A stretch of 63,853 bases of DNA, taken from Limisphaerales bacterium (lineage in GTDB: Bacteria; Verrucomicrobiota; Verrucomicrobiia; Limisphaerales; JAHDYP01). Shown piece by piece: positions 1-63,853 of this stretch. How positions within the stretch are numbered: the stretch's first letter is position 1; each line of letters begins with the position of its first letter. Made by a program: the position numbers and the translations under genes. A model generated the notes under the pieces. The model saw only the letters and a list, made by a program, of their open reading frames with translations, ran no database searches and had not been told where the DNA came from. Location: positions 1 through 63,853 of the forward strand of contig JBMTVN010000001.1 of the NCBI GenBank assembly GCA_049451415.1, given 5' to 3'.

Positions 1-1579
1 CCTCCAGCTCGCCCAGCGCCTCGGCCGCCGCGCCCTCCTCCTCGGCGCGGGCGGCGCTGCTGGGCCAACTACCATCCGTTGTAGCACCACTTCGACCCCC
101 ACCGCCACCACCGAAGCCGCCTCCCATACCACCACCGCCGGAGACGAACACCAGCTGAATGTCGAAGATACCGCCACCACCGCCCATGCCACCCATACCA
201 CCGCCCATACCACCCCCCATGCCGCCCATACCGCCGCCCATGCCGCCACCCATACCACCGCCGCCCATACCGCCGCCGGAACTACTGCCAACCAAGCTAC
301 CGAGCGGGAAGCTTCCCACGCCTTCAAGACCTTCCATGAAGGTGTTCGGGTTGACGCGGAAGATGCGCGTCTCGAGCTGCACGTCCGTCGCTTTTTGGCC
401 AAACACGATGGCATACTCTTCAATGGAGTATTTGATCGGTTTGTCGGCGACTTTGGTTACCGCTTCCAGAACATCCACCAACCGAAGGTTACGGAGAGGA
501 GGGGTAATGCGGATGAGCACGCTGTTCATGTCCAGCGGTTCAGGGGCCGGAGCCGGGATGAGCTGACCGGTTGTCGGATCCACCAGCGGCGCGGCTGCCG
601 ACGTGGCGAACACGTTGGGGTTGATCATGAAGTTGATCCCCGCCTTGTCAGGATCACGGTTGTACGCCTGTTCAGACAGGTAGCGAAGTACCTGAGGGAG
701 TGGCAAACCGTCAAACTCCACTTCGTCGATGTAAATCCGATGCAGTTTCGACTGGATGGCCGTCCTACCCGGACCGGTCCACACAGGGTTGATATCCACC
801 CCGCCGACAAACACATCGGCGTTGGGATTGGGCGTAGGAAGATCCTGCGCTGCAGTTGGAGGCAGCCAAGCGGCCTCGAGCTCAACCAACTTTTCTTTCA
901 CCATGATCTCACGGGCGCGAGCTCCATGAGCGTAACGCGCTTCGCCGATCAGCTTGATATAATACTGAGCAGCAGCGTTGTTGGGATCCAACCGGAAGGC
1001 TTCCTTGAGCTTCGACTCTGCCTCTTCGAGTCGACCCATCTCGTAGAGCAGCTTGCCGTCTTGCACCAACGTGCCGACCTGCTCCTGGAGCTTGGCGACT
1101 TCTGGTGCCAGATCCTGCACCGCTGTCGAAGGAACCCGACCGCGGAGTGCTGCCAGCGCCTTGTCGTTTTCGGTCTTCAGCTTTTGTGCCTCCGGATTGG
1201 CCGGATCGATACTGAGAACACGCTTGAGGTGCAGGTCAGCGTCGAAGAAATCACCGCGGCTCTGGGCAGTCTTCGCCTGCGCGATCCGCACTGTGCTAAA
1301 TCCAGCGATGGTGGCGCGCATCTCTGTTTCGGCTCCCGCGCCGACCTGTTGGCCGAACCGATAGGCCTCCTCGTACAGCCGTGCAGCTGCGCTCAGGTCG
1401 TTTTGCGCCTGGGCGTCTTGGGCGGATGCCAGAGTCTTGCGCAACAGAATCAGCGCCTCTTGCCTGCGCACTGCTTCCTCCGTGGCTAGGTCGGCGGGAG
1501 CCGCCGACTGCTGGGCAAGCACCGGCGCAGCCAGCAGAAACAAAACAAGCAATCGAGCTAGGGTAGCTGCTTTCGTCAT
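1..1579 (-). CDS. Secretin-family outer-membrane protein, N-terminal ~526 codons only (TPR-like repeats + N0/STN-like domain + Gly/Met tract); holds the Amuc_1098 position in an Amuc_1100-type cluster
   Basis: Absent from the ORF track because it runs off the left edge. Reading the minus strand from the ATG at 1579 gives an open frame to nt 1. It has a signal peptide (MTKAATLARLLVLFLLAAPVLAQQ) and TPR-like helices (EEAESKLKEAFRLDPNNAAAQYYIKLI). An N0-like domain (IYIDEVEFDGLPLPQVLRYLSEQA ... ETRIFRVNPNTF) resembles the N-terminus of the PilQ at 48271-49806. It ends in GGGMGGGGMGGGMGGGMGGMGGGMGGGMGGMGGGGG. The secretin C-domain itself lies outside the window. Confidence 0.6.
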   Translation of the reverse strand, partial: MTKAATLARLLVLFLLAAPVLAQQSAAPADLATEEAVRRQEALILLRKTLASAQDAQAQNDLSAAARLYEEAYRFGQQVGAGAETEMRATIAGFSTVRIAQAKTAQSRGDFFDADLHLKRVLSIDPANPEAQKLKTENDKALAALRGRVPSTAVQDLAPEVAKLQEQVGTLVQDGKLLYEMGRLEEAESKLKEAFRLDPNNAAAQYYIKLIGEARYAHGARAREIMVKEKLVELEAAWLPPTAAQDLPTPNPNADVFVGGVDINPVWTGPGRTAIQSKLHRIYIDEVEFDGLPLPQVLRYLSEQAYNRDPDKAGINFMINPNVFATSAAAPLVDPTTGQLIPAPAPEPLDMNSVLIRITPPLRNLRLVDVLEAVTKVADKPIKYSIEEYAIVFGQKATDVQLETRIFRVNPNTFMEGLEGVGSFPLGSLVGSSSGGGMGGGGMGGGMGGGMGGMGGGMGGGMGGMGGGGGIFDIQLVFVSGGGGMGGGFGGGGGGRSGATTDGSWPSSAARAEEEGAAAEALGELE

Positions 1580-1636
1580 GGTCTTGGGAGTGTTGGGTTG
1601 AGACTGCATAGAAATCAAATTGAAATCAGCGGATCA

Positions 1637-2464
1637 TTAATTTGCCGGCTGGTTGGTTCCGTTTTCAGACCGGGTGATGGTCGTTCGCTTTTTGTTGCTA
1701 ACAGCCTCCACCGTCACGCTTTTGGCTTCGATGGCCACAATGGCATTGGTGTCGCCGGCAAAGACGAGTTTGTCACCCACGCGTTTGTTGAGGAAGATTT
1801 GTTTATCCGGCGGGTAACTGAGATCCACGGTGTAGCCGGCCACCCCCTCGTAAGGGGCGTTGGTGCCGACTGTGATCGTCTGGTTTTCATCGATCATCTC
1901 CAGGCTGAATTCCTGCGGCGCTTCCACACTCGGTCGAATTTCGCGCAGGATGAAGACGTCATTCCGGGATCCGGCCCCAATGACCTCTCGCGTTTGGGCG
2001 GCGCGCTTGCGGGGATCACGGTGAGCCTCGCGGGCGAGTTTAAACTTGTGGGACCACTCCGAACCGCGGAGCACCGAACCCTCATAGCTGACCCTGAGCA
2101 TGAGCGGAGCGGACCGGGTGATCTTCAGTGCCCCGGGCCCAGTCTCGTTGCCCGTGACCACCTTGATGAGGTTGCCATCCCCGCGCTTTTTCCAAGTCAC
2201 GGGATTGAACAGGTTGTGGTCACCATCCAGCTGAACGCTGTCAGGTCGGCGCAACCGGTCCAGGACTGTCTGGTTGGTGGAGAGGTCAAGCACTTCCAAC
2301 CCCTTGGACCCCGGGCTGGCGTTCAGTTGCATGTAGGTGGCGATCCGGCCTCGCTCGGCTGCTACACCTAAGAAGAGGAAGATTGCAGCGGCCGCGAGAG
2401 CCACCAGCACCAGACTCAACACCACTTTTTCGTAGTGCTTTTTGAAAAACTTCACGAAATCCAT
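1637..2464 (-). CDS. Single-pass membrane protein of the pilus-like cluster (position equivalent to Amuc_1099)
   Basis: 275-aa ORF with ATG at 2464. It has an N-terminal TM helix (VVLSLVLVALAAAAIFLFLGV) followed by a beta-rich soluble part. It lies 13 nt downstream of the Amuc_1100-like gene and 57 nt upstream of the secretin-like gene. The family call is positional only. Confidence 0.55.
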   Translation of the reverse strand: MDFVKFFKKHYEKVVLSLVLVALAAAAIFLFLGVAAERGRIATYMQLNASPGSKGLEVLDLSTNQTVLDRLRRPDSVQLDGDHNLFNPVTWKKRGDGNLIKVVTGNETGPGALKITRSAPLMLRVSYEGSVLRGSEWSHKFKLAREAHRDPRKRAAQTREVIGAGSRNDVFILREIRPSVEAPQEFSLEMIDENQTITVGTNAPYEGVAGYTVDLSYPPDKQIFLNKRVGDKLVFAGDTNAIVAIEAKSVTVEAVSNKKRTTITRSENGTNQPAN

Positions 2465-2477
2465 GGAAATCTTCAGC

Positions 2478-3545
2478 TTAATTGGCAGCCACCAACGGCC
2501 GGACAGCTTCCACCCTCAACGTGAATCTGAGCAGTTGCTCATCCAATACGGTCTCGGGTCCTTTGCGTGCACTGCTTGCGACCGGCGCGTAATACGTGGG
2601 TGCCGCCGGGGCCGGAGTTGGAGATACTCTACCCCCTCCTGGCCGCACACCGTAACGGTTCATCATTTGTTGCTCGGCTGTCACCCCCCCACCGCCGGCT
2701 CCTCCATAGCGATTACCCATGCCGTAACGGTCAGCTAGATTTTGCGGTACACCCGCCGGGGCAGCGGGTGCGGGCATTGCGCCGTATCTGGACATCATCC
2801 CGGAGGTATCGGCCGGCGCGCTTTGCGGCGCTTGCTCAACATTGATGTTTTTGATGAGGAAACACTGCGGCGATTTGGCCAGCCCTTCCAGCACCGTGGC
2901 CAGCTCGCTGGAAAACCCTTGAAAAGTGACCTCGTAAGGTGTGGTGACTGCTTTGACCACGTTGTTGGTCGTCACGACGGCTCCGCGCAACGTTACCTGA
3001 GCATTGTCGTTGGTGGAGACTGCCGGCCGCAGGATGCGCAGCACTGAATGCACCCTGGCACTGTAGATTGTCTCACAGAGCGCCTTGATCTCCAGCAGCT
3101 GATACGTCCAGGGAAGGACCTCGCTGGGGGCAAAATTCATGCGCTCGCGTTGTGTGTCAAAAGTGTAGGCAAAGTCCTTGGGGCGTCTGACCCCCTGATT
3201 TTCGGCGAGCACGTTCAGCTCGTTGAGGGTATTTGCCAGGAGGAAGGTGAACTCGGCACTCGTGATATTGGTGTATTGAGCCACTGGAGCGAAGTATTTC
3301 CAGTATTCCTGCACCATTGCCTTGAGCCTCTCCTGCTCTGTCTTCGCGGCCTCGATGTTATCTTCCGTGACACTGGGGTTGGAGCTGTTGAGGCGGCCAA
3401 ACTCGCTGGCTTCACCTTCCAGTTCCTGGGAGATCTTGGAATTCTTGTCGTAGCTCGTGTAGAGAAAGAACCCGGAGGCCCCGAGGAGGACGAGTGCGAC
3501 CACTCCCCCCACAACGAGAATCAGATTTCGTTTGAACCAGGCCAT
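2478..3545 (-). CDS. Amuc_1100-family pilus-like protein
   Basis: 355-aa ORF with TM helix LILVVGGVVALVLLGASGFFLY and a long helical region. The segments EVTFQGFSSELATVLEGL, FLIKNINVEQ and LRFTLRVEAV parallel Amuc_1100 as I recall it (EIAFQGDRESVLKAMNAI, FTVNSIRIRNE, VFVQVSLNLVHF). An Ala/Pro/Gly/Met-rich insert (aa 239-325) carries four RYG motifs. Confidence 0.65.
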   Translation of the reverse strand: MAWFKRNLILVVGGVVALVLLGASGFFLYTSYDKNSKISQELEGEASEFGRLNSSNPSVTEDNIEAAKTEQERLKAMVQEYWKYFAPVAQYTNITSAEFTFLLANTLNELNVLAENQGVRRPKDFAYTFDTQRERMNFAPSEVLPWTYQLLEIKALCETIYSARVHSVLRILRPAVSTNDNAQVTLRGAVVTTNNVVKAVTTPYEVTFQGFSSELATVLEGLAKSPQCFLIKNINVEQAPQSAPADTSGMMSRYGAMPAPAAPAGVPQNLADRYGMGNRYGGAGGGGVTAEQQMMNRYGVRPGGGRVSPTPAPAAPTYYAPVASSARKGPETVLDEQLLRFTLRVEAVRPLVAAN

Positions 3546-3549
3546 GGCT

Positions 3550-5421
3550 TTAAAGTTTCAAAGGGTTTTTGAGTTTGAGCGTGACGCCGAAGCTGAATGT
3601 CAGCTCATCCACAGGGGTGATGTCACCGGACAGTTTGGTCCCTTCCGGGTCGAATATCTCGCTCTGCTGCAATTGACCTTGCAGAACATTGGCGAGGCGA
3701 AGGTCGGCCGTCGGATCCAGATTCTTGAGGCTCAACCCTTTGCAGGTAACGTTGATCACGCTCACTTCGTTGGTCGACCCCGTCGCTTTCGCCGAGGAGC
3801 TGGCTGCGCTGGCCTTATTGCCCATAACAGCTACGCCGTAGCGCTCCATCAGCAGGCGTTTGGATTCCTCGTCCATGGTGGCGTAGGGGTCGTTTTCCTC
3901 CTCCTCTTCGTATAAGTCAACCGAGGGCGTCGAGCCTGAGGACTGGAGGTTCGGGTTTGCGCTGGCGAAGCTTTCAATCCAGACACCGTTCTCCACCCCG
4001 TTCATTTCGGCCTTCCGAGTTGCCTCGGTGACCGCCAGGGCATGACGGAGTTCTTTCAGGACATCCGTCCAGAAGAAGCGTTGCGAAGACCATTCGTTCA
4101 GCAGGGAGACCTCATTTTTCAGGCTGCTCAATTTACTGAGTTCAGACTTAAGCCTGCGGTCGGTCTGCTGGAGGGGGGCCTTTTTCTCGGCTACCAGATC
4201 CCGGGTCCCGGTTTGCAGGGCCGCCAGTTTGGAGTAATACCCCCCGATGGCGAGCACCACCAAAATCAAGCTGAAGGCCGTGGCGATGAAGTAGGGTTGT
4301 TTTTGCGCGAGCTCCTGCCGTTGGAGGAACTTCTTGGGCATGAGGTTCAGTTCCAGCGGACACTGGGCGATGTTTCTCAACCCTAAGCCCACGACTTCAC
4401 CGAAACCATGCGCTACCGAGGCCAGCTCCTCCAAATTGATCGATGGGTCGATTTCAATATTCCTGAAGGGGTTGAAATACTCCACTTCGATCCCCAGCTT
4501 TTCAGCGAAGAACTGCGGGGTGTAGGGCATGATCGAGGCCCCGCCGGCGAGGAAGAGCCGTTGTGGCGCGCTCCCGCCCTGCTGACCACGATAAAACTGG
4601 ATCGTCTGGTTGACCTGAATATGCAGGCGGGTCATGACCTGACGGGCGATTTTTGAAATCTGCGCCTGCTTGGGATTATCGGGTTCCTCGTAAGCTCCCC
4701 CCAAACTAACGAATCCGTCTGCGATCTTGAATTGCTCAGCCTCGGCAAACCGCATCTTTGCCTCGGCCGCGAAATCCTGGGTTATGGAGTTTGCGCCGAT
4801 GTTGATACCGCGGGCGTATACCCTGCCCTGCTCGAAAAACAGGAGGTTGCTGGTCTTGGCGCCGATGTCCAGGAGCATGGAGCAGCCCTCCATGTCGCCG
4901 TAGTTGAACCGGAAAGCATTGGCGAGGGCCGCGATCGAAACATCGACAAGCTGAACCTTGAGCCCACCTGCTTCGGTCGTCCGGAACAGGCTTTCTACCA
5001 CGTCGTTCTTGATGGCGACGAGGAGCACCTCGAACTCGCCGGACGGCGTGGTACCGAGGATCTGATAGTCCCAGGCTACCTCCTCCAGCGGGAACGGGAC
5101 GTTCTGTTGTGCCTCGTATTGGATAATCTGGGCGACCTTGGAGGCATCAACCTGCGGCAGTTTGACGAACTTCGAGAAGACGTGATACCCGGCGGAGCAA
5201 GCATTGACGCTGCGGGCACCGAACCCGCGCTCGGCGATGAGTTCGGGGATGGCCTTACTCAGGGCTCGCTCCCGTGAGACGTCTTGGGATCCTTCAAAGC
5301 CCAAGCTGCGGATTCCAAATTGGCGCAGACGGATAACCCCGCTGTCCGTCGGCTCGAACTCCGCTGCTTTGAGGCTGCCCGCCCCAAAGTCCATCGAGAG
5401 AAATGACTTCGTGTTCAGCAT
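3550..5421 (-). CDS. PilM-like actin/FtsA-fold protein fused to a PilN-like segment (TM helix, coiled coil, C-terminal domain); Amuc_1101-type
   Basis: 623 aa. The N-terminus SMDFGAGSLKAAEF and LLDIGAKTSNL are PilM-like phosphate motifs. LELNLMP (aa 356-362) resembles the PilN INLLP signature. The TM helix PYFIATAFSLILVVLAIGGYY spans about aa 377-396, followed by a coiled coil. The gene ends 4 nt upstream of the next gene. Confidence 0.8.
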   Translation of the reverse strand: MLNTKSFLSMDFGAGSLKAAEFEPTDSGVIRLRQFGIRSLGFEGSQDVSRERALSKAIPELIAERGFGARSVNACSAGYHVFSKFVKLPQVDASKVAQIIQYEAQQNVPFPLEEVAWDYQILGTTPSGEFEVLLVAIKNDVVESLFRTTEAGGLKVQLVDVSIAALANAFRFNYGDMEGCSMLLDIGAKTSNLLFFEQGRVYARGINIGANSITQDFAAEAKMRFAEAEQFKIADGFVSLGGAYEEPDNPKQAQISKIARQVMTRLHIQVNQTIQFYRGQQGGSAPQRLFLAGGASIMPYTPQFFAEKLGIEVEYFNPFRNIEIDPSINLEELASVAHGFGEVVGLGLRNIAQCPLELNLMPKKFLQRQELAQKQPYFIATAFSLILVVLAIGGYYSKLAALQTGTRDLVAEKKAPLQQTDRRLKSELSKLSSLKNEVSLLNEWSSQRFFWTDVLKELRHALAVTEATRKAEMNGVENGVWIESFASANPNLQSSGSTPSVDLYEEEEENDPYATMDEESKRLLMERYGVAVMGNKASAASSSAKATGSTNEVSVINVTCKGLSLKNLDPTADLRLANVLQGQLQQSEIFDPEGTKLSGDITPVDELTFSFGVTLKLKNPLKL

Positions 5422-5578
5422 CTAGCAATTTGCTCACTCATGGGCATAACACAACTCGCCGCCGTCTCAAGGACCGCGGGCGTCGGCAATGAGTGAGACG
5501 GGAGCTGGTTACTGGAATTCAGGTGGAGGGTCAAACAGAAAAGCTCTACTCTTAGGCCTTGACGGCCGCTGTTTGGCT

Positions 5579-6601
5579 CTAACGAGCGGGGTGTTCGCGG
5601 AACCATTGGATCGTTTTCGCAAGGCCTGTTTCGAGGTCAACCTGCGGCGACCAGTTTAACAGCGTCTTGGCCCGTGTGATATCGGGCTTTCGTTGCCGGG
5701 GATCATCCTTGGGCAGTGGCCGGTAACGAACGGCGCTCTTGGATCCCGTAAGACGGGTAATCACCTTGGCAAATTCGAGGATGGTGAGCTCATGCGGGTT
5801 CCCGACATTTACCGGGTAGCTCTCCCCAGACATCATGAGCCGGTAGATCCCCTCGATCAGATCTGAGCAGTAGCAGAAGCTTCGTGTTTGCTGTCCCTTG
5901 CCGAAGACAGTGATCGCGCGCCCGGCCAGCGCCTGGCTGATAAAAGCGGGCACTACTCGCCCGTCGTGCAGCCTCATTCTCGGACCATAGGTATTGAAGA
6001 TCCGGACGATCCGGGTGGGGACGTGATGCTCACGGTGGTAGGCCATGGTTAGCGCCTCGGCGAACCGCTTGGCCTCGTCGTAACACCCGCGCGGTCCCAG
6101 CGTATTCACGTTTCCCCAGTAATCCTCAGTCTGGGGATGAACCAGGGGATCCCCATAAACCTCGGAGGTGGATGCCAGCAAAAACCTGGCTCCCTTGGCC
6201 TTGGCCAGACCCAAAGCCTTGTGTGTCCCGAGGGAGCCGACCTTGAGTGTCTGGATTGGCAGCTCCAGATAATCCACCGGGCTTGCGGGCGAAGCAAAAT
6301 GCCACACGTAATCCACCGACTCATCCAGAAAGAGAAACTCTGTTACATCCTGTTGGATGAATCGAAAATCGGTTTGCCCCGCCAGATGGTCGATGTTCTC
6401 GACCCGCCCGGTGACGAAATTGTCGATGCCTATGACGCGGTGACCGCGTTCGAGCAACAGGTCGACCAGATGAGATCCAAGGAATCCTGCAGCTCCGGTG
6501 ACTACCGACACGGGTTTATGCGTTCTGGACGCTGGTGAACGGCGGGAACGCTTGGCTGGTTTCTTCGTCTTATTTTTGGGGGCAGGCGGCATGGTTAACA
6601 A
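5579..6601 (-). CDS. UDP-glucuronate decarboxylase (UDP-xylose synthase), extended SDR
   Basis: Rossmann motif [12 protein letters not shown], catalytic YDEAKR motif, and UXS-like sequence throughout. The first 30 aa are Lys/Arg-rich ([25 protein letters not shown]). An in-frame GTG at 6511 would give a conventional N-terminus, so the start is uncertain. Confidence 0.85.
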
Positions 6602-6663
6602 TCTCCGGAATGAACATGGAAGAACCGGGACTGCCTGGGCGAACCTGAGAAAGCCTCTGGCGC

Positions 6664-8055
6664 TTAGCGAGCACCGGAACCCGTTAGCACAACCGGCACG
6701 GTACGACAGAGGATCTTGATATCAAGCATCAACGACCAGTTGTCGATGTACTCCAAGTCCAGCCTCACCCATTCCTTGAAATCTTGCAGGTCGCTGCGGC
6801 CACTGACCTGCCAGAGACAGGTGATGCCGGGCTTGACGCTCAGCCGACGTCGATGTGCCAGATCATCAAACCGGGCCACCTCATCCACAGGGAGGGGACG
6901 GGGCCCCACTAGGCTCATGTCACCCCGGATTACGTTCAGCAGCTGAGGGAACTCATCGATGCTGTATTTGCGCAGCAATCGGCCGATCGGGGTCACCCGC
7001 GGATCATTGGTCACCTTGAAAACCGGCCCACTCATTTCATTGAGTTTCTCCAGCTCATGCTTGCGCTGCTCCGCATCCGTGGTCATGGAACGGAACTTCA
7101 GCATGGTAAAGGGGCGACCATTGAGCCCGCATCGCTGCTGGCGGAAGAAGATCGGGCCCGAGGAGGAGAACCGTATAGCCACGGCTGAAGCCAGCATCAC
7201 GGGCGAAAAGAGCAGCAGGAGAAAACTTGCCCCGGCGATGTCGATGGCCTGTTTGGCGAGCACCTCCCATGAGGTCTCTGGTGCTGAACGGAAGACCAGC
7301 ATCGGGGTGCCGAGAAAGTCATCCAGGGATGTCTGGGAGATCTGGGTCTTGAAAAAGTCTGCTATCAACCAGACCTCAACGCCCTCCAGCTCACAAGCGG
7401 CGATCACCTTCTCCACCTGCCCGAAAACCGTGTGTTGAGCACAGAGCAGAACGCCGTTGGGTGCCTGGCGGTGCAGGCATTCCAGAAGCCGTTCGACCGG
7501 CATCTCATTCAGGTCCAACTCTTCCAGCACCTCGACCCCCTGCTGGAAGAGAACCGGCATCCGCAGCTTCAAGGCTTCACGGTCCTCCAAAGTCCCGACG
7601 ATGATCATTCGCCGACGCATGGCAGCTACCCGGGAGCTGTTCATCCAGCGAAGCAGAAACTCCTCTTTGAGCAGTAATAAAGAAAACCCTATACCGCCGA
7701 ATAGCATAACGACGCCTCGGGCTGGCCTTTCTGCCATGAGGAAGGCCACCACAACCAGTGCGAGGGTTACCCAGAAACTACCCCAAAAGGCCTGCCAAAG
7801 AGTCTGCCTGCGGGTTGGCCTCAAGGGACGCGAATAGAATCCCTGGAGTTGGAGCGACAGCGGTGTGACCAGGATGACAAAAACCAGCATCCAGGCGTAG
7901 TGAGTACCGAACGCATCAATTCCCGGGCGGTCGATCATCTCTCCAACCTCCGGCGTTGCCCTGAGCCACCAGGCAACCCAGAAGGCGAAGCAGAATATCC
8001 CCGTATCAATGATACGCTGGATGTCTAATAGAATTTGGCGCTCACGCCGTAGCAT
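6664..8055 (-). CDS. Polyprenyl-phosphate sugar phosphotransferase (WbaP/WcaJ-type priming glycosyltransferase)
   Basis: 463 aa with N-terminal TM helices. The C-terminal bacterial sugar-transferase domain shows [32 protein letters not shown] and [17 protein letters not shown]. Confidence 0.9.
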
Positions 8056-8238
8056 GTTGGGTCATTTGGACTCCAAGCGAAAACCGGAGCAACTCTAAAA
8101 TACCTGCAAGCTGCCTGGCGGGCACTGAGACCTTAACGAACTTAGAGAGGCTTTGACTCGCGCTGGCAAGCGTCCTTAAGCTGCGCGGCCAAACGTCGAA
8201 AGACAGCTATCGTGCTCTACCCCTCCGCCAACCTTCGT

Positions 8239-9456
8239 ATGCGCCCCCACGATGTTGTCGTTACCGGAGCGGGCATCATCACTGCCTTGGGGGTGGGCTG
8301 GGACGTGAACCTGCGGGGGTTCCGTTCCGGGAGGTCGGCACTGCGGCAGGTGCGAAATTTCGATGTTTCCCGTCAGCGCACCGGAAGAGCCGGGGAGGTC
8401 GACCTGCCCAAGGACTGGTGGCGCGGCTCTGGGATGAGCAAGAGCAGGGTCGCCCGTTGGGATCGTGCCCTGGCGATGCTCTGGCTGGCAGGTTCAGAAG
8501 CCTGGCGGCAAGCGGGTTGGGAAGCCCGGGCGGATATCCCCCTGGTGCTTGGCACGACCAGCGCAGGCATGCTGCGGGGCGAGGAGTTCTACCATCAAGC
8601 CCTTCAGGATGGCAGCTCGTGTCGGCACCAGCCATCACGCGTATTGCATTACCAGGCGCAACGGCAGGCCGCGGAAGCTGCTCACGCACTGGGTACCACC
8701 GGGCCTGCCACGATCATTTCCAACGCCTGCGCATCCGGTTCCAACGCAATTGGTCAGGCATGGGAACTGGTGCGCAGGGGAACGTATCCCCGAGTTCTTG
8801 CCGGCGGATACGAGGCCCTGTGCATGCTGGTTTTCAGCGGCTTTGACTCCCTGCAAGCCCTCTCGGCGTCGGGTTGCCGCCCCTTCGACACCAACCGTGA
8901 TGGCCTTAGCCTGGGCGAGGGGGCAGCGTTACTGGCCCTGGAGACCCTGGAGTCGGCACAATCCCGCCGGGCTGAGGTCCTTGGTGTGGTGGAGAGCTAT
9001 GCCTCCACTACGGATATTCACCATTTGACCCAACCGCATCCTGAGGGTGATGCAGCCCGGGCTGCCATGGATCTGGCCTGCACCAGGGCCGGGCTTGGCC
9101 CCGAGGCGATCCACTATCTGAACGCCCACGGAACAGGCACCCGCCTCAACGACGCAGCGGAAGCCAAAGCCATCAACGGCTGGGCCGGCTCCTGTGCGGC
9201 ACAACTTCCTGTCAGTTCCACCAAGCGCTGTGTGGGACATCTACTGGGCGCTGCCGGCGCAGTCGAAGCCGCGCTCTGTCTCATGGTGTTGCAGGGACAA
9301 TGGCTTCCCCCCATGCCAGAGTTGGCAGAACCCGATCCCCTCTGCGAGTTCCCCCTCGTCCGGGAACCAGCCGCTTCCAGAATCGAGCGTGTCATGTCCA
9401 ATTCCTTTGGTTTTGGCGGAGCGAACGCCTCGTTAATTCTCCGGAGGACCCCATGA
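8239..9456 (+). CDS. Beta-ketoacyl-ACP synthase (FabF-like KS) with an intact Cys-His-His triad
   Basis: Nucleophile motif IISNACASGSNAIG, His motifs TDIHHLTQP and LNAHGTGT, and SSTKRCVGHLLGAAG. The track ORF starts at GTG 8212. The ATG at 8239 gives the typical N-terminus MRPHDVVVTGAGI. Confidence 0.85.
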   Translation: MRPHDVVVTGAGIITALGVGWDVNLRGFRSGRSALRQVRNFDVSRQRTGRAGEVDLPKDWWRGSGMSKSRVARWDRALAMLWLAGSEAWRQAGWEARADIPLVLGTTSAGMLRGEEFYHQALQDGSSCRHQPSRVLHYQAQRQAAEAAHALGTTGPATIISNACASGSNAIGQAWELVRRGTYPRVLAGGYEALCMLVFSGFDSLQALSASGCRPFDTNRDGLSLGEGAALLALETLESAQSRRAEVLGVVESYASTTDIHHLTQPHPEGDAARAAMDLACTRAGLGPEAIHYLNAHGTGTRLNDAAEAKAINGWAGSCAAQLPVSSTKRCVGHLLGAAGAVEAALCLMVLQGQWLPPMPELAEPDPLCEFPLVREPAASRIERVMSNSFGFGGANASLILRRTP

Positions 9457-10469
9457 AGCCAGTCTGGATCAGCGGTCTCGGAGCCGTCTCGCCTGCGGGT
9501 TGGGGTGTGGAGCCCCTGCTTGATGCGGTCCGGGTCGGCAGCCCGCTGTCCACCATCGCGGTCGATGGGCCCCGGACGTTTCAGGCCAGGCTGGTCCCAC
9601 GTCCAACCTCAAGGCCGGCTATCCTGAGCCACCCTCGACTGCGCCGGAGCAGCTCCATCTCGCAATATGCGGCAGCTGCTGCAGAGGAAGCCGTTCAGCA
9701 ACTGCCCTGCGGGATGGAAGAACTTGGCATCCTGTTTAGCACTATGTGCGGCTCGGTTCGCTATACCCGCCGTTTCTATGCGGAAACCCTGGAGAATCCT
9801 TCAACCGCAAGCCCGATCCTCTTTCCTGAAACGGTGTTCAACGCCCCCGCCAGCCACGTAGCCGCCGCCCTGCAGGCGCCGGTGCCGGCCTACTCCATTG
9901 TTGGCGATTCCAGCGTTTTCCTCCAAGCCTTGGCTACCGGGGCCAACTGGGTCGCATCGGGCTTCGTCAAGGCAGCCCTCATCATTGCTGCGGAGGAAAG
10001 TGATTGGTCTGTCATGGAAGGCTGGAGGCTGTTCAGTCGCCATACCATCATGGCCGAGGGAGCAGCAGCGCTCTGCCTGACTTCAGTGCCTCCGCAGGAC
10101 AATCCCGTCTTGCTGGAGGGAGTCTACGATCCCTTCCCCTTCGACGCGTGGGGTTCACCGCAAGCCGCGACTGCCGGGCTTGCCAGGCAAATGCCACCAG
10201 CCACCCCGGGCGAATATCTCGTCGATAGCCGGTCGGGCATCCCCTGCTCCGACACCCTTGAGAACGCACTCTGGCCATCATGGTCAGGACAGCGGACGTC
10301 CCCCCGGGCCATCCTTGGCGAGGCCATGAGCGCGGCCACTGGCTGGCAATGCGTCATCGCCGCCAGCCTGCTCTCCGGATCCCCTATGGATGACGCCACC
10401 CACGCCCGTATCGTGTCGGTCGGCTGCAACCACCAGGCCATGGGGGCCCGACTCGCCCGGAGCACGTGA
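9453..10469 (+). CDS. KS-like partner protein lacking the catalytic Cys and His residues (chain-length-factor-like)
   Basis: The ATG at 9453 overlaps the KS stop codon (ATGA). The N-terminus MKPVWISGLGAVSPAGWG is KS-like. Aligned to the upstream KS, NACASG becomes VGDSSV (Cys to Ser), NAHGTGT becomes VDSRSGI, and VGHLLGAAG becomes LGEAMSAATG. Length 338 aa. Confidence 0.7.
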   Translation: MKPVWISGLGAVSPAGWGVEPLLDAVRVGSPLSTIAVDGPRTFQARLVPRPTSRPAILSHPRLRRSSSISQYAAAAAEEAVQQLPCGMEELGILFSTMCGSVRYTRRFYAETLENPSTASPILFPETVFNAPASHVAAALQAPVPAYSIVGDSSVFLQALATGANWVASGFVKAALIIAAEESDWSVMEGWRLFSRHTIMAEGAAALCLTSVPPQDNPVLLEGVYDPFPFDAWGSPQAATAGLARQMPPATPGEYLVDSRSGIPCSDTLENALWPSWSGQRTSPRAILGEAMSAATGWQCVIAASLLSGSPMDDATHARIVSVGCNHQAMGARLARST

Positions 10470-10572
10470 AGGCGCATCAAAGCCACGCGGGGCATGACTT
10501 CTGTCCATTTCTGTCTTGTCGCCACCCCGTCACCACCCACAACCTTCCACAGAGCAAACACCCAGCCGTGCG

Positions 10573-10872
10573 ATGGAAGCTAACCAGGAATTCAAGAACA
10601 AGCTGAAGGAACTCCTCGTGGAGAACCTTATGCTTCAGGTCACCCCCGAGGAAATCGCCGATAGCCAACCCCTGTTTGGCCCGGGCAGCCTGGGTTTAGA
10701 CTCCGTGGATGCCCTGCAGCTTGTTGTGGTTCTGGACAAGAATTACGGGTTGAAGATTCCCGATCCGGATGCCGCAAGGTCGATACTCGAAAGTGTGAGC
10801 ACAATCGCGGACGCCATCAGCAAACTACCTGCGCCAACTGGCGGCTCGTCGACGGAGACCCAGTCCGGCTAG
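10573..10872 (+). CDS. Acyl carrier protein (phosphopantetheine-binding)
   Basis: The LGLDSVDALQLVVVLDKNYGL motif carries the Ser attachment site (DS). The ATG at 10573 gives a 99-aa product. The track ORF begins earlier, at 10516. Confidence 0.8.
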   Translation: MEANQEFKNKLKELLVENLMLQVTPEEIADSQPLFGPGSLGLDSVDALQLVVVLDKNYGLKIPDPDAARSILESVSTIADAISKLPAPTGGSSTETQSG

Positions 10873-12146
10873 GCCTTCTGCCCCGCCGAGGATTCGGCGC
10901 TCGGTATCGGACACAGGGAACGCCGCAGGAGCGGCACGGTCATGGCGGTGGTCACGAGGGCCATGAGCACAAACATGGTGAAGAGCACCGGGGTGAGCAA
11001 CCCGAGCTCCATGGCCACGTTGATTGCCACCAGTCCCATCAGCGCCCGCGTATTCATCAAGGCCGCGATACCAAATGCTTCACGTCCCGGCTGGCCTGAA
11101 AGTCGGGCACCCAGATAACACCCGCCGAGCTTCCCTCCCACTGCCGCCACCATCACCACCATCGCTCCCCACCAGGCCAACGGCGTAGTCAGGGCACCGA
11201 TCTCGGTGCGCAATCCGGTGTTGGTGAAGAAAATCGGCACCAGCGCCACCAGGACAAAATCCGAGAACCTCTCGCGCCACGCCTGCACCAAATCGCGCTG
11301 CTGATGTAGCGCGACTCCAAACAAGAACGCACCGAAAAGAGAGAAAACCCCGAGAAGGCTGGCGGCCACACAGGAAAGGAACAACCCCGCCAGCAGGACC
11401 GCCAGGTAGCTTTTGTGCAGCAGAGGAGGCTGCCCCTCCACTTGACCGGCCTGCCACATCCGACGCAGCAACGGCCCGACCACGCGTTGCAGGAGCAGGA
11501 ACAGCCCGACTAAGCCCGCCACCTGTAGTCCGAGCCGCCCCGGAGAAAAGCCTGACTGCACCAGCGCCGTCCCTGCCGCGAGGAAGATCCAGCCTACCAC
11601 GTCGTCAATCGCCGCGGAGCTGATCGCCATAGCTCCCAGGGGGGTATGCTCCAGGCCCATCTCGATTAGGATTCTCCCCATGATGGGCAGTGCCGAGATG
11701 GTCAACGCGATACAGACAAAAATCTGGAACCCAAGAAATGGAAGCTCCGGGGAAAACGTCCGGTGCAGCCAGGGGGCGATCAGCAAGCCGGCGGCGGCCG
11801 GTGCCAACAACCCCATCAAGGAAACCAGACCGACGGTGCGTGACCGTGTTCGCAGGTGGCCGTAGTCAAACTCCATCCCCACCTGAAACAGCAGCAGAAT
11901 GAGACCGACCTTGGCCAGGATCTGCAGGGATTTCTGGGTCGAATCCGGGAAGAGGAACTGCATGGCCTCCGGCCAAAGAGCCCCAAGCACCGAGGGCCCG
12001 AGAAGCAACCCGGCCGTGATCTCCCCCACCGCCAGGGGTTGCCCCACGGCCAGAGCCAAACGGCCAAACCCCCGGGCCAGGAGCAGGATCACGACCCATT
12101 CCACCAGGACCAGCACCAGATGGCTTTCAATCGATGTCGGATTCAT
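10869..12146 (-). CDS. Cation:proton antiporter (CPA2/Kef-type Na+/H+ exchanger family)
   Basis: 425 aa and polytopic. The N-terminus GQPLAVGEITAGLLLGPSVLG is typical of the Na_H_exchanger family. Its 3' end overlaps the convergent ACP gene by 4 nt. Confidence 0.85.
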   Translation of the reverse strand: MNPTSIESHLVLVLVEWVVILLLARGFGRLALAVGQPLAVGEITAGLLLGPSVLGALWPEAMQFLFPDSTQKSLQILAKVGLILLLFQVGMEFDYGHLRTRSRTVGLVSLMGLLAPAAAGLLIAPWLHRTFSPELPFLGFQIFVCIALTISALPIMGRILIEMGLEHTPLGAMAISSAAIDDVVGWIFLAAGTALVQSGFSPGRLGLQVAGLVGLFLLLQRVVGPLLRRMWQAGQVEGQPPLLHKSYLAVLLAGLFLSCVAASLLGVFSLFGAFLFGVALHQQRDLVQAWRERFSDFVLVALVPIFFTNTGLRTEIGALTTPLAWWGAMVVMVAAVGGKLGGCYLGARLSGQPGREAFGIAALMNTRALMGLVAINVAMELGLLTPVLFTMFVLMALVTTAMTVPLLRRSLCPIPSAESSAGQKA

Positions 12147-12189
12147 GCAATCCCTTGAGGCCTGGGCCTTATCCCCCGCGATGGAACTT

Positions 12190-12242
12190 CAAAAAAACAC
12201 CCCGCTAGTCAAAGCCCCCTGCGGGAGCCCTCGACAGCGGGG
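12190..12242 (-). terminator. Probable intrinsic terminator after the glutathione peroxidase gene
   Basis: On the minus strand, CCCCGCT (12242-12236) pairs with AGCGGGG (12206-12200). They enclose a GC-rich inner hairpin and are followed by TGTTTTTTT. Confidence 0.5.
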
Positions 12243-12272
12243 CGATATTGCAGAAAAGGGTGAGGCGGCTGA

Positions 12273-12824
12273 TTACTTGCCCTGCGCCAGAGCCTTGTCG
12301 ATCGCGGCGAGAAGCTCCGGTGCATCCGGGGCTGTCCGGGGCTCGAAGCGGGCCAGGATCTTGCCGTCGCGGCTGATCAGGAACTTGCCGAAATTCCAAG
12401 CCACATCGCCGGGAAAGGGCGATCCCGGACCAGACAACGCCGTGTAGAGGGCGTGCTGCCCTTGGCCCTTCACGTGCAGCTTGTCGAACATCGGAAAGGA
12501 CACGTCAAAGTTGTCTTTGCAGAACTTCTGAATCTCCTGGTTGGAGCCTGGTTCCTGTCCGGCAAAGTCGTTGCAGGGGAAACCGAGGACCGTGAGTCCC
12601 TTGGCTTTGTGGTCGCGATACAGCTTTTCCAAACCGGCATATTGGGGAGTCAGGCCGCACTTGGAAGCCACATTGACCACCAGCAGGACTTGGCCTTCGT
12701 AGGCCTTAAGCGAGGTGTCCTTGCCTTGGATGTCCTTCAGCGGAATATCGTATAAGGCCGGAGTCGCGGCGGATACGGCGCACGCAGTGAAAACAGACAA
12801 CACCATCAAAAGGTTGAATTGCAT
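12273..12824 (-). CDS. Glutathione peroxidase, secreted (signal peptide)
   Basis: VLLVVNVASKCGLTPQY carries the peroxidatic Cys. LGFPCNDFAGQEPGSNQEIQKFC is also present. Signal peptide: MQFNLLMVLSVFTACAVSAA. Confidence 0.9.
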   Translation of the reverse strand: MQFNLLMVLSVFTACAVSAATPALYDIPLKDIQGKDTSLKAYEGQVLLVVNVASKCGLTPQYAGLEKLYRDHKAKGLTVLGFPCNDFAGQEPGSNQEIQKFCKDNFDVSFPMFDKLHVKGQGQHALYTALSGPGSPFPGDVAWNFGKFLISRDGKILARFEPRTAPDAPELLAAIDKALAQGK

Positions 12825-13007
12825 GGATTAGACAATGCCACCACTCCATCGGCTGTCAAATCCCACATCCACCCCTGACCGCCGGCAAAAGCGGCAAAAA
12901 CCAAGCGTGATGAGAATGGGCTGCATCGGGAGCAGAAGTCACGAGGACGCGGTAAAAAGCGACCGAAACACGGATGGCGTTAACGATATGGAAGACACCA
13001 CCCCGAC

Positions 13008-15203
13008 TCAAAAAGCCGGCACAAACCGCATTTCATGGAATGCGAAAGCCCACTGGTCCGCTGCCTCTTCAAGTTGCGGATCCCACCGTCCAGCAACTGA
13101 GCGACCTCCATCGTCCTGCACCCGCAGCAGGATAGGATTGTCGCCAATGTGGTGTGCCTGCAGGGCGGCTGCGAACTTGAAGCTATGACCGGGAATCACC
13201 CTGCGATCATGTGCTGGAGTCGCGATGAGAGCCGACGGATAAACCGCCCCCGGCCTGACCTGATGCAATGGGGAATAGGCGCGCAATGCTTGGAACATGC
13301 CCGGATCTTTGACATCGCCATATTCTGACACCCAGGCCCACCCGATCGTGAACTGTGAAAACCGCAGCATGTCAAAGACCCCCACCGATGGCAGGGCAAC
13401 GCCGAACAAACCGGGACGCTGGGTCATACAGGCCCCGACCAAAAGGCCGCCATTGCTGCCACCGGCAATCGCCAGCCGTCGAGGATTCGTCACATCGTTT
13501 GCGACCAACCATTCCGCTGCGGCGATGCAATCATCAAAGGTATTCTGTTTGTTGCGTCCCATACCGCCTTGGTGCCAGCCCTCGCCATACTCCCCTCCTC
13601 CACGCAAGGCAGGAACCGCGTACACCCCGCCAAGCTCCATCCAAACCAGCGGCGCGACATCAAACCGGGGCTTCATGCTCACCCCAAAGCCACCGAAGCC
13701 ATACAACAGCGTAGGACGTTCTCCATCCATCACCATGTCTTTCCGATGACAAAGAAACATGGGGAGAGACGTGCCGTCACGGCTGCGCACCATCACTTGC
13801 CTGGTTTGAAACCGCGCAGGGTCCAGCTGAAGTGGAGGTGCAAACCAAACGTTAGCGGCATTCTTAAGCGGGTCGAATCTGTAGATGGTGGGAGGCGTTA
13901 CGAAGCTGGAGAAGTTGAAGTAGACGGCTTCGCTTCCCGGTGAACTTTCCACCCCCACCAGCGAGCCCATCCCGGGCAGCTGCACGTCGCCCAAAAACCG
14001 ACCGCGTAGATCCACCATGCGCAACCGCGAGGTGACGTTGTCCAGATAGCGAAGATACAGACGCTCGCCGGCGAGGGTCGCACCCTCCAATCGATGCTCT
14101 CCCTGTGGGACGGCCTCAGTGATCAGGGGCTGATCCCCTTGACTGACATCTACCGCCAGCAGCCTGCCCAAGGGAGCCCCCAGATCGGTCAGGAAGAAAA
14201 GCCTGTCCCCCTGACTCCCGACAAAGCTATAGGCAGCGTCAAAATCGGGCAGCAAATCCTCCATCACCCACTGTTGCTGATCCAGTCGGAGCAGCATGAC
14301 CCCGGTTGCGGCCGAAGTGCCCTCTGACACCGTCACCACCAGATAATGTCCGTCATTCGAAATCTGGGGATAATAGTTCCAAGCAGGCCGCTGCGGGCGC
14401 TCGAGGACCAGTTGGTCCTGCTCCTGCGAAGTCCCCAAACGATGAAACCAGAGCTGATGCAGCTGGCTGAATCCCTCTTCCCCGGCAGCACTCTCATTCC
14501 GGCTGGCAAACCGACTGTAAAAGAAACCGGCTGCATCCCGCGTCCAGACGGTATTCGATAAATGCACACCGTGGATCTCATCCTCCATCACACGGCCTGT
14601 CTGCACCTCCAGCACCCTCCATGTCTCAGCAGACTGCCCCTCCTCGCTCACGCCATACGCAACCCAACGCCCATCCCAGCTTGGTGCAAAGTCAGCCAAA
14701 TAGACCTTCCCGCCACCCGGCGCCATCAAGCCGGCAGGGTCCAGCACCAGGCGCGGTTCAGCCGCGTCCGCCGCCTGGTAATAGAGCGCGCCCCGTCCCC
14801 GCGCCCCGCGCCCCGCCGACCAGAACAAGCCCCCGTTCCTTTGCACCGGCAGGCTGCGACGTTCATAGTCCCACAGCGCAGCCATGCGAGACCTGATCCC
14901 TTCACGGGCCGGCAGCTGCGACAAATACTCTGAGGTGAGCTGGGTTTGCGCCATCACCCACGCCCGCACGGGTGGTGCTTCATCATTCTCCAGCCAGCGA
15001 AAAGGATCCGGCACAGACACACCGTGGTAGACATCCACCACATCGTTTGTCGGGCTAAAGGGATAAACCGGCCTCGCTGACACAAAACCGGCAGGCGCGT
15101 CGACCTGCTGCGGCTTCGCGTCCCCGGATGCACAACCAACCATCCCGAGGCCCAGCACGACCGATACCGAGGCCAAGACTATCCAATCCAACTTGCAGTT
15201 CAT
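13008..15203 (-). CDS. Prolyl oligopeptidase (S9A serine peptidase), lipoprotein
   Basis: 731 aa. It has a beta-propeller N-terminal part, the nucleophile elbow IAGGSNGGLLVGA, and a lipobox (LGMVGC). Confidence 0.9.
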   Translation of the reverse strand: MNCKLDWIVLASVSVVLGLGMVGCASGDAKPQQVDAPAGFVSARPVYPFSPTNDVVDVYHGVSVPDPFRWLENDEAPPVRAWVMAQTQLTSEYLSQLPAREGIRSRMAALWDYERRSLPVQRNGGLFWSAGRGARGRGALYYQAADAAEPRLVLDPAGLMAPGGGKVYLADFAPSWDGRWVAYGVSEEGQSAETWRVLEVQTGRVMEDEIHGVHLSNTVWTRDAAGFFYSRFASRNESAAGEEGFSQLHQLWFHRLGTSQEQDQLVLERPQRPAWNYYPQISNDGHYLVVTVSEGTSAATGVMLLRLDQQQWVMEDLLPDFDAAYSFVGSQGDRLFFLTDLGAPLGRLLAVDVSQGDQPLITEAVPQGEHRLEGATLAGERLYLRYLDNVTSRLRMVDLRGRFLGDVQLPGMGSLVGVESSPGSEAVYFNFSSFVTPPTIYRFDPLKNAANVWFAPPLQLDPARFQTRQVMVRSRDGTSLPMFLCHRKDMVMDGERPTLLYGFGGFGVSMKPRFDVAPLVWMELGGVYAVPALRGGGEYGEGWHQGGMGRNKQNTFDDCIAAAEWLVANDVTNPRRLAIAGGSNGGLLVGACMTQRPGLFGVALPSVGVFDMLRFSQFTIGWAWVSEYGDVKDPGMFQALRAYSPLHQVRPGAVYPSALIATPAHDRRVIPGHSFKFAAALQAHHIGDNPILLRVQDDGGRSVAGRWDPQLEEAADQWAFAFHEMRFVPAF

Positions 15204-15209
15204 CAGAAA

Positions 15210-16502
15210 TCAGGGGTTCGCACCCGGCGCCCAATCGTTGAGATCCAACTCGTCCACACTTGCACCGGGTAGCAGATCCAACAACGCCATCGCTTCCCCG
15301 ACAAGATAAAGGGAACCCGTCACGACCACAAAAGGCTCTGCCTCGAAACTCTGCAGCGCAGCCGCCAAAGAGGGCGCCACCTGTACATCGGCTGCCGCCT
15401 GTCCCGGAAGTCTGCAGGCCTCAGCCAGTGATTCCGGAGCCAGGCCACGATCACTGCGAACCGGCACCACCAAAATCCTCCGCGCACAACGTGCCAGCCT
15501 CACCGCCATTGCCCCCCAATCCTTGTCCTGCAGCATCCCGATAATAAAAACAGGGCTCTCGGCGGGAAAGGCATGCCGCATCCCGTCCACCAGGGCCTGG
15601 ATTCCGGAAGGATTATGCGCCCCATCCAGCAACAGCCTGCCCCCACCCTGAGCTGTCACCACCTGCATCCGCCCGGGCCACTCCACCCCGGACAAACCCA
15701 GCTGGATGGCCTCGTCCTCCACCGGGATGCGCCGACGCAAAGCCCGCGCTGTCGCCACGCTTAGAGCTGCGTTCGCCCGTTGATGCAGCCCGGGCAGGGC
15801 ACAATCCCAGCCTGGAGGCAAACCGCATCCTTCAACCTGAGGATCCACCACGGTCAACGAAGACTCCAATTCCTCTGTTCGCGCGCGGAGCACATCCAGG
15901 ACAGTCGAATCCTGCGCCGCGCTCACCACCGGCACACCGCGCTTGATGATTCCGGCCTTCTCCACCGCGATCTCACTGAGTGTCGCCCCCAGCCAACGCA
16001 TGTGATCGAGGTGAATGCTGGTAATAACGCTGGCCTCCGGCAGGACAATGTTCGTGGCGTCCAATCGCCCCCCCATCCCGGTTTCCCAAATCACCAAGTC
16101 GCAATCCTGATCCACAAAATGCAGGAGTGCCATCACGGTTATCACCTCAAAAAACGTGGGACAATGCTCTGCCGGGAAAGCCCCAATCCAACCCCGCATC
16201 GCCATCGCCAGCCGTACCACCGCACCTTCCCCGATCCACTCCCGATTGACCTGCATCCGCTCGCGAAAGGAAACCAGGTGAGGAGAAGTGAATAGGCCGA
16301 CGCGATAACCCGCACGTCGATAAATGGCCTCGAGCATCGCACAGGTGGAACCCTTGCCATTTGTCCCCGCCACATGGATGAAGCGAAGACGCTTCTGTGG
16401 GTCACCGGCCATCGCAGCCAGCGCACGGGTATTGTCCAAACCCAGCTTTAGTCCATGAAGCCGAAGGCCATACAAAAACCCTATCGCGTCAGAATAATTC
16501 AT
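15210..16502 (-). CDS. folC: Folylpolyglutamate synthase / dihydrofolate synthase
   Basis: P-loop HVAGTNGKGST and Mur-ligase-family layout. The ATG at 16502 gives the typical N-terminus MNYSDAIGFLYGL. The track ORF extends to 16535. Confidence 0.85.
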   Translation of the reverse strand: MNYSDAIGFLYGLRLHGLKLGLDNTRALAAMAGDPQKRLRFIHVAGTNGKGSTCAMLEAIYRRAGYRVGLFTSPHLVSFRERMQVNREWIGEGAVVRLAMAMRGWIGAFPAEHCPTFFEVITVMALLHFVDQDCDLVIWETGMGGRLDATNIVLPEASVITSIHLDHMRWLGATLSEIAVEKAGIIKRGVPVVSAAQDSTVLDVLRARTEELESSLTVVDPQVEGCGLPPGWDCALPGLHQRANAALSVATARALRRRIPVEDEAIQLGLSGVEWPGRMQVVTAQGGGRLLLDGAHNPSGIQALVDGMRHAFPAESPVFIIGMLQDKDWGAMAVRLARCARRILVVPVRSDRGLAPESLAEACRLPGQAAADVQVAPSLAAALQSFEAEPFVVVTGSLYLVGEAMALLDLLPGASVDELDLNDWAPGANP

Positions 16503-16547
16503 GCCCGATACACCAGCGGACGAATGAACTTCCACTCAGGCCCCGCG

Positions 16548-18179
16548 TCAAGACGCTGAGCCCGAATTCATCGAGCGATGGTGCATGTGATGGTGCACCG
16601 CAGCGATGAAGCCCCTGAAAAGGGGGTGCGGCTGATGCGGCTTGCTGTGAAACTCCGGATGATACTGGCAGGCCATGTAGAACGGATGGTTGGCCAGTTC
16701 AATCAACTCCACGAGTTTCCCGTCCGGCGAAGCTCCGCTGATAATGAAACCCGCCTTTTCAAACTGCTCCCGGTATTCGTGGTTGAACTCGAACCGATGC
16801 CGGTGTCGTTCGTGCACCAGAAATGCCCCATACAAGTGCGCAGCCTTGGTTCCAATGGCCAGCTGGCAGGGCTGGGCACCGAGCCGCATGGTCCCGCCTT
16901 TGCTGGTCACCTGACGCTGGGCATCCAGCAGGGTAATCACCGGATGCGGAGTCTCGGGATCGAGCTCCGTGGAATGGGCATGTTCCAGGCCCAGCACGTG
17001 CCGGGCAAATTCAATGGTGGCAATCTGCATCCCCAGGCACAGCCCGAAATACGGCACCTGATGCTCCCGCGCATAACGTGCGGCCTGGATCTTGCCCTCC
17101 GTTCCGCGTCGACCAAAGCCGCCGGGCACCAGCAAGCCTCCCAGCCCACTCAGCAATGCCTCCGGTCCCTGCCGCTCAATGTCCTCGCTGTCGACCTTGA
17201 CGATCTCAACCCCGCAATCATTGGCAATGCCCCCGTGGATGACCGCTTCATACACCGACTTGTATGCGTCCTGCAGCTCGACGTATTTGCCCACCACCCC
17301 GATACGCACGCGGTGAGCGGGTGCAATCAGCTTACGAATGATCTCCTGCCAGTGGCTCATGTTGGCCGGCGCAGTATCCAGGCGAAGATAGTCACACACC
17401 TGCTCATCCAACCGCTCCCGCTGGAGCATCAGCGGCACCTCATAGATGCTGTGATCCACGTCCTTCTCCTCGATCACCGACTCAAAAGCCACGTTGCAGA
17501 ACAGCGAGATTTTCCGACGCAGCTCCTTGTCCAAGGGACGGTCGCAACGGCAAACCAAAATCTGCGGCGCAATGCCAATTTCGCGCAGCTTGGCCACCGA
17601 CTGCTGCGTGGGCTTGGTCTTCAGCTCTCCCGCAGCACGAATGAAAGGCACATAGGTCACGTGAAGAAACAGCGCGTTGGATGGCCCCACCTCCAAGGCA
17701 AACTCACGAATCGCCTCCAGGAACGGCAGCCCTTCAATATCTCCTGTTGTCCCCCCGATCTCGGTGATCACCACGTCCGCATCCGCCGTGTCAGCCCATT
17801 GCCGGATCCGCTTCTTGATCTCATCCGTCACATGCGGGATCACCTGCACCGTCTTGCCCAGATAATCCCCGCGCCGTTCCTGATCCAGAACCGTCTGGTA
17901 GACCTGGCCGCTGGTCAGATTGTTGGTCCGCCCCAGCTTGACGCTGGTGAAACGTTCGTAATGACCGAGGTCGAGATCCGTTTCCGCTCCATCATCCAGC
18001 ACATACACTTCACCGTGCTGGTAGGGACTCATGGTCCCGGGATCCACATTCAGGTAGGGATCAAACTTCTGCAGCACCACCTTGAGACCGCGATTCTCCA
18101 GCAGGGTGCCCAACGACGCAGCCGTCAACCCCTTGCCCAGGGAACTTACCACCCCGCCAGTCACAAAGATGTACTTCAT
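16548..18179 (-). CDS. pyrG: CTP synthase
   Basis: [18 protein letters not shown]-terminus and glutaminase motif GLCLGMQ. The start is ambiguous: ATG at 18179 or 18194, or TTG at 18197. The last two overlap the kdsB stop codon. Confidence 0.92.
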
Positions 18180-18193
18180 AGTTCGCGATTTCA

Positions 18194-18934
18194 TCAAAGC
18201 TGCCTCAAAAGGGCTTCCACCCGTGCCACATCAGCCGGCCGATCCACCCCTACTCCACGCTCTTCCGCCCGGATCACACGAATCTCCACGTCGTTCTCCA
18301 ATGCCCGCAGCTGCTCCAGGCACTCAGCTGCCTCCAACCCCGAAACCGGAAAACCTACCAGCCGTTCCAAAGTCTCACGCCGGTATCCGTAAATCCCCAG
18401 GTGCCTTAAAAAAGGAAACGCCGCCAATTGCTCGTTCACCGAACGATCGACGGCTTCTCGGAGATACGGAATCGTACGCCGGGAGAAATATAGGGCCCGC
18501 CCCGAAGCGCTGACAACGACTTTCACCACGTTGGGATCATCCAGCTCATCAGCTCCTGCCAAGGGCGTCGCCGCAGTCACCATCTCCGCCCCCGCCAGCC
18601 CCTCCGCCAGCCGGTCAATCAATCCCGGATCCACCAAGGGCTCATCCCCCTGGACATTGACCACTCCGTCACAGTCCAGCCTCCGGGCGACCTCCGCCAC
18701 CCGATCTGTCCCGCTCGGATGCTCCCCTGAGGTCATCTCTACCCGGCAAAACGGCGAAACCACCCGGGCAATCCGGTCATCGTCTGTCGCAACAACGACA
18801 TCTGAGAGTCGGCCGGCCTGCTGGACCCGCTCAACCACCCATAATACAAGTGGCTTACCTGCAATGGGAACCAGCGGCTTCCCTGGAAATCGCGTCGAAC
18901 CGTACCGGGCTGGAATAATCCCCACCGTTTTCAC
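18194..18934 (-). CDS. kdsB: 3-deoxy-manno-octulosonate cytidylyltransferase (CMP-KDO synthetase)
   Basis: N-terminus [21 protein letters not shown] and the motif VNVQGDEPL. Confidence 0.9.
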
Positions 18935-19030
18935 GGTCAGGAATTAAGCCACAGGGCGTCCCCTGAGGAAATAGTGAATTGCGGACTCAAGGGTGAATCA
19001 TCCCTACCCTTAGGCCTAATGCCTGCCGCT

Positions 19031-19570
19031 TTATGCCAGCTGAGCTGCGAGTTCTGCCAGGTTCTCCACCACCAGAGCCCGCTTCCCGAGCTCGGGTTGT
19101 TCTTCCACCAACCGAGCCCCGTAACCCGTTCTGACAAGCACACTCAGCCTCACCCCGGCGTTCCAACCGCACTCCAGGTCGATTCGCTTGTCCCCCACCA
19201 TAAGGCTCTCTGCCAGATTCACCCCGAACTCTTCCCTGGCATCCAGAAGGAACTGGGGCGAGGGCTTGCGCCCCCGGCCCGGCTCTCCGGGCGCCTCGGG
19301 GGCAAAGTAGATCTTCCGGAAGATCGAATCCTCCGCGTCTCCCCCGAGAAGGTGCACCATTCGGGCGTTCACCGAGTGCATGTCATCCTCCGAGTAATAG
19401 CCCCGCCCGATACCCGACTGGTTGGTCACCACAAACAAGACCCAACCTGCTTTTCTCAACCGGGCGACCCCCTCCAGTGCACCCGGGCACAGCTCCACTC
19501 CGGCCGGATCACCCAGATAACTTTTCTCCAGGATCAAAGTGCCGTCCCGATCCAGAAACACGGCTCGCAT
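19031..19570 (-). CDS. gmhB: D-glycero-D-manno-heptose 1,7-bisphosphate phosphatase (HAD-IIIA)
   Basis: HAD motif I (FLDRDGTL), VVTNQSGIGRGYY and GDKRIDLECG. Confidence 0.8.
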   Translation of the reverse strand: MRAVFLDRDGTLILEKSYLGDPAGVELCPGALEGVARLRKAGWVLFVVTNQSGIGRGYYSEDDMHSVNARMVHLLGGDAEDSIFRKIYFAPEAPGEPGRGRKPSPQFLLDAREEFGVNLAESLMVGDKRIDLECGWNAGVRLSVLVRTGYGARLVEEQPELGKRALVVENLAELAAQLA

Positions 19571-19572
19571 GG

Positions 19573-20583
19573 TCAGGCCCCTCGTTGCTTGAAGCTGGTC
19601 AGGAGCTCAACCGGGGTCACCACCGCAGTTCCCACCTTCCCCACCACCACTCCGGCTGCATGATTGGCCAACACCGCGGCCTCCAGCGGGGAAGCCCCGG
19701 CAGCCACAGCCAGGGTCATCGTGGCAATCACTGTGTCCCCTGCTCCCGAGACGTCAAAAACCTCCTGGGCCACGGTGGGTATCACGCTTGGCCTCCCATC
19801 ACCCCGGCACAACAGCATCCCCTGCTCACCCAGCGTAATCAGAAGCAAAGCCGGACTCAGGTCCCGGATCAAAGTCTGCACCACCTCGCACAACGCCTTG
19901 TCCTTCAGGGGATCCTCGACCTTTCCCGGATCCTTCCGGCCCACCAGTTCAAAAGCTTCCTTCCGGTTGGGGGTGATCAGGGACAACCCGGCCAAATTGA
20001 GTTGATGCACCGGCTTGGGATCCAAGCTCAGCCAAATACCACGCGCACGACATTCCACACGCAACTCGTCCAGCAACGCCTGGGATACAACTCCCTTGCC
20101 GTAGTCGCCAACAATGACCGCATCCACCCCATCCAACTGCCTGCGCAGTCGCCCCATCAACCGCCTCAAATCCGCCGCAGCCACCTCCCCGGACGTCTCG
20201 CGATCCACCCGCGCGACCTGCTGTTGCTGTGCAACCAGCCGCACCTTGCGCGTGGTCATCCGCCCAGCCACCGTCATCAAGCCCCCGCAGTCCACCTGTT
20301 CAGCCCTCAGCAGTTCCTTCAGCTGCCCGGCAGCTGCATCCCGGCCCGTGACCCCGAACAGCGTAGTTTGAACACCCAGGCTGGCCAAGTTGCGAGCCAC
20401 ATTGGCCGCCCCACCCGGCATAAAACTCTCCCGCTCAAACTCCAGTACGGGCACCGGGGCCTCCGGCGAAATCCGCGTCACCCGGCCCCAAATAAACTGG
20501 TCCAGCATGAGGTCACCGATCACGACAACCCTGGCCTTGGCCGCGCCCCCCAGTAATCGCTTAACTCTACCAGCGCTTATCAT
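19573..20583 (-). CDS. hldA: D-glycero-D-manno-heptose-7-phosphate kinase (RfaE domain I, stand-alone)
   Basis: PfkB fold. N-terminus VVVIGDLMLDQFIWGRVTRISPEAPVPV and C-terminal DVSGAGDTVIA. No adenylyltransferase domain is fused. Confidence 0.8.
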   Translation of the reverse strand: MISAGRVKRLLGGAAKARVVVIGDLMLDQFIWGRVTRISPEAPVPVLEFERESFMPGGAANVARNLASLGVQTTLFGVTGRDAAAGQLKELLRAEQVDCGGLMTVAGRMTTRKVRLVAQQQQVARVDRETSGEVAAADLRRLMGRLRRQLDGVDAVIVGDYGKGVVSQALLDELRVECRARGIWLSLDPKPVHQLNLAGLSLITPNRKEAFELVGRKDPGKVEDPLKDKALCEVVQTLIRDLSPALLLITLGEQGMLLCRGDGRPSVIPTVAQEVFDVSGAGDTVIATMTLAVAAGASPLEAAVLANHAAGVVVGKVGTAVVTPVELLTSFKQRGA

Positions 20584-20587
20584 CTCC

Positions 20588-21376
20588 TTATCCCAGAAAA
20601 CCTGTCAAAGGACTGGTGGCCTGCGCAGTGCTTGATGCCTCCGCCAACCCCACCTCATAGGCATCCCGGCCACACTCCACGGCACCCCTGAACGCCCTCG
20701 CCATCCGGACCGGATCCGAGGCCACCGCAATGGCTGTGTTCACCAGCACCGCATCCGCCCCCAGCTCCATGGCCTCGGCCGCATGGCTCGGCGCACCTAT
20801 GCCTGCGTCGACCACCACCGGAACCGTCGCCTGCTCCAAAATGATCCGGATTTGATCCCGCGTCTGAATCCCACGATTCGATCCGATCGGCGCACCCAAG
20901 GGCATTACCGTCGCCGTCCCCACTTCCTGCAAGCGCTTGGCCAAAACCGGGTCAGCGTTGATGTAGGGCAAAACAACAAAGCCCTCCTTCACCAGCACTT
21001 CCGCGGCCTTTAAGGTCTCGATCGGATCCGGCAACAAATACCGCGGGTCAGGATGAATCTCGAGCTTCACCCAAGCAGGCAAACCCGCCGCCCGCGCCAA
21101 CCGGGCCAACCGAACCGCTTCTTCCGCATCCATCGCCCCGCTTGTGTTCGGTAAAAGGAGATATCGCTCGGGATCAATGAATTCCAAGATGTTCGCAAAG
21201 GGATCCTTCTTCCCACTCAAATCCGCCCGCCTTAAAGCCACCGTCACCAAGCCCGTCCCGCTCGCCTCCAAGGCATCACGCATCAACTCTGGTGATGCAA
21301 ATTTCCCCGTCCCCACCAGGAGACGGGACTCAAATACCCGACCGGCAATGGTTAATGGACCTGACCTCGACAACAT
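20588..21376 (-). CDS. thiG: Thiazole synthase
   Basis: [20 protein letters not shown]-terminus, LLPNTSG and [13 protein letters not shown]. Confidence 0.9.
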
Positions 21377-21420
21377 GCGGCGGCACCTTAGGGACGCCCG
21401 CCCTCTCTTCCAAGTCCAAT

Positions 21421-21495
21421 TCAGGAGTCAGGAGTCAGGAGCCGGGGGTACAGCTCTCTCCTCTCTCCTCTCTCCCATATCCCATATCCGATCTC
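21421..21495. repeat. Tandem heptanucleotide repeats in the hydrolase-thiG spacer
   Basis: TCAGGAG x3 at 21421-21441. Six in-register heptamers follow at 21454-21495: CTCTCTC x3, CATATCC x2 and GATCTCC. Confidence 0.85.
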
Positions 21496-21497
21496 CC

Positions 21498-22319
21498 CTA
21501 TGCTCTGTCCCGAACCGGCGACTGCTTGTTGCTTGCGACAAACTCATCCAAAGCCCGACGGTAGCTGGCTGCATCGGAACCCGGCAGCTCATTGTGGTCG
21601 CCTCTCAGCTCAACCAGCCTTTTAGGTTCCTTGGCTGCGGCGAAATTGCGTTCGGCGTGGTGAAACCCGATCAAGTGGTCACCCCGGCTATGGAGGATGA
21701 GGACCGGGCAACCGACGCCAGGCAGTTTACCAAGTGTGTCATACCGAATCGAACCCAGGCGACGAACCGGGAACCATGGCATCAGTTCCGATCCAATATC
21801 GATAATGCTGGTGAAGGTACTCAGGAGAACCAGCCCTCCAACCGGCCGACAGATTGCCAGCTCCGAGGCCACCCCTCCCCCCAGCGACTCCCCAATGACC
21901 AGGATAGAAGCTGGTTGGAAACCCCTCTCGACCAACCAGTCGAAGGCCGCCTGGGCATCAAGGTAGGTACCAGGCTCGGAGGGATTTCCCTCGCTCTGAC
22001 CATAGCCCCGGTAATCCGGCATGAACACCGCGCATCCGGTTTCCAGGAGCAGCTTCGCGTGCAGCAACCTGTGCGTGATGTTGCCGGCGTTTCCATGGAG
22101 CAGCAGCCAAACATGCTGCTTTGCCGGCGAGCTCTCCTGCGCCGGAAAATACCAGGCATGCAACCGCACCCCATCCTCCGCAGTCAGCCAAACATCCTCC
22201 ACCGGCCGCCCCAACTCACGCCCCGTGGCATTCAGCGACCGCGAGGGATGATACACCTGCCGATGTTCAAACCAGCGCAACACCACCCCATGGGAACAAC
22301 ACCTGAAAGCCGACGGCAA
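21498..22319 (-). CDS. Alpha/beta hydrolase (serine hydrolase)
   Basis: 273 aa with nucleophile elbow VIGESLGGGVA. Downstream Asp/His-containing segments (HSRGDHLIGFHH) are also present. Confidence 0.8.
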   Translation of the reverse strand: MPSAFRCCSHGVVLRWFEHRQVYHPSRSLNATGRELGRPVEDVWLTAEDGVRLHAWYFPAQESSPAKQHVWLLLHGNAGNITHRLLHAKLLLETGCAVFMPDYRGYGQSEGNPSEPGTYLDAQAAFDWLVERGFQPASILVIGESLGGGVASELAICRPVGGLVLLSTFTSIIDIGSELMPWFPVRRLGSIRYDTLGKLPGVGCPVLILHSRGDHLIGFHHAERNFAAAKEPKRLVELRGDHNELPGSDAASYRRALDEFVASNKQSPVRDRA

Positions 22320-22477
22320 GACCGATCCTCGGCACCCTCGGGGTGAAGTATGCCGTCCGGCTCGCCAGGCTTACTACCTGCCCCCCGAAGAAACCCGCCT
22401 CCTGTCCATGGATGTCTGGCGCCACCCTGATCTCGAGCCCTTGCGAAGAATGTCGCAGTGAACGATCTTGCTTCACT

Positions 22478-22756
22478 ATGGCCAAGGTCGACACATCCAA
22501 AAGGAAGCAGCACTTCTCCATCAAGGCACCGGCCGCGATGAGCGTCCAGTTGGTTGGAGACTTCACCCACTGGCAAAAGCGTCCCATCCAGATGCACAAG
22601 GACGCCCAGGACATCTGGTCCACCGATATCCTGCTGGAGCCAGGGGCTTACCATTATCGGTTCATGGTGGATGGTGCATGGCGCGACGATCCCGAATGCA
22701 CTGTGCGGGTGGACAACCCCTTCGGCACCACCAACGCAGTGCGGGAAGTCGCCTGA
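22478..22756 (+). CDS. Stand-alone glycogen-binding (CBM48/AMPK-beta-like) domain protein
   Basis: The ATG at 22478 gives a 92-aa protein. The stretch FSIKAPAAMSVQLVGDFTHWQKRPIQMHKD...WSTDILLEPGAYHYRFMVDGAWRDDP is a typical early-set/CBM48 pattern. Confidence 0.7.
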   Translation: MAKVDTSKRKQHFSIKAPAAMSVQLVGDFTHWQKRPIQMHKDAQDIWSTDILLEPGAYHYRFMVDGAWRDDPECTVRVDNPFGTTNAVREVA

Positions 22757-22769
22757 AGTCGCCCGTCTT

Positions 22770-24368
22770 TTAGTCGGGCTCTCCGCGCCGAAAAGCGCGC
22801 CGGCGCAGTGCGCCGTGGAGGAGCCTATTGGCCCACCCCATCACCAGCAGGTTGATCCCCGCTTGCAGCAGCACATAGAGACCCAGGATCCAGTAGGGCC
22901 CTTGTAATCCCGGCATCGGAATCCGGGAGACCGAGAACAGGATCATCACCATCACCAGCAGCACCCACGGCACGACCACTACCAGGGAGGCTGCGTTCCC
23001 CGATGCGCGGTTCAGCCGCCTCTGCGTCACGCCCTGCCACATGCCAAACTGCGCCAGTGCCACCATGTTGAAAACCAGCAAAGCCATCCCACACATCCAG
23101 ATGGCAATCCAGTAATCGCCATCCGAACCGAACTCCTCCAGACCGAACAACATCATCATGAAGTCAGCCAGCAGCACCACAACCACCGGCCCCGCAAACT
23201 GACGCAACAACGCCATCCGATGACCGTCCAGCCATTCGCGCACGGTCATCCGCGTCCCGAATACCAACTCCAAGGCCCCGCTCCTCGCATCCGGCCCCAA
23301 TACATGCACTGCGTCCGATGCCACCCAGAGCATCAGCAACAGGTGCAGACAGATTGCCGTCAGCATATAGCCGCCGGGATTGGCCCATCCATCCTTGAAA
23401 GTCCAGTACGCGTAGCCCCACAAGGCACCTATGAGCAACAAAGCAGACCAGACCATCACGCGTCGATAACGATGCCGACCAGTCAACCAATAGGCCGGGT
23501 TCACGTCTAACATGGCACGCCTGAGCTGCGTGCGAGTCGCCCAACCCCCGTAAAGCAGTCTGCGCCACCATTCCTGAAGCCGCCCCCCCCCGCCCCCCTT
23601 GGCCCGCTCCTGCCAGGAATGCCGCACCACCTTGGCTGCCACCGCCAATAGCGCAACCGTCATCCCAAAAGTGTAGCTCACCGATAGCCAGTAGAAGCCA
23701 GCCATCCGCGCGTAAACCGATGGATGACTCGCCACACCCGCAAAGCCTGAAGACGGGACTAAAAACCAGACTGAAGGCTGCTGGTCGGTCCGGATACCTA
23801 TCATTGCCCATGCAAGCGGGCATATCCCATGCACCAAAACCAAGAGGAGCAAGGTCCACGAAATTGCATGCCGCGCCTCACGCGCCAGCGCTGATCCCAG
23901 CACGCCCGCTGCGAGAGAACTCAGGAGTGCACCGAAAAGCGCCAAAACGAAACGCGCCACCTCACCGGATGTGACCCCCCCGAGGATCAGCGGCACCGTC
24001 ATCAACGGCACAATCGCCATCAGCCCATACACTGCATTCAAGGAGCTTGACGCCAGTTTGCCCAGGACCACATCCGCACCACGCAGCCTCGTCAAAAACA
24101 ACAGCCCTAACGTCCCCTCCCGCTTCTCCAGGCTCAGGCAATCCGCCGTATACATCAGCCCGGAAAGCAGACTCCCTGCAAAGAAGAAGGCCCCTATCGT
24201 CCAGAACACGGTTTGCCCTGAACGTTGCCCCGATAGTTGCATCGAGATGAGCAGCACATAACCGAGAATCGCCATGGCACCGAGAACGGCCACGGACCGG
24301 TTCCAGTAGGTCCAGCGCTGCCGCGAAGCCACCCGCAGCTCGCGGTCTACAATGGGAAGGAAGTTCAT
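22770..24368 (-). CDS. Polytopic membrane protein with two ABC-2-type permease-like halves
   Basis: 532 aa with many TM helices. The ABC-2-like motif SLEKREGTLGLLFLTRL is in the first half. A second, degenerate copy (DARSGALELVFGTRM) is in the second half. No ATPase gene is adjacent. Confidence 0.55.
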   Translation of the reverse strand: MNFLPIVDRELRVASRQRWTYWNRSVAVLGAMAILGYVLLISMQLSGQRSGQTVFWTIGAFFFAGSLLSGLMYTADCLSLEKREGTLGLLFLTRLRGADVVLGKLASSSLNAVYGLMAIVPLMTVPLILGGVTSGEVARFVLALFGALLSSLAAGVLGSALAREARHAISWTLLLLVLVHGICPLAWAMIGIRTDQQPSVWFLVPSSGFAGVASHPSVYARMAGFYWLSVSYTFGMTVALLAVAAKVVRHSWQERAKGGGGGRLQEWWRRLLYGGWATRTQLRRAMLDVNPAYWLTGRHRYRRVMVWSALLLIGALWGYAYWTFKDGWANPGGYMLTAICLHLLLMLWVASDAVHVLGPDARSGALELVFGTRMTVREWLDGHRMALLRQFAGPVVVVLLADFMMMLFGLEEFGSDGDYWIAIWMCGMALLVFNMVALAQFGMWQGVTQRRLNRASGNAASLVVVVPWVLLVMVMILFSVSRIPMPGLQGPYWILGLYVLLQAGINLLVMGWANRLLHGALRRRAFRRGEPD

Positions 24369-24513
24369 CGCCTCAAGTGATCCCCTCCCTTATCCGCCTT
24401 CCGTCCGAAGTTCCAAGCCCGAAGAAGTCCTGAGGCGAATGCACCCCTGGCCTGGCAAAAAACACCTCGGGACAAAGAGCCCCGAGGCGACGCATTCCCT
24501 GCAAACACGAATT

Positions 24514-24858
24514 CTAGTAGAAACTGAACATCAAGTTCTGCACCTTCTCCAGCAACTCAGGCGAGCCGCCCTTGTCAGTGAGGATGTTCTGGATGTCCGT
24601 CAGAACGTCAGCGATGGCCTGCTTCTGTTCGTCGGTAAGTTCAGCCCCTTCCAACTTGGCAAGCGCGTCAACTGCTTCCTCGTATTTCTCTGCCTTGATG
24701 GAGGCCAGCGCTGCGTCCACCTGCGTCTTTACTTCCCCAGACGCACCAGCAAATCCCTGCTCGAGCAATTCGCCTTCGGGTTCATGTTTGGCACTGCACC
24801 CTGCGTTCACGAAAAGCAACGCAACACATGTAAGCAAAACTGAAGCAACTTTTTTCAT
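24514..24858 (-). CDS. Small helical lipoprotein, unknown function
   Basis: 114 aa with signal peptide plus lipobox (LLFVNAGC). The mature part is acidic and helical. Confidence 0.6.
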   Translation of the reverse strand: MKKVASVLLTCVALLFVNAGCSAKHEPEGELLEQGFAGASGEVKTQVDAALASIKAEKYEEAVDALAKLEGAELTDEQKQAIADVLTDIQNILTDKGGSPELLEKVQNLMFSFY

Positions 24859-25009
24859 AATCAGTCTTTCCTGAATGATCGAACGTTGAAAACACTGTAC
24901 CAGGTTGGACCTTCAAGCTAGAGAAAAAGGCTGAAAACGTCGTCACTGCGTCTCCTCCTGGCAGGGAGAAGGCCATGCCATCGGGCGGGTGTTTAGGGAT
25001 GCGGATGGT

Positions 25010-27064
25010 TCAGTTCCGGGTAGTGGATTGTCTCAACCATGCAGTGGTGTCCTCACGCAAGCGCTCCCGTTGAGTTGCGGTGAGCCCCTGGGGGTCAAAG
25101 CGCAGCTGGTAATGCAACTGCAGAAGTGGCTGGATGACCTGGAGTTCATCCGGGTGGTTCGCGAGCAGGTGCCTGAGCCAAAGCTGGGGAGGAATCGATG
25201 GCGGTCGTGGAGCAAACCGTGCCTCCATGGCCTGCAGCAAAGCGAAGAACTCGGAATCGGTCCCGGGAAGATCCCGGGCTTGGGCGAGTGCCCGGCTCCG
25301 GGCGGAACGACCCCGGCGCCATCGCCCACCTCGCAGCTCCCGCCAGGCCATGTAGATCAGCACAACGGAACCGAGCAGAAAGACATAGAACCGCCAACGT
25401 GTATTCCCTTGCCGCCAGAGTGTGAATTCCAGCCACAGGCGCGAAACCTGATCATAGACAGGCTCCCACCATGAAGCACTGCTGGCAGCAATCTGCGCCC
25501 ACGACCCCGGGGTGTTGTCGACAGCGATCCAGCGACCCTCCACACAGGCCTGGCTCCAGGCGTGGGCATGTCGACCGCGCACGACGAAGTAGTCACCCTT
25601 CTTTTCCTGAACACTCCAGCCGACCACGTATCGCGCTGGGATACCGGCGCTGCGGAGGAGCAGCGTGGTGGCAGTGGCATAGAATTCGCAATGACCCACG
25701 CGGGAGCGCAGGAGAAAATCGTGGAGCACTCCCTGGTCCGAGGGCGACGGCGTTTCCAGCGAATACTTAAAATTCTGGAGGAAAAACCTCTCAATGGCTG
25801 CCATGGCTTGCCGGGCCGGAAGCGTGGCCAGCCCGAGCTGATCCGATACCTGCAGAATGACGGCACGATCCTCGTCACGCAGACGGTCCATGTCCAGGTC
25901 ATCCTCGTCCGGCGGACAATCCCACCCACCTCCCGGACCAAACCACGCATCGTATTCGAGCAGTTTGGGTGAGCCATCTGCCCGCACCGAACCCAGCCGG
26001 TTCGTTTCGACGATCGCCACGGGCAGTCGCTGTAGCTCGAACGCATCTGCGGGCAATGCAAGCGGAGCCGCACCCTTTTGTGCATACCGAAACACAGTTA
26101 CGGAACTGGCGGGCGAAACCGGTCCGGAAATCTGCCAGGTTTCGCCGTCATCCGGAATGGCAACTGGTTGGAATTCCCGGCGGCTGGCACTCCAATAGGG
26201 TGAGGCAAAGAGCGTGTAGACACCTTCACGGAGAAGGCTCGGCGGCGAGCCGGAGGGTGAGGCCAGGCGCATGACAATCCGGGGAGAGCCCTTGCTTCGC
26301 CGGACGGCTTCAAGGTCCGTCCGCACGCCGCGGGCGTCGAAATTGGCCTGACCCCATTGGTTGAGGAGGCGGCTTTCCCAACTTTCCAGCTGACGGTAAA
26401 TCTCGAGAATCCCGCGTTGGCTAAAGAACGCAGTGAGGGCGATTACAGCAAGGGTCAGTCCCCAGGTGTTTCCGCTGTAGCGCCGAGAGCGGAACGGCCA
26501 GAGGGTCCATGTCGCGAGCATGGCCAAAGCCGGAAAGAACGCGTTGGGATAAGTGGCATCAGCGCTTGCAGTAAAAAGCACCAGCACGAGGTAGGGGTAG
26601 AATGGACGAAAACCGCGGGACTCATTGGACCGTTGAGATGCGAAGTTCTTCAGTCGGCGCGCATGCAAAAAAGGCGATACACTTTCCCATGGAATCCGGT
26701 CGAGCCCGCTTGCGAAACAAGCCAACAGAAAACCAAAGAGGACTATGGGCATCCAGTGCAGGAGGGTAAGCAGGCCTTGGGACGCGTTGCGCAGGGGCTC
26801 CGCCGCCTGTGCGGGAGATGTGGCAAGCGTGGTCACCGCACCCCAACCCTCGTTGGCAAAGAAAAGGTACATCGCTGAACCAAGAAACAGTAGGGCGGTG
26901 ACGTTCCAAAGCCGCCGCAGATCGTCGGCATCCAGGTCCCAATGGAAGCGGTAGACACGCGACAATTCCCAGACACAGGCGAGGGCAAGCCCCCACACGG
27001 GCAAGCCCACTTGGGCACCCCAGAGCAGAAGCGCTGCGCCGAGTAGTCCGGGACGGGCACTCAT
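25010..27064 (-). CDS. Transglutaminase-like membrane protein (TgpA-type)
   Basis: N-terminal TM region, then a transglutaminase core: GHCEFYATATTLLLRSAGIPARYVVGW ... RGRHAHAWSQ ... AVDNT (Cys-His-Asp). The ATG at 27064 overlaps the DUF58 stop codon (ATGA). The track ORF extends to 27187. Confidence 0.85.
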   Translation of the reverse strand: MSARPGLLGAALLLWGAQVGLPVWGLALACVWELSRVYRFHWDLDADDLRRLWNVTALLFLGSAMYLFFANEGWGAVTTLATSPAQAAEPLRNASQGLLTLLHWMPIVLFGFLLACFASGLDRIPWESVSPFLHARRLKNFASQRSNESRGFRPFYPYLVLVLFTASADATYPNAFFPALAMLATWTLWPFRSRRYSGNTWGLTLAVIALTAFFSQRGILEIYRQLESWESRLLNQWGQANFDARGVRTDLEAVRRSKGSPRIVMRLASPSGSPPSLLREGVYTLFASPYWSASRREFQPVAIPDDGETWQISGPVSPASSVTVFRYAQKGAAPLALPADAFELQRLPVAIVETNRLGSVRADGSPKLLEYDAWFGPGGGWDCPPDEDDLDMDRLRDEDRAVILQVSDQLGLATLPARQAMAAIERFFLQNFKYSLETPSPSDQGVLHDFLLRSRVGHCEFYATATTLLLRSAGIPARYVVGWSVQEKKGDYFVVRGRHAHAWSQACVEGRWIAVDNTPGSWAQIAASSASWWEPVYDQVSRLWLEFTLWRQGNTRWRFYVFLLGSVVLIYMAWRELRGGRWRRGRSARSRALAQARDLPGTDSEFFALLQAMEARFAPRPPSIPPQLWLRHLLANHPDELQVIQPLLQLHYQLRFDPQGLTATQRERLREDTTAWLRQSTTRN

Positions 27065-28386
27065 AACTTCCTGAGCCCTTCCTCTATCTGCCCCAGCCGG
27101 AGGGTAATCCAGCGGTCGGGCCGATGCTCGGCAGAATCCGGCGGAGGAGGCGGATCCGTGTCCGGCGGCAAAACCAACAGCACCCATACCGGGATGTGCA
27201 GGGCCTTGAGCGCACGCACAATCTCACGACGAGGCTCATCCCAGTCGAGAAACACCAGCAGGCACCCGCTCATGCGCGAGCTATACTGGAGAACATGCCG
27301 GGCAAGATCCGGAAGACGCGGCTCCCGGCAGGGCCGGGCGCAGGCCAGCACCTCAAGCATGTGCTCCGTGTTGCCAACCCCACGCCCGGCGGTAACGCAT
27401 ACGGTCGTCGGCCCAACAAAGAGCAGGTCCAGCAGGGAGTCCTGATCCGGGACCGTGTAGGCAAAGGAGGCCGCCACAGCCACAGCCTCCTCAAACACGA
27501 AATCGAGACTCGAATCGCAGAACGTATCAAGCACCAAGGCATGCCTGACGAAATACTCGTCCTGATATTCGCGGACAACGGGCTTATCCAAGCGTGCGGA
27601 CACGCGCCAGTGAATGCGGCGCAGGGAGTCTCCGTGCCGGTATTCACGCACGCCGACGAACTCCTCGCTCTCACCGATACCCGAGGCGAAGTTGACTCCA
27701 CGGTGCTGGTATTGGCTGCACCCGGGAAGCGCTTGCGGGGCGACGGGATAGCGTTTGGGAAGAATCATGACTGTGGCTGCAGCCTTGAACCTGCACACGC
27801 TGCGCAGCAGCCCCAGCGGATCAGAACGGCCCACCCAAGCACCGACGAAATGCAGCGGGCCGCGCTGAAAAGGCAGCAACTCGGCGATCAACTCCGCAGA
27901 ACCGCTGCCGGGGATCACCGGAGCTTGCTGGATCTTCAATCGCGCGGGAATGCGCGGTGGCAAAGGAGCACTGAGCTGAAAGCTCTTGCGACGACGTCCC
28001 GGGCGAAGGATCTCGGTGAAGGCGTCGAGGTCGAGCTGGTTCTGATGCAGCGTTTCACCGTAATCCAGCCCGGCCTGGGTCTTTGTGGAGAGGTTTCTGA
28101 GGCGTATCCGGTAGCGCAGTGGATGGCCGGCAGTGCCAAAGCGGGGCAGGATGCGCTGGATCTCGAGTCGGGCCTGGAAAAACGGCATGAAGACCGCAGC
28201 CCCAAAAAGCAGCACTGCTGTCAGCGCCCAAGCCTGATAAGCCAGGGTTTGCCCGGGGTTGACCGCAAGGCTCGCCAGCAGCAGGAACACGCCCACCACC
28301 GACGCTCCCGCCGGCGTCAGTCGCTGGCGTGCGATCCGCCGGGAGACCGCGCCCAGTCGGTATAAGCGATGGAGTAACCGGATCAC
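27061..28386 (-). CDS. DUF58 domain protein
   Basis: The motif EFVGVREYRHGDSLRRIHWRVSARLDKPVVREYQDE is typical of DUF58. There are two N-terminal TM helices. The GTG start overlaps the MoxR stop codon. Confidence 0.85.
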   Translation of the reverse strand: MIRLLHRLYRLGAVSRRIARQRLTPAGASVVGVFLLLASLAVNPGQTLAYQAWALTAVLLFGAAVFMPFFQARLEIQRILPRFGTAGHPLRYRIRLRNLSTKTQAGLDYGETLHQNQLDLDAFTEILRPGRRRKSFQLSAPLPPRIPARLKIQQAPVIPGSGSAELIAELLPFQRGPLHFVGAWVGRSDPLGLLRSVCRFKAAATVMILPKRYPVAPQALPGCSQYQHRGVNFASGIGESEEFVGVREYRHGDSLRRIHWRVSARLDKPVVREYQDEYFVRHALVLDTFCDSSLDFVFEEAVAVAASFAYTVPDQDSLLDLLFVGPTTVCVTAGRGVGNTEHMLEVLACARPCREPRLPDLARHVLQYSSRMSGCLLVFLDWDEPRREIVRALKALHIPVWVLLVLPPDTDPPPPPDSAEHRPDRWITLRLGQIEEGLRKL

Positions 28387-29327
28387 GCGGGCACCGGGGT
28401 TTGAGAAAGAATATCCCGAACAACGGACTCGCCTGTCTGGCCGGCAAACTGGATCTGGGGATCAAGCAACAACCGATGCGCCAGGACTTCCAGGGCGATT
28501 TCCTGAACATGGTCGGGCGTGACATAATCCAACCCGTCGAACATCGCCAGAGCCTGGCTGCAGCGCATCAATGTAAGCGAAGCACGGGGGCTCGCCCCCA
28601 GCCTGACGCCGGGAGCCTTCCGCGTGGCAGAGGCCAAAGCCACCATGTAGTGCTTGATCTCGTCGCTCACCCGAATGCGACTGACCGCGTGTCTCCACCG
28701 CAGAGCCTCGTCAACGGTGGTGCAGGCCGTGCGCTTCGAGAGCGGGTGGTCCTGTTGCTGCGCGGTGAGGATGGCAACCTCCTGCTCAGGAGGCAGATAA
28801 CCCAGACTGAGCCGCATGGCGAACCGATCCATCTGGGCTTCGGGCAGCGGATAAGTCCCGCGAAACTCCACCGGGTTCTGGGTCGCGATGACGAAAAAGA
28901 GTTCGTGAAGCTCACGCCGCTGCCCATCGACACTGACCTGCCCCTCCCCCATCGCCTCAAGAAGAGCGGACTGCGTACGGGGGGATGCTCGGTTGATTTC
29001 GTCCGCCAGCAGGATGTTCGTAAACACCGGACCTTCATGGAATTCAAAGGCATTGGCGCGCTGATGAAAGATCGCTACACCGAGGATGTCGGCCGGAAGG
29101 AGGTCAGGAGTGAATTGGATGCGCCTGAACTTCGCATCAATGGATTGCGCGAGGGCTTTGGCCAGTGTGGTCTTTCCGGTTCCGGGATAATCCTCCAGCA
29201 GCACGTGACCACCGCCTGCCAGGGCTGCCAGCAACTTCCGCAGGACGGCACCCTGCCCCTGGATCACCTGCTCAATGCTGGATTTCAAACGATCATAGAT
29301 CTCCCCGGGAGAAAGGACATCGGCCAT
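28383..29327 (-). CDS. MoxR-family AAA+ ATPase
   Basis: Walker A LLEDYPGTGKTTLAKAL, Walker B ILLADEINRASP, and FFVIATQNP. The ATG at 29327 (MADVLSPGEIYDRL) is preferred over the track start at 29429. Confidence 0.9.
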   Translation of the reverse strand: MADVLSPGEIYDRLKSSIEQVIQGQGAVLRKLLAALAGGGHVLLEDYPGTGKTTLAKALAQSIDAKFRRIQFTPDLLPADILGVAIFHQRANAFEFHEGPVFTNILLADEINRASPRTQSALLEAMGEGQVSVDGQRRELHELFFVIATQNPVEFRGTYPLPEAQMDRFAMRLSLGYLPPEQEVAILTAQQQDHPLSKRTACTTVDEALRWRHAVSRIRVSDEIKHYMVALASATRKAPGVRLGASPRASLTLMRCSQALAMFDGLDYVTPDHVQEIALEVLAHRLLLDPQIQFAGQTGESVVRDILSQTPVPA

Positions 29328-29438
29328 GCGCCAGATGTAGCGCGGGTGGGCCAAGTCCACAAATCCAAAACACTCGCCATGGACGATGGACTTTGCCAAC
29401 GTTCCGCCGTGGGGATCACAGCCCGGCAATTTGAAGAA

Positions 29439-30020
29439 ATGCAGCAGCGAGCGCGGGGGAGCCGACGCTCAGCTGCTCCCGTCGTGCAGGGCTCAAGCCC
29501 GGCCAAGACCAAAGGGATCCCACAAGTCGTCCTGGGTATCGACCCTTCCCTGCGAGGGACAGGATATGGTGTGATCCGCAAGGCCGGGCAGGATTGCGTG
29601 GCCTTGGACCACGGAACCGTAAGTTGTCCTGCATCCTGGCCCCGCAGCCGTTGTCTCGTGCTGATCGCCTCGACCCTGCGGGATGTCATCCGCAAGCACC
29701 AACCAAGCCTCGCGGTGGTGGAAGGCTTGTTTTTTGCCCAGAATCTCAAGACCGCCCTGATCATGGGGGAAGCGCGGGGAGTGAGCCTGTGTGCGGCAGC
29801 CGAAGCCGGGCTGGATATTTGTGAGATTGCCCCGAGGAAAGTGAAGCAGGCCATCGTGGGCTATGGCGCGGCGCAGAAACTGGCCGTCGCCAAGATGGTG
29901 CAGCGGATGCTGAACCTGCAGGAGCAACCCGCACCGGATGCGGCAGACGCCCTGGCCCTGGCACTGGCCTACACGCAAGAAAACAGCAACCCGGTCCTGA
30001 ATCCTCCAAAATGGCTGTGA
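29439..30020 (+). CDS. ruvC: Crossover junction endodeoxyribonuclease RuvC
   Basis: VLGIDPSLRGTGYGVI, LAVVEGLFFAQNLKTALIMGEARG and PAPDAADALALALAY. The long track ORF 28329-30020 is antisense to MoxR for most of its length. The exact start (ATG 29439 or a nearby GTG) is uncertain. Confidence 0.85.
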   Translation: MQQRARGSRRSAAPVVQGSSPAKTKGIPQVVLGIDPSLRGTGYGVIRKAGQDCVALDHGTVSCPASWPRSRCLVLIASTLRDVIRKHQPSLAVVEGLFFAQNLKTALIMGEARGVSLCAAAEAGLDICEIAPRKVKQAIVGYGAAQKLAVAKMVQRMLNLQEQPAPDAADALALALAYTQENSNPVLNPPKWL

Positions 30021-30036
30021 ACCAACAACCGCCGGC

Positions 30037-30213
30037 ATGAATTTCGAGTCTTTCCAGTTTTGGGCAGTAACCGCGTGGATGGTCTTGATGATCGTCCTGG
30101 CAGTGAAGGCTGTCGTGGAGCTACTCCGTGACGGCCATGCGAATCAACCAGCCGAAAAGGCGGCGACCAATTCCGATCCAAACCACGGTTCTTCTGGAGG
30201 TCAGAATACATGA
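30037..30213 (+). CDS. Candidate 58-aa single-pass membrane protein between ruvC and ruvA
   Basis: Below the size cut-off of the ORF track. Sequence: MNFESFQFWAVTAWMVLMIVLAVKAVVELLRDGHANQPAEKAATNSDPNHGSSGGQNT. The ATG lies 16 nt after the ruvC stop, and its TGA overlaps the ruvA ATG (ATGA at 30210-30213). Confidence 0.35.
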   Translation: MNFESFQFWAVTAWMVLMIVLAVKAVVELLRDGHANQPAEKAATNSDPNHGSSGGQNT

Positions 30214-30812
30214 TAGGTTTTTTGCGCGGCATTCTGGCGGAGGCATTACCGACCCAGATCACAGTGGATGTGCAGGGATTGGGCTACGAGGTACTCATTC
30301 CACTGTCATCGTTTGACCGACTACCCGAGCCCGGCAAAGAGGTAAAGATCCTCACGCACCTTGCGGTACGCGAGGATGCCCACGTCTTGTACGGCTTCAT
30401 GAGTCCGGGGGAACGGGAACTGTTTCGCATGCTGATCAACACCGTCAGTGGCGTAGGCCCCCGGCTGGCGCTCAATGTTCTCAGCGGCATGAACCCAACC
30501 GCTTTTCGTGGTGCGGTAGCCAACGGGGATGTCAAAGCCCTTTCGCAGATCTCCGGCGTAGGCAAAAAGACCGCCGAACGTATCGTCGTCGAGCTCCGGG
30601 ACAAGGTGGGGGCGGTTGGCGGCTGGGAAGCCACCAGTGAAGGCCGCGCCCTGTCGAAGGAGGATCAAAAGCTCAATGACGCGGTGCTGGCCCTCATGGC
30701 ACTTGGGGTAAAGCAGCAGGATGCCCACGACAACGTGCGGGCGGCCATGCAACGACTGGGCGCGGACGCCGCGACAGAGGACCTGGTCCGGGCAAGCCTT
30801 AAACGCGGCTAA
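30210..30812 (+). CDS. ruvA: Holliday junction branch migration protein RuvA
   Basis: MIGFLRGILAEALPTQITVDVQGLGYEVLIP N-terminus and HhH motifs (ISGVGKKTAERIV). Confidence 0.9.
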   Translation: MIGFLRGILAEALPTQITVDVQGLGYEVLIPLSSFDRLPEPGKEVKILTHLAVREDAHVLYGFMSPGERELFRMLINTVSGVGPRLALNVLSGMNPTAFRGAVANGDVKALSQISGVGKKTAERIVVELRDKVGAVGGWEATSEGRALSKEDQKLNDAVLALMALGVKQQDAHDNVRAAMQRLGADAATEDLVRASLKRG

Positions 30813-30815
30813 GGC

Positions 30816-31541
30816 ATGGAACATCAGTCTCAGGTTCAACCCGCCAGCAAGCAACGTCCGCCGCGGCGCAGCGGGGTCGTGGTACCCAACCGGGCAACGT
30901 GGCACCAGCGACTGCTTGGCAGACTGATTTTCACATTCATCCGTCTCCTCTCAATGACCTTGCGGTGGAAGCAGGAGGGAATGCCCGAGGCCCTGGAGGA
31001 AGCGGACCCGGCTCCGGCGATCTTTGTGATCTGGCACAACCGGTTGTCGATGTGCCTTGAGGTCTTTCAGCGCTATATCCGTGATCATCACATTGAAACC
31101 CGCCGGCTTGCGGCGGTGGTGAGCGCGAGCCGCGACGGCGCCATGCTGGCCGAGGTGCTGAAACTCTACCGGGTCGAGCCAGTGCGCGGAAGCACGAGCC
31201 GACGCGGACCACAGGCCTTGCGCGAGCTGGTGAGCAGCAGCCGAAAAGGGTTCGACCTAGCCATTACCCCCGATGGTCCGCGGGGACCGTGCTATGTGAT
31301 GCAGGAAGGCCCCATCGCACTGGCCCAACTCACGGGCATGGCGGTCATCCCGGTATCCATTCATTTCAGCTGGAAGATCTCGCTGCGAAGCTGGGACCGC
31401 TTTCAAATCCCGCTGCCCGGCTCAAGGTGCAAGGTCATCGTCGGCAAACCGATCCGGGTATCACGCAAGTCTACGCCTGAGGAACGTGAAGCCCTCCGGC
31501 AGGAAGTAGAAAACGAACTCCGGCGGCTCACTAAAGATTGA
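30816..31541 (+). CDS. DUF374 / lysophospholipid-acyltransferase-like protein
   Basis: FVIWHNRLSM, SASRDGAMLAEVLKLYRVEPVRGSTSRRG and ITPDGPRGP are typical of DUF374. The gene starts 3 nt after the ruvA stop. Confidence 0.7.
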   Translation: MEHQSQVQPASKQRPPRRSGVVVPNRATWHQRLLGRLIFTFIRLLSMTLRWKQEGMPEALEEADPAPAIFVIWHNRLSMCLEVFQRYIRDHHIETRRLAAVVSASRDGAMLAEVLKLYRVEPVRGSTSRRGPQALRELVSSSRKGFDLAITPDGPRGPCYVMQEGPIALAQLTGMAVIPVSIHFSWKISLRSWDRFQIPLPGSRCKVIVGKPIRVSRKSTPEEREALRQEVENELRRLTKD

Positions 31542-31611
31542 ACTGCAGCAGAGGGATTCAGTCTGTTGTCACAGCCCTCCCCCGGGGCTGCAGGCAGCGC
31601 CAAAGGCACCC

Positions 31612-32166
31612 TCAGGGCTGGTTTCGATAGTACTCCAGCCGCTTTAGCACAGCCCCCACATAGTGACGCGTGGAGGGAAACTCAATGTCTTCAAGAAACA
31701 CCCCGGAGTTGGTTTCAGCCCCGGGAAACTTCATCCACTTCCGCACATTGGACCGGCCGGCGTTGTAATCCGCCAGCGTGTACGCCAGAGGATTGTCCGT
31801 GGTCTGGTAGCGTTGCGAGAGCCTCGAAAGATACCACGTTCCAGCCATGATATTCGTCGTCGGGTCAATGAGATGCTCGGCCTCGAAACCCACAATGCTC
31901 TGCGAGGATGACCAGTCGATGGCTGCCATTTCCTGAATCTGCATCAACCCGCGCTCCCCTGCCCCGCCTCGAGCACCCGCGTTAAACCGGCTTTCATTCC
32001 AGATAACGGCCTTGATCAGAGCCGCTTCAACACCGTAGCGCTGCGCTGCCTGCTGGATAATGGCGTCAAACCGCTGCTCACGGTAGCTTCGGACACTGGC
32101 AATCCACCAGGCCGCGACCACCGCGAGCCCCATCAATACAAAGACCCAAGGCAACAGTCTACGCAT
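31612..32166 (-). CDS. Lytic transglycosylase (SLT domain), membrane-anchored
   Basis: ALIKAVIWNESRFNAGARGGAGERGLMQI carries the catalytic Glu in NES, and AYNAG is present. The ATG at 32166 (MRRLLPWVFVLMGLAVV) is preferred, because the track start at 32271 would overlap the priA start. Confidence 0.85.
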   Translation of the reverse strand: MRRLLPWVFVLMGLAVVAAWWIASVRSYREQRFDAIIQQAAQRYGVEAALIKAVIWNESRFNAGARGGAGERGLMQIQEMAAIDWSSSQSIVGFEAEHLIDPTTNIMAGTWYLSRLSQRYQTTDNPLAYTLADYNAGRSNVRKWMKFPGAETNSGVFLEDIEFPSTRHYVGAVLKRLEYYRNQP

Positions 32167-32269
32167 CGGGAGCCTTGTGTAACGGGCGCACGGAGCGGAC
32201 TCAATCCCCAAGTACATTTCTTGCCCATCCGGCCCGGGTTGTGGACGATACCAAGCTTGCGAAAGCGCC

Positions 32270-34492
32270 ATGGTAATCGCCCGTGTCAGTCTGGATTTGG
32301 CTCTGCGCCGCGAATTTGACTACCTCGTCCCCCCCGAGATGGAGGGCATGGTGGAGGTGGGTTCGCGGGTGAAGATCCCCTTCGGCGCACGAGAAATCAT
32401 GGGCTGCGTCACCGCCCTGCTCGACCACTCGGAACACAAGAAACTCCGCGCGATCATCAAGGTCGTCGGTTCCCAGGCACTGGTGACGAAAAAGGTCCTG
32501 GAACTTGCCCGCTGGATGGCCGGCTACTATTGCTGCCCGCTGGAGACCGCGCTCAAGAGCGTCCTGCCCGACGCGGTCCGCCGGGAAGACGAGGGATGGA
32601 AGAAGCAACTGACGGTGCACGCGCTGCCGGTTGCCGGTGAGCTTCCCAAGCTCACGGAGCGGCAGCAGGAAATCTGGAACATCATTGAGGAATGGCGCGA
32701 GATGCCGTTGACCGAGCTGGTGGCGCTGGCCCAGACCACACCCGCCACCATACGAAAGCTTGAGGACAAGGGACTCGTCCACATAGGACCGCGCATATCC
32801 GAGCGCGACCCATATGCGAGGGAGACAATTCTGCCCACGCAACCCCTGCCTTTGAACGACGAGCAGGAGTTCGCCCTGCGCGAAATCACCGGGGCCCTCG
32901 ACAGCGCCGGAGAACGCTCAGCTCCTGCCTATCTGCTGCATGGCGTGACCGGCAGCGGTAAAACTGAAGTCTACCTGCAGGCCATCGCCCACACACTGCG
33001 ACAAGGCAAGGGAGCCATTGTGCTCGTCCCCGAAATCTCGCTGACACCACAAACCGTGGAGAGGTTCAAGGCCAGGTTCTGCAGCGGCGAACTCCAGACG
33101 CTGGTCGCTGTTCTGCACAGCCACCTTTCCTCCGGAGAACGCCATGATGAATGGCACAAAATCCGGCAGGGCCGGGCTCGAATCGTCATCGGTGCCAGAT
33201 CCGCAGTCTTCGCCCCGGTGGAACCTTTGGGGCTGATCATCGTGGACGAGGAACACGAGCACTCCTACAAACAGGAAGAATCCCCCCGCTACCATGGCCG
33301 TGACCTCGCCGTGGTTCGGGGCCACCGGGAAGGAGCAGTCGTTGTTCTCGGCTCCGCGACTCCTTCGATGGAGACCTTCTACAACGCGCAGCGAGGCAAA
33401 TACCGCATCCTCAACCTGTCAAAACGGGCGGATGACAAACAAATGCCTGTGGTGCGTGTGGTGGACATGCGGCAGGAATCGCGCCGGGACAAGGGCACCC
33501 CCCTCTTCTCACTGCGCCTGCGTGAGGCGATTTTGCAGCGCCTTGAGCGTTCAGAGCAAACGATGCTCTTCCTGAACCGTCGGGGTTATGCCACCTCCAT
33601 GCAGTGCCCCAAATGCGGCCACGTGGCCAACTGCCCGAATTGTTCAGTTTCCCTCACTTACCATCGCGCTGCCCAGAGACTGCTGTGCCACATCTGTGGC
33701 CATAACCTCGCCGCCCCAAGGGAATGCCCCGACTGCCGGGATCCCGGAATCCGTTACGCCGGCCTCGGCACCGAACGCGTGGAAGAAACCCTGTCGAAAA
33801 TCTTCCCCCAAGCCCGGGTCAGCCGCATGGACTCCGACACCCTGAAGCGCAAGGAGGATTACCGCCGTATCCTCGGAGATTTCCGCACGGGTAAAATCGA
33901 TATCCTCATCGGTACACAGATGATCGCCAAGGGCCTGCACTTCCCCAACGTCACACTCGTGGGAATCGTCTATGCCGACCAAGGCCTGAACCAGCCTGAC
34001 TTCCGTGCAGGAGAACGGACATTCCAGCTCCTGACCCAGGTTGCCGGGCGCGCCGGACGTGGCGAAGTAGAAGGCGAGGTCGTCGTTCAGGCGTTCTCAC
34101 CTTTCCACCCTGCGATCCAATATGCGCGGCAACACGATTACCTCGGTTATTACGAACAGGAGATCGAGTTCCGGGAACAACTCGGATATCCGCCGCTGAA
34201 CCGGGTGGCACTCCTCACCCTGAAGAGCCGGAATGAGGAGAAGGTTCAGTTTACTGCCGACCATTTGCGTGGTGAGCTGGAGCAGGCCTGCGCCAGCCTG
34301 CAGCGAGTCATCATCGCCGGCCCGGCCCCCGCCCCGCTCATGCGGGCGGAGACTTTCTACCGCTACCAGATCATGCTGCGCGCGCCCCAGATGCAGGCCT
34401 TGAGCCGCAAGCTCGCCGGGCTGCTGGAAAAATGGTCACCTCCGGATGAGGTCACGGTGACCCTGGATATTGATCCCGTAAACCTGATGTAG
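32270..34492 (+). CDS. priA: Primosomal protein N' (replication restart helicase PriA)
   Basis: Walker A LLHGVTGSGKTEVY, DEEH box, a Cys-rich zinc region (CPKCGHVANCPNCSVSLTYH...CHICGH...CPDC) and a helicase C-terminal domain. Confidence 0.92.
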   Translation: MVIARVSLDLALRREFDYLVPPEMEGMVEVGSRVKIPFGAREIMGCVTALLDHSEHKKLRAIIKVVGSQALVTKKVLELARWMAGYYCCPLETALKSVLPDAVRREDEGWKKQLTVHALPVAGELPKLTERQQEIWNIIEEWREMPLTELVALAQTTPATIRKLEDKGLVHIGPRISERDPYARETILPTQPLPLNDEQEFALREITGALDSAGERSAPAYLLHGVTGSGKTEVYLQAIAHTLRQGKGAIVLVPEISLTPQTVERFKARFCSGELQTLVAVLHSHLSSGERHDEWHKIRQGRARIVIGARSAVFAPVEPLGLIIVDEEHEHSYKQEESPRYHGRDLAVVRGHREGAVVVLGSATPSMETFYNAQRGKYRILNLSKRADDKQMPVVRVVDMRQESRRDKGTPLFSLRLREAILQRLERSEQTMLFLNRRGYATSMQCPKCGHVANCPNCSVSLTYHRAAQRLLCHICGHNLAAPRECPDCRDPGIRYAGLGTERVEETLSKIFPQARVSRMDSDTLKRKEDYRRILGDFRTGKIDILIGTQMIAKGLHFPNVTLVGIVYADQGLNQPDFRAGERTFQLLTQVAGRAGRGEVEGEVVVQAFSPFHPAIQYARQHDYLGYYEQEIEFREQLGYPPLNRVALLTLKSRNEEKVQFTADHLRGELEQACASLQRVIIAGPAPAPLMRAETFYRYQIMLRAPQMQALSRKLAGLLEKWSPPDEVTVTLDIDPVNLM

Positions 34493-34526
34493 CGCTACAC
34501 CGTGAAGCCTGCTTCAATGCGCCGCC

Positions 34527-37082
34527 ATGATGCTGCGATTGACTGACTTCATTCATTCTCCCCGACTGCTCACGCCCGCCTGCGGGACCAGGTGGCTGGC
34601 CACTCTGGCGCTCTTCACTGCCTGGATCTGCGCAAGTACCAGCAGCATGGCAGCAGCAAGACAATATGCCCCGGAGAAGTCCTTCGACGTGAAACACCTC
34701 CGTCTGGAAATCACGCCGGATTTCACCTCACGCACCGTGGAAGGAACGGCGACACTGCGGCTGGCCCCTGTGATGCAGCCGTTGCGGGTCATGCAGCTGG
34801 ATGCCGTCGACTTGCGCATACACAACCTCGAAGCGGATTTCGGTGTGCAGAATTGGCAGGTCACCCCAGACCGTATCGAGATCACCTTCACCGAGCCCGT
34901 CCCTCTGGACCGGGAAGTCCTGCTCACCATTCGCTACGACTGCCAGCCTGAACAAGGGCTCTTTTTCCGCACGCCCGAGATGGGTTACCTGGAAGGGGAA
35001 GCCCACTTGTTTACACAGGGCGAAACGATCAACCACCGGCACTGGTTCCCCTGCTTCGATGAACCCAACGACCGTTTCACCACGGAAATGGTCTGCCACG
35101 TTCCAGCAGGAATGACGGCGCTCTCCAACGGCCGGTTGCTGAAGACGACTGATAACCCGGATTCCGGACTGACGACGTTCCACTGGCTGCAGGACAAAAC
35201 CCACGTGAATTATCTGGTGGCGCTGGTAGTCGGCCCGTTTGAGAAGGTGGCCGGATTACACCGTGACGTGCCCCTGGGCTTTTATGTCCTGCCATCTGAG
35301 TTTGAGCAGGCGGCCAACTCATTCGAAGGCACGGCGGATATGATGGCGTTCTTCGAGGAAGAGATCGGCGTACCCTACCCTTGGGACCGCTATGATCAGG
35401 TTTGCGTAAACGATTTCGTGGCCGGCGGAATGGAGAACACCAGCCTGACCATACTCACAGACAGCACCCTTTTCTCGCAACAGACCGAGAATATCCGGAG
35501 CAGCCTTGGACTTGTCGCCCACGAGCTCGCACACCAGTGGTTCGGCGACCTGGTAACCTGCAAGGACTGGGGCCACATCTGGCTCAACGAGAGTTTCGCA
35601 ACCTACTATGACACGCTCTACAACGGCCATCGCCACGGGGAAGAGGAGATGCGTTATGAACTGCTGGAGCGCCGGCGAAGCCTGCTGGCTCAGGCCGGCG
35701 ATACGAGGCCCATCATGCGCCGGGATTACGGAGCCGCGATGGAGATGTTCAACCACCTCACTTATCCCAAGGGCAGCTGGGTCCTGCACATGCTGCGCTC
35801 CCAGCTTGGAGCAAGTCTTTACCGCGAGTGCATCCGTACTTACGTGCAGCGATACCAGTTCGGAAATGTGGTCACAGAGGACCTCAATCGGGTCCTCGAG
35901 GAGGTCACCGGCCGCTCCTGGGACCAGTTCCTTGACCAGTGGATTTATCACGGGGGTTATCCCGATCTGGAAATTCGATACAATTGGGACGATGTGGCTG
36001 GAGCCGCAATTGTCACAGTCAAGCAGCGGCAGGAAGTGAATGACCAGGTCCTGCTCTTCAATCTCCCTCTCAAGATGCGTTTCAAGGGAGAGGACTTCAC
36101 GGTCGATCAGCCATTACGAATCGATGCACGGGAACACACGTTCACGGTATCGCTTCCCGGAAAACCCGAAGCAGTACTGGCGGACCCGGATGTGGAACTG
36201 CTGGCCAAACTCAGCCTCGACCGACCCCAGGCCATGGTGGAATCGATGCTTCAAGATCGGGACAACTTGTCCGCGAGGCTGGAGGCCGCTGAACTGCTGG
36301 GCAAGCGAAGTGACAACCGCACCATTGAATTGCTCGGAATAGCCCTGCGAGATGACCCGCACTACGGAGTGCGAATCCAGGCCTCGAAGTCCCTTCGCGC
36401 CATCCACAACACCAAGTCCCTGCAGGAGCTGCTCGCCAGCCGGGATCAACCCGATGCCCGGGCACGTCTGCAAGTGGTGCGTGACCTTGGGGATTTCTAT
36501 CGGGAGGAGGCCTTGGCTGCCTTACTCGAGGTCGTTGGGACCGAAAGCAACCCGGCGATCGTAGCTGCTGCACTGGACGGACTGGCGGGACACCGCGGTG
36601 AGAGCATTGCCCCTGCAATCAAGCAGCAACTCCACCACCAAAGCTACGAAGACGAGATCTGTCGTGCAGCCATGTCCGCCGCTCGCAAACACCGGGATCC
36701 AGTGGTGCTTGAAGCTATCCTGGATCGCCTCAAGGGAGACCACATGGAAACCAGCGCCAGAACTACAGCACTGGATTCCCTGGCCGTGCTGGCTGCAGAG
36801 GGACCGCAGGAGGAGGAAATCCTCAATCTCCTGTTGGATCACCTGGATGACCCAAGCGAGAAGATCCAACGGGCGGCCCTGCGCGGGCTGGGCACGCTTG
36901 GCAATGAAAAGGCCCTGCCGGTGCTCGAACGCTACACCGCCGGCGAGACCAAGGACGCCGCGCAATCTGCCATCCAGGCAATCCGGGACCGTCGCCCCGT
37001 CTCACCGGAGCTGCAGCAACTCCGCGATGAGGTGCAGACACTCCGCCGTGAACAACAGGAACTCCGCGAGAAAATCCAGTAA
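34527..37082 (+). CDS. M1-family aminopeptidase (aminopeptidase N-like) with C-terminal HEAT repeats
   Basis: GGMEN exopeptidase motif, HELAHQWFGDLVT zinc motif and WLNESFATY. The C-terminal part has HEAT-like repeats (DPHYGVRIQASKSLRAI, EKIQRAALRGLGTLG). Confidence 0.9.
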   Translation: MMLRLTDFIHSPRLLTPACGTRWLATLALFTAWICASTSSMAAARQYAPEKSFDVKHLRLEITPDFTSRTVEGTATLRLAPVMQPLRVMQLDAVDLRIHNLEADFGVQNWQVTPDRIEITFTEPVPLDREVLLTIRYDCQPEQGLFFRTPEMGYLEGEAHLFTQGETINHRHWFPCFDEPNDRFTTEMVCHVPAGMTALSNGRLLKTTDNPDSGLTTFHWLQDKTHVNYLVALVVGPFEKVAGLHRDVPLGFYVLPSEFEQAANSFEGTADMMAFFEEEIGVPYPWDRYDQVCVNDFVAGGMENTSLTILTDSTLFSQQTENIRSSLGLVAHELAHQWFGDLVTCKDWGHIWLNESFATYYDTLYNGHRHGEEEMRYELLERRRSLLAQAGDTRPIMRRDYGAAMEMFNHLTYPKGSWVLHMLRSQLGASLYRECIRTYVQRYQFGNVVTEDLNRVLEEVTGRSWDQFLDQWIYHGGYPDLEIRYNWDDVAGAAIVTVKQRQEVNDQVLLFNLPLKMRFKGEDFTVDQPLRIDAREHTFTVSLPGKPEAVLADPDVELLAKLSLDRPQAMVESMLQDRDNLSARLEAAELLGKRSDNRTIELLGIALRDDPHYGVRIQASKSLRAIHNTKSLQELLASRDQPDARARLQVVRDLGDFYREEALAALLEVVGTESNPAIVAAALDGLAGHRGESIAPAIKQQLHHQSYEDEICRAAMSAARKHRDPVVLEAILDRLKGDHMETSARTTALDSLAVLAAEGPQEEEILNLLLDHLDDPSEKIQRAALRGLGTLGNEKALPVLERYTAGETKDAAQSAIQAIRDRRPVSPELQQLRDEVQTLRREQQELREKIQ

Positions 37083-37111
37083 CCGGAGCTGCGCCCCCCA
37101 TAACGGCGACG

Positions 37112-37148
37112 GGCGGCTGCACTACGCAGCCGCCCATCTTCTTTATTA
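37112..37148 (+). terminator. Probable intrinsic terminator after the aminopeptidase gene
   Basis: A 10-bp stem: GGGCGGCTGC (37112-37121) pairs with GCAGCCGCCC (37127-37136) across a 5-nt loop. The T-rich tail is ATCTTCTTTA. Confidence 0.55.
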
Positions 37149-37193
37149 CATCCCGGAGAAACGCGATAGACGGATACCTCCGCCACCAGAATC

Positions 37194-38534
37194 TCAGAGC
37201 TTCTTGATCTGGATGTTCCGGAAGGAAACCGGGTCATTATGACCGGCAAAACCGAAGTGTCCCGAGGCTCGATCCTTGCCCGGGTGCGGACTGTTGGCCA
37301 TGTATTCCGTCACCGTGCTGACGTCACCATCGAGGATGACGGTGCCATTCAATTCGACCCGGATTTTCGAGCCCTGAACGGTAACTTCCTCAAAGTTCCA
37401 CTGCCCGACCGGACGCAGATAGCCTCGATGGGCGGCTATGATTCCGTAGACCGAACCGTGGTACTGACGGGGGTCGAGCTCACTGTATTGCGCGGCATCG
37501 TTGTCGAGCACCTGCAGTTCGCACATCGCCACGTAAGCGGCGTCCCCTGAACCGGGATAACGAATCGCAAGACCATTGTTACCGCCGGCAGGCAGCTTGA
37601 ACTGAACGCGTGCGGCAAAATCAGCATACTCGGCTTCGGTATAAATGGTGCCGCCTTTCTCGGGCAGGCACATGATGGCACCGTTCTGGATGGTGTAGTT
37701 GTCCACCGGACCGGCCCAGCCGGAGAAGTCCTTCCCGTTGAAGACGCTTTCAAAACCCTTGCCACCCTTGGTCGAAAGGATGCGATTGGCTTCATCCGCA
37801 CCGATCTCACGAATGAAGACGTTACGCCACCGGATCTCGCCACCGTGCGTCTGGAGTTGGATGGGACCACGGGCAGGAACCGGCGTTTTGCGGTCGTAAT
37901 AGTTCTCCATTAAGGCGTGGTCGACCACCATTTGGCCGTTCAACCAAACGCTGACACGCGAACCCACCATGATGATGCGGAATGCATTCCACTCACCGAA
38001 CGGAAGGTCGGCCCGGACCAGGGGATCCTTGCCCGGAGCACCCGGAGAATTGTTCCACAGCCCGCCCGAACCCTTGTCGGCTCCAATGTTGAACTTGGCT
38101 TCCTCGGTGTAATCCCAGATCTGGACCTGCGGACATCCCCGAAGGTAGATCCCGGAGTCAGCCAGCGGAACGGTCCGGTATTCCAGGAGCAACTCGAAGT
38201 CGCCGTAGTCCTTCTCCGTCGTGGCGTAGGCACCCTGCCCGTCGTTGATCAGCTCGTCGTTCTCCGCGCGCCAATGTTCACGCATCGTCTTGGTCCATTC
38301 CCCGATCTGTTTCGAACGGGCGGCCTCATCCATTGCCAGCAGCTTGCGGTGGTCAAATGTGTCGCCTCCCCTCCACCCCGTCAGGTCCTTGCCATTGAAA
38401 AGGGCTGTGAAGCCAGACGGCGGTTTGGGAGCTGCGACAGCAGTCATGCTGCCGAGAATGAGCAGGCTGGCGCACCAGCCGAGGGATTTCAACTTACTCG
38501 TTGGGGTGTTCATGGTGTTGCTTTTGATTATCAC
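37194..38534 (-). CDS. Secreted protein with two DUF1080 (3-keto-disaccharide hydrolase-like) domains
   Basis: Signal peptide. FNGKDLTGWRG ... GIYLRG ... RNVFIRE is repeated as FNGKDFSGWAG ... FRNIQIKKL. Confidence 0.8.
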   Translation of the reverse strand: MIIKSNTMNTPTSKLKSLGWCASLLILGSMTAVAAPKPPSGFTALFNGKDLTGWRGGDTFDHRKLLAMDEAARSKQIGEWTKTMREHWRAENDELINDGQGAYATTEKDYGDFELLLEYRTVPLADSGIYLRGCPQVQIWDYTEEAKFNIGADKGSGGLWNNSPGAPGKDPLVRADLPFGEWNAFRIIMVGSRVSVWLNGQMVVDHALMENYYDRKTPVPARGPIQLQTHGGEIRWRNVFIREIGADEANRILSTKGGKGFESVFNGKDFSGWAGPVDNYTIQNGAIMCLPEKGGTIYTEAEYADFAARVQFKLPAGGNNGLAIRYPGSGDAAYVAMCELQVLDNDAAQYSELDPRQYHGSVYGIIAAHRGYLRPVGQWNFEEVTVQGSKIRVELNGTVILDGDVSTVTEYMANSPHPGKDRASGHFGFAGHNDPVSFRNIQIKKL

Positions 38535-38651
38535 TGAATCATATGGATGGATACTGCGTTGTTGCCGGTCGTCTCACTGGAGCCTGCCTGTAGTCATGAC
38601 CATGCTGTGCGAGAGATACGGGAGCAAATCCTGCCCCCCGAGCTCCCCGCC

Positions 38652-39113
38652 CTACATTCCAAACTTGGTCAGCTCCTGCTGAAGCGCAGCCTGGAAGTCC
38701 ATCACGTCCTCCTGGCTCGGTTTATAGCCCTTCTCCGACGGGACAAGCCCCAGGCGTCCCATCTGGTCCAGATACCACTCGGCAGTCTTGCCATCACTAA
38801 AAGTCACGCCGCCGCTGACAATCGCCCCCGGACGGGTGACCTGGTCGACCGAAAGCGAAACTCCCCCGTCATGAGGCGCAGACTCACCGGCTTCCTCCGC
38901 CTCCTTTTCCTTCTTGGCCTGAGCCTGCAACGGGTCAGGCGGAACGTCCTTGTCCTTGGGCTTGAGTTCCAGATCGGCAAGCAGGAACCGCACTTCCATA
39001 TACGTCAGCTTGACCCCAAGTTCTTCTCCAAGCCTCTTTTGGATTTCTGCAGGTTGGAGTCCCGCATCAATCCATTCCCTCACCTTCGCCTTTTGTGTTT
39101 CGTCCAGATTCAT
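38652..39113 (-). CDS. Hypothetical protein, no family recognised
   Basis: 153 aa. It has a helical N-terminal part (MNLDETQKAKVREWIDAGLQPAEIQKRLGEELG), a charged linker (AKKEKEAEEAGE) and a beta-rich C-terminal part. It lies 24 nt downstream of the Smr gene. Confidence 0.55.
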   Translation of the reverse strand: MNLDETQKAKVREWIDAGLQPAEIQKRLGEELGVKLTYMEVRFLLADLELKPKDKDVPPDPLQAQAKKEKEAEEAGESAPHDGGVSLSVDQVTRPGAIVSGGVTFSDGKTAEWYLDQMGRLGLVPSEKGYKPSQEDVMDFQAALQQELTKFGM

Positions 39114-39137
39114 AGCAGTCGAGTCGAGATGAGAGTT

Positions 39138-39488
39138 TTAGCCCTGGTCAGGGTTCGCTTCAATCCTTTCCCCTGACTCGGAAACAAGGTCCACAACGGT
39201 CGCCCCCCACCCGCCCAAGGCACTTCCGGCAAGCTGAAAGGAGGCCACACCCGGGTTGCTCCTGAGCTCCCGGTGCACGATCTCCCGCAACTGGCCAATC
39301 CCCTTGCCATGGATAATCCGGATCCTCCTCATCCTCCGGCCCCGGCACTCATGCAGATACTCCCTTACCACGTCAGCCACATCCCGCGGGCGGAACGTGT
39401 GCAGGTCCAGTTCACCGGTGATGGGCATCAGGACAGTCTCAGGTGGAACCTCAGAATCACCACCAGGTTCTGGCACGGCTCTGGACAT
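39138..39488 (-). CDS. Stand-alone Smr-domain protein
   Basis: LDLHTFRPRDVADVVREYLHECRGRRMRRIRIIHGKGIGQLREIV is a classic Smr pattern (LDLHG-like, HGKG). The ATG at 39488 is preferred, because the track start at 39668 overlaps hppA. Confidence 0.8.
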   Translation of the reverse strand: MSRAVPEPGGDSEVPPETVLMPITGELDLHTFRPRDVADVVREYLHECRGRRMRRIRIIHGKGIGQLREIVHRELRSNPGVASFQLAGSALGGWGATVVDLVSESGERIEANPDQG

Positions 39489-39526
39489 GCCGTAATCTTG
39501 GCCGGAACAAGCCTGTGGTAAATGCC

Positions 39527-39556
39527 AAAAGCGGGCCGCGCTCACGCGCGACCCGC
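39527..39556 (-). terminator. Probable intrinsic terminator after hppA
   Basis: On the minus strand, an 11-bp GC-rich stem with one mismatch (39556-39546 pairs with 39541-39531) has a 4-nt loop. It is followed by TTTT. Confidence 0.55.
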
Positions 39557-39588
39557 TGGTCGCTTTCCCTGCAAGGAAGAGCCAAACA

Positions 39589-42108
39589 TCAATTGTCTTC
39601 CGGGATCCGCATCCCGTAGAAGGAGCGGTAGACGAAGATGAGCGCCACGATGAAAAAGAACCCACCAATGACAGTCTTCACGGGCTGATTGGTCATGGTC
39701 ACGGCGATCTCAACCGCCAGCAAACCAAAGAGCGTGGTGAACTTGATCACCGGGTTCAGTGCAACCGAAGAGGTGTCCTTGAAAGGATCACCCACGGTGT
39801 CGCCAACCACGGTGGCCGCATGCAAATCGGTGCCCTTCTGGCGCATGTCCACTTCGACGATCTTCTTGGCGTTGTCCCACGCCCCGCCGGCATTGGCCAT
39901 GAAAATGGCCTGGAATAAGCCGAAGAAGGCGATGGCAATCAGGTAGCCAATGAAGAAGTAGGGGTTAAAGAAAGGCAGCGCCAGCGACATGCAGAACACG
40001 ACAATGAAGATATTCCACATGCCCTTCTGGGCATATTCAGTGCAGATCCGGACGACTTCCTTGCTGTCCTTGTCAGAAGCTGTGGTAGCATCCAGCTTCA
40101 TGTGCTGCTTGATGTAGAGTACAGCCCGGTAGGCTCCCGTAACCACGGCCTGGGTGGAAGCCCCCGTGAACCAGTAAATCACCGCGCCCCCCATAAGCAG
40201 GCCGAGGATGATCTCAGGTTGCACGATGCTCAGCGCCTGCACGACAGGCTTGAAGGCCCCGGCAATGCCGGACGCCACCTGCTGCTCATACAGGCCCTGC
40301 AGCAGCATGATGATGCCGAAAACCATGGTGGTGGCCCCCACCACCGCCGTTCCGATAAGCACCGGCTTCGCGGTGGCCTTGAACGTATTGCCCGCACCAT
40401 CGCCCTTCTCCAGTTGATACTTCGCATTTTCGAAGTCCGGCTTGAACCCGAAGTCCCTCTGGATCTCCGATTCCACATTCTTCACAGCCTCGATCTGGCT
40501 CAGCTCATAAACCGATTGTGCGTTGTCCGTGACCGGACCGTAGCTGTCGACCGCGATGGTCACCGGGCCCATGCCCAGGAATCCGAAGGCCACCAGACCG
40601 AACGCAAAGATCGGTGCCGCAAAGGCAAACTTCGCGGGCATGATGGATAGGAGGGCAGGATTCTGGGAGAAGTGATAGGAGGTGAACATGAGGAGCATGA
40701 TCACCAGGCCCATCCAGAACGCGGAGAAATTCCCGGCCACAAAACCTGAGAGAATGTTCAGCGAGGCTCCGCCATGCTTGGAGCAGTTGGTGACCTCCTT
40801 CACATGCTTCGAGTTCGTGCTGGTGAAGATCTTGGTAAACTCCGGAATAAGCGCACCAGCAACCGTGCCGCAACTGATGATGACCGATAGCACCCACCAA
40901 AGCGCAGGCTGGGACGCGCCCGACACATCCTTGAAGTCGCCGAGGAGCAGTTTGCTGGCAACGAACGTGATCCCGATCGAGACCGCAGAGGTAATCCACA
41001 CCAAATGGGTCAACGGAGCTTCAAAATCAAAGTCCTTCTTGTCGCCAAACATGGCTTTGCTGATGCCCTCGTTGAGGAAATAGGACACGAGTGAAGTCAC
41101 GATCATCAGTGCGCGCATGACGAAGAGCCACACAATCAGGGTGGCGCAAATGGCCGGGTTGGCTACCAAAGCCAGCGCGAGGAACGCAATCAAGGCCACG
41201 CCCGTGACACCATAGGTCTCGAAACCGTCGGCGGTGGGCCCCACCGAGTCACCAGCATTGTCACCCGTGCAATCCGCAATCACACCCGGGTTTTTGGGGT
41301 CGTCCTCGGGCAGCTTGAACACGATCTTCATCAGGTCAGAACCGATATCGGCGATCTTGGTGAAAATGCCGCCGCAAATGCGCAGGACCGACGCCCCCAA
41401 GGATTCGCCAATGGCAAAACCAATGAAACAGGGACCCACGAGATCGCGCGGAAGGAACATCAGGATGCAGATCATGAAGAAGAGTTCCACGCAGACCAGC
41501 AGGAGCCCGACGCTCATCCCTGACCGAAGGGGGATACCCAGGGTTGCAAAGGGGTTGCCGCGAAGTGCAGAGAAGGCGGCGCGTGAGTTCGAAATCGTAT
41601 TGATACGGATACCAAACCAAGCAACACCGTAGGATCCGAGAATACCCAGAACGGAAGCCAGGAGGATGACAACTACGTTGAAGACCACCTTGCCGGTAGC
41701 CAGGTGAGCTCCGGTCACGGGATCCTTGTGCTCAGTCAGGAACCCAAAATAATAGACCATGCACGCAGCAATAAGTAACCACAGGATCGCCAGGAACTTG
41801 CCTTGCGTGAACAGGTAGGTCTTGCAGGTCTCCCAGATCGTGTTGGACACCTTCGCCATGCTGGGATGCACCGGCAACGCCTTGGTTTGTTTGTACTGAA
41901 CCACGCCGAATGCAGCGCCAACGGCGCAAAGCAATATCCCCAAATACATCAACGCGGTGCCACTGATACCACCAAGGCCATCAAAGCGGACTTGCGTCAG
42001 GTCAGGGATTTTGATGTCGGCTTCGCTGCCGAGCGCGGTGGCGGTTCCGAAAGCAATCAGGCAGATAGCTGCCTGAAGCCCAAGTTTCCTTATGTTCATA
42101 TGTCTCAA
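39589..42108 (-). CDS. hppA: Membrane-integral proton-pumping pyrophosphatase, predicted K+-independent
   Basis: 839 aa and polytopic. Conserved motifs: DCTGDNAGDSVGPTADGFETY and DTVGDPFKDTS. GNTFKATAKP has Lys at the position that distinguishes K+-independent (GNTTKA) from K+-dependent (GNTTAA) enzymes. Confidence 0.92.
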   Translation of the reverse strand: MRHMNIRKLGLQAAICLIAFGTATALGSEADIKIPDLTQVRFDGLGGISGTALMYLGILLCAVGAAFGVVQYKQTKALPVHPSMAKVSNTIWETCKTYLFTQGKFLAILWLLIAACMVYYFGFLTEHKDPVTGAHLATGKVVFNVVVILLASVLGILGSYGVAWFGIRINTISNSRAAFSALRGNPFATLGIPLRSGMSVGLLLVCVELFFMICILMFLPRDLVGPCFIGFAIGESLGASVLRICGGIFTKIADIGSDLMKIVFKLPEDDPKNPGVIADCTGDNAGDSVGPTADGFETYGVTGVALIAFLALALVANPAICATLIVWLFVMRALMIVTSLVSYFLNEGISKAMFGDKKDFDFEAPLTHLVWITSAVSIGITFVASKLLLGDFKDVSGASQPALWWVLSVIISCGTVAGALIPEFTKIFTSTNSKHVKEVTNCSKHGGASLNILSGFVAGNFSAFWMGLVIMLLMFTSYHFSQNPALLSIMPAKFAFAAPIFAFGLVAFGFLGMGPVTIAVDSYGPVTDNAQSVYELSQIEAVKNVESEIQRDFGFKPDFENAKYQLEKGDGAGNTFKATAKPVLIGTAVVGATTMVFGIIMLLQGLYEQQVASGIAGAFKPVVQALSIVQPEIILGLLMGGAVIYWFTGASTQAVVTGAYRAVLYIKQHMKLDATTASDKDSKEVVRICTEYAQKGMWNIFIVVFCMSLALPFFNPYFFIGYLIAIAFFGLFQAIFMANAGGAWDNAKKIVEVDMRQKGTDLHAATVVGDTVGDPFKDTSSVALNPVIKFTTLFGLLAVEIAVTMTNQPVKTVIGGFFFIVALIFVYRSFYGMRIPEDN

Positions 42109-42378
42109 GAGATGGTTGGCCGAATGACGTCTTTGGTTAAAAAACCAATCTGACGTTAGCCAGTAACCGGGATGGGAAGAAGGGTGTCAAGAGCATTAAC
42201 CCCACAAAAAGCGTTGTATTTGAACAAGTTATGACTCATTTCAGCGCCCGTTAACCATTAGAAGTTAAGCAAAAAACAAAATATAGCTATTCACTAAAGT
42301 CACAACCCGGGGAGTCCGCAAAAAATGACTCCACTGGAAGAGGACTTCAATTGGCGCGAAAGAAGGCGCGGTCGGGGT

Positions 42379-42424
42379 AAAAAAAACCGGGTCTTGCAAC
42401 CAGAGGATGGCTGTCAAGACCCGG
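42379..42424 (-). terminator. Strong intrinsic terminator with no adjacent CDS (orphan)
   Basis: On the minus strand, CCGGGTCTTG (42424-42415) pairs with CAAGACCCGG (42396-42387). About 6 further bp can form inside the 18-nt loop. Eight U residues follow (42386-42379). Confidence 0.8.
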
Positions 42425-42681
42425 GGAATGGTCAGAATCAGTACAATAGTAGGATTTAGGGGATTTCCGGAACAGCGATGTACTGTCACCGCTCCGAAAG
42501 TCTTAAAATCTCTTAAAGAACAAACTCGGTAGCACCGAGGACTCGAGAAGGAACCACTGAACGACCCGGGAGTCAAGGGGCATGCGAAACTTTTTTAAAA
42601 AATTTCGAAAAAGCCCCTAAGCCGACCTGACCGAATGGTGCAGGAAGCAGTCGTGGGAGACCGATCCAGCGCCTCTGGCGG

Positions 42682-43563
42682 TTAACGCTCGTCCTTCCGG
42701 ACCGTGTGGTAACGCATCCGCTCGGCATCGGTTTGGTTAGGCCCAATCGTGATTCGGCCGAAATCCGCCAAGGTCACAGGCTGGAGTGTTTCAGGAGCAA
42801 TCCACTTCTTGATCTCAGAATGTCCATCAATGAACGCAAAGCCACAGTCCCCATTGTGATAACTCGCCGGAACATCTATCCATTAGGTGGAAGTAGGTGA
42901 AAACAGACCGGCATCATTGATACTGTCCGGATGCTCATCCACATAGATCCAGGCCTCGGATGGCGACGGATAGATCACCTCGGTCATTTTCATGACGTGC
43001 TTGTAAATCCCATCAAAAGGGCCGTCTTCAGCGTTGCCTGCGCCCACGCCAATGCTGCTGGAAACACTGCGAACCCGTTCGATCCAGCCAAGCGCTCTCT
43101 GTGTCGGGTGAACGTATTTGTCGGCCGCACACTTGTAGATGTTCTTGGTGTTACTGAAGTAGGTGGCCAATTTGGAATAGCGCGGGTCAATGAGGTAAAG
43201 GGTATTGGTGTTGTCCCTGCGTCCGTCCCTTGTGAGCCAACCCGCCACCCAGGGCCCGTCCGGATCATCCGCCGTGGGGTTTTGCGCCCGCCCCCCGTGG
43301 GTTGCGCCGGGAAACTGGTCATCATTATCACCGGCATACATGTGCGTCGCCAAACTCAGCTGCTTGGTGTAGTTCATACACAGAATACCCTGTGCCTTGG
43401 TTTTGGCTTTCGCCAAGGCAGGCAAAAGCATCCCGGCCAGGATGTCGATGATCGCGATCACCACGAGTAATTCAATCAGGGTAAACCCCGCACTACGACG
43501 CATGGGCTGGGAAGTTGGGAATGGTCCTCCTGGGGCATTCATGGTCGTGGTTCCGGCTCTCAC
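42682..43563 (-). pseudogene. H-X9-DG (DUF1559-type) prepilin-like protein interrupted by an in-frame TAA
   Basis: The track ORF 42883-43563 has a prepilin leader ([25 protein letters not shown]) and ends ...FSPTST*. The same frame continues after the TAA at 42883-42885 as WIDVPASYHNGDCGFAFIDGHSEIKKW... to a TAA at 42682-42684. This continuation contains the H-X9-DG signature. The total of 882 nt is divisible by 3. Confidence 0.75.
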
Positions 43564-43742
43564 CGACTAGCCTTGGCTGACCTCTGATAGCTACAAGTCA
43601 TCCATTGCGGCCAGCGAGTTAGGATGGCTAAAGATTAGCGATGGGTGGTTTTTTGGGGAAGCGAACATTCCATCGCAGGTCATCTTTCTGTGCAGGAGCC
43701 CAAGAAGGACTGCCTCTGCCTGGCATGCCTCCCGGACGCGGA

Positions 43743-44282
43743 TCACGGAGGAGACTGGAGATATGCCTTGGAAATGCTCACGTATTTCCGGGCCAGGCGC
43801 CTGATGCCAGCCTTTTCGGACCGCGTGAGTGCCCTGGCAACCCGGCCCGGCCGCCCAAGAACCAGGGCACCCTCCGGGACCTCCATTCCCATCGGAACCA
43901 ACGCACCGGCTCCAATAATGCAGTGCGGGCCTATCACGGCCCCATCCATTACCACCGCCCCCATGCCCACGAGCACTTCACTGTCCACACGACAAGCATG
44001 CACCACCGCCGAATGTCCAACTGTAACGTAATCGCCTAGCACACAGGGGTAAGCGTCAGCGAGGTGCAGGACCGCGTTATCCTGAATATTCGTGCACCGC
44101 CCGATACGGATGGCCTGGATGTCGGCACGAAGAACCGCATTAAACCAGACGCTGGATTCGTCGCCGATATCGACATCACCAACGATATGGGCGCCGGGAG
44201 CAACCCACACTCGACGACCCAAGCGAGGTTTTTGCCCGAGGTAACGCTTGAGCCGGGCGCTCAGAGTGATGGACTTTTTCAT
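43743..44282 (-). CDS. Gamma-carbonic-anhydrase-like / hexapeptide-repeat (LbH) protein
   Basis: VWVAPGAHIVGDVDIGDESSVWFNAVLRAD...IRIGRCTNIQDNAVLH...VTVGHSAVVHAC is a YrdA/PaaY-type pattern. The ATG at 44282 (MKKSITL) is preferred over the track start at 44375. Confidence 0.85.
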   Translation of the reverse strand: MKKSITLSARLKRYLGQKPRLGRRVWVAPGAHIVGDVDIGDESSVWFNAVLRADIQAIRIGRCTNIQDNAVLHLADAYPCVLGDYVTVGHSAVVHACRVDSEVLVGMGAVVMDGAVIGPHCIIGAGALVPMGMEVPEGALVLGRPGRVARALTRSEKAGIRRLARKYVSISKAYLQSPP

Positions 44283-44328
44283 TGGCAGAAGCTCGCCCCT
44301 ACAGCAGTTGAATGTTTGCGGGATGCAA

Positions 44329-44712
44329 TTACCGGGTGATTTTGCGCCACGAAAGGAGCTGCCCTGACGGATCAAAGGTCAGTCGGACCCAATACTCCCG
44401 ACCCGTGTTTCCGAAAGTGCCGTAGTGGAAGCCATAGGCCATGGTTCGGTAGCGTCCCGGATGAGCATATCCGGCGGCATACCCCCCATAAGGTTCAGGT
44501 TGACTGCGAAAAGTCAGCCACTCCGCTACTCGAGTCCCGTCACTGAGCTGGGCGTCCTTGTCCGGGGGACCGAGCTCAAGAACCGCCTCATCGAAAGTGT
44601 AGACTCCCAGCCGACTGTCCCAGTCGATCTTTCTGTTGGAGCAGCCAGCCGCCAGGACCAGGCTCAAGGCAAGGAGAGCCCATTGCGAAAAGATGGCTTT
44701 GATGAGGCGCAT
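44329..44712 (-). CDS. Small lipoprotein, unknown function
   Basis: 127 aa with signal peptide and lipobox (LVLAAGC). Confidence 0.6.
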   Translation of the reverse strand: MRLIKAIFSQWALLALSLVLAAGCSNRKIDWDSRLGVYTFDEAVLELGPPDKDAQLSDGTRVAEWLTFRSQPEPYGGYAAGYAHPGRYRTMAYGFHYGTFGNTGREYWVRLTFDPSGQLLSWRKITR

Positions 44713-44760
44713 GGCTGGACTATATCGAAGCTTTGGGAGAAATCCACGTTGACGAAAAAG

Positions 44761-46677
44761 ATGAAAGACGCGCGACGCACGAAAGCGACCGGGGACGACG
44801 GTTACCTGCTGGGGATCGAGGGAGGTGGAACGCGCACGGTCTTTATTTTGACGACAAGCGAGCTCGCTGAAGTAGCGCGCAAAGAGTCTGGCCCCGGAAA
44901 TATTCGCTTGCTGGCGGACTCCGAACTGGAAGCCCTCTTACGGCAGGCTCCGGATGACGGAAAACCGTTGCGAGCGATCGCCATCGGCCTGGCCGGCGCA
45001 AGAGAACCCGCTGACCGGGAGCGCATCTTGACTGCCGCAGCCAAGGTATGGCCCGGCACTCCTTGCCACGCAACGCACGACTTGGAAACAGCGCTGGCAG
45101 CCGCTGAGCTGCAGCAAAGTAGCGTCGGCTTAAAACCCAGACAGCTCACGACCACACGCGTGCTGGTTCTCAGCGGAACGGGCGCGTGTTGCTGGGGAAG
45201 GACTCCAGCAGGAAATGAACTGCGGGTCGGTGGCTGGGGACATTTGCTCGGCGATCGCGGCAGTGCCTATGCAGTGGCCCACGACGCGTTGCGCTGCAGC
45301 CTGGCATGGGCTGATCGCAGCGGAGTGTGGCCGGAGTTGGGAGCGCGGTTGCTTCGCTCAGCCGGGCTAGCAAAACCTGATGATCTCGTGGCCTGGATGC
45401 AGACAGCTGACAAGTCCACCGTTGCAGGATTGGCGGTGGAGGTGTTTGCGGCAGCGGCAAGCGGCGATCGTCTGGCGAAGTCTACGATTGCAGCAGCAGC
45501 AGACGCCCTCGCAGCGGACGCAATGGCATGTGCGCAAAGGCTGGGCTGCAGAGGCACCACAACGACCTTCGTGTTCGCAGGAAGCTGCCTGACCCGACAA
45601 CCGCTGTTTGCCAAGGCTGTGGCCAGCCGGATCAGGAAGCATTTAGGTGGAACAAGGATCATCCCCCTTCCGCGAGAAGGAGCCTGGGGAGCTGTGCTGC
45701 TGGCATCACGCCTCAAGCACGGAATAGCGACATGCCGTCGAAAGCCGGGCGCAATCACCATCACCCCATCACTCCCCGCCCTGCCCAATCTGCCCCTGAC
45801 CGCCCTGGTGCATTCGCCCACCGAGCAACGCAACCCCCGCTCCATACAACTGGACCGTCTCTCTATCCCCAAGGCCGTTGACCTGTTCCTGTCCGAGGAA
45901 CCCCGGGTTGTCTTGGGCCTGATCAAGGAGAAGGCAGCCATCGTGAAGGCTTGCCAGCTCATCCGGAAGCAACTCATCGCCGGAGGCCGACTCCTCTATA
46001 TCGGCGCAGGAACCAGTGGCCGTCTAGGCGTTTTGGATGCGAGTGAGTGTCCGCCCACCTTCTGCTCTCCACCGGAACTGGTGCAGGGGATCATCGCCGG
46101 GGGATACCGGGCCCTGGTCGAGGCAGTGGAGGGAGCGGAGGACGACGCAGAAGGCGGCGGCGCCGCTATCGTCGGGCGCGGGGTCAGCGCAAACGATGTA
46201 GTCGTGGGCGTTGCCGCGAGCGGAAGAACGCCCTTTGTCTGGGGTGCCCTGCAGGCCGCCCATGCTCAAGGCGCTGGAACAATCCTTGTCTGCTTTAATC
46301 CGAGGATGAAACAACTCCGCCACCCTTTCCCCAAGGTCCTGGTGGCAGCAGATGTAGGGCCGGAACTGTTGACCGGATCAACCCGGCTCAAGGCGGGCAC
46401 CGCCACGAAGCTCATCCTCAATATATTTAGCACCCTGGGAATGGTGAGCCTCGGAAAGGTCTACAGCAACTGGATGATCGACCTGAATCCCTCGAACACC
46501 AAACTCCGGGACCGGGCCAGACGGCTGCTCCAATCCATTGCGGGAGTGCAGTCAGACGAAGCCCAGCACCTCCTGGAGCAAAACGGATGGAAGATCCGCC
46601 CTGCCCTGAAACAGGCCGCCCCTAACCGGCGGAAGCAGGCGGTTTCCAGGCGTCAGGGGAAAGCCGGCAGACCCTGA
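44761..46677 (+). CDS. murQ: Fusion of a BadF/BadG/BcrA/BcrD-type sugar kinase (GlcNAc/MurNAc kinase-like) with N-acetylmuramic acid 6-phosphate etherase MurQ
   Basis: The N-terminal half has GYLLGIEGGGTRTV and VLSGTGACCWG (ASKHA kinase motifs). The C-terminal half has PTEQRNPRSIQLDRLS, LLYIGAGTSGRLGVLDASECPPTF and GSTRLKAGTATKLILN (the MurQ SIS domain). The ATG at 44761 gives 638 aa. The track ORF starts earlier, inside the antisense of the lipoprotein gene. Confidence 0.8.
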   Translation: MKDARRTKATGDDGYLLGIEGGGTRTVFILTTSELAEVARKESGPGNIRLLADSELEALLRQAPDDGKPLRAIAIGLAGAREPADRERILTAAAKVWPGTPCHATHDLETALAAAELQQSSVGLKPRQLTTTRVLVLSGTGACCWGRTPAGNELRVGGWGHLLGDRGSAYAVAHDALRCSLAWADRSGVWPELGARLLRSAGLAKPDDLVAWMQTADKSTVAGLAVEVFAAAASGDRLAKSTIAAAADALAADAMACAQRLGCRGTTTTFVFAGSCLTRQPLFAKAVASRIRKHLGGTRIIPLPREGAWGAVLLASRLKHGIATCRRKPGAITITPSLPALPNLPLTALVHSPTEQRNPRSIQLDRLSIPKAVDLFLSEEPRVVLGLIKEKAAIVKACQLIRKQLIAGGRLLYIGAGTSGRLGVLDASECPPTFCSPPELVQGIIAGGYRALVEAVEGAEDDAEGGGAAIVGRGVSANDVVVGVAASGRTPFVWGALQAAHAQGAGTILVCFNPRMKQLRHPFPKVLVAADVGPELLTGSTRLKAGTATKLILNIFSTLGMVSLGKVYSNWMIDLNPSNTKLRDRARRLLQSIAGVQSDEAQHLLEQNGWKIRPALKQAAPNRRKQAVSRRQGKAGRP

Positions 46678-46770
46678 AATGCGACTACTGGATGAACCGG
46701 CCGTCCCCCAAACCCGCAGTTTCCCCGTTTCCATCCCGCACCTTTCTCCGCTAAATTCCCCGCCCGAGAC

Positions 46771-48213
46771 ATGCATACCTTGTTGCTCATTGATGACGAA
46801 GCCGACGTGCAGTATTCGTTCAAAAGGATCTTCGACACCCCGAGCGTCCGCCTGCTTCCCGCCACCAGCGGAGAGGAGGGCCTGCATCTGTTGACGAAAG
46901 TCCAACCCGATGTCGTAATCATGGACATTCGGATGGGAGGCATGAGCGGACTGGAGACTCTTCGCAAGTTGCGGGAGATCGACGGCAAGATTCCCGTCAT
47001 CATGATGACGGCTTACGGCACGACGCGAACCGCGATCGAGGCCATGAAGCTCGGCGCTTTCGATTATCTTTTAAAGCCTTTTGAGATTGATCGCCTGAAG
47101 CAGGTGGTGAACTCAGCCCTGAAGGCCGCCGAGGATATGCGACAGGTGGTGTCCTACGAGCCCCTGCTGGAATCGGAAGACTATGACCTGGGGATCATTG
47201 GCCGCTCTGAGCCAATGCAGACTGTATTCAAGACTATCGGCCAGGTTGCAGGTTCCGATGCCACAGTCCTGATCACCGGAGAGAGCGGCACCGGCAAGGA
47301 ACTGGTCGCCCGGGCCATCTACCATCACAGCCAAAGAAGCGAACGCCCTTTCCTGGCAATCAATTGCGCTGCCATACCTGAGCAGCTGCTCGAGTCAGAA
47401 CTCTTCGGCCATGAAAAGGGGGCTTTCACTGGAGCCACCAGCCAGCGCATCGGCAAATTCGAACAATGCCACGGTGGAACCCTCTTCCTGGACGAGATCG
47501 GCGATATGTCGCCCTCTACCCAGACTAAGATCCTCCGCGTGCTGCAATCGGGTGTCTTCGAGAGGATCGGCGGCAACCAATCCATCCAGACTGATGTCCG
47601 GATTATTGCCGCCACCAACCGCCCCCTTGAGCAAGCCGTCGGGGAAAAAACCTTCCGCGAAGATCTCTTCTACAGACTGAATGTGGTGAGGATCCGCCTG
47701 CCGGCGCTCCGCGAACGCCCACAGGACATCGCCTTACTAGTGGACTACTTCCTGAAGAAGCAGGCACAGGCTGCCAAGTCCGCAGTGAGGAGTGTTTCCA
47801 CAGAGGCGATGCAAAAATTGATGGCGCATCCGTGGCCAGGGAACGTGCGCGAGCTCGAAAACGCCATCCACCGTGCTGTGGTTTTGTCAAAGGGCGATGT
47901 GGTGGGCATCTCAGACCTCCCGCCTGAGGTCTTGGGGGCGGTGGCTGACAAAGGGTCTGAGATCCTCACTCTGGAACCGGCATTGCAACAGCCCACCACA
48001 CCCGAACAGTTGGCCACAGCCCTGTTCGAGTGGGCTAAGACCCACCCCGACCTTCCCGTCATCCCAGCCGTCGAACGGGAGCTTATCCGTCAGGCCTTGC
48101 TGGAAACCCAAGGCAATCAGGTCAAGGCGGCCCGACTGCTGGGCATCACCCGCGCAACCTTGCGGAAGCGTATCGAACGCTTCCAACTGCGCCGCGAACT
48201 GGCCGTTAACTAA
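46771..48213 (+). CDS. Sigma54-dependent response regulator (NtrC/PilR-type enhancer-binding protein)
   Basis: Receiver domain (LLLIDDEADV, VVIMDIRMGGMSG), AAA+ domain (GESGTGKE, GAFTGA motif in EKGAFTGATS, ESELFGHE) and a C-terminal Fis-type HTH (NQVKAARLLGITRATLRKRI). Confidence 0.9.
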   Translation: MHTLLLIDDEADVQYSFKRIFDTPSVRLLPATSGEEGLHLLTKVQPDVVIMDIRMGGMSGLETLRKLREIDGKIPVIMMTAYGTTRTAIEAMKLGAFDYLLKPFEIDRLKQVVNSALKAAEDMRQVVSYEPLLESEDYDLGIIGRSEPMQTVFKTIGQVAGSDATVLITGESGTGKELVARAIYHHSQRSERPFLAINCAAIPEQLLESELFGHEKGAFTGATSQRIGKFEQCHGGTLFLDEIGDMSPSTQTKILRVLQSGVFERIGGNQSIQTDVRIIAATNRPLEQAVGEKTFREDLFYRLNVVRIRLPALRERPQDIALLVDYFLKKQAQAAKSAVRSVSTEAMQKLMAHPWPGNVRELENAIHRAVVLSKGDVVGISDLPPEVLGAVADKGSEILTLEPALQQPTTPEQLATALFEWAKTHPDLPVIPAVERELIRQALLETQGNQVKAARLLGITRATLRKRIERFQLRRELAVN

Positions 48214-48243
48214 AAAACCCACCCGTTGCCGGGTGGGTTTGTT
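48214..48243. terminator. Bidirectional intrinsic terminator between the convergent regulator and pilQ genes
   Basis: CCCACCCG (48218-48225) pairs with CGGGTGGG (48230-48237) across loop TTGC. An A6 run lies upstream and TTTGTT downstream. Confidence 0.75.
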
Positions 48244-48270
48244 GGACAGTAATACGACCGCAGGGTCTGC

Positions 48271-49806
48271 TTAATAGACGGGTTCGCCCCAATCGTAGGG
48301 CTCTACACCATCCCACGGCTCGTCAAAGCTACCCATATCCCTCGCATCCGGATCCTGCGGGACCGGCGTCTGCAGGAACGTGGATTCCGTAGGCGTGAAG
48401 TCGGCTTCCTGCACTACCGTCGGAGTCACAAAGATCAACAGGTTCCCCTTGCGGCGGGACTTGGATTTGTTGCCGAAGATATATTTCATCCCGGGCAGAT
48501 CGCCCAAAATCGGCACCTTGGTGCTGCTCTTACGGGTCGTATCCGACAGCAAGCCGCCAAGAACCAGCGTGTTGCCGCTGGGAATCATGACGGAAGTCGT
48601 GATCTTGCGGATCGAGAAGATATTCGCCGAATACTCCTCGCCGTTGAACACCTGCGTATCGACGCTCTCAATGTCCGAAACCTCAGGCACAACAGTCAGG
48701 GAAATCTGGTCGTTGGCCGAAATGCGCGGAGTCACTTCCAGGATGATACCCAGGTTGGTGTAGGTGATGTCCACCGCGTTACCCACCTGAGTGCCGCCTT
48801 GGGTTACCTTGAAGATCGGGACGGCACGCGTCACGAGCAAGGTCGCAGGCTCGTTGTCCGAAGTCACCGCGCGCGGGGTGGCCAGCGTCTCGGTCTCGCT
48901 ATCCTGATTGAAGAAGGAGAAAACCGCACGAGCACCATCCGCATTCAGGTAAGCCACCGGATGCTGGAAACCGCTGCGCAGGAAAGCCTGCAGCCCCGGA
49001 GTAATACCATCGGCAATCACCGTGTTTTGTGCACCACTGCCGGCGCCCGGAGTCTGGCCGGAGCTGGAAGAACTGCCACCTGAAGTCTGCATCGGGAAGC
49101 TGTTATTCCCTGCATAGATGTTCTGAGCCTGGAAGGTGCCGGCCCAGTTAATCCCCTTGACCGACTCCGGATTGCGGGTGGTTTCGAGGATGCGGGCCTC
49201 AATCAGCACCTGTCGAGTGGCTGTGTCCACCTTGTCGACCAAGTTGCTGATCGCCAGAATCTCCTTCTCGGTGGCCAGCACAATCAACTGGCTGGTACGA
49301 CCGTCAGGGATGGCTTGGCTGCGCCCTTCCATCGTGGGCTTGATGATCGAGACCAGGTTGGAAGGGTTGGTGTATTTGAGCTGGAAGATCTCCATCTGGA
49401 GAGGCTCGGCCGCAGCCGGGTCTTTCACGGTCACCCGTGAGATACCCGTGCGAGGATCGCGCTCCAGGCGAAGGTTGTTGTTATTGAGAGTAGCTTCGAG
49501 CACCGCTTCAGCCGTGACTTTCTCCAACCGGATAGAGACCAGCGGGTAGACTGACTGACCATCACTGCCCGGTGCCGTAACCCGCGGATCAAAAATGATG
49601 TTCAAGTCGGCCTGCCGGGCGAGAGTCTTGATGACATCCACCAAGGGAGCGTCATCGAATTGTACAAGGGGGAGCACCTCCGCTACACGAGCCGGACTGT
49701 CTTGAATCGGCGCACTGCTGTCCGTAGCGGGGTTTTCCTGGGCACGGCATAGGCCGATAGCCAGGGTCGCTCCGAAGCAGATTGCCACTGCGATTTTGGT
49801 CTTCAT
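48271..49806 (-). CDS. pilQ: Type IV pilus secretin PilQ
   Basis: Signal peptide and an N0-like domain (VQFDDAPLVDVIKTLARQADLNIIFDP). The secretin C-domain shows VPILGDLPGMKYIFGNKSKSRRKGNLLIFVTPTVV. Confidence 0.9.
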   Translation of the reverse strand: MKTKIAVAICFGATLAIGLCRAQENPATDSSAPIQDSPARVAEVLPLVQFDDAPLVDVIKTLARQADLNIIFDPRVTAPGSDGQSVYPLVSIRLEKVTAEAVLEATLNNNNLRLERDPRTGISRVTVKDPAAAEPLQMEIFQLKYTNPSNLVSIIKPTMEGRSQAIPDGRTSQLIVLATEKEILAISNLVDKVDTATRQVLIEARILETTRNPESVKGINWAGTFQAQNIYAGNNSFPMQTSGGSSSSSGQTPGAGSGAQNTVIADGITPGLQAFLRSGFQHPVAYLNADGARAVFSFFNQDSETETLATPRAVTSDNEPATLLVTRAVPIFKVTQGGTQVGNAVDITYTNLGIILEVTPRISANDQISLTVVPEVSDIESVDTQVFNGEEYSANIFSIRKITTSVMIPSGNTLVLGGLLSDTTRKSSTKVPILGDLPGMKYIFGNKSKSRRKGNLLIFVTPTVVQEADFTPTESTFLQTPVPQDPDARDMGSFDEPWDGVEPYDWGEPVY

Positions 49807-49901
49807 TCTTATGATCGTTAACGGGTTATGTATTACTGTTGAACCGACACTAGCAACTTCCGCGCCACACCACGCTCAGACTCCCTATATGACCTCGGCC
49901 A

Positions 49902-50447
49902 CTATTCCAACTGTTTCCGGTAGACGTTGGTCTTACCCACGACAACAAACTCAACCGAGTTCTCGTAGACCCGGAGCACCTTGAGCTTCAGCTGCCCCAA
50001 ATCATCCGGAAGCTTCACTGGAGCCTCATCTCCCTCCATAAACGTCTTGCCATTAATCAACGCCACCTTGGAACCCTCGAACCCCGTAATACCCCGAAGG
50101 GCAACATGCCGAGCTACCAGCTGCTCCTCCGGCACAACAGCCTGAACCGGACCGGTCTCCGCCCTCCCCCAGCGTCGACGTGATGTAGGGAAAAATGGGT
50201 CCTTCACATCCGCGCTCTCCTCGGTAATGAAGACCGACTTGGGAATGTCGAACTGGAACGGCTTGGAAGCCGGCGCACTTTCTTCAGCGACCTCCTGCTC
50301 ATCCGCAGAGGCAGCAGCCTCAGATTCATCGGCCGCTGCCGCTACATGGCCAGGGAAAGCCAGCGAACAGACGATCAGGCAACCGCACAGAGTGGTAGCA
50401 GTCCGGAACATAGCAGAAATCGAGAGGGGTATGAGGTAATCCTTCAT
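49902..50447 (-). CDS. PilP-like pilus assembly protein (tentative)
   Basis: 181 aa with a signal peptide and an acidic linker. The C-terminal beta domain is LRGITGFEGSKVALINGKTFMEGDEAPV...LKVLRVYENSVEFVV. The gene sits between pilO-like and pilQ, and its start overlaps the pilO-like stop. Confidence 0.5.
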   Translation of the reverse strand: MKDYLIPLSISAMFRTATTLCGCLIVCSLAFPGHVAAAADESEAAASADEQEVAEESAPASKPFQFDIPKSVFITEESADVKDPFFPTSRRRWGRAETGPVQAVVPEEQLVARHVALRGITGFEGSKVALINGKTFMEGDEAPVKLPDDLGQLKLKVLRVYENSVEFVVVGKTNVYRKQLE

Positions 50448-51082
50448 GGCACTTTGGCAGATGGCTGAGTCAGGGCAACCACATCGAATTTAAAGGAGAG
50501 CTTCTCACGAGACGGATCCGATTCCAATGTCGCTGCCTTCTTGCTACCGGAAGCAGAACTGTCCACCGAACTCAATGGAACGGGAATAGGCGCCACTTCC
50601 AGGTTCTGGGTCCTGAACATGGGGTAGGCATTCTCGAAAGTCGCAATAAATGCCCCGAATTGTTCGAAATAGCCCTCACCTGAGACTTTGAAGGCCAACG
50701 CCTTGTAAGGAAAATCCCCTATCATCTCCACGTCTTGGGCCGAGGGGGCATCCACCGACAATTGAAGTTCCGGGAAAGGTTCCTTAGCATCATTAATCAG
50801 GTCTCTAGCCCAGAGAAACGGGTCCTGATGGTCAGCCATGGTTGCTTCCAACCGGGCAAGTGAGTTGGACAGCTGGTTGGCCTCACTCTGAAGCGCGGCC
50901 ACCTTGCTCACATAGCTTTGCGCGTTCGCCAGCTTTTCCTTTGCCTCTTTGCTGAGCACGCCGTGACGATCAATCGCATTCCGCGTGCTCTGGATCAAAA
51001 GCTGCCAGATGACTGCACCCGCAGCCAGAGTCAGAATCACCGTCAATACAAGTTGGTTGCGCTTGTCCTTGGAGAGTTTCAT
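50444..51082 (-). CDS. pilO: PilO-like pilus assembly protein
   Basis: 212 aa. It has an N-terminal TM helix (LVLTVILTLAAGAVIWQLL), a coiled coil and an alpha/beta domain. The call rests on its position in the operon. Confidence 0.6.
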   Translation of the reverse strand: MKLSKDKRNQLVLTVILTLAAGAVIWQLLIQSTRNAIDRHGVLSKEAKEKLANAQSYVSKVAALQSEANQLSNSLARLEATMADHQDPFLWARDLINDAKEPFPELQLSVDAPSAQDVEMIGDFPYKALAFKVSGEGYFEQFGAFIATFENAYPMFRTQNLEVAPIPVPLSSVDSSASGSKKAATLESDPSREKLSFKFDVVALTQPSAKVP

Positions 51083-51085
51083 GTC

Positions 51086-51760
51086 CTAGCGCTCGCGTTC
51101 CTGAAACTTAAATTCGAGTACAAACTCCTGATAGGGTACGGACCCCGGGGTCAAATCCCGCATGACCGCCCCCATGGAAACAGTGCGCCCCACGGCGTTG
51201 TTCGTGCTGAAGAAAGGCTGCGCTGCTATGCGCTCCTGGCTGGGCTTCACTTGATCACCCGGATTAGGACTGACATCGACCATATCGACCATCACGGTGA
51301 TGGTTTCCTTGGAAATCGCCGGAATACGAGGTGATGTAATCACCCCCGCCTTGTTGGTGCGGGCAGCCACAGCCGGCGTCACGGCAAATTTCTGCAAGGT
51401 ATTCAGCCGACGCAGTTGAACCTGCGGTTGCGAAGCCATTTGCAAGGCGTTCAGGCAATTGCCCCAAAGAACCCGGGTAGAGGCGAGCTTCTGCAGGGAG
51501 TCCAGCCTGGCCGAGTACAGGGCAATGGCGGCTTCGTCAGCCAACGCCTGCTTATATCTGCCTTCAATCTGCTTGAATTGTGCCTGACTTGTCGTGGTCT
51601 GACGCCGCACCCCCATGAACTGGAACTGCAGGTAAGCCCCCCAAGCAAGCAGCATGGCCACCAGCCCCGCCGCTACATACGTAGCCCGCTTGACGGGGTC
51701 ACGACGGCGTTCCTCGTCCCGCACCTGCTGTTCCGCGAGAAAATTGATACGGATAGGCAT
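51086..51760 (-). CDS. pilN: PilN-like pilus assembly protein
   Basis: N-terminal IRINFLAEQ (an INLLP-like motif), then the TM helix YVAAGLVAMLLAWGAYLQF. It follows pilM by 4 nt. Confidence 0.7.
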   Translation of the reverse strand: MPIRINFLAEQQVRDEERRRDPVKRATYVAAGLVAMLLAWGAYLQFQFMGVRRQTTTSQAQFKQIEGRYKQALADEAAIALYSARLDSLQKLASTRVLWGNCLNALQMASQPQVQLRRLNTLQKFAVTPAVAARTNKAGVITSPRIPAISKETITVMVDMVDVSPNPGDQVKPSQERIAAQPFFSTNNAVGRTVSMGAVMRDLTPGSVPYQEFVLEFKFQERER

Positions 51761-51764
51761 AGGG

Positions 51765-52826
51765 CTAGATCATCGTTAAGGCAGCACCGATTGCCGTTCC
51801 AAGCAAAGCTGCTTCGGCTTCAAAATTCGCCATTTGCTGCGCAGGTAGCGCAGGAGTCAGCCCAGCGACCGGGTTCCACGCCACACAGGGCACCATGAGC
51901 TCGGATTGAAGCACCTCGAGGAAAAAATCTGAGCGCGCTGCCGCCCCCGAAACATAAACCTTACCCACAGTGCGATCCTGCTGGTGCTCAAAGAAGTCGA
52001 TTGAGGCCCGGAGCTCACGAGCCAGCGGCGAAAGCATGGGAATAAGAGTGCTTTCAACCTCATGAGCCAGACCAACCTTGATCCCCTCCGCCTCACTGTA
52101 GCTGGTGCCCAAGGCCTCAGCCAAACCCGTGGTCAACTTGTCACCCCCTACATTCACAACCCGACTAAGGATGATCTCCCCTTCCTGCAGGACGCAAATC
52201 GCCGAGTGCCGGAAGCCCAAGTCTACCATCGCAAAGGATTCCTTGCTGAAGACCTCGGGTTCCGCACTTTCAAAAGCGTTGACGGGGCAAATCAGCTCAG
52301 GGACTACGGCTTCAACCTGAAGCCCCGCACCCTTGGCCAAACCGATGCAGTCCTGCAGTATCGGGTTCTTGACCGCACCGACCAGCACCTTGGTCTTCTG
52401 TCCGGGTTTGGGCGGCTCACCCGAAGCACTGACCCGCGGAGGCCAAATATGACAATCAAAGGCCGAATCAGCCAAATCCTGCTGGAGATAGGATCGCGAA
52501 TTAAACCGTAGCATCGACCGCATATCCCCCACCGGAACCAGCGGCATTTCAGCCGGGCGCAACAACGAATCGGAAGCAGCAACCGTCATGACAACGGCCT
52601 TGGTCTTTGCAGAGAGCGCCGCGAGCAGCTTGGACATTTTGTCCTTGGGGTCCATCACCCCGCCATCCGCGCTTCCCTGCATGCATTCCAGTACAGCGTA
52701 ATTCGTGAGGGTGAAAGCTCCCCCCTTACACTGAATACAAGCTGCTTTGGCACTATGGGCCCCCAAATCGATGCCAATGATTTGGTCACGCCTCTTTGTA
52801 CCGCTTCCCAAGAACGGCAAAGCCAT
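51765..52826 (-). CDS. pilM: Type IV pilus assembly ATPase-fold protein PilM
   Basis: IGIDLGAHSAKAA, MVDLGFRHSAI and VYVSGAAARS show the actin-like fold. Length 353 aa. Confidence 0.88.
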   Translation of the reverse strand: MALPFLGSGTKRRDQIIGIDLGAHSAKAACIQCKGGAFTLTNYAVLECMQGSADGGVMDPKDKMSKLLAALSAKTKAVVMTVAASDSLLRPAEMPLVPVGDMRSMLRFNSRSYLQQDLADSAFDCHIWPPRVSASGEPPKPGQKTKVLVGAVKNPILQDCIGLAKGAGLQVEAVVPELICPVNAFESAEPEVFSKESFAMVDLGFRHSAICVLQEGEIILSRVVNVGGDKLTTGLAEALGTSYSEAEGIKVGLAHEVESTLIPMLSPLARELRASIDFFEHQQDRTVGKVYVSGAAARSDFFLEVLQSELMVPCVAWNPVAGLTPALPAQQMANFEAEAALLGTAIGAALTMI

Positions 52827-53130
52827 AGGTCAGTTTCTAATGCTTTCGCATTTCATTTGCAAGAATTACGTCCCCAGCCCGAATCGCTAACCCTCAGTCA
52901 GCAAGCAGCTTGCCTGCCGTTCGGTGAGTTCGGGCCTCCCGAAGCATCCTCCTGCTCACTTTCTGCGTTTTTACGCCCGGCTCTCAAGTTCCTCTTGGCA
53001 GCCTCGTTCGACGCTGGCAGATTTTCCCAACTGCAGTCGCGTTTGAGACTAGACAACGAGTGACCCGATGAGTCCAACGTTGGAACAGTCTATCGGCACC
53101 TAAGCCGCACGACTAAAGGCCCGGTGAGTC

Positions 53131-53205
53131 GCCAGTTTAGCTCAGTGGTAGAGCAACGGTTTTGTAAACCGTCGGTCGTCGGTTCGAGTCCGACAACTGG
53201 CTCCA
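53131..53205 (+). tRNA. tRNA-Thr (anticodon TGT), CCA encoded
   Basis: Cloverleaf read by eye: acceptor GCCAGTT/AACTGGC, D arm GCTC-AGTGGTA-GAGC, and anticodon arm ACGGT-TTTGTAA-ACCGT with TGT at 53163-53165. T arm GTCGG-TTCGAGT-CCGAC, discriminator T, then CCA. Confidence 0.9.
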
Positions 53206-53263
53206 GGCTCTGGATGGAGTTCCGGACAGCAGGGCCGGATAGCAATGGAGATCCCCAAAATTC

Positions 53264-54277
53264 ATGACTAAAGCCCTCATTACAGGCATCACTGGCCAGG
53301 ATGGCTCGTACCTCGCCGAACTCCTCCTCGGCAAGGGTTACGAAGTGCACGGCATAATCCGTCGTGCCAGCACCTTCAACACGGGTCGCTTGGATTCCAT
53401 CTACAAGGACCCTCATGTCGAGAAACGTCGCCTGATCCTGCACTATGGCGACATGAGCGATGCCAGTGCCCTGGCCCGCCTGATTGGCAAGATTCAGCCG
53501 GAAGAGATCTATAATCTGGCAGCCCAGAGCCATGTGCGGGTCAGCTTTGACGCTCCAGAATACACCACCGACATCACCGCCACCGGCGCGGTGCGCCTAC
53601 TGGAAGCGATCCGCGAGACCGGCATACAACCCCGCTTCTACCAGGCTTCCTCCAGCGAGATGTTCGGGCTGGTGCAGGAAACCCCGCAGTCGGAGAGAAC
53701 GCCATTTTATCCCCGCAGCCCTTACGCCTGCGCCAAGGTCTACGCGCACTGGATCACTGTCAACTACCGGGAGTCCTACGGTATGCATGCCAGTAATGGC
53801 ATCCTCTTCAACCACGAATCACCCCGCCGCGGCGAGACCTTCGTCACCCGCAAGATTACCCGGGCGGTAGCCCACATCCGCGCCGGCCTGCAGGACCACC
53901 TTTACCTCGGCAACCTCGACGCCCAGCGGGACTGGGGCTACGCCAAAGAATACGTGGAGGCCATGTGGCGCATGCTCCAACAAGACAAACCCGATGATTA
54001 TGTCATCGCCACCGGCGAGACTCACTCAGTGCGGGAATTCCTCGAAGTGGCCTTCTCTCATGCGGGACTGGACTGGCAGAAACACGTCAAGATCGACGCA
54101 CGCTACTACCGCCCGGCAGAGGTGGACCTACTGATTGGCGACGCCTCGAAAGCACGGAAGCAGCTGGGCTGGGAACCCCAAACCAAGTTCGACGGCTTGG
54201 CACGCCTCATGGTCGATGCCGACATCCGGCGCCTTGAGGACGAGCAGGCCGGGCGGGTACGGGTCTCGAACGCATAA
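53264..54277 (+). CDS. gmd: GDP-mannose 4,6-dehydratase
   Basis: [44 protein letters not shown] and [17 protein letters not shown]. Confidence 0.95.
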
Positions 54278-54353
54278 GCAGAAGCGATCCGCAGCAGCTC
54301 AGCGGAGTCGGGCGCCAAGGGAACGGGAGTCAAGCTGAGCCAAGCCCATCGAC

Positions 54354-55292
54354 TCACATCTCCTGCCGCACAGCGTCGATGTACTCCCCGTAAACCCGGC
54401 GTATCCCCTCCTCCAAGCCGATCTCGGGTTTCCAGCCAAGTTCCCGGATCTTGCTGGAATCCAGAAGCTTGCGAGGGGTCCCATCGGGCTTGGAGTGATC
54501 CCATTCAACCTCACCCACAAAACCCACAACCTTCCGCACCAGCTCAGCCAACTCCGCAATCGTGACCTCCTGGCCCGAACCGATGTTGAGAATCGGCTCA
54601 TCGGAGTAGTGCTCCATGAGGAAAATGCAGGCGCGGGCCAGGTCGTCGGAGTGTAAAAACTCCCGTCGTGGAGTACCGGTGCCCCAGAGGACAACCCGCG
54701 AATCCCCACGCTGCTTCGCCTCATGAAAACGGCGAATCAAAGCCGGCAGCACATGGGACCCCTGCAGGTCATAGTTGTCGCCCGGGCCATACAGGTTGGT
54801 GGGCATCGCGGAAACAAAATCAGAACCGTATTGGCGTCGATAGGCCTGGCACAGTTTGATTCCGGCTATTTTAGCAATCGCATACCACTGGTTGGTTTCC
54901 TCCAACGGACCGGAAAGCAGCGCACTTTCCGGGATTGGCTGCGGTGACAAGCGGGGATAAATGCACGAACTACCCAAAAACAGTAACTTCTTCACTCCAT
55001 ACCGTTGGGACGCATGGATGAGATGATTCTGCAACTGAAGATTCTCATAGAGGAATTCAGCCGGCCGACTCCGATTCGCCTCAATCCCACCCACCTTAGC
55101 CGCCGCCACAAAAACATATTCCGGACGCTCCTCATCAAAAAACCGATCCACCGCCGCCGCATTCAAAAGATCCAACTCCTGCCGGGTCCTGCCGACTACA
55201 GACGGATAGCCCAACGCGTTTAGCAATCTGCATAACGCACCTCCCACCAAGCCCTTATGCCCTGCCACATAAATTTTGGAGTGAATGTCCAT
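54354..55292 (-). CDS. fcl: GDP-L-fucose synthase (GDP-4-keto-6-deoxymannose 3,5-epimerase/4-reductase)
   Basis: KIYVAGHKGLVGGAL, FLGSSCIYP, YAIAKIAG and PTNLYGPGDNY. Confidence 0.9.
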   Translation of the reverse strand: MDIHSKIYVAGHKGLVGGALCRLLNALGYPSVVGRTRQELDLLNAAAVDRFFDEERPEYVFVAAAKVGGIEANRSRPAEFLYENLQLQNHLIHASQRYGVKKLLFLGSSCIYPRLSPQPIPESALLSGPLEETNQWYAIAKIAGIKLCQAYRRQYGSDFVSAMPTNLYGPGDNYDLQGSHVLPALIRRFHEAKQRGDSRVVLWGTGTPRREFLHSDDLARACIFLMEHYSDEPILNIGSGQEVTIAELAELVRKVVGFVGEVEWDHSKPDGTPRKLLDSSKIRELGWKPEIGLEEGIRRVYGEYIDAVRQEM

Positions 55293-55378
55293 TCGTAAGT
55301 TCGAGGCATCCTAGACCGCCACCCCCCACGAGGTCCACCCCCACCAGGGCAAACACGAATCGGGTTACGCCATAAACT

Positions 55379-55439
55379 GGACACAAGGACGGTAAAGTGT
55401 CCGGTTTAAGACAGGAACAACAGCCCCCCGCGACTGTCT
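55379..55439 (+). promoter_or_regulatory. Cluster of four (C/G)TGTC half-sites (two inverted pairs): candidate enhancer-binding-protein site
   Basis: GGACAC (55379-55384) and GTGTCC (55397-55402) form one inverted pair. AGACAG (55409-55414) and CTGTCT (55434-55439) form a second. The cluster lies 38-98 nt upstream of the sigma54-type -24 element, in the fcl/pilin divergent spacer. Confidence 0.4.
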
Positions 55440-55476
55440 CACGGGAAAAAGCCTTGCTTTTCGTGCCTTTGAACTT

Positions 55477-55492
55477 TGGCATCATGCCTGCT
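55477..55492 (+). promoter_or_regulatory. Sigma54-type (-24/-12) promoter candidate upstream of the first pilin gene
   Basis: TGGCAT-CATGC-CTGCT compared with consensus TGGCAC-N5-TTGCW. The GG and GC dinucleotides have the canonical spacing. It lies 123 nt upstream of the pilin ATG at 55615. Confidence 0.5.
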
Positions 55493-55614
55493 TAACCGAG
55501 ACTTGCGGTTTGCAGAAGGCAATCAGTGAACAAAACCAGCAATATATGTAAATGCCTCCTGTCTGTGTTCACGCCGCAAACAAAAATAACAACAGCACAG
55601 CAATAAGGATCGAA

Positions 55615-56001
55615 ATGAAGAGCATCAAGAACCTCCGCAAGGGCTTCACCCTCGTCGAAATTATGATCGTGGTGGCCATCATCGGCCTCCTGGCCGCGAT
55701 CGCCATCCCGAACTTCGTTCGGGCTCGCGAAAGCGCCCAGACCAACTCCTGCATCAATAACCTCCGCCAGATTGACGGCGCCAAGCAGCAATGGGCGCTG
55801 GAAAATCGCGCCGCCAGCACGGCCACCGTTGCCGAAAGCGCCATCGCTCCTTACCTGGGCCGTGACGCAGCAGCCACCACCGTGGACATCGTTTGCCCGG
55901 CTGGCGGAACCTCCGCCACGTTCGCCACCAGCTACACGGTCAACACGGTGGACACCGCTCCGGTCTGCCAGATCAATGGTACCGACCACGTCCTGCCATA
56001 A
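55615..56001 (+). CDS. Type IV pilin / PulG-like pseudopilin (prepilin-type N-terminal cleavage/methylation domain)
   Basis: The ATG at 55615 gives MKSIKNLRKG|FTLVEIMIVVAIIGLLAAIAIPNFV (128 aa). There are four Cys in the C-terminal part. Confidence 0.85.
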   Translation: MKSIKNLRKGFTLVEIMIVVAIIGLLAAIAIPNFVRARESAQTNSCINNLRQIDGAKQQWALENRAASTATVAESAIAPYLGRDAAATTVDIVCPAGGTSATFATSYTVNTVDTAPVCQINGTDHVLP

Positions 56002-56029
56002 TGGTTTCTGAAGCGTAAATTCTCGCAAG

Positions 56030-56058
56030 AAGGGTCCGGGAACTCCCCGGACCCTTCC
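56030..56058 (+). terminator. Strong hairpin after pilin 1 (possible partial terminator or attenuator)
   Basis: A perfect 12-bp stem, GAAGGGTCCGGG/CCCGGACCCTTC, with loop AACTC. The tail CTCTT is only weakly T-rich. Confidence 0.45.
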
Positions 56059-56158
56059 TCTTGGTGGGCAGGCCGTACGCAGCCGGATTAAGGAGCGGAC
56101 TTGTCCGGATCGTGCGCAGGCTTGCCTAGGCGAGTCATTTGTAGTTAGAAAGGCCCCA

Positions 56159-56542
56159 ATGCGCGCTGCAGTCCCCCAGCAAAAGCTAGCTTTCACGCTC
56201 GTCGAAATCATGATCGTGGTAGCGATCATTGGCCTCCTCGCCGCCATCGCGATTCCCAATTTCGTCAAGGTGCGAGAGCGGGCACAAACCAACGCGTGCA
56301 TCAACAACCTCCGTTTGATTGATGCATCGAAACAACAGTGGGCTCTGGAGATGCGCCAACCTGGCAGCGCCACACCCACGATCTCCGAGATTTCGGATTA
56401 CCTCATCCGGGCAAACAACTCCCGTCTGCCGTTTTGTCCTGCGAATCAAAGCACGAACTTCACGGCGAATTATAACATCAACCAAGTAACCAATCCCCCA
56501 ACCTGCGTGCAGGTGCCGGCGGATCACAGGCTGCAGTTCTAG
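56159..56542 (+). CDS. Second, paralogous type IV pilin / pseudopilin
   Basis: MRAAVPQQKLA|FTLVEIMIVVAIIGLLAAIAIPNFV. The 25 aa after the cleavage site are identical to pilin 1. Residue -1 is Ala rather than Gly. Confidence 0.8.
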   Translation: MRAAVPQQKLAFTLVEIMIVVAIIGLLAAIAIPNFVKVRERAQTNACINNLRLIDASKQQWALEMRQPGSATPTISEISDYLIRANNSRLPFCPANQSTNFTANYNINQVTNPPTCVQVPADHRLQF

Positions 56543-58850
56543 ACAGCAGTCGCGACGGGTTCTCGGTTTTCAGGTCCGGACCTTGTCCGGGCCTTTTGTT
56601 TAGAGCGCAGGCTGCAATCAACACCCCGGCCCAAGCCAACATCAGGCCCAAGTAGAAAGCCGGATCCCAATAAACCAGTTCCAGTTGATGCTCGCCGGAA
56701 GGAAGCGCCACTGCCTGCAGCGCTAGATCAGTCCTCAATAACGGAGCGACCTCACCATCAATCGTCGCAGACCAATGCGGGTGATGGGCCTGGGCAATGC
56801 GTAGTAATCCCGCTTGCTGCACATCCGCACGAATGGACACTCTTCCAGCCGACCACGCCGAAGACACCACTTTTGCCTCAGCAGGGTTTACAGCAAATGA
56901 CTGAGGATAAAATCGATTCGTGATGAGGCAGGCATGCAGCGGTGCCTGAAATCCTGGCTCGCGGAGAATGCGAAGGACGTCCTCCTGCGATCGAACAGGT
57001 CTTGCAGCGGGAAACGTGAGCAGCGGGGACACAGGACTTCGGCTCATCCATTCAAAGTCGGTTCCCGGCCGGGTCATTTGACTGACAGCCAGAAGGTCCA
57101 ATACTCCACCACCACCATCAGCTGACTGTTGTTGGGCTATCGCTCTCAGCGCCAGACTATCGGGCAGCTCGAGAGAGAAGAACCCGTGGACAATCGGGAT
57201 CCGCTCAATCAGGTTCACATTCCCGAGCAAGGCCAACCGCAGGATCAGGAAGTTGTTCTCCAGACCGGAGATATCGCTCTGCCAGACGCGATTCCCGGCC
57301 TTTACTTCCGTCATGGCCCTGGATGCGCCGAGCTGCGGAACCGGCTGCATATCGGGCAAGTCCGCGAAGAATGGAGCCAGAATCCGGTTTTCGGCACTCG
57401 GATTCTGGTTGGGTTGATGAGACCCGAGATCAAACGCGAGCACTCCCAACACAATCAGCGCACCAGCCCAGGAGGGAAACCTGCGATCCCGAACTGAGTC
57501 AGTTACCATCAGGCCGCCAGCAAACAGCACCAGCAGGAACGACCTTGTCCAACCACTTCGAAAACTCTGGTCCCAATCCTCCCCCACTCCTGGATTCACC
57601 CGCGCCAGAAATACCAACGCTGAGATCACCAGAAGAAAAGCCCCAACCAGGATCCCAATGCCACGCGCCCGCTTGCTCAACGTCACCCCGATCGTATGGA
57701 GCCCCCGCACTCCGTAGGCTGCAAGGAGGGGCAACGCAAAAGTCGTGAGGATAATATACTTGATGGGAAAACGGATGAATTGCAGCGGGGGCAGGGCCCG
57801 CTCCACCATGGGCAGCAAGCCCCCTCGCCCCCCCGTAGCCAACCAGAAGCCAAAGAAGGCCAGACTAAGCAGAACCAACACCCTGGATGATCGGACCCGC
57901 CACACCGCCAGAACAGACAGCAGAACGATTCCGATCCCCGGGTAGAAGGAGTTGGTCCAGAACTGGTCCCGATGAAAGGCAATCCCCAGCGGCGAAACCA
58001 GAGTGCGGTACAAAGGCACAAGGAAGTTGCCCCAGGCACCGGGCGCCATGGACCAGTCCGGACGATCAAATGCAGAGGCCCGATGAGAATGCTGGGTGAG
58101 CAACTCGAGAAAGGGCAACAGCTGCGCGGCCGAGAGCAGCGCCACGCACACTACAACGAGCAGGAGTCTCCCCAGCACCGGGACATCACGCACCCGTAGA
58201 CCGAATTGTCCCCCAAACACCCAAACCGCTGCGGCACTCACCCACGTGAGGAGGATCACCTCCGGGGCTCCAGTTAACATCTGCATCGCTCCCAGCACCA
58301 CTGCATGAACCAGCCATCTCCCTCCACGTTGGCACGCCACATCAACCCCAAGCACCAACCAGGGCATCCAGGCGAACGCCGCCATGTTGTTGGGCCACAT
58401 CATGGAATTGGTCAGTAAGCCACCCATGGCAAACCCCAGACCAGCGACACTGGCCCCCAACCGATCGCCCGCCCATTTCCATGCCAGCCAGTAGATCCCG
58501 AGCCCGGCCCAGGCAAGGTGGAGCACCATGAAGAGATTCACACCCCAGGGTAACGGCAAAAGCAGATAGATGAGCGATCCCGGGTAGAGCACCATGGTGT
58601 TCCACTGCGCCAGGAAGGGCATCCCACAACCATTGTAAGGGTTCCAAAGCGGAACCTCGCCCTGCCAGAAAGACACATGATGGTGGTAGGCGATAGGATA
58701 GCCGAAGATCCCAAAATCCCGATAAAAGAGGGTCCGGAATCCAAAGGCGATGTCCCCGTAAGTCAGCAGAATCACCACGCCGAGGAACAAGGCAAACCCC
58801 GGGAAAGTGAGCCCCCCGCCTTGTGTGAAAGTTCGAATACGGAATGACAT
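56478..58850 (-). CDS. YfhO-family (GT-C-like) polytopic membrane protein
   Basis: The N-terminal pattern is YfhO-like: FRTLFYRDFGIFGYPIAYHHHVSFWQGEVPLWNPYNGCGMPFLAQWNTMVLYPGSLIYLLL. It has many TM helices, a large C-terminal periplasmic domain and a final TM helix. The start is ATG 58850 or the track start 58889. The 3' end overlaps pilin 2 by 65 nt (convergent). Confidence 0.65.
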   Translation of the reverse strand: MSFRIRTFTQGGGLTFPGFALFLGVVILLTYGDIAFGFRTLFYRDFGIFGYPIAYHHHVSFWQGEVPLWNPYNGCGMPFLAQWNTMVLYPGSLIYLLLPLPWGVNLFMVLHLAWAGLGIYWLAWKWAGDRLGASVAGLGFAMGGLLTNSMMWPNNMAAFAWMPWLVLGVDVACQRGGRWLVHAVVLGAMQMLTGAPEVILLTWVSAAAVWVFGGQFGLRVRDVPVLGRLLLVVVCVALLSAAQLLPFLELLTQHSHRASAFDRPDWSMAPGAWGNFLVPLYRTLVSPLGIAFHRDQFWTNSFYPGIGIVLLSVLAVWRVRSSRVLVLLSLAFFGFWLATGGRGGLLPMVERALPPLQFIRFPIKYIILTTFALPLLAAYGVRGLHTIGVTLSKRARGIGILVGAFLLVISALVFLARVNPGVGEDWDQSFRSGWTRSFLLVLFAGGLMVTDSVRDRRFPSWAGALIVLGVLAFDLGSHQPNQNPSAENRILAPFFADLPDMQPVPQLGASRAMTEVKAGNRVWQSDISGLENNFLILRLALLGNVNLIERIPIVHGFFSLELPDSLALRAIAQQQSADGGGGVLDLLAVSQMTRPGTDFEWMSRSPVSPLLTFPAARPVRSQEDVLRILREPGFQAPLHACLITNRFYPQSFAVNPAEAKVVSSAWSAGRVSIRADVQQAGLLRIAQAHHPHWSATIDGEVAPLLRTDLALQAVALPSGEHQLELVYWDPAFYLGLMLAWAGVLIAACALNKRPGQGPDLKTENPSRLLSRTAACDPPAPARRLGDWLLG
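56572..56601 (+). terminator. Probable intrinsic terminator of the pilin transcript, inside the 3' coding tail of the convergent YfhO-like gene
   Basis: AGGTCCGGA (56572-56580) pairs with TCCGGGCCT (56586-56594) with one mismatch, across loop CCTTG. TTTGTTT follows. Confidence 0.55.
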
Positions 58851-59053
58851 GGCGAATCGGGTCGTCGCGCCAACACCATTCGCGGACACTTGGTCACAAA
58901 CGCAGGCGGAACGTCATAGCTTACCCTGTCAGGCGATCCCCGTATGAAAAGGACAATCTCCAGAGGGATCACTCGGCATTGACCGTCCCGGTTGCACCCC
59001 AAACCCTGCCAGTTGAGAGCCGCTGAACCTCCTCTAGCCCCGATATCCTGCTC

Positions 59054-59947
59054 CTACCTCAGCCGCGTTGCGTGCTCCTGCAGCCACTGTACGTCGCGGT
59101 TATCGGGAGACAACCGCACATCCGGGATCAGCCCATCCTTCTGCAACGGGGGCGTAGTCCGGTCATCCACCCACCCATGAATCTCAGCATGTCCGTCAGC
59201 AAAAGACAGTCCTCCCGCCCGGTTATGATAGCTGCCAGGCAGGTCATAGAACCCCCTCATGGCCGGTTCATTGGGCCAGCCCTGCATGTCAGTGGCGAAG
59301 TTGCCTATGTCGATGCTGTCTTGCCGCATGTCCAAAAACAGAAAGGTCATGGAGGGACCAGGATCCACCATGTCGCTCTCCTTCAGGTAAACCCTCCAGC
59401 GCGAACCTCCGGGCAAAGCCCAGTCCGAACTCCCGGAAAGCCCTCCATCCACCCCGCCAAAGCCACCAACCCAGACGTTCATAGACATACTACGCACACG
59501 CTTGACCCGCTGACCTGCATACGCCCCCCGGCTGGGCACCACCGTGGCCGAGTCCGAAGGGCACTTCCAGATGTCTGCATTCTCGCCGCAATAGGACCAA
59601 AGCCGGCTTCTCTTAATGTCCTTCTCCAAGTCCCAGTTGGAGTCGTTGTTGGGATTAAAATCCATCCCGCCCGTCACCCACGCAAACTCGTCCAACTGCG
59701 GGCCGGCAGGGTGGCCGCTGGCAAAAAGAATCCGACCGTCGTTGTCCGCATTGTAGCTGATCCAAGCCAGGGTCAGCTGCCTGAAGTTGTTCATGCACTG
59801 GATCCCCTGGGCTTTGGATTTGGCACTACTCAGGGCCGGCAGCAGCATCCCGGCGAGGATCGCAATGATGGCAATCACAACCAAAAGCTCAATCAGGGTA
59901 AAAGCGCCAGTTGAGTCACGGCCTCTGTTAGAGGCGTCCAAGCCCAT
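59054..59947 (-). CDS. H-X9-DG (DUF1559-type) prepilin-like protein, intact
   Basis: [45 protein letters not shown] and [21 protein letters not shown] (H-X9-DG). The start is ATG 59947 or the track start 59986. Confidence 0.85.
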
Positions 59948-60214
59948 GGCACGACTGGTTTTGGATTCGCAAGGAACCGTGCGCATGTCTCAGTTTGCTG
60001 TCGTTTCGATGAATGTCAACGCGTGGACATACGTAGCCCGCAGGGCCTTTTAGGCCCGCATCGCGAAAGAAATAGGGAGACGGAAGCCCTCGTTAACCCT
60101 GAATTCGTCTTTGACACTCCGAATGCCGATTGGCAAGGTGCCCGCTCGATTGACAAGGGTTGCAGGCGGGATAAAAGGATTCCGCGGAACTGCCCTCGTA
60201 ACTGAAAATATCTT

Positions 60215-61486
60215 ATGTCTGAACTCGAAGGAAACCTGCTGGTAGCCCAATCGGGCGGGCCTACCTGCGCGATCAACGCCAGTGTCGCCGGAGTGGTGAC
60301 CGAAGCGGGCAAGCACGCCTGCATCACGGAAATCTACGGCGGTCTGAACGGTATCTATGGAATCCTCAACGAGAACCTGTGCGACCTGAATGAAGAGATG
60401 GCACGGGCCATCGAAGGCCTGAAGCACACCCCGGCCGCTGCGCTCGGGACGTGCCGCTACAAGATCGATTTCAAACGCAACCCGGAGGCCGCCGCCAAGG
60501 ATATGGACCGGCTCTTCGAAGTCTTCCAGGCGCACAATATCCGCTACTTCTTCTACGCCGGTGGCAACGATTCCCAAGATACCTCCCACAAGATTCACGA
60601 GGAAGCCGTGAAACGTGGCTGGAGCATGAAGGTGATCGGAGTCCCCAAAACCATCGACAACGATCTTCCCCACACCGACCACTGCCCCGGATACGGCTCA
60701 GTCATCAAATACTGCGCCGCGACCACTATGGAGATCGGCTTCGACGTGGGCAGCATGGCGACCGATGACGGCTCGTGCTGCATCGTCGAAGTCATGGGCC
60801 GCTCAGCCGGCTGGATCGCAGCAGGCACCGTCCTCGCCAAGCGCGACTCAGACAACCCGCCCCACATCATTCTCCTCCCGGAAATCCAATACGACCTGGA
60901 TGCCGTTCTCGCCAAGGTCAAGGAAACCGTGGAAAAGCACCGCTATTGCGTGATGGTCGTCGGCGAAGGGATTCGCAACGCCCAGGGAGAGGAGATTGGT
61001 GCGGACAAGACCAAGCTGGACGCCTTTGGCCACCCCCTCCTTTCGGGCGCTGCCGACCGGCTGGCCGAAATGATTCAGGGCAAACTCGGCACCAAGACCC
61101 GCACTGTGAAGCTCGGTTACGCCCAACGAGCGGCCGCACACTTCGCAAGCGCGACCGACATTAATGAATCCTTCGCTTGCGGTGAGGCCGCAGTCCGCGC
61201 CGCCACCAATGGCATGAGCGGACTGATGGTGAAGATCGTTCGCCGCTCCAGTCACCCCTACAAGTGGGAACTGGCGCTGCAGCCGCTCGAGGACATCGCC
61301 AATGTCGAACACTTCGTCCCCCGTGAATGGATCAGTGAGGACGGAATGCTCCCGAACGAAAAGTTCGTGGAATATGCGCGACCCCTGGTCGAAGGCGAAG
61401 TGCAGCCTCCCATGGACGGCGGCCTGCCGAAATACGTCACCCTCGAGAAGGTGCCGGTGGAAAAGAAACTGCCGCCCCGCGCCTAA
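60215..61486 (+). CDS. 6-phosphofructokinase, predicted pyrophosphate-dependent (PPi-PFK)
   Basis: The PFK fold is shown by LVAQSGGPTCAINA. The motifs YAGGNDSQ and GVPKTIDNDL carry Asp and Lys at the positions equivalent to E. coli PfkA Gly104 and Gly124. Confidence 0.8.
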   Translation: MSELEGNLLVAQSGGPTCAINASVAGVVTEAGKHACITEIYGGLNGIYGILNENLCDLNEEMARAIEGLKHTPAAALGTCRYKIDFKRNPEAAAKDMDRLFEVFQAHNIRYFFYAGGNDSQDTSHKIHEEAVKRGWSMKVIGVPKTIDNDLPHTDHCPGYGSVIKYCAATTMEIGFDVGSMATDDGSCCIVEVMGRSAGWIAAGTVLAKRDSDNPPHIILLPEIQYDLDAVLAKVKETVEKHRYCVMVVGEGIRNAQGEEIGADKTKLDAFGHPLLSGAADRLAEMIQGKLGTKTRTVKLGYAQRAAAHFASATDINESFACGEAAVRAATNGMSGLMVKIVRRSSHPYKWELALQPLEDIANVEHFVPREWISEDGMLPNEKFVEYARPLVEGEVQPPMDGGLPKYVTLEKVPVEKKLPPRA

Positions 61487-61506
61487 GCCTCTCTGAGATC
61501 TTCAAA

Positions 61507-61545
61507 CCGGCATGTCAGTTCGCTGACGTGCCGGTTTTGCTTTTT
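61507..61545 (+). terminator. Intrinsic terminator after the PFK gene
   Basis: A 12-bp stem: CCGGCATGTCAG (61507-61518) pairs with CTGACGTGCCGG (61523-61534) with one G-U pair, across loop TTCG. TTTTGCTTTTT follows. Confidence 0.8.
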
Positions 61546-61570
61546 GCCTTCCCGTCACCTCTCACTTCAA

Positions 61571-63586
61571 TCACTCAATCGGCTTCAGCCGCAGATAATC
61601 CAACCCGAACATATAGGCTTGGACCGCCTTGGGATTGGCTCCCACCACTGTGACTGAGAACTGATTTGTCCCTTTCTTCAGCTCAAACACTCCAAGGTCA
61701 ACCTCACCAGTAGGTTGAACGTCAGGATTGTAAAAGTCTCGCGGCCCACCCAAGGGGTTACCGTTCACCGCAAGTTGATGGATACCGTAGTCCTTGGCGG
61801 CAAGAAACTGGCCCAGGACACGAAAACGTCCTTGGGTCGGCGCCTCGAAAACCACAACCAGCCGGTCCCCCGGTTTCATCCCCGCATGCCACCACAGATG
61901 GCGGCCCGCACTTAAATCTCCCCAATCCTGCGGCTCGGCCAACCCAACTACCTCCGCCGTCTTCATGTCTTCCCCTTCGATAGCACCAGCAACCCGCGGC
62001 ACAACGTAATCCGGCATCGGCCTCACTACAGCACGGGAGGCCTTCACTGCAGGAAATGTATCAGTAGCCCCCGGTTTGGCGTACCAGTAGGCAACCACTG
62101 CCATGTTCACCAGACACTTCTCATTCCAATGCCAAAGCTCCATATCAAACCGGAAATCCTGTCGGAACGGAATCTGATCCAGGATATGGAACCGGTTGAC
62201 GCTGGTTCGCCCGTAATTCCCGGGGCCAGTGCAACGAGGCTGCGCATGATAGGCGTGGCTAAATAGCCCCGGCCAACACCAGGCATACCCGTAGTAATCC
62301 TCCGTACCCGTCCCGAAATGACTCGGGAACTCCTCCCCATCGACGTAGATCTTCTCATCCCCTTCCCCCCACCAGTCCCGCACCGGATTGTCGATGGCAA
62401 AGGCAGCACCAACAAAGACCCCCTGCCCAGTTGTGTGCAGATAGTTCCAGTCGATCATCGGCCGGCTGGGCACATCAAATTCAGCCCTCCATTTGGCGTG
62501 GAAGTGCATTGAACCGTCCGTCCAGGCATACGGCTTCGTGTAAATCTTTCCTCTCAGCTCAACGATCGATCCAGTGTAGTTCACCAGCTGAATGTCCGCC
62601 CGCCGACCGAACGGCATTCGCCAGCTGCAATACAGTTCACCTGAATCGGTCATTCCCACGGGCAGGGCCTCAAAGGGATTAATACCGGGAGCACTCCCAA
62701 AGAAATCGCCCAGCGGTGTTTCCACGGTCTTCTCGCCATCAAACGTGATGCGGAGCACCACACCTCGCAGCGCCGCTTCCAAATCCTCCGCAACTGGAGT
62801 CAGCACCGCTCCAGTAATCATCGAAGGCCCCCAGAGGGTCTCCTCCACAATGTCACCCGAACCCAGTTGAAAGCGAAACTCCGTGGATGAACCCACCGCT
62901 CCTAATCCGGTAGCCCGGGGCGATTGCAACTGTGCAACCAATTTCTTCAATCGATCCCCCTGCTCCAGCAAAGACTGACTCGAGAAACTCTCTACCTCTA
63001 CTCCCGCGAGATACCGGCGGTAGTTCACATGATAGTAGAAATCCCCCTCGTCACTGGTGATCTTGCAATGGTTGGCGTAGGGAATCGGCAAATACAGATT
63101 CCACCCCTTACTATACTCGCCGGCCACCGGACGGGGAAGCTCCGGCAATATCCCCCCGAGCAGATCCGTCATCGGAGCCACCAAAGCCGGCGTCTTCGCT
63201 CCGTCGATGTAGATTCTCAAATTACCTGCCGGATTGGCCGACCAAATACGCACCACGACACCCGGCCCATCAGCATCCAGCATAACGAACTCTTTCCTCC
63301 CCTCGTTCTCTTCCACCCGCAAGTAGTGGCCGCGATCGCCGTTGGCAAACCACTCCACCTCAGGTGACTTGGAGGACCGGTCATAGGAGGAAGACTGAAG
63401 ACAGTAAAAGGGCGGATCGGGAAATTCCGCCAGACCCTCCAAATCCACCATTTCCTGCAGCAGACCTTGCATGGTCACTTGCGCACTGCCTGCGGTGCAA
63501 ACCGAAGAGCCGGAGGTGATGGAAATCGCGACCAGAATCGTACCCCATGAGAACCGACAGCACTGCATACCACCCCGCCCAGACAT
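61571..63586 (-). CDS. Secreted DUF2961 / GH172-family glycoside hydrolase-like protein
   Basis: 671 aa with a signal peptide. The motif GTGTEDYYGYAW and the surrounding double beta-jelly-roll-like sequence are typical of DUF2961. Confidence 0.75.
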   Translation of the reverse strand: MSGRGGMQCCRFSWGTILVAISITSGSSVCTAGSAQVTMQGLLQEMVDLEGLAEFPDPPFYCLQSSSYDRSSKSPEVEWFANGDRGHYLRVEENEGRKEFVMLDADGPGVVVRIWSANPAGNLRIYIDGAKTPALVAPMTDLLGGILPELPRPVAGEYSKGWNLYLPIPYANHCKITSDEGDFYYHVNYRRYLAGVEVESFSSQSLLEQGDRLKKLVAQLQSPRATGLGAVGSSTEFRFQLGSGDIVEETLWGPSMITGAVLTPVAEDLEAALRGVVLRITFDGEKTVETPLGDFFGSAPGINPFEALPVGMTDSGELYCSWRMPFGRRADIQLVNYTGSIVELRGKIYTKPYAWTDGSMHFHAKWRAEFDVPSRPMIDWNYLHTTGQGVFVGAAFAIDNPVRDWWGEGDEKIYVDGEEFPSHFGTGTEDYYGYAWCWPGLFSHAYHAQPRCTGPGNYGRTSVNRFHILDQIPFRQDFRFDMELWHWNEKCLVNMAVVAYWYAKPGATDTFPAVKASRAVVRPMPDYVVPRVAGAIEGEDMKTAEVVGLAEPQDWGDLSAGRHLWWHAGMKPGDRLVVVFEAPTQGRFRVLGQFLAAKDYGIHQLAVNGNPLGGPRDFYNPDVQPTGEVDLGVFELKKGTNQFSVTVVGANPKAVQAYMFGLDYLRLKPIE

Positions 63587-63719
63587 TAGCCTGTTTGCCT
63601 TTTAAAACAATGCTTTCATTATCATTATACATCCTTTAGCTGCCTCACTGTCGCAGACACCCCCCACCAAGGCAACGCTCCAAATGAACTCAAAACAGAG
63701 GAAATCAACCCGGCGGACA

Positions 63720-63853
63720 TCAAGAACGGGAGCAAACGGTGAATAGCCTGTGAATAACTCCCACTTGATTCACAATCGGTTTCGGCTTACCTGATCCATT
63801 GGCTGGGTCATACGTAGTCACCAAGAACCGGCGTAATGAGATCACGTCGCCGG
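63720..63853 (-). CDS. Possible 3' end of an unidentified CDS entering from the right edge
   Basis: The minus-strand frame is open from the window edge to a TGA at 63720-63722: ...GDVISLRRFLVTTYDPANGSGKPKPIVNQVGVIHRLFTVCSRS*. It is too short to identify. Confidence 0.25.
   Translation of the reverse strand, partial: GDVISLRRFLVTTYDPANGSGKPKPIVNQVGVIHRLFTVCSRS

Follow-up and report, generated by a model that had tools for sequence, protein, structure and literature searches.

Organization of the locus

The analysed window is a stretch of 63,853 nucleotides from an uncultured freshwater Verrucomicrobiota. At its left end, the minus strand carries four tightly packed machine genes (102-5421), the secretin gene being incomplete in the window, preceded by a pair of sugar genes:

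1-101, no strand: contig end, unreliable, not part of the secretin reading frame that the sister contigs show
102-1579, minus: Amuc_1098-type secretin, N-terminal half (TPR_2, Amuc_1098_fam)
1637-2464, minus: single-pass inner-membrane protein of 275 aa whose periplasmic part is beta-rich, in the Amuc_1099 position (PilP/GspC position)
2478-3545, minus: Amuc_1100-family, PilO-fold bitopic protein, 355 aa (Amuc_1100_fam, PF28028, AF2/Foldseek)
3550-5421, minus: PilM-PilN fusion, 623 aa (Amuc_1101_fam, TIGR01175, PF11104), with an actin-like PilM domain (aa 10-350), a PilN-type motif CPLELNLMP (aa 354-362) and a TM helix (aa 377-396) followed by a coiled coil and a periplasmic domain
5422-5505, minus: presumed 5' leader of the machine operon, able to form a hairpin
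5506-5535, minus: TTTGACC-N17-TAACCA, a promoter-like motif with a T-rich tract before it, located 84 nt ahead of the start codon of PilM-PilN
5579-6601, minus: UDP-glucuronate decarboxylase (UDP-xylose synthase, UXS), about 337-340 aa (human UXS1 match)
6664-8055, minus: WbaP/EPS-type polyprenyl-phosphate glycosyl-1-phosphate transferase of 463 aa, with a membrane domain at its N-terminus (TIGR03025, PF02397)

By checking ORFs and strands in the window, we recovered the packing described in the first-pass annotation, with spacers of 4, 13 and 57 nt between the machine genes, as well as the UXS and transferase genes upstream on the same strand, after gaps of 157 and 62 nt, respectively. The order of the four machine genes is strictly co-linear in all of the more than 80 related loci that we compared, which are the best-scoring relatives of one query rather than a phylum-wide sample. 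As already noticed in the first reading, no pilin, PilB/PilT or PilC gene lies next to the module in the window, and we found no pilin, ATPase, pseudopilin, PilC/GspF or prepilin peptidase gene in this locus or in the related ones.

The conserved unit extends past the window edge, and the four window genes make up only its first half. Three large signal-peptide proteins directly follow the secretin in 20/20 loci with enough sequence, and likewise in the closest long relative (L091), while a large S8 protease comes next in the two loci reaching that far. None of the large downstream proteins carries a PEP-CTERM tail. The three secreted proteins and the S8 protease are therefore expected just past the left edge of the window.

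The machine proteins are diverged homologues of the Akkermansia MUL2 core

The secretin half (ORF 2-1579) matched TPR_2 (E 1.5e-7) and positions 16-377 of the Amuc_1098_fam profile (E 3e-35), and comprises a signal peptide, a TPR region, an alpha/beta domain and the start of a poly-Gly(Met) linker, from about position 289 leftwards. By blastn, window positions 102-330 matched the sister contigs L002 and L007 (98-99%) and L004 (about 95%), whereas bases 1-101 matched none of the three and look like a contig-end artefact within the poly-Gly coding repeat. The secretin domain predicted beyond the left edge was recovered on L004 and L002, where the full gene matched PF00263 (E 7.5e-28) and scored 356 bits against Amuc_1098_fam (cut-off 750) and 135 bits against GspD (cut-off 351). 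The complete protein, of about 910 aa, combines an N-terminal TPR region with a C-terminal secretin domain, and no AMIN-domain family was found in its Pfam scan.

The PilM-PilN fusion matched Amuc_1101_fam (E 3.7e-142, 475 bits; curated cut-off 650), TIGR01175 pilM (153 bits, over the cut-off of 133), PF11104 and PilM of the M. xanthus type IVa pilus machine (3JC8_M, E 6e-35). Its C-P-x-E-x-N-L-x-P signature is invariant among 20 relatives. In profile comparison, its likeness to the separate PilN encoded in the window is weak (E 0.002). The periplasmic domain is broken by a disordered loop with an RYG motif (aa 527). PilM and PilN do form a single 623-aa polypeptide, as first annotated, but this is a family trait rather than a peculiarity of the locus, since the curated Amuc_1101 profile itself has 608 positions, 1-514 of them covered by our alignment.

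For the 2478-3545 product, membership in the Amuc_1100 family was confirmed by profile (Amuc_1100_fam, E 2.7e-21, 76 bits; cut-off 180), by its precomputed Pfam assignment (PF28028) and by structure. Its AF2 model (pLDDT 73) matched the Amuc_1100 crystal structures 6LAD, 6LAF and 6KNY in Foldseek (E 1e-8 to 2e-7; target TM-score 0.58-0.70), the next matches being PilO (2RJZ and 5UVR at probability 0.90-0.96, 3JC8_O at 0.60). The protein starts with a TM helix, continues with further helices and a ferredoxin-like core, and ends, after a disordered loop holding four RYG motifs (aa 253, 273, 279 and 297), in a beta-strand.

The 275-aa protein was proposed as the Amuc_1099 equivalent. Its position agrees, the gene always lying between the Amuc_1100-like and secretin genes in the related loci, but no direct match to Amuc_1099_fam (cut-off 50) was obtained. 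Among relatives scanned singly, 7/10 matched only the N-terminal 40-95 profile positions (12-22 bits vs 50), and 3/34 members matched in a family-alignment scan at E<=0.01, so that the likeness of the family, which counts 913 representatives at 50% identity, appears weak and N-terminal only. The AF2 model (pLDDT 83) shows small beta-barrel domains besides a TM helix and a long helix, and matched no solved structure; neither a lipobox nor a PilP-like fold match was found.

Together these data indicate that the module belongs with the Akkermansia Amuc_1098-1101 (MUL2) core as a diverged homologue and is not a new kind of machine. It shares with Amuc_1098-Amuc_1102 the order PilM-type, Amuc_1100-type, small bitopic protein and TPR-secretin (PMC4960237; PMC5332112), the joining of PilM and PilN in one polypeptide, the Amuc_1100 fold (Foldseek E ~1e-8) and a secretin of about 910 aa with the same N- and C-terminal parts. 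The Amuc_1101/1100/1099/1098-type arrangement proposed in the first reading holds. MUL2 synteny across Verrucomicrobiales has been published (PMC13174399; bioRxiv 10.64898/2025.12.30.696933). Differences were also apparent. First, as previously noticed for the operon, Amuc_1102 (MUL2A) is absent here and in the relatives. Second, the transferase and UXS lie upstream here, and in relatives an exosortase upstream and three secreted proteins downstream. Third, the host is free-living in freshwater, with no mucin niche. Finally, all four proteins score under the NCBIfam equivalog cut-offs (475/650, 76/180, no hit/50 and 356/750), so function is not simply transferable from Akkermansia.

The module is separate from a second pil set and carries its own promoter-like motif

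The module had been viewed as an envelope machine distinct from a canonical pilMNOPQ elsewhere in the window (48271-52826). It is indeed separate from that second set, but it is not an unknown machine, Amuc_1098-1102 being the MUL2 locus. In the second set, only PilM and the secretin are solid, whereas the assignments of PilN and PilO are weak and PilP is identified from its position alone.

The module might itself be a true type IV-like pilus platform, that is a second PilMNOPQ set building an adhesive fibre with pilins and a PilB/PilC motor encoded elsewhere. Like the type IVa pilus, it has an actin-like PilM, over the TIGR01175 cut-off and resembling T4aP PilM structures, an 'INLLP'-like PilN motif followed by a TM helix, and an order matching pilMNOPQ, in which a PilO-fold protein and a fourth, small one precede the secretin. 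Prepilin-type genes are found in the window (42883-43563 and 59054-59986), and pili-like structures were reported in Akkermansia (PMC5332112). In contrast to the type IVa pilus, the module joins PilM to PilN in one chain and has disordered loops with RYG motifs within its PilN-like and PilO-like domains; its fourth protein is anchored by a TM helix and shows neither a lipobox nor a PilP-like fold match, and its secretin begins with a TPR/poly-Gly region, no AMIN family having appeared in the Pfam scan. Given also that no pilin or motor gene is linked to the module in any of the 80+ loci and that the genome already has the more canonical pilMNOPQ-like set, we consider a pilus platform improbable.

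The first-pass annotation had also raised a single transcript from 8055 to 1. A main transcript of this kind is unlikely because a strongly conserved promoter-like motif, resembling -35 and -10 elements, lies in the UXS/PilM spacer. The only perfect match to TTTGACC-N17-TAACCA within the window is at 5506-5535; under the strict pattern, the motif stands 45-87 nt upstream of the PilM-PilN gene in 29/42 related loci, with a degenerate version visible in most of the others, and regardless of whether UXS is upstream. These observations point to a start site proper to the machine. No intergenic terminator-like site was found. Folding of the presumed leader gave a modest signal (MFE -28.5 kcal/mol, z -1.8), with no Rfam match for 5422-5505.

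Sugar genes accompany the machine in half of its relatives

The transferase matched TIGR03025 EPS_sugtrans (386.7 bits, over the cut-off of 295.55) and PF02397 (E 1.6e-68); assignment to the XrtA-specific subfamily TIGR03013 was rejected (212.9 bits vs 393). UXS matched Pfam Epimerase and GDP_Man_Dehyd; among solved structures it is closest to human UXS1 (2B69/4GLL, E 7e-111, 374 bits), well ahead of the following SDR at 144 bits.

The linkage of these genes to the machine proved to be conserved. The pair is directly upstream in 18/36 related loci, which are scattered across the PilM-PilN tree, deepest branches included; counted separately, UXS occupies this place, on the same strand, in 17/36 loci and the transferase in 16/36. 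EpsI occurs in 9/12 loci with room for it and EpsH in 5, often ahead of the transferase/UXS pair, and an exosortase was detected in related loci (TIGR02602, 111.6 bits, over the cut-off of 105.55). Within the 64-kb window, there is no exosortase, nor any glycosyltransferase, flippase or oligosaccharyltransferase alongside the pair. As the pairing is kept in about half of the relatives, it suggests that the machine handles sugar-decorated cell-surface material; the earlier idea of a glycoconjugate rather than a fibre is likewise a suggestion from gene neighbourhood.

Alternatively, the adjacency could be functionally meaningless, the two enzymes serving LPS or exopolysaccharide synthesis in an inherited gene order. 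The conserved promoter between the two units fits such a view, as do the 18/36 relatives without the pair, both of which count against a glycan link, the other neighbours of the Akkermansiaceae loci in PMC13174399 and the drawing of the 80 loci from the top relatives of one query. However, the order, strand and position of the pair are kept where PilM-PilN is only 48-65% identical to that of the window, and the most distant locus (L008), whose Amuc_1099-position protein is only 27% identical, still has it. Moreover, genes further out vary while the pair stays, the block recurs with EpsI and EpsH, and no other family is comparably retained beside the module, downstream secreted proteins aside. 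A meaningless adjacency thus seems to us rather doubtful.

A proposed outward conduit for surface (glyco)proteins

In type II secretion systems (T2SS), the natural equivalent of a fused PilM-PilN is GspL, the PilO-like component is GspM, and GspC, anchored by a TM helix, makes the connection to the secretin. The module fits this plan of three proteins plus a secretin, and large signal-peptide proteins stand alongside it in relatives. Unlike a T2SS, the module has no GspL or GspM HMM match, a GspD score far under cut-off and no GspE, GspF or GspG-K genes in the locus. Related loci also recall PEP-CTERM/exosortase systems, with an exosortase, EpsI, an EPS-type transferase and sometimes a WecG-family glycosyltransferase before the module, whereas the window has no exosortase and its transferase is not of the TIGR03013 type. 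Haft et al. 2006 on PEP-CTERM do not mention a secretin or pilus, and in our full-text searches neither secretins nor PilM-type proteins were listed as parts of such systems. As a precedent for an outward route, proteins with two other C-terminal sorting tags, GlyGly-CTERM and MYXO-CTERM, cross the outer membrane through a T2SS secretin (PMC11980579).

The opposite direction, glycan import, is the function suggested for MUL2 of Akkermansia and of marine Akkermansiaceae: with the help of a pilus-like fibre, the secretin complex would capture large polysaccharides or mucin-type glycoproteins and bring them into the periplasm for 'selfish' degradation, and the sugar genes here would serve an unrelated envelope function. 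The MUL2 genes (Amuc_1098-1102) are reported to be required for mucin acquisition and accumulation in A. muciniphila, a phenotype opposite to an outward reading, and MUL2 synteny is reported in aquatic relatives that take up labelled fucoidan (PMC13174399; PMC12418764; bioRxiv 10.64898/2025.12.30.696933). The homology of the window proteins to Amuc_1101, Amuc_1100 and Amuc_1098 is clear. Nevertheless, the 80 loci show no conserved glycoside hydrolase, sulfatase or sugar transporter next to the module, MUL2A, the pilin-like part of the proposed model, is missing, and the Akkermansia phenotype could be indirect, via lost export of surface proteins. The only known inward transport via a secretin is DNA uptake, which needs a retracting pilus and its ATPases, and neither is encoded here. 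We regard import as less likely than export, but as a serious alternative.

The homology, architecture, gene order and conservation of the machine are direct observations. As to function, we favour a T2SS/T4P-derived outward conduit for surface (glyco)proteins, with a probability of about 0.5. The large signal-peptide proteins and the S8 protease downstream speak for an outward role, whereas the lack of motor, pilin and prepilin peptidase genes in all the loci, of a PEP-CTERM tail on the downstream proteins, and of an exosortase or further glycan-assembly genes in the window speaks against this reading. The four genes would be transcribed from their own conserved promoter at 5506-5535. The cytoplasmic actin-like PilM, fused to a PilN-type membrane anchor in a GspL-like architecture, would pair in the inner membrane with the PilO/GspM-fold Amuc_1100 homologue, and the 275-aa protein would bridge to the periplasmic domains of the TPR-bearing secretin, the putative gated outer-membrane pore. 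As in type II secretion and type IV pilus platforms, the complex would work outward, with pseudopilins and an ATPase presumably encoded elsewhere, and deliver large (glyco)proteins, either secreted or surface-bound, to the outer membrane or beyond it. The priming transferase and UXS may provide a lipid-linked glycan containing xylose, to be attached either to the cargo or to the Ala/Pro/Ser-rich loops of the machine, which would explain why the pair, often with EpsH/EpsI, is kept in about half of the lineages.

Gene layout and the contig end

Mapping the ORFs at the left end of the window gave the following arrangement, in the order of transcription.

6664-8055, minus strand, priming transferase, 463 aa
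5579-6601, minus strand, UDP-xylose synthase (UXS), 340 aa
3550-5421, minus strand, PilM-PilN fusion, 623 aa
2478-3545, minus strand, Amuc_1100-like protein, 355 aa
1637-2464, minus strand, 275-aa protein
start at 1579 and running off the left edge, minus strand, partial TPR/secretin ORF
102-289, minus strand (L002:12135-12420 in a sister contig), Gly/Met-rich run of the source-organism secretin

From the transferase through the secretin, the spacers measure 62, 157, 4, 13 and 57 nt, and the ORFs, strands and spacers are as the first-pass annotation had drawn them. A mobile-element or foreign origin of the locus was ruled out, base composition being even along the whole window and the neighbours being housekeeping genes. 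An Rfam scan of positions 1-9000 returned no match.

The source is a MAG of an uncultured member of the Verrucomicrobiota from Shark River Slough, and an exact-sequence look-up found the 275-aa protein in 18 contigs of this same organism. Positions 102-330 of the window align at 98-99% with two sister contigs (L002 and L007) and at about 95% with a third (L004). These three contigs agree with each other, and none of them aligns with positions 1-101. Since the break falls where the secretin gene codes for its poly-Gly repeat and the terminal stretch mismatches the sister contigs, the left end of the window is probably an assembly artefact caused by contig-end misassembly.

Composition of the predicted machine

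Relatives of the module were collected by a metagenome scan with an alignment of Amuc_1100-like proteins (479 relatives found, 80 loci fetched) and by exact look-ups, which gave 4 more. The loci were mapped by tblastn and by unsupervised clustering of all their ORFs.

At the edge, the partial ORF contains TPR repeats, and Amuc_1098_fam aligns to it with its N-terminal half (E 3e-35). The complete gene, coding for about 909-918 aa, is carried by the sister contigs L004 and L002. Given that Pfam Secretin (PF00263) was found in this full gene (E 7.5e-28), the half beyond the edge does have a secretin domain and the original TPR/secretin assignment stands. Moreover, the full protein from L004 matched both halves of Amuc_1098_fam (NF042912; 356 bits, E 5e-106, cut-off 750). 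All secretins of the family (related loci L008-L087) have two Gly-rich runs, with 50-87% Gly per 30 residues, on either side of a conserved IPRVxV strand; this stretch joins the TPR/N-terminal part to the secretin core. Here gene callers frequently break the ORF in two, and the Gly-rich runs are probably the cause of both the assembly and the gene-caller breaks. Relatives of the secretin carry names such as Limisphaerales, Verrucomicrobiales and Verrucomicrobiae.

The fusion protein scored 475 bits against Amuc_1101_fam (NF045709; E 3.7e-142, curated cut-off 650), its residues 1-516 aligning with positions 1-514 of the 608-position profile. Its N-terminal domain scored 153.2 bits with TIGR01175 pilM, above the cut-off of 133, matched Pfam PilM_2 (PF11104) over residues 10-350 (E 1.1e-34), and resembles 3JC8_M, the PilM of the solved type IVa pilus machine (E 6.4e-35). 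Directly past this domain, a C-P-x-E-x-N-L-x-P motif is invariant in 20 relatives; its window version, CPLELNLMP at aa 354-362, is followed by a TM helix. In canonical PilN, an N-terminal 'INLLP' motif binds PilM, and by sequence the motif of the fusion matches it in position and form. By BLASTP and hhalign, the C-terminal half was only weakly related to the separate PilN encoded in the window (profile comparison, E 0.002) and to the Amuc_1100-like family, in each case over the TM helix and coiled coil alone; the weak profile comparisons gave E 0.002 and 4e-4, and a PDB profile search with this half gave no match. Therefore, the PilN label rests mainly on motif and topology. Since the curated Amuc_1101 profile is itself 608 positions long and was aligned over positions 1-514, the predicted PilM/PilN fusion is a trait of the family and not peculiar to the window locus. 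Profile span, motif and TM helix agree with the single PilM and PilN-like polypeptide of 623 aa proposed at first.

For the 355-aa protein, the Amuc_1100 assignment made at first was confirmed in three ways. First, it matched Amuc_1100_fam (NF038287; E 2.7e-21, 76 bits, cut-off 180). Second, PF28028 is on record for it. Third, Foldseek matched its AlphaFold model (pLDDT 73) to the Amuc_1100 crystals 6LAD, 6LAF and 6KNY with a probability of 1.00 (E 8.5e-9 to 2e-7, target TM-scores 0.58-0.70). Next in the list came the PilO structures 2RJZ and 5UVR (probability 0.90-0.96) and 3JC8_O (0.60). PDB sequence and profile searches with this protein found no match, and fold comparison alone succeeded.

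Both the PilN-like and PilO-like proteins have a periplasmic domain interrupted by a disordered loop with an RYG motif, which is present in four copies in the Amuc_1100-like protein of the window (2649-2789, minus strand) and once in the fusion (3835-3843, minus strand). Among related loci, RYG occurs in 67/88 Amuc_1100-like ORFs and 30/49 fusion ORFs, and in only 1/65 ORFs of the 275-aa type and 1/21 secretins. This motif may serve as a candidate docking motif.

The 275-aa protein had been placed at Amuc_1099 in the gene order. It is a single-pass protein with an uncleaved N-terminal TM helix and no lipobox, and its operon position and topology are those of Amuc_1099. It had no match to Amuc_1099_fam or to the other family models even at E<=10, and 7 of 10 scanned relatives matched only the first 40-95 Amuc_1099_fam positions (12-22 bits, cut-off 50). 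A profile search of 1.8 billion representatives found 913 family members at 50% identity, with a conserved N-terminal anchor and an HNLFNP motif, and no bridge to Akkermansia Amuc_1099 among the best 150 matches listed. The model (pLDDT 83) consists of the TM helix, a long helix and small beta-barrel domains; Foldseek found no meaningful match for it (best TM-score about 0.15) and no PilP/GspC fold was seen. We treat this protein as the positional equivalent of Amuc_1099 and an analogue of PilP or GspC, and it is probably a remote Amuc_1099 homologue.

Gene order and downstream secreted proteins in relatives

The order fusion, Amuc_1100-like, 275-aa type and secretin was kept in every surveyed locus. 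Past the secretin, three large signal-peptide proteins follow in 20/20 loci reaching beyond it. The first, of about 650 aa, has fn3 and TSP3-like repeats, and the other two measure about 470-770 and 960-1250 aa. Examples from four related loci are the following.

L091:11345-21221, three signal-peptide proteins after the secretin
L009:13955-20798, the same
L008:12786-16876, the same
L010:14724-20795, the same

Some loci have an interposed 5'-3' exonuclease gene. Both loci reaching far enough go on with a protein of >1200 aa that combines Flg_new_2 repeats and a Peptidase_S8 domain. L091 is the closest long relative, its fusion being 70% identical to that of the window. Given that it repeats the window arrangement upstream (divergent ketoacyl synthases, transferase, UXS) and continues downstream with the three proteins and then the large S8 protease, the window very probably has, in its four genes, only the leading half of an array of 7-8 genes that the contig end cuts.

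As the first-pass annotation had noticed beside the module, motor and pilin genes are lacking: there is no PilB, PilT or PilC within the 64-kb window, and none of the 80+ related loci has a conserved pilin, secretion ATPase or PilC/GspF family. Its report of no Amuc_1102-like ORF also held. Between UXS and the fusion gene we found only the spacer of 157 nt with its promoter-like motif, no conserved extra gene occupies the Amuc_1102 position in 36 related loci, and none of eight unassigned window ORFs matched Amuc_1102. In L008, a 237-aa gene between transferase and UXS was rejected as an Amuc_1102 equivalent, its product having several TM segments and no PDB, Pfam or NCBIfam match.

The set at 48271-52826, described earlier as a complete canonical pilMNOPQ, was upheld in part: PilM and the secretin are clear, PilN and PilO/GspM are weak, and position is the sole ground for naming the fifth protein. 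On one side of the set lies a sigma-54-dependent response regulator (46771-48213), on the other a GDP-mannose 4,6-dehydratase (53264-54277) and a GDP-fucose-synthase-like epimerase (54354-55292), so that this second secretin set also neighbours nucleotide-sugar genes. Two proteins with N-terminal methylation motifs of the prepilin type and GspG-like N-termini are encoded at 42883-43563 and 59054-59986 (both minus strand), unlinked to either secretin module.

Glycan-priming genes and exosortase in the upstream neighbourhood

The 340-aa SDR protein upstream of the module is a predicted UDP-glucuronate decarboxylase (374 bits and E 7e-111 with human UXS1; next SDR 144 bits). The transferase is, by profile, a full-length EPS/WbaP-type polyprenyl-phosphate glycosyl-phosphotransferase: it scored 387 bits with TIGR03025 (cut-off 296) and 212.9 bits with the XrtA-type TIGR03013 (cut-off 393.35), which places it in the general EPS class. 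Divergently from it, 8212-10872 (plus strand) codes for an acyl carrier protein, a ketoacyl synthase and a KAS-like protein. Among the locus neighbours and housekeeping genes of the window we found no polysaccharide polymerase, flippase or export gene.

Upstream genes were counted in 36 non-redundant loci with at least 1.2 kb of upstream sequence. UXS is directly upstream of the fusion and on the same strand in 17 of them, the transferase alone in 1 more, and the transferase precedes UXS wherever the sequence reaches. The sugar-pair adjacency noticed in the window is hence conserved in part of the relatives (18/36). In a neighbour-joining tree of the fusion proteins these linked loci are scattered, deepest branches included, which argues that the linkage was retained rather than inherited once and recently.

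Further upstream, EpsI was found in 9/12 loci with room for it and the exosortase EpsH in 5, its assignment resting on TIGR02602 (111.6 bits, cut-off 105.55). These five related loci have EpsH and EpsI on the same strand before the transferase/UXS pair and the machine genes, about 2.7-4.6 kb upstream of the fusion.

L009:3446-5130, EpsH and EpsI
L026, L028, L029 and L069, the same arrangement

In two exosortase-bearing loci, a WecG/TagA-family glycosyltransferase also precedes the sugar pair. Three other loci encode a 519-aa ORF family upstream of EpsI, at the site expected for an exosortase (one copy at L022:200-1843); it has no match to the L009 exosortase and may be a different or fused exosortase type. 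Within the 64-kb window itself, tblastn found no exosortase or EpsI.

A conserved promoter-like motif upstream of the fusion gene

By aligning the spacers between UXS and the fusion gene, we found a motif TTTT..TTTGACC-N17-TAACCAGC. With a strict pattern, it lies 45-87 nt upstream of the fusion ATG in 29/42 loci, whether UXS is upstream or not, and degenerate copies are visible in most of the remaining loci. The window copy (5506-5535, minus strand, 84 nt from the fusion ATG) is the sole perfect match in 64 kb. A generic sigma-70 and terminator scan was uninformative between the genes, the conserved motif having been missed because of its atypical -10 box. The machine genes have their own, evidently important putative start site, so that a single transcript from 8055 to 1 is not required, and read-through from UXS may occur since no intergenic terminator-like site was found. 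The 84-nt leader (about 5422-5500, minus strand) could form a long hairpin of modest significance (-28.5 kcal/mol, z -1.8) and had no Rfam match.

Comparison with known systems

The envelope gene cluster Amuc_1098-1102 is abundant in A. muciniphila (PMC5332112). This cluster is what defines MUL2, a locus with a reported importance for the acquisition of mucin (bioRxiv 10.64898/2025.12.30.696933). A 2026 study described MUL2 synteny in aquatic Akkermansiaceae and other Verrucomicrobiales, with lower conservation in Chthoniobacterales (PMC13174399). Since this cluster and its synteny are already published, the module is a machine of a known kind, judged on its sequence a diverged Amuc_1098-1101 type; it stands apart by its degree of divergence, the lack of Amuc_1102 (MUL2A) and the neighbourhood.

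First, the module shares with MUL2 the Amuc_1101-, Amuc_1100- and TPR-secretin Amuc_1098-type proteins, but it stays below the same-function cut-offs (475/650, 76/180, none/50 and 356/750 bits) and has no Amuc_1102 pilin-like gene upstream of the fusion. Second, it resembles the type IVa pilus in its actin-like PilM (TIGR01175 above cut-off, 3JC8_M) and probably in a PilO-like fold (2RJZ and 5UVR, probability 0.90-0.96) and a PilN-like part with the LNLMP motif, whereas a PilP-type lipoprotein or beta-sandwich is missing, the 275-aa protein being TM-anchored without a lipobox, and no pilin, PilB/PilT or PilC lies beside the module in the window or the 80+ related loci. Third, the likeness to type II secretion is architectural only: the secretin scored 135 bits with GspD (cut-off 351), the inner-membrane proteins had no GspL or GspM match, and the locus has no GspE, GspF or GspG gene. 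Fourth, it differs from PEP-CTERM/exosortase systems in that the window lacks EpsH/EpsI (EpsI in 9 and EpsH in 5 of the related loci) and the transferase is not of the XrtA type (212.9 against 393.35). The predicted architecture of the module is that of the PilM/N/O/P/Q or GspL/M/C/D portion of a type IV filament machine. It comes with a conserved putative promoter of its own and with a conserved partner, the glycan-priming pair, joined in relatives by an exosortase and three large secreted proteins.

Direction and cargo of the machine

We propose that the complex would span the envelope and work outward, with pseudopilins and an ATPase encoded elsewhere, and that its cargo would be large secreted or surface proteins, possibly glycan-modified. 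We give this surface-display reading a probability of about 0.5. It is supported by the signal-peptide proteins co-encoded in relatives, by the precedent of the GlyGly-CTERM and MYXO-CTERM sorted proteins, which cross the outer membrane via the type II secretin (PMC11980579), and by a 2006 paper, which proposed that some unknown route takes PEP-CTERM proteins to the outer membrane or across it (PMC1569441). Against it stand the absence of a linked motor gene and of an exosortase in the window, the sugar genes missing in half of the relatives, and the mucin-uptake phenotype reported for Akkermansia (PMC13174399). That phenotype would fit glycan import, in line with the proposal in the same study that MUL2 is a type IV-like pilus serving attachment and the uptake of fucose-rich glycans; we hold import to be a serious but less likely alternative for this module. 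The idea, raised by the first-pass annotation, that the apparatus handles a glycoconjugate may be right and has its evidence in the gene neighbourhood, the sugar-pair linkage being conserved in 18/36 loci. As a whole, its observations stood and its interpretation did so in part.

Within the outward reading, a bolder and improbable version is that, in Verrucomicrobiota, the PEP-CTERM/exosortase pathway has its missing outer-membrane step in the Amuc_1098-1101-type secretin complex. In that case, the priming transferase, UXS and, in some lineages, a WecG-type transferase would build a lipid-linked glycan, EpsH/EpsI would transfer cleaved PEP-CTERM proteins to it, and both these glycoconjugates and the large secreted proteins encoded alongside would reach the cell surface through the secretin machine. 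Such a route would mirror the use of the type II secretin by GlyGly-CTERM and MYXO-CTERM proteins, and Akkermansia MUL2 mutants would acquire mucin poorly because their surface is bare rather than because an import channel is blocked.

Few proteins of the gut bacterium Akkermansia, a therapeutic candidate, have been studied as much as Amuc_1100 and those encoded next to it, and what their machine carries, and which way, is still debated. The passage of PEP-CTERM proteins across the outer membrane has likewise been a question since 2006. What gives the finding its moderate interest is the comparative pattern more than the locus itself. The comparison of about 80 relatives shows that the core machine is ancient and common among free-living Verrucomicrobiota. 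Pilin or motor genes are never linked to it, a glycan-priming pair and an exosortase repeatedly lie upstream, and the same set of large secreted proteins follows downstream. Experimental handles are offered by the conserved promoter, the poly-Gly linker of the secretin, the connector protein and the RYG loops. The downstream secreted proteins are concrete cargo candidates, and the outward reading is a testable alternative to the glycan-import model.
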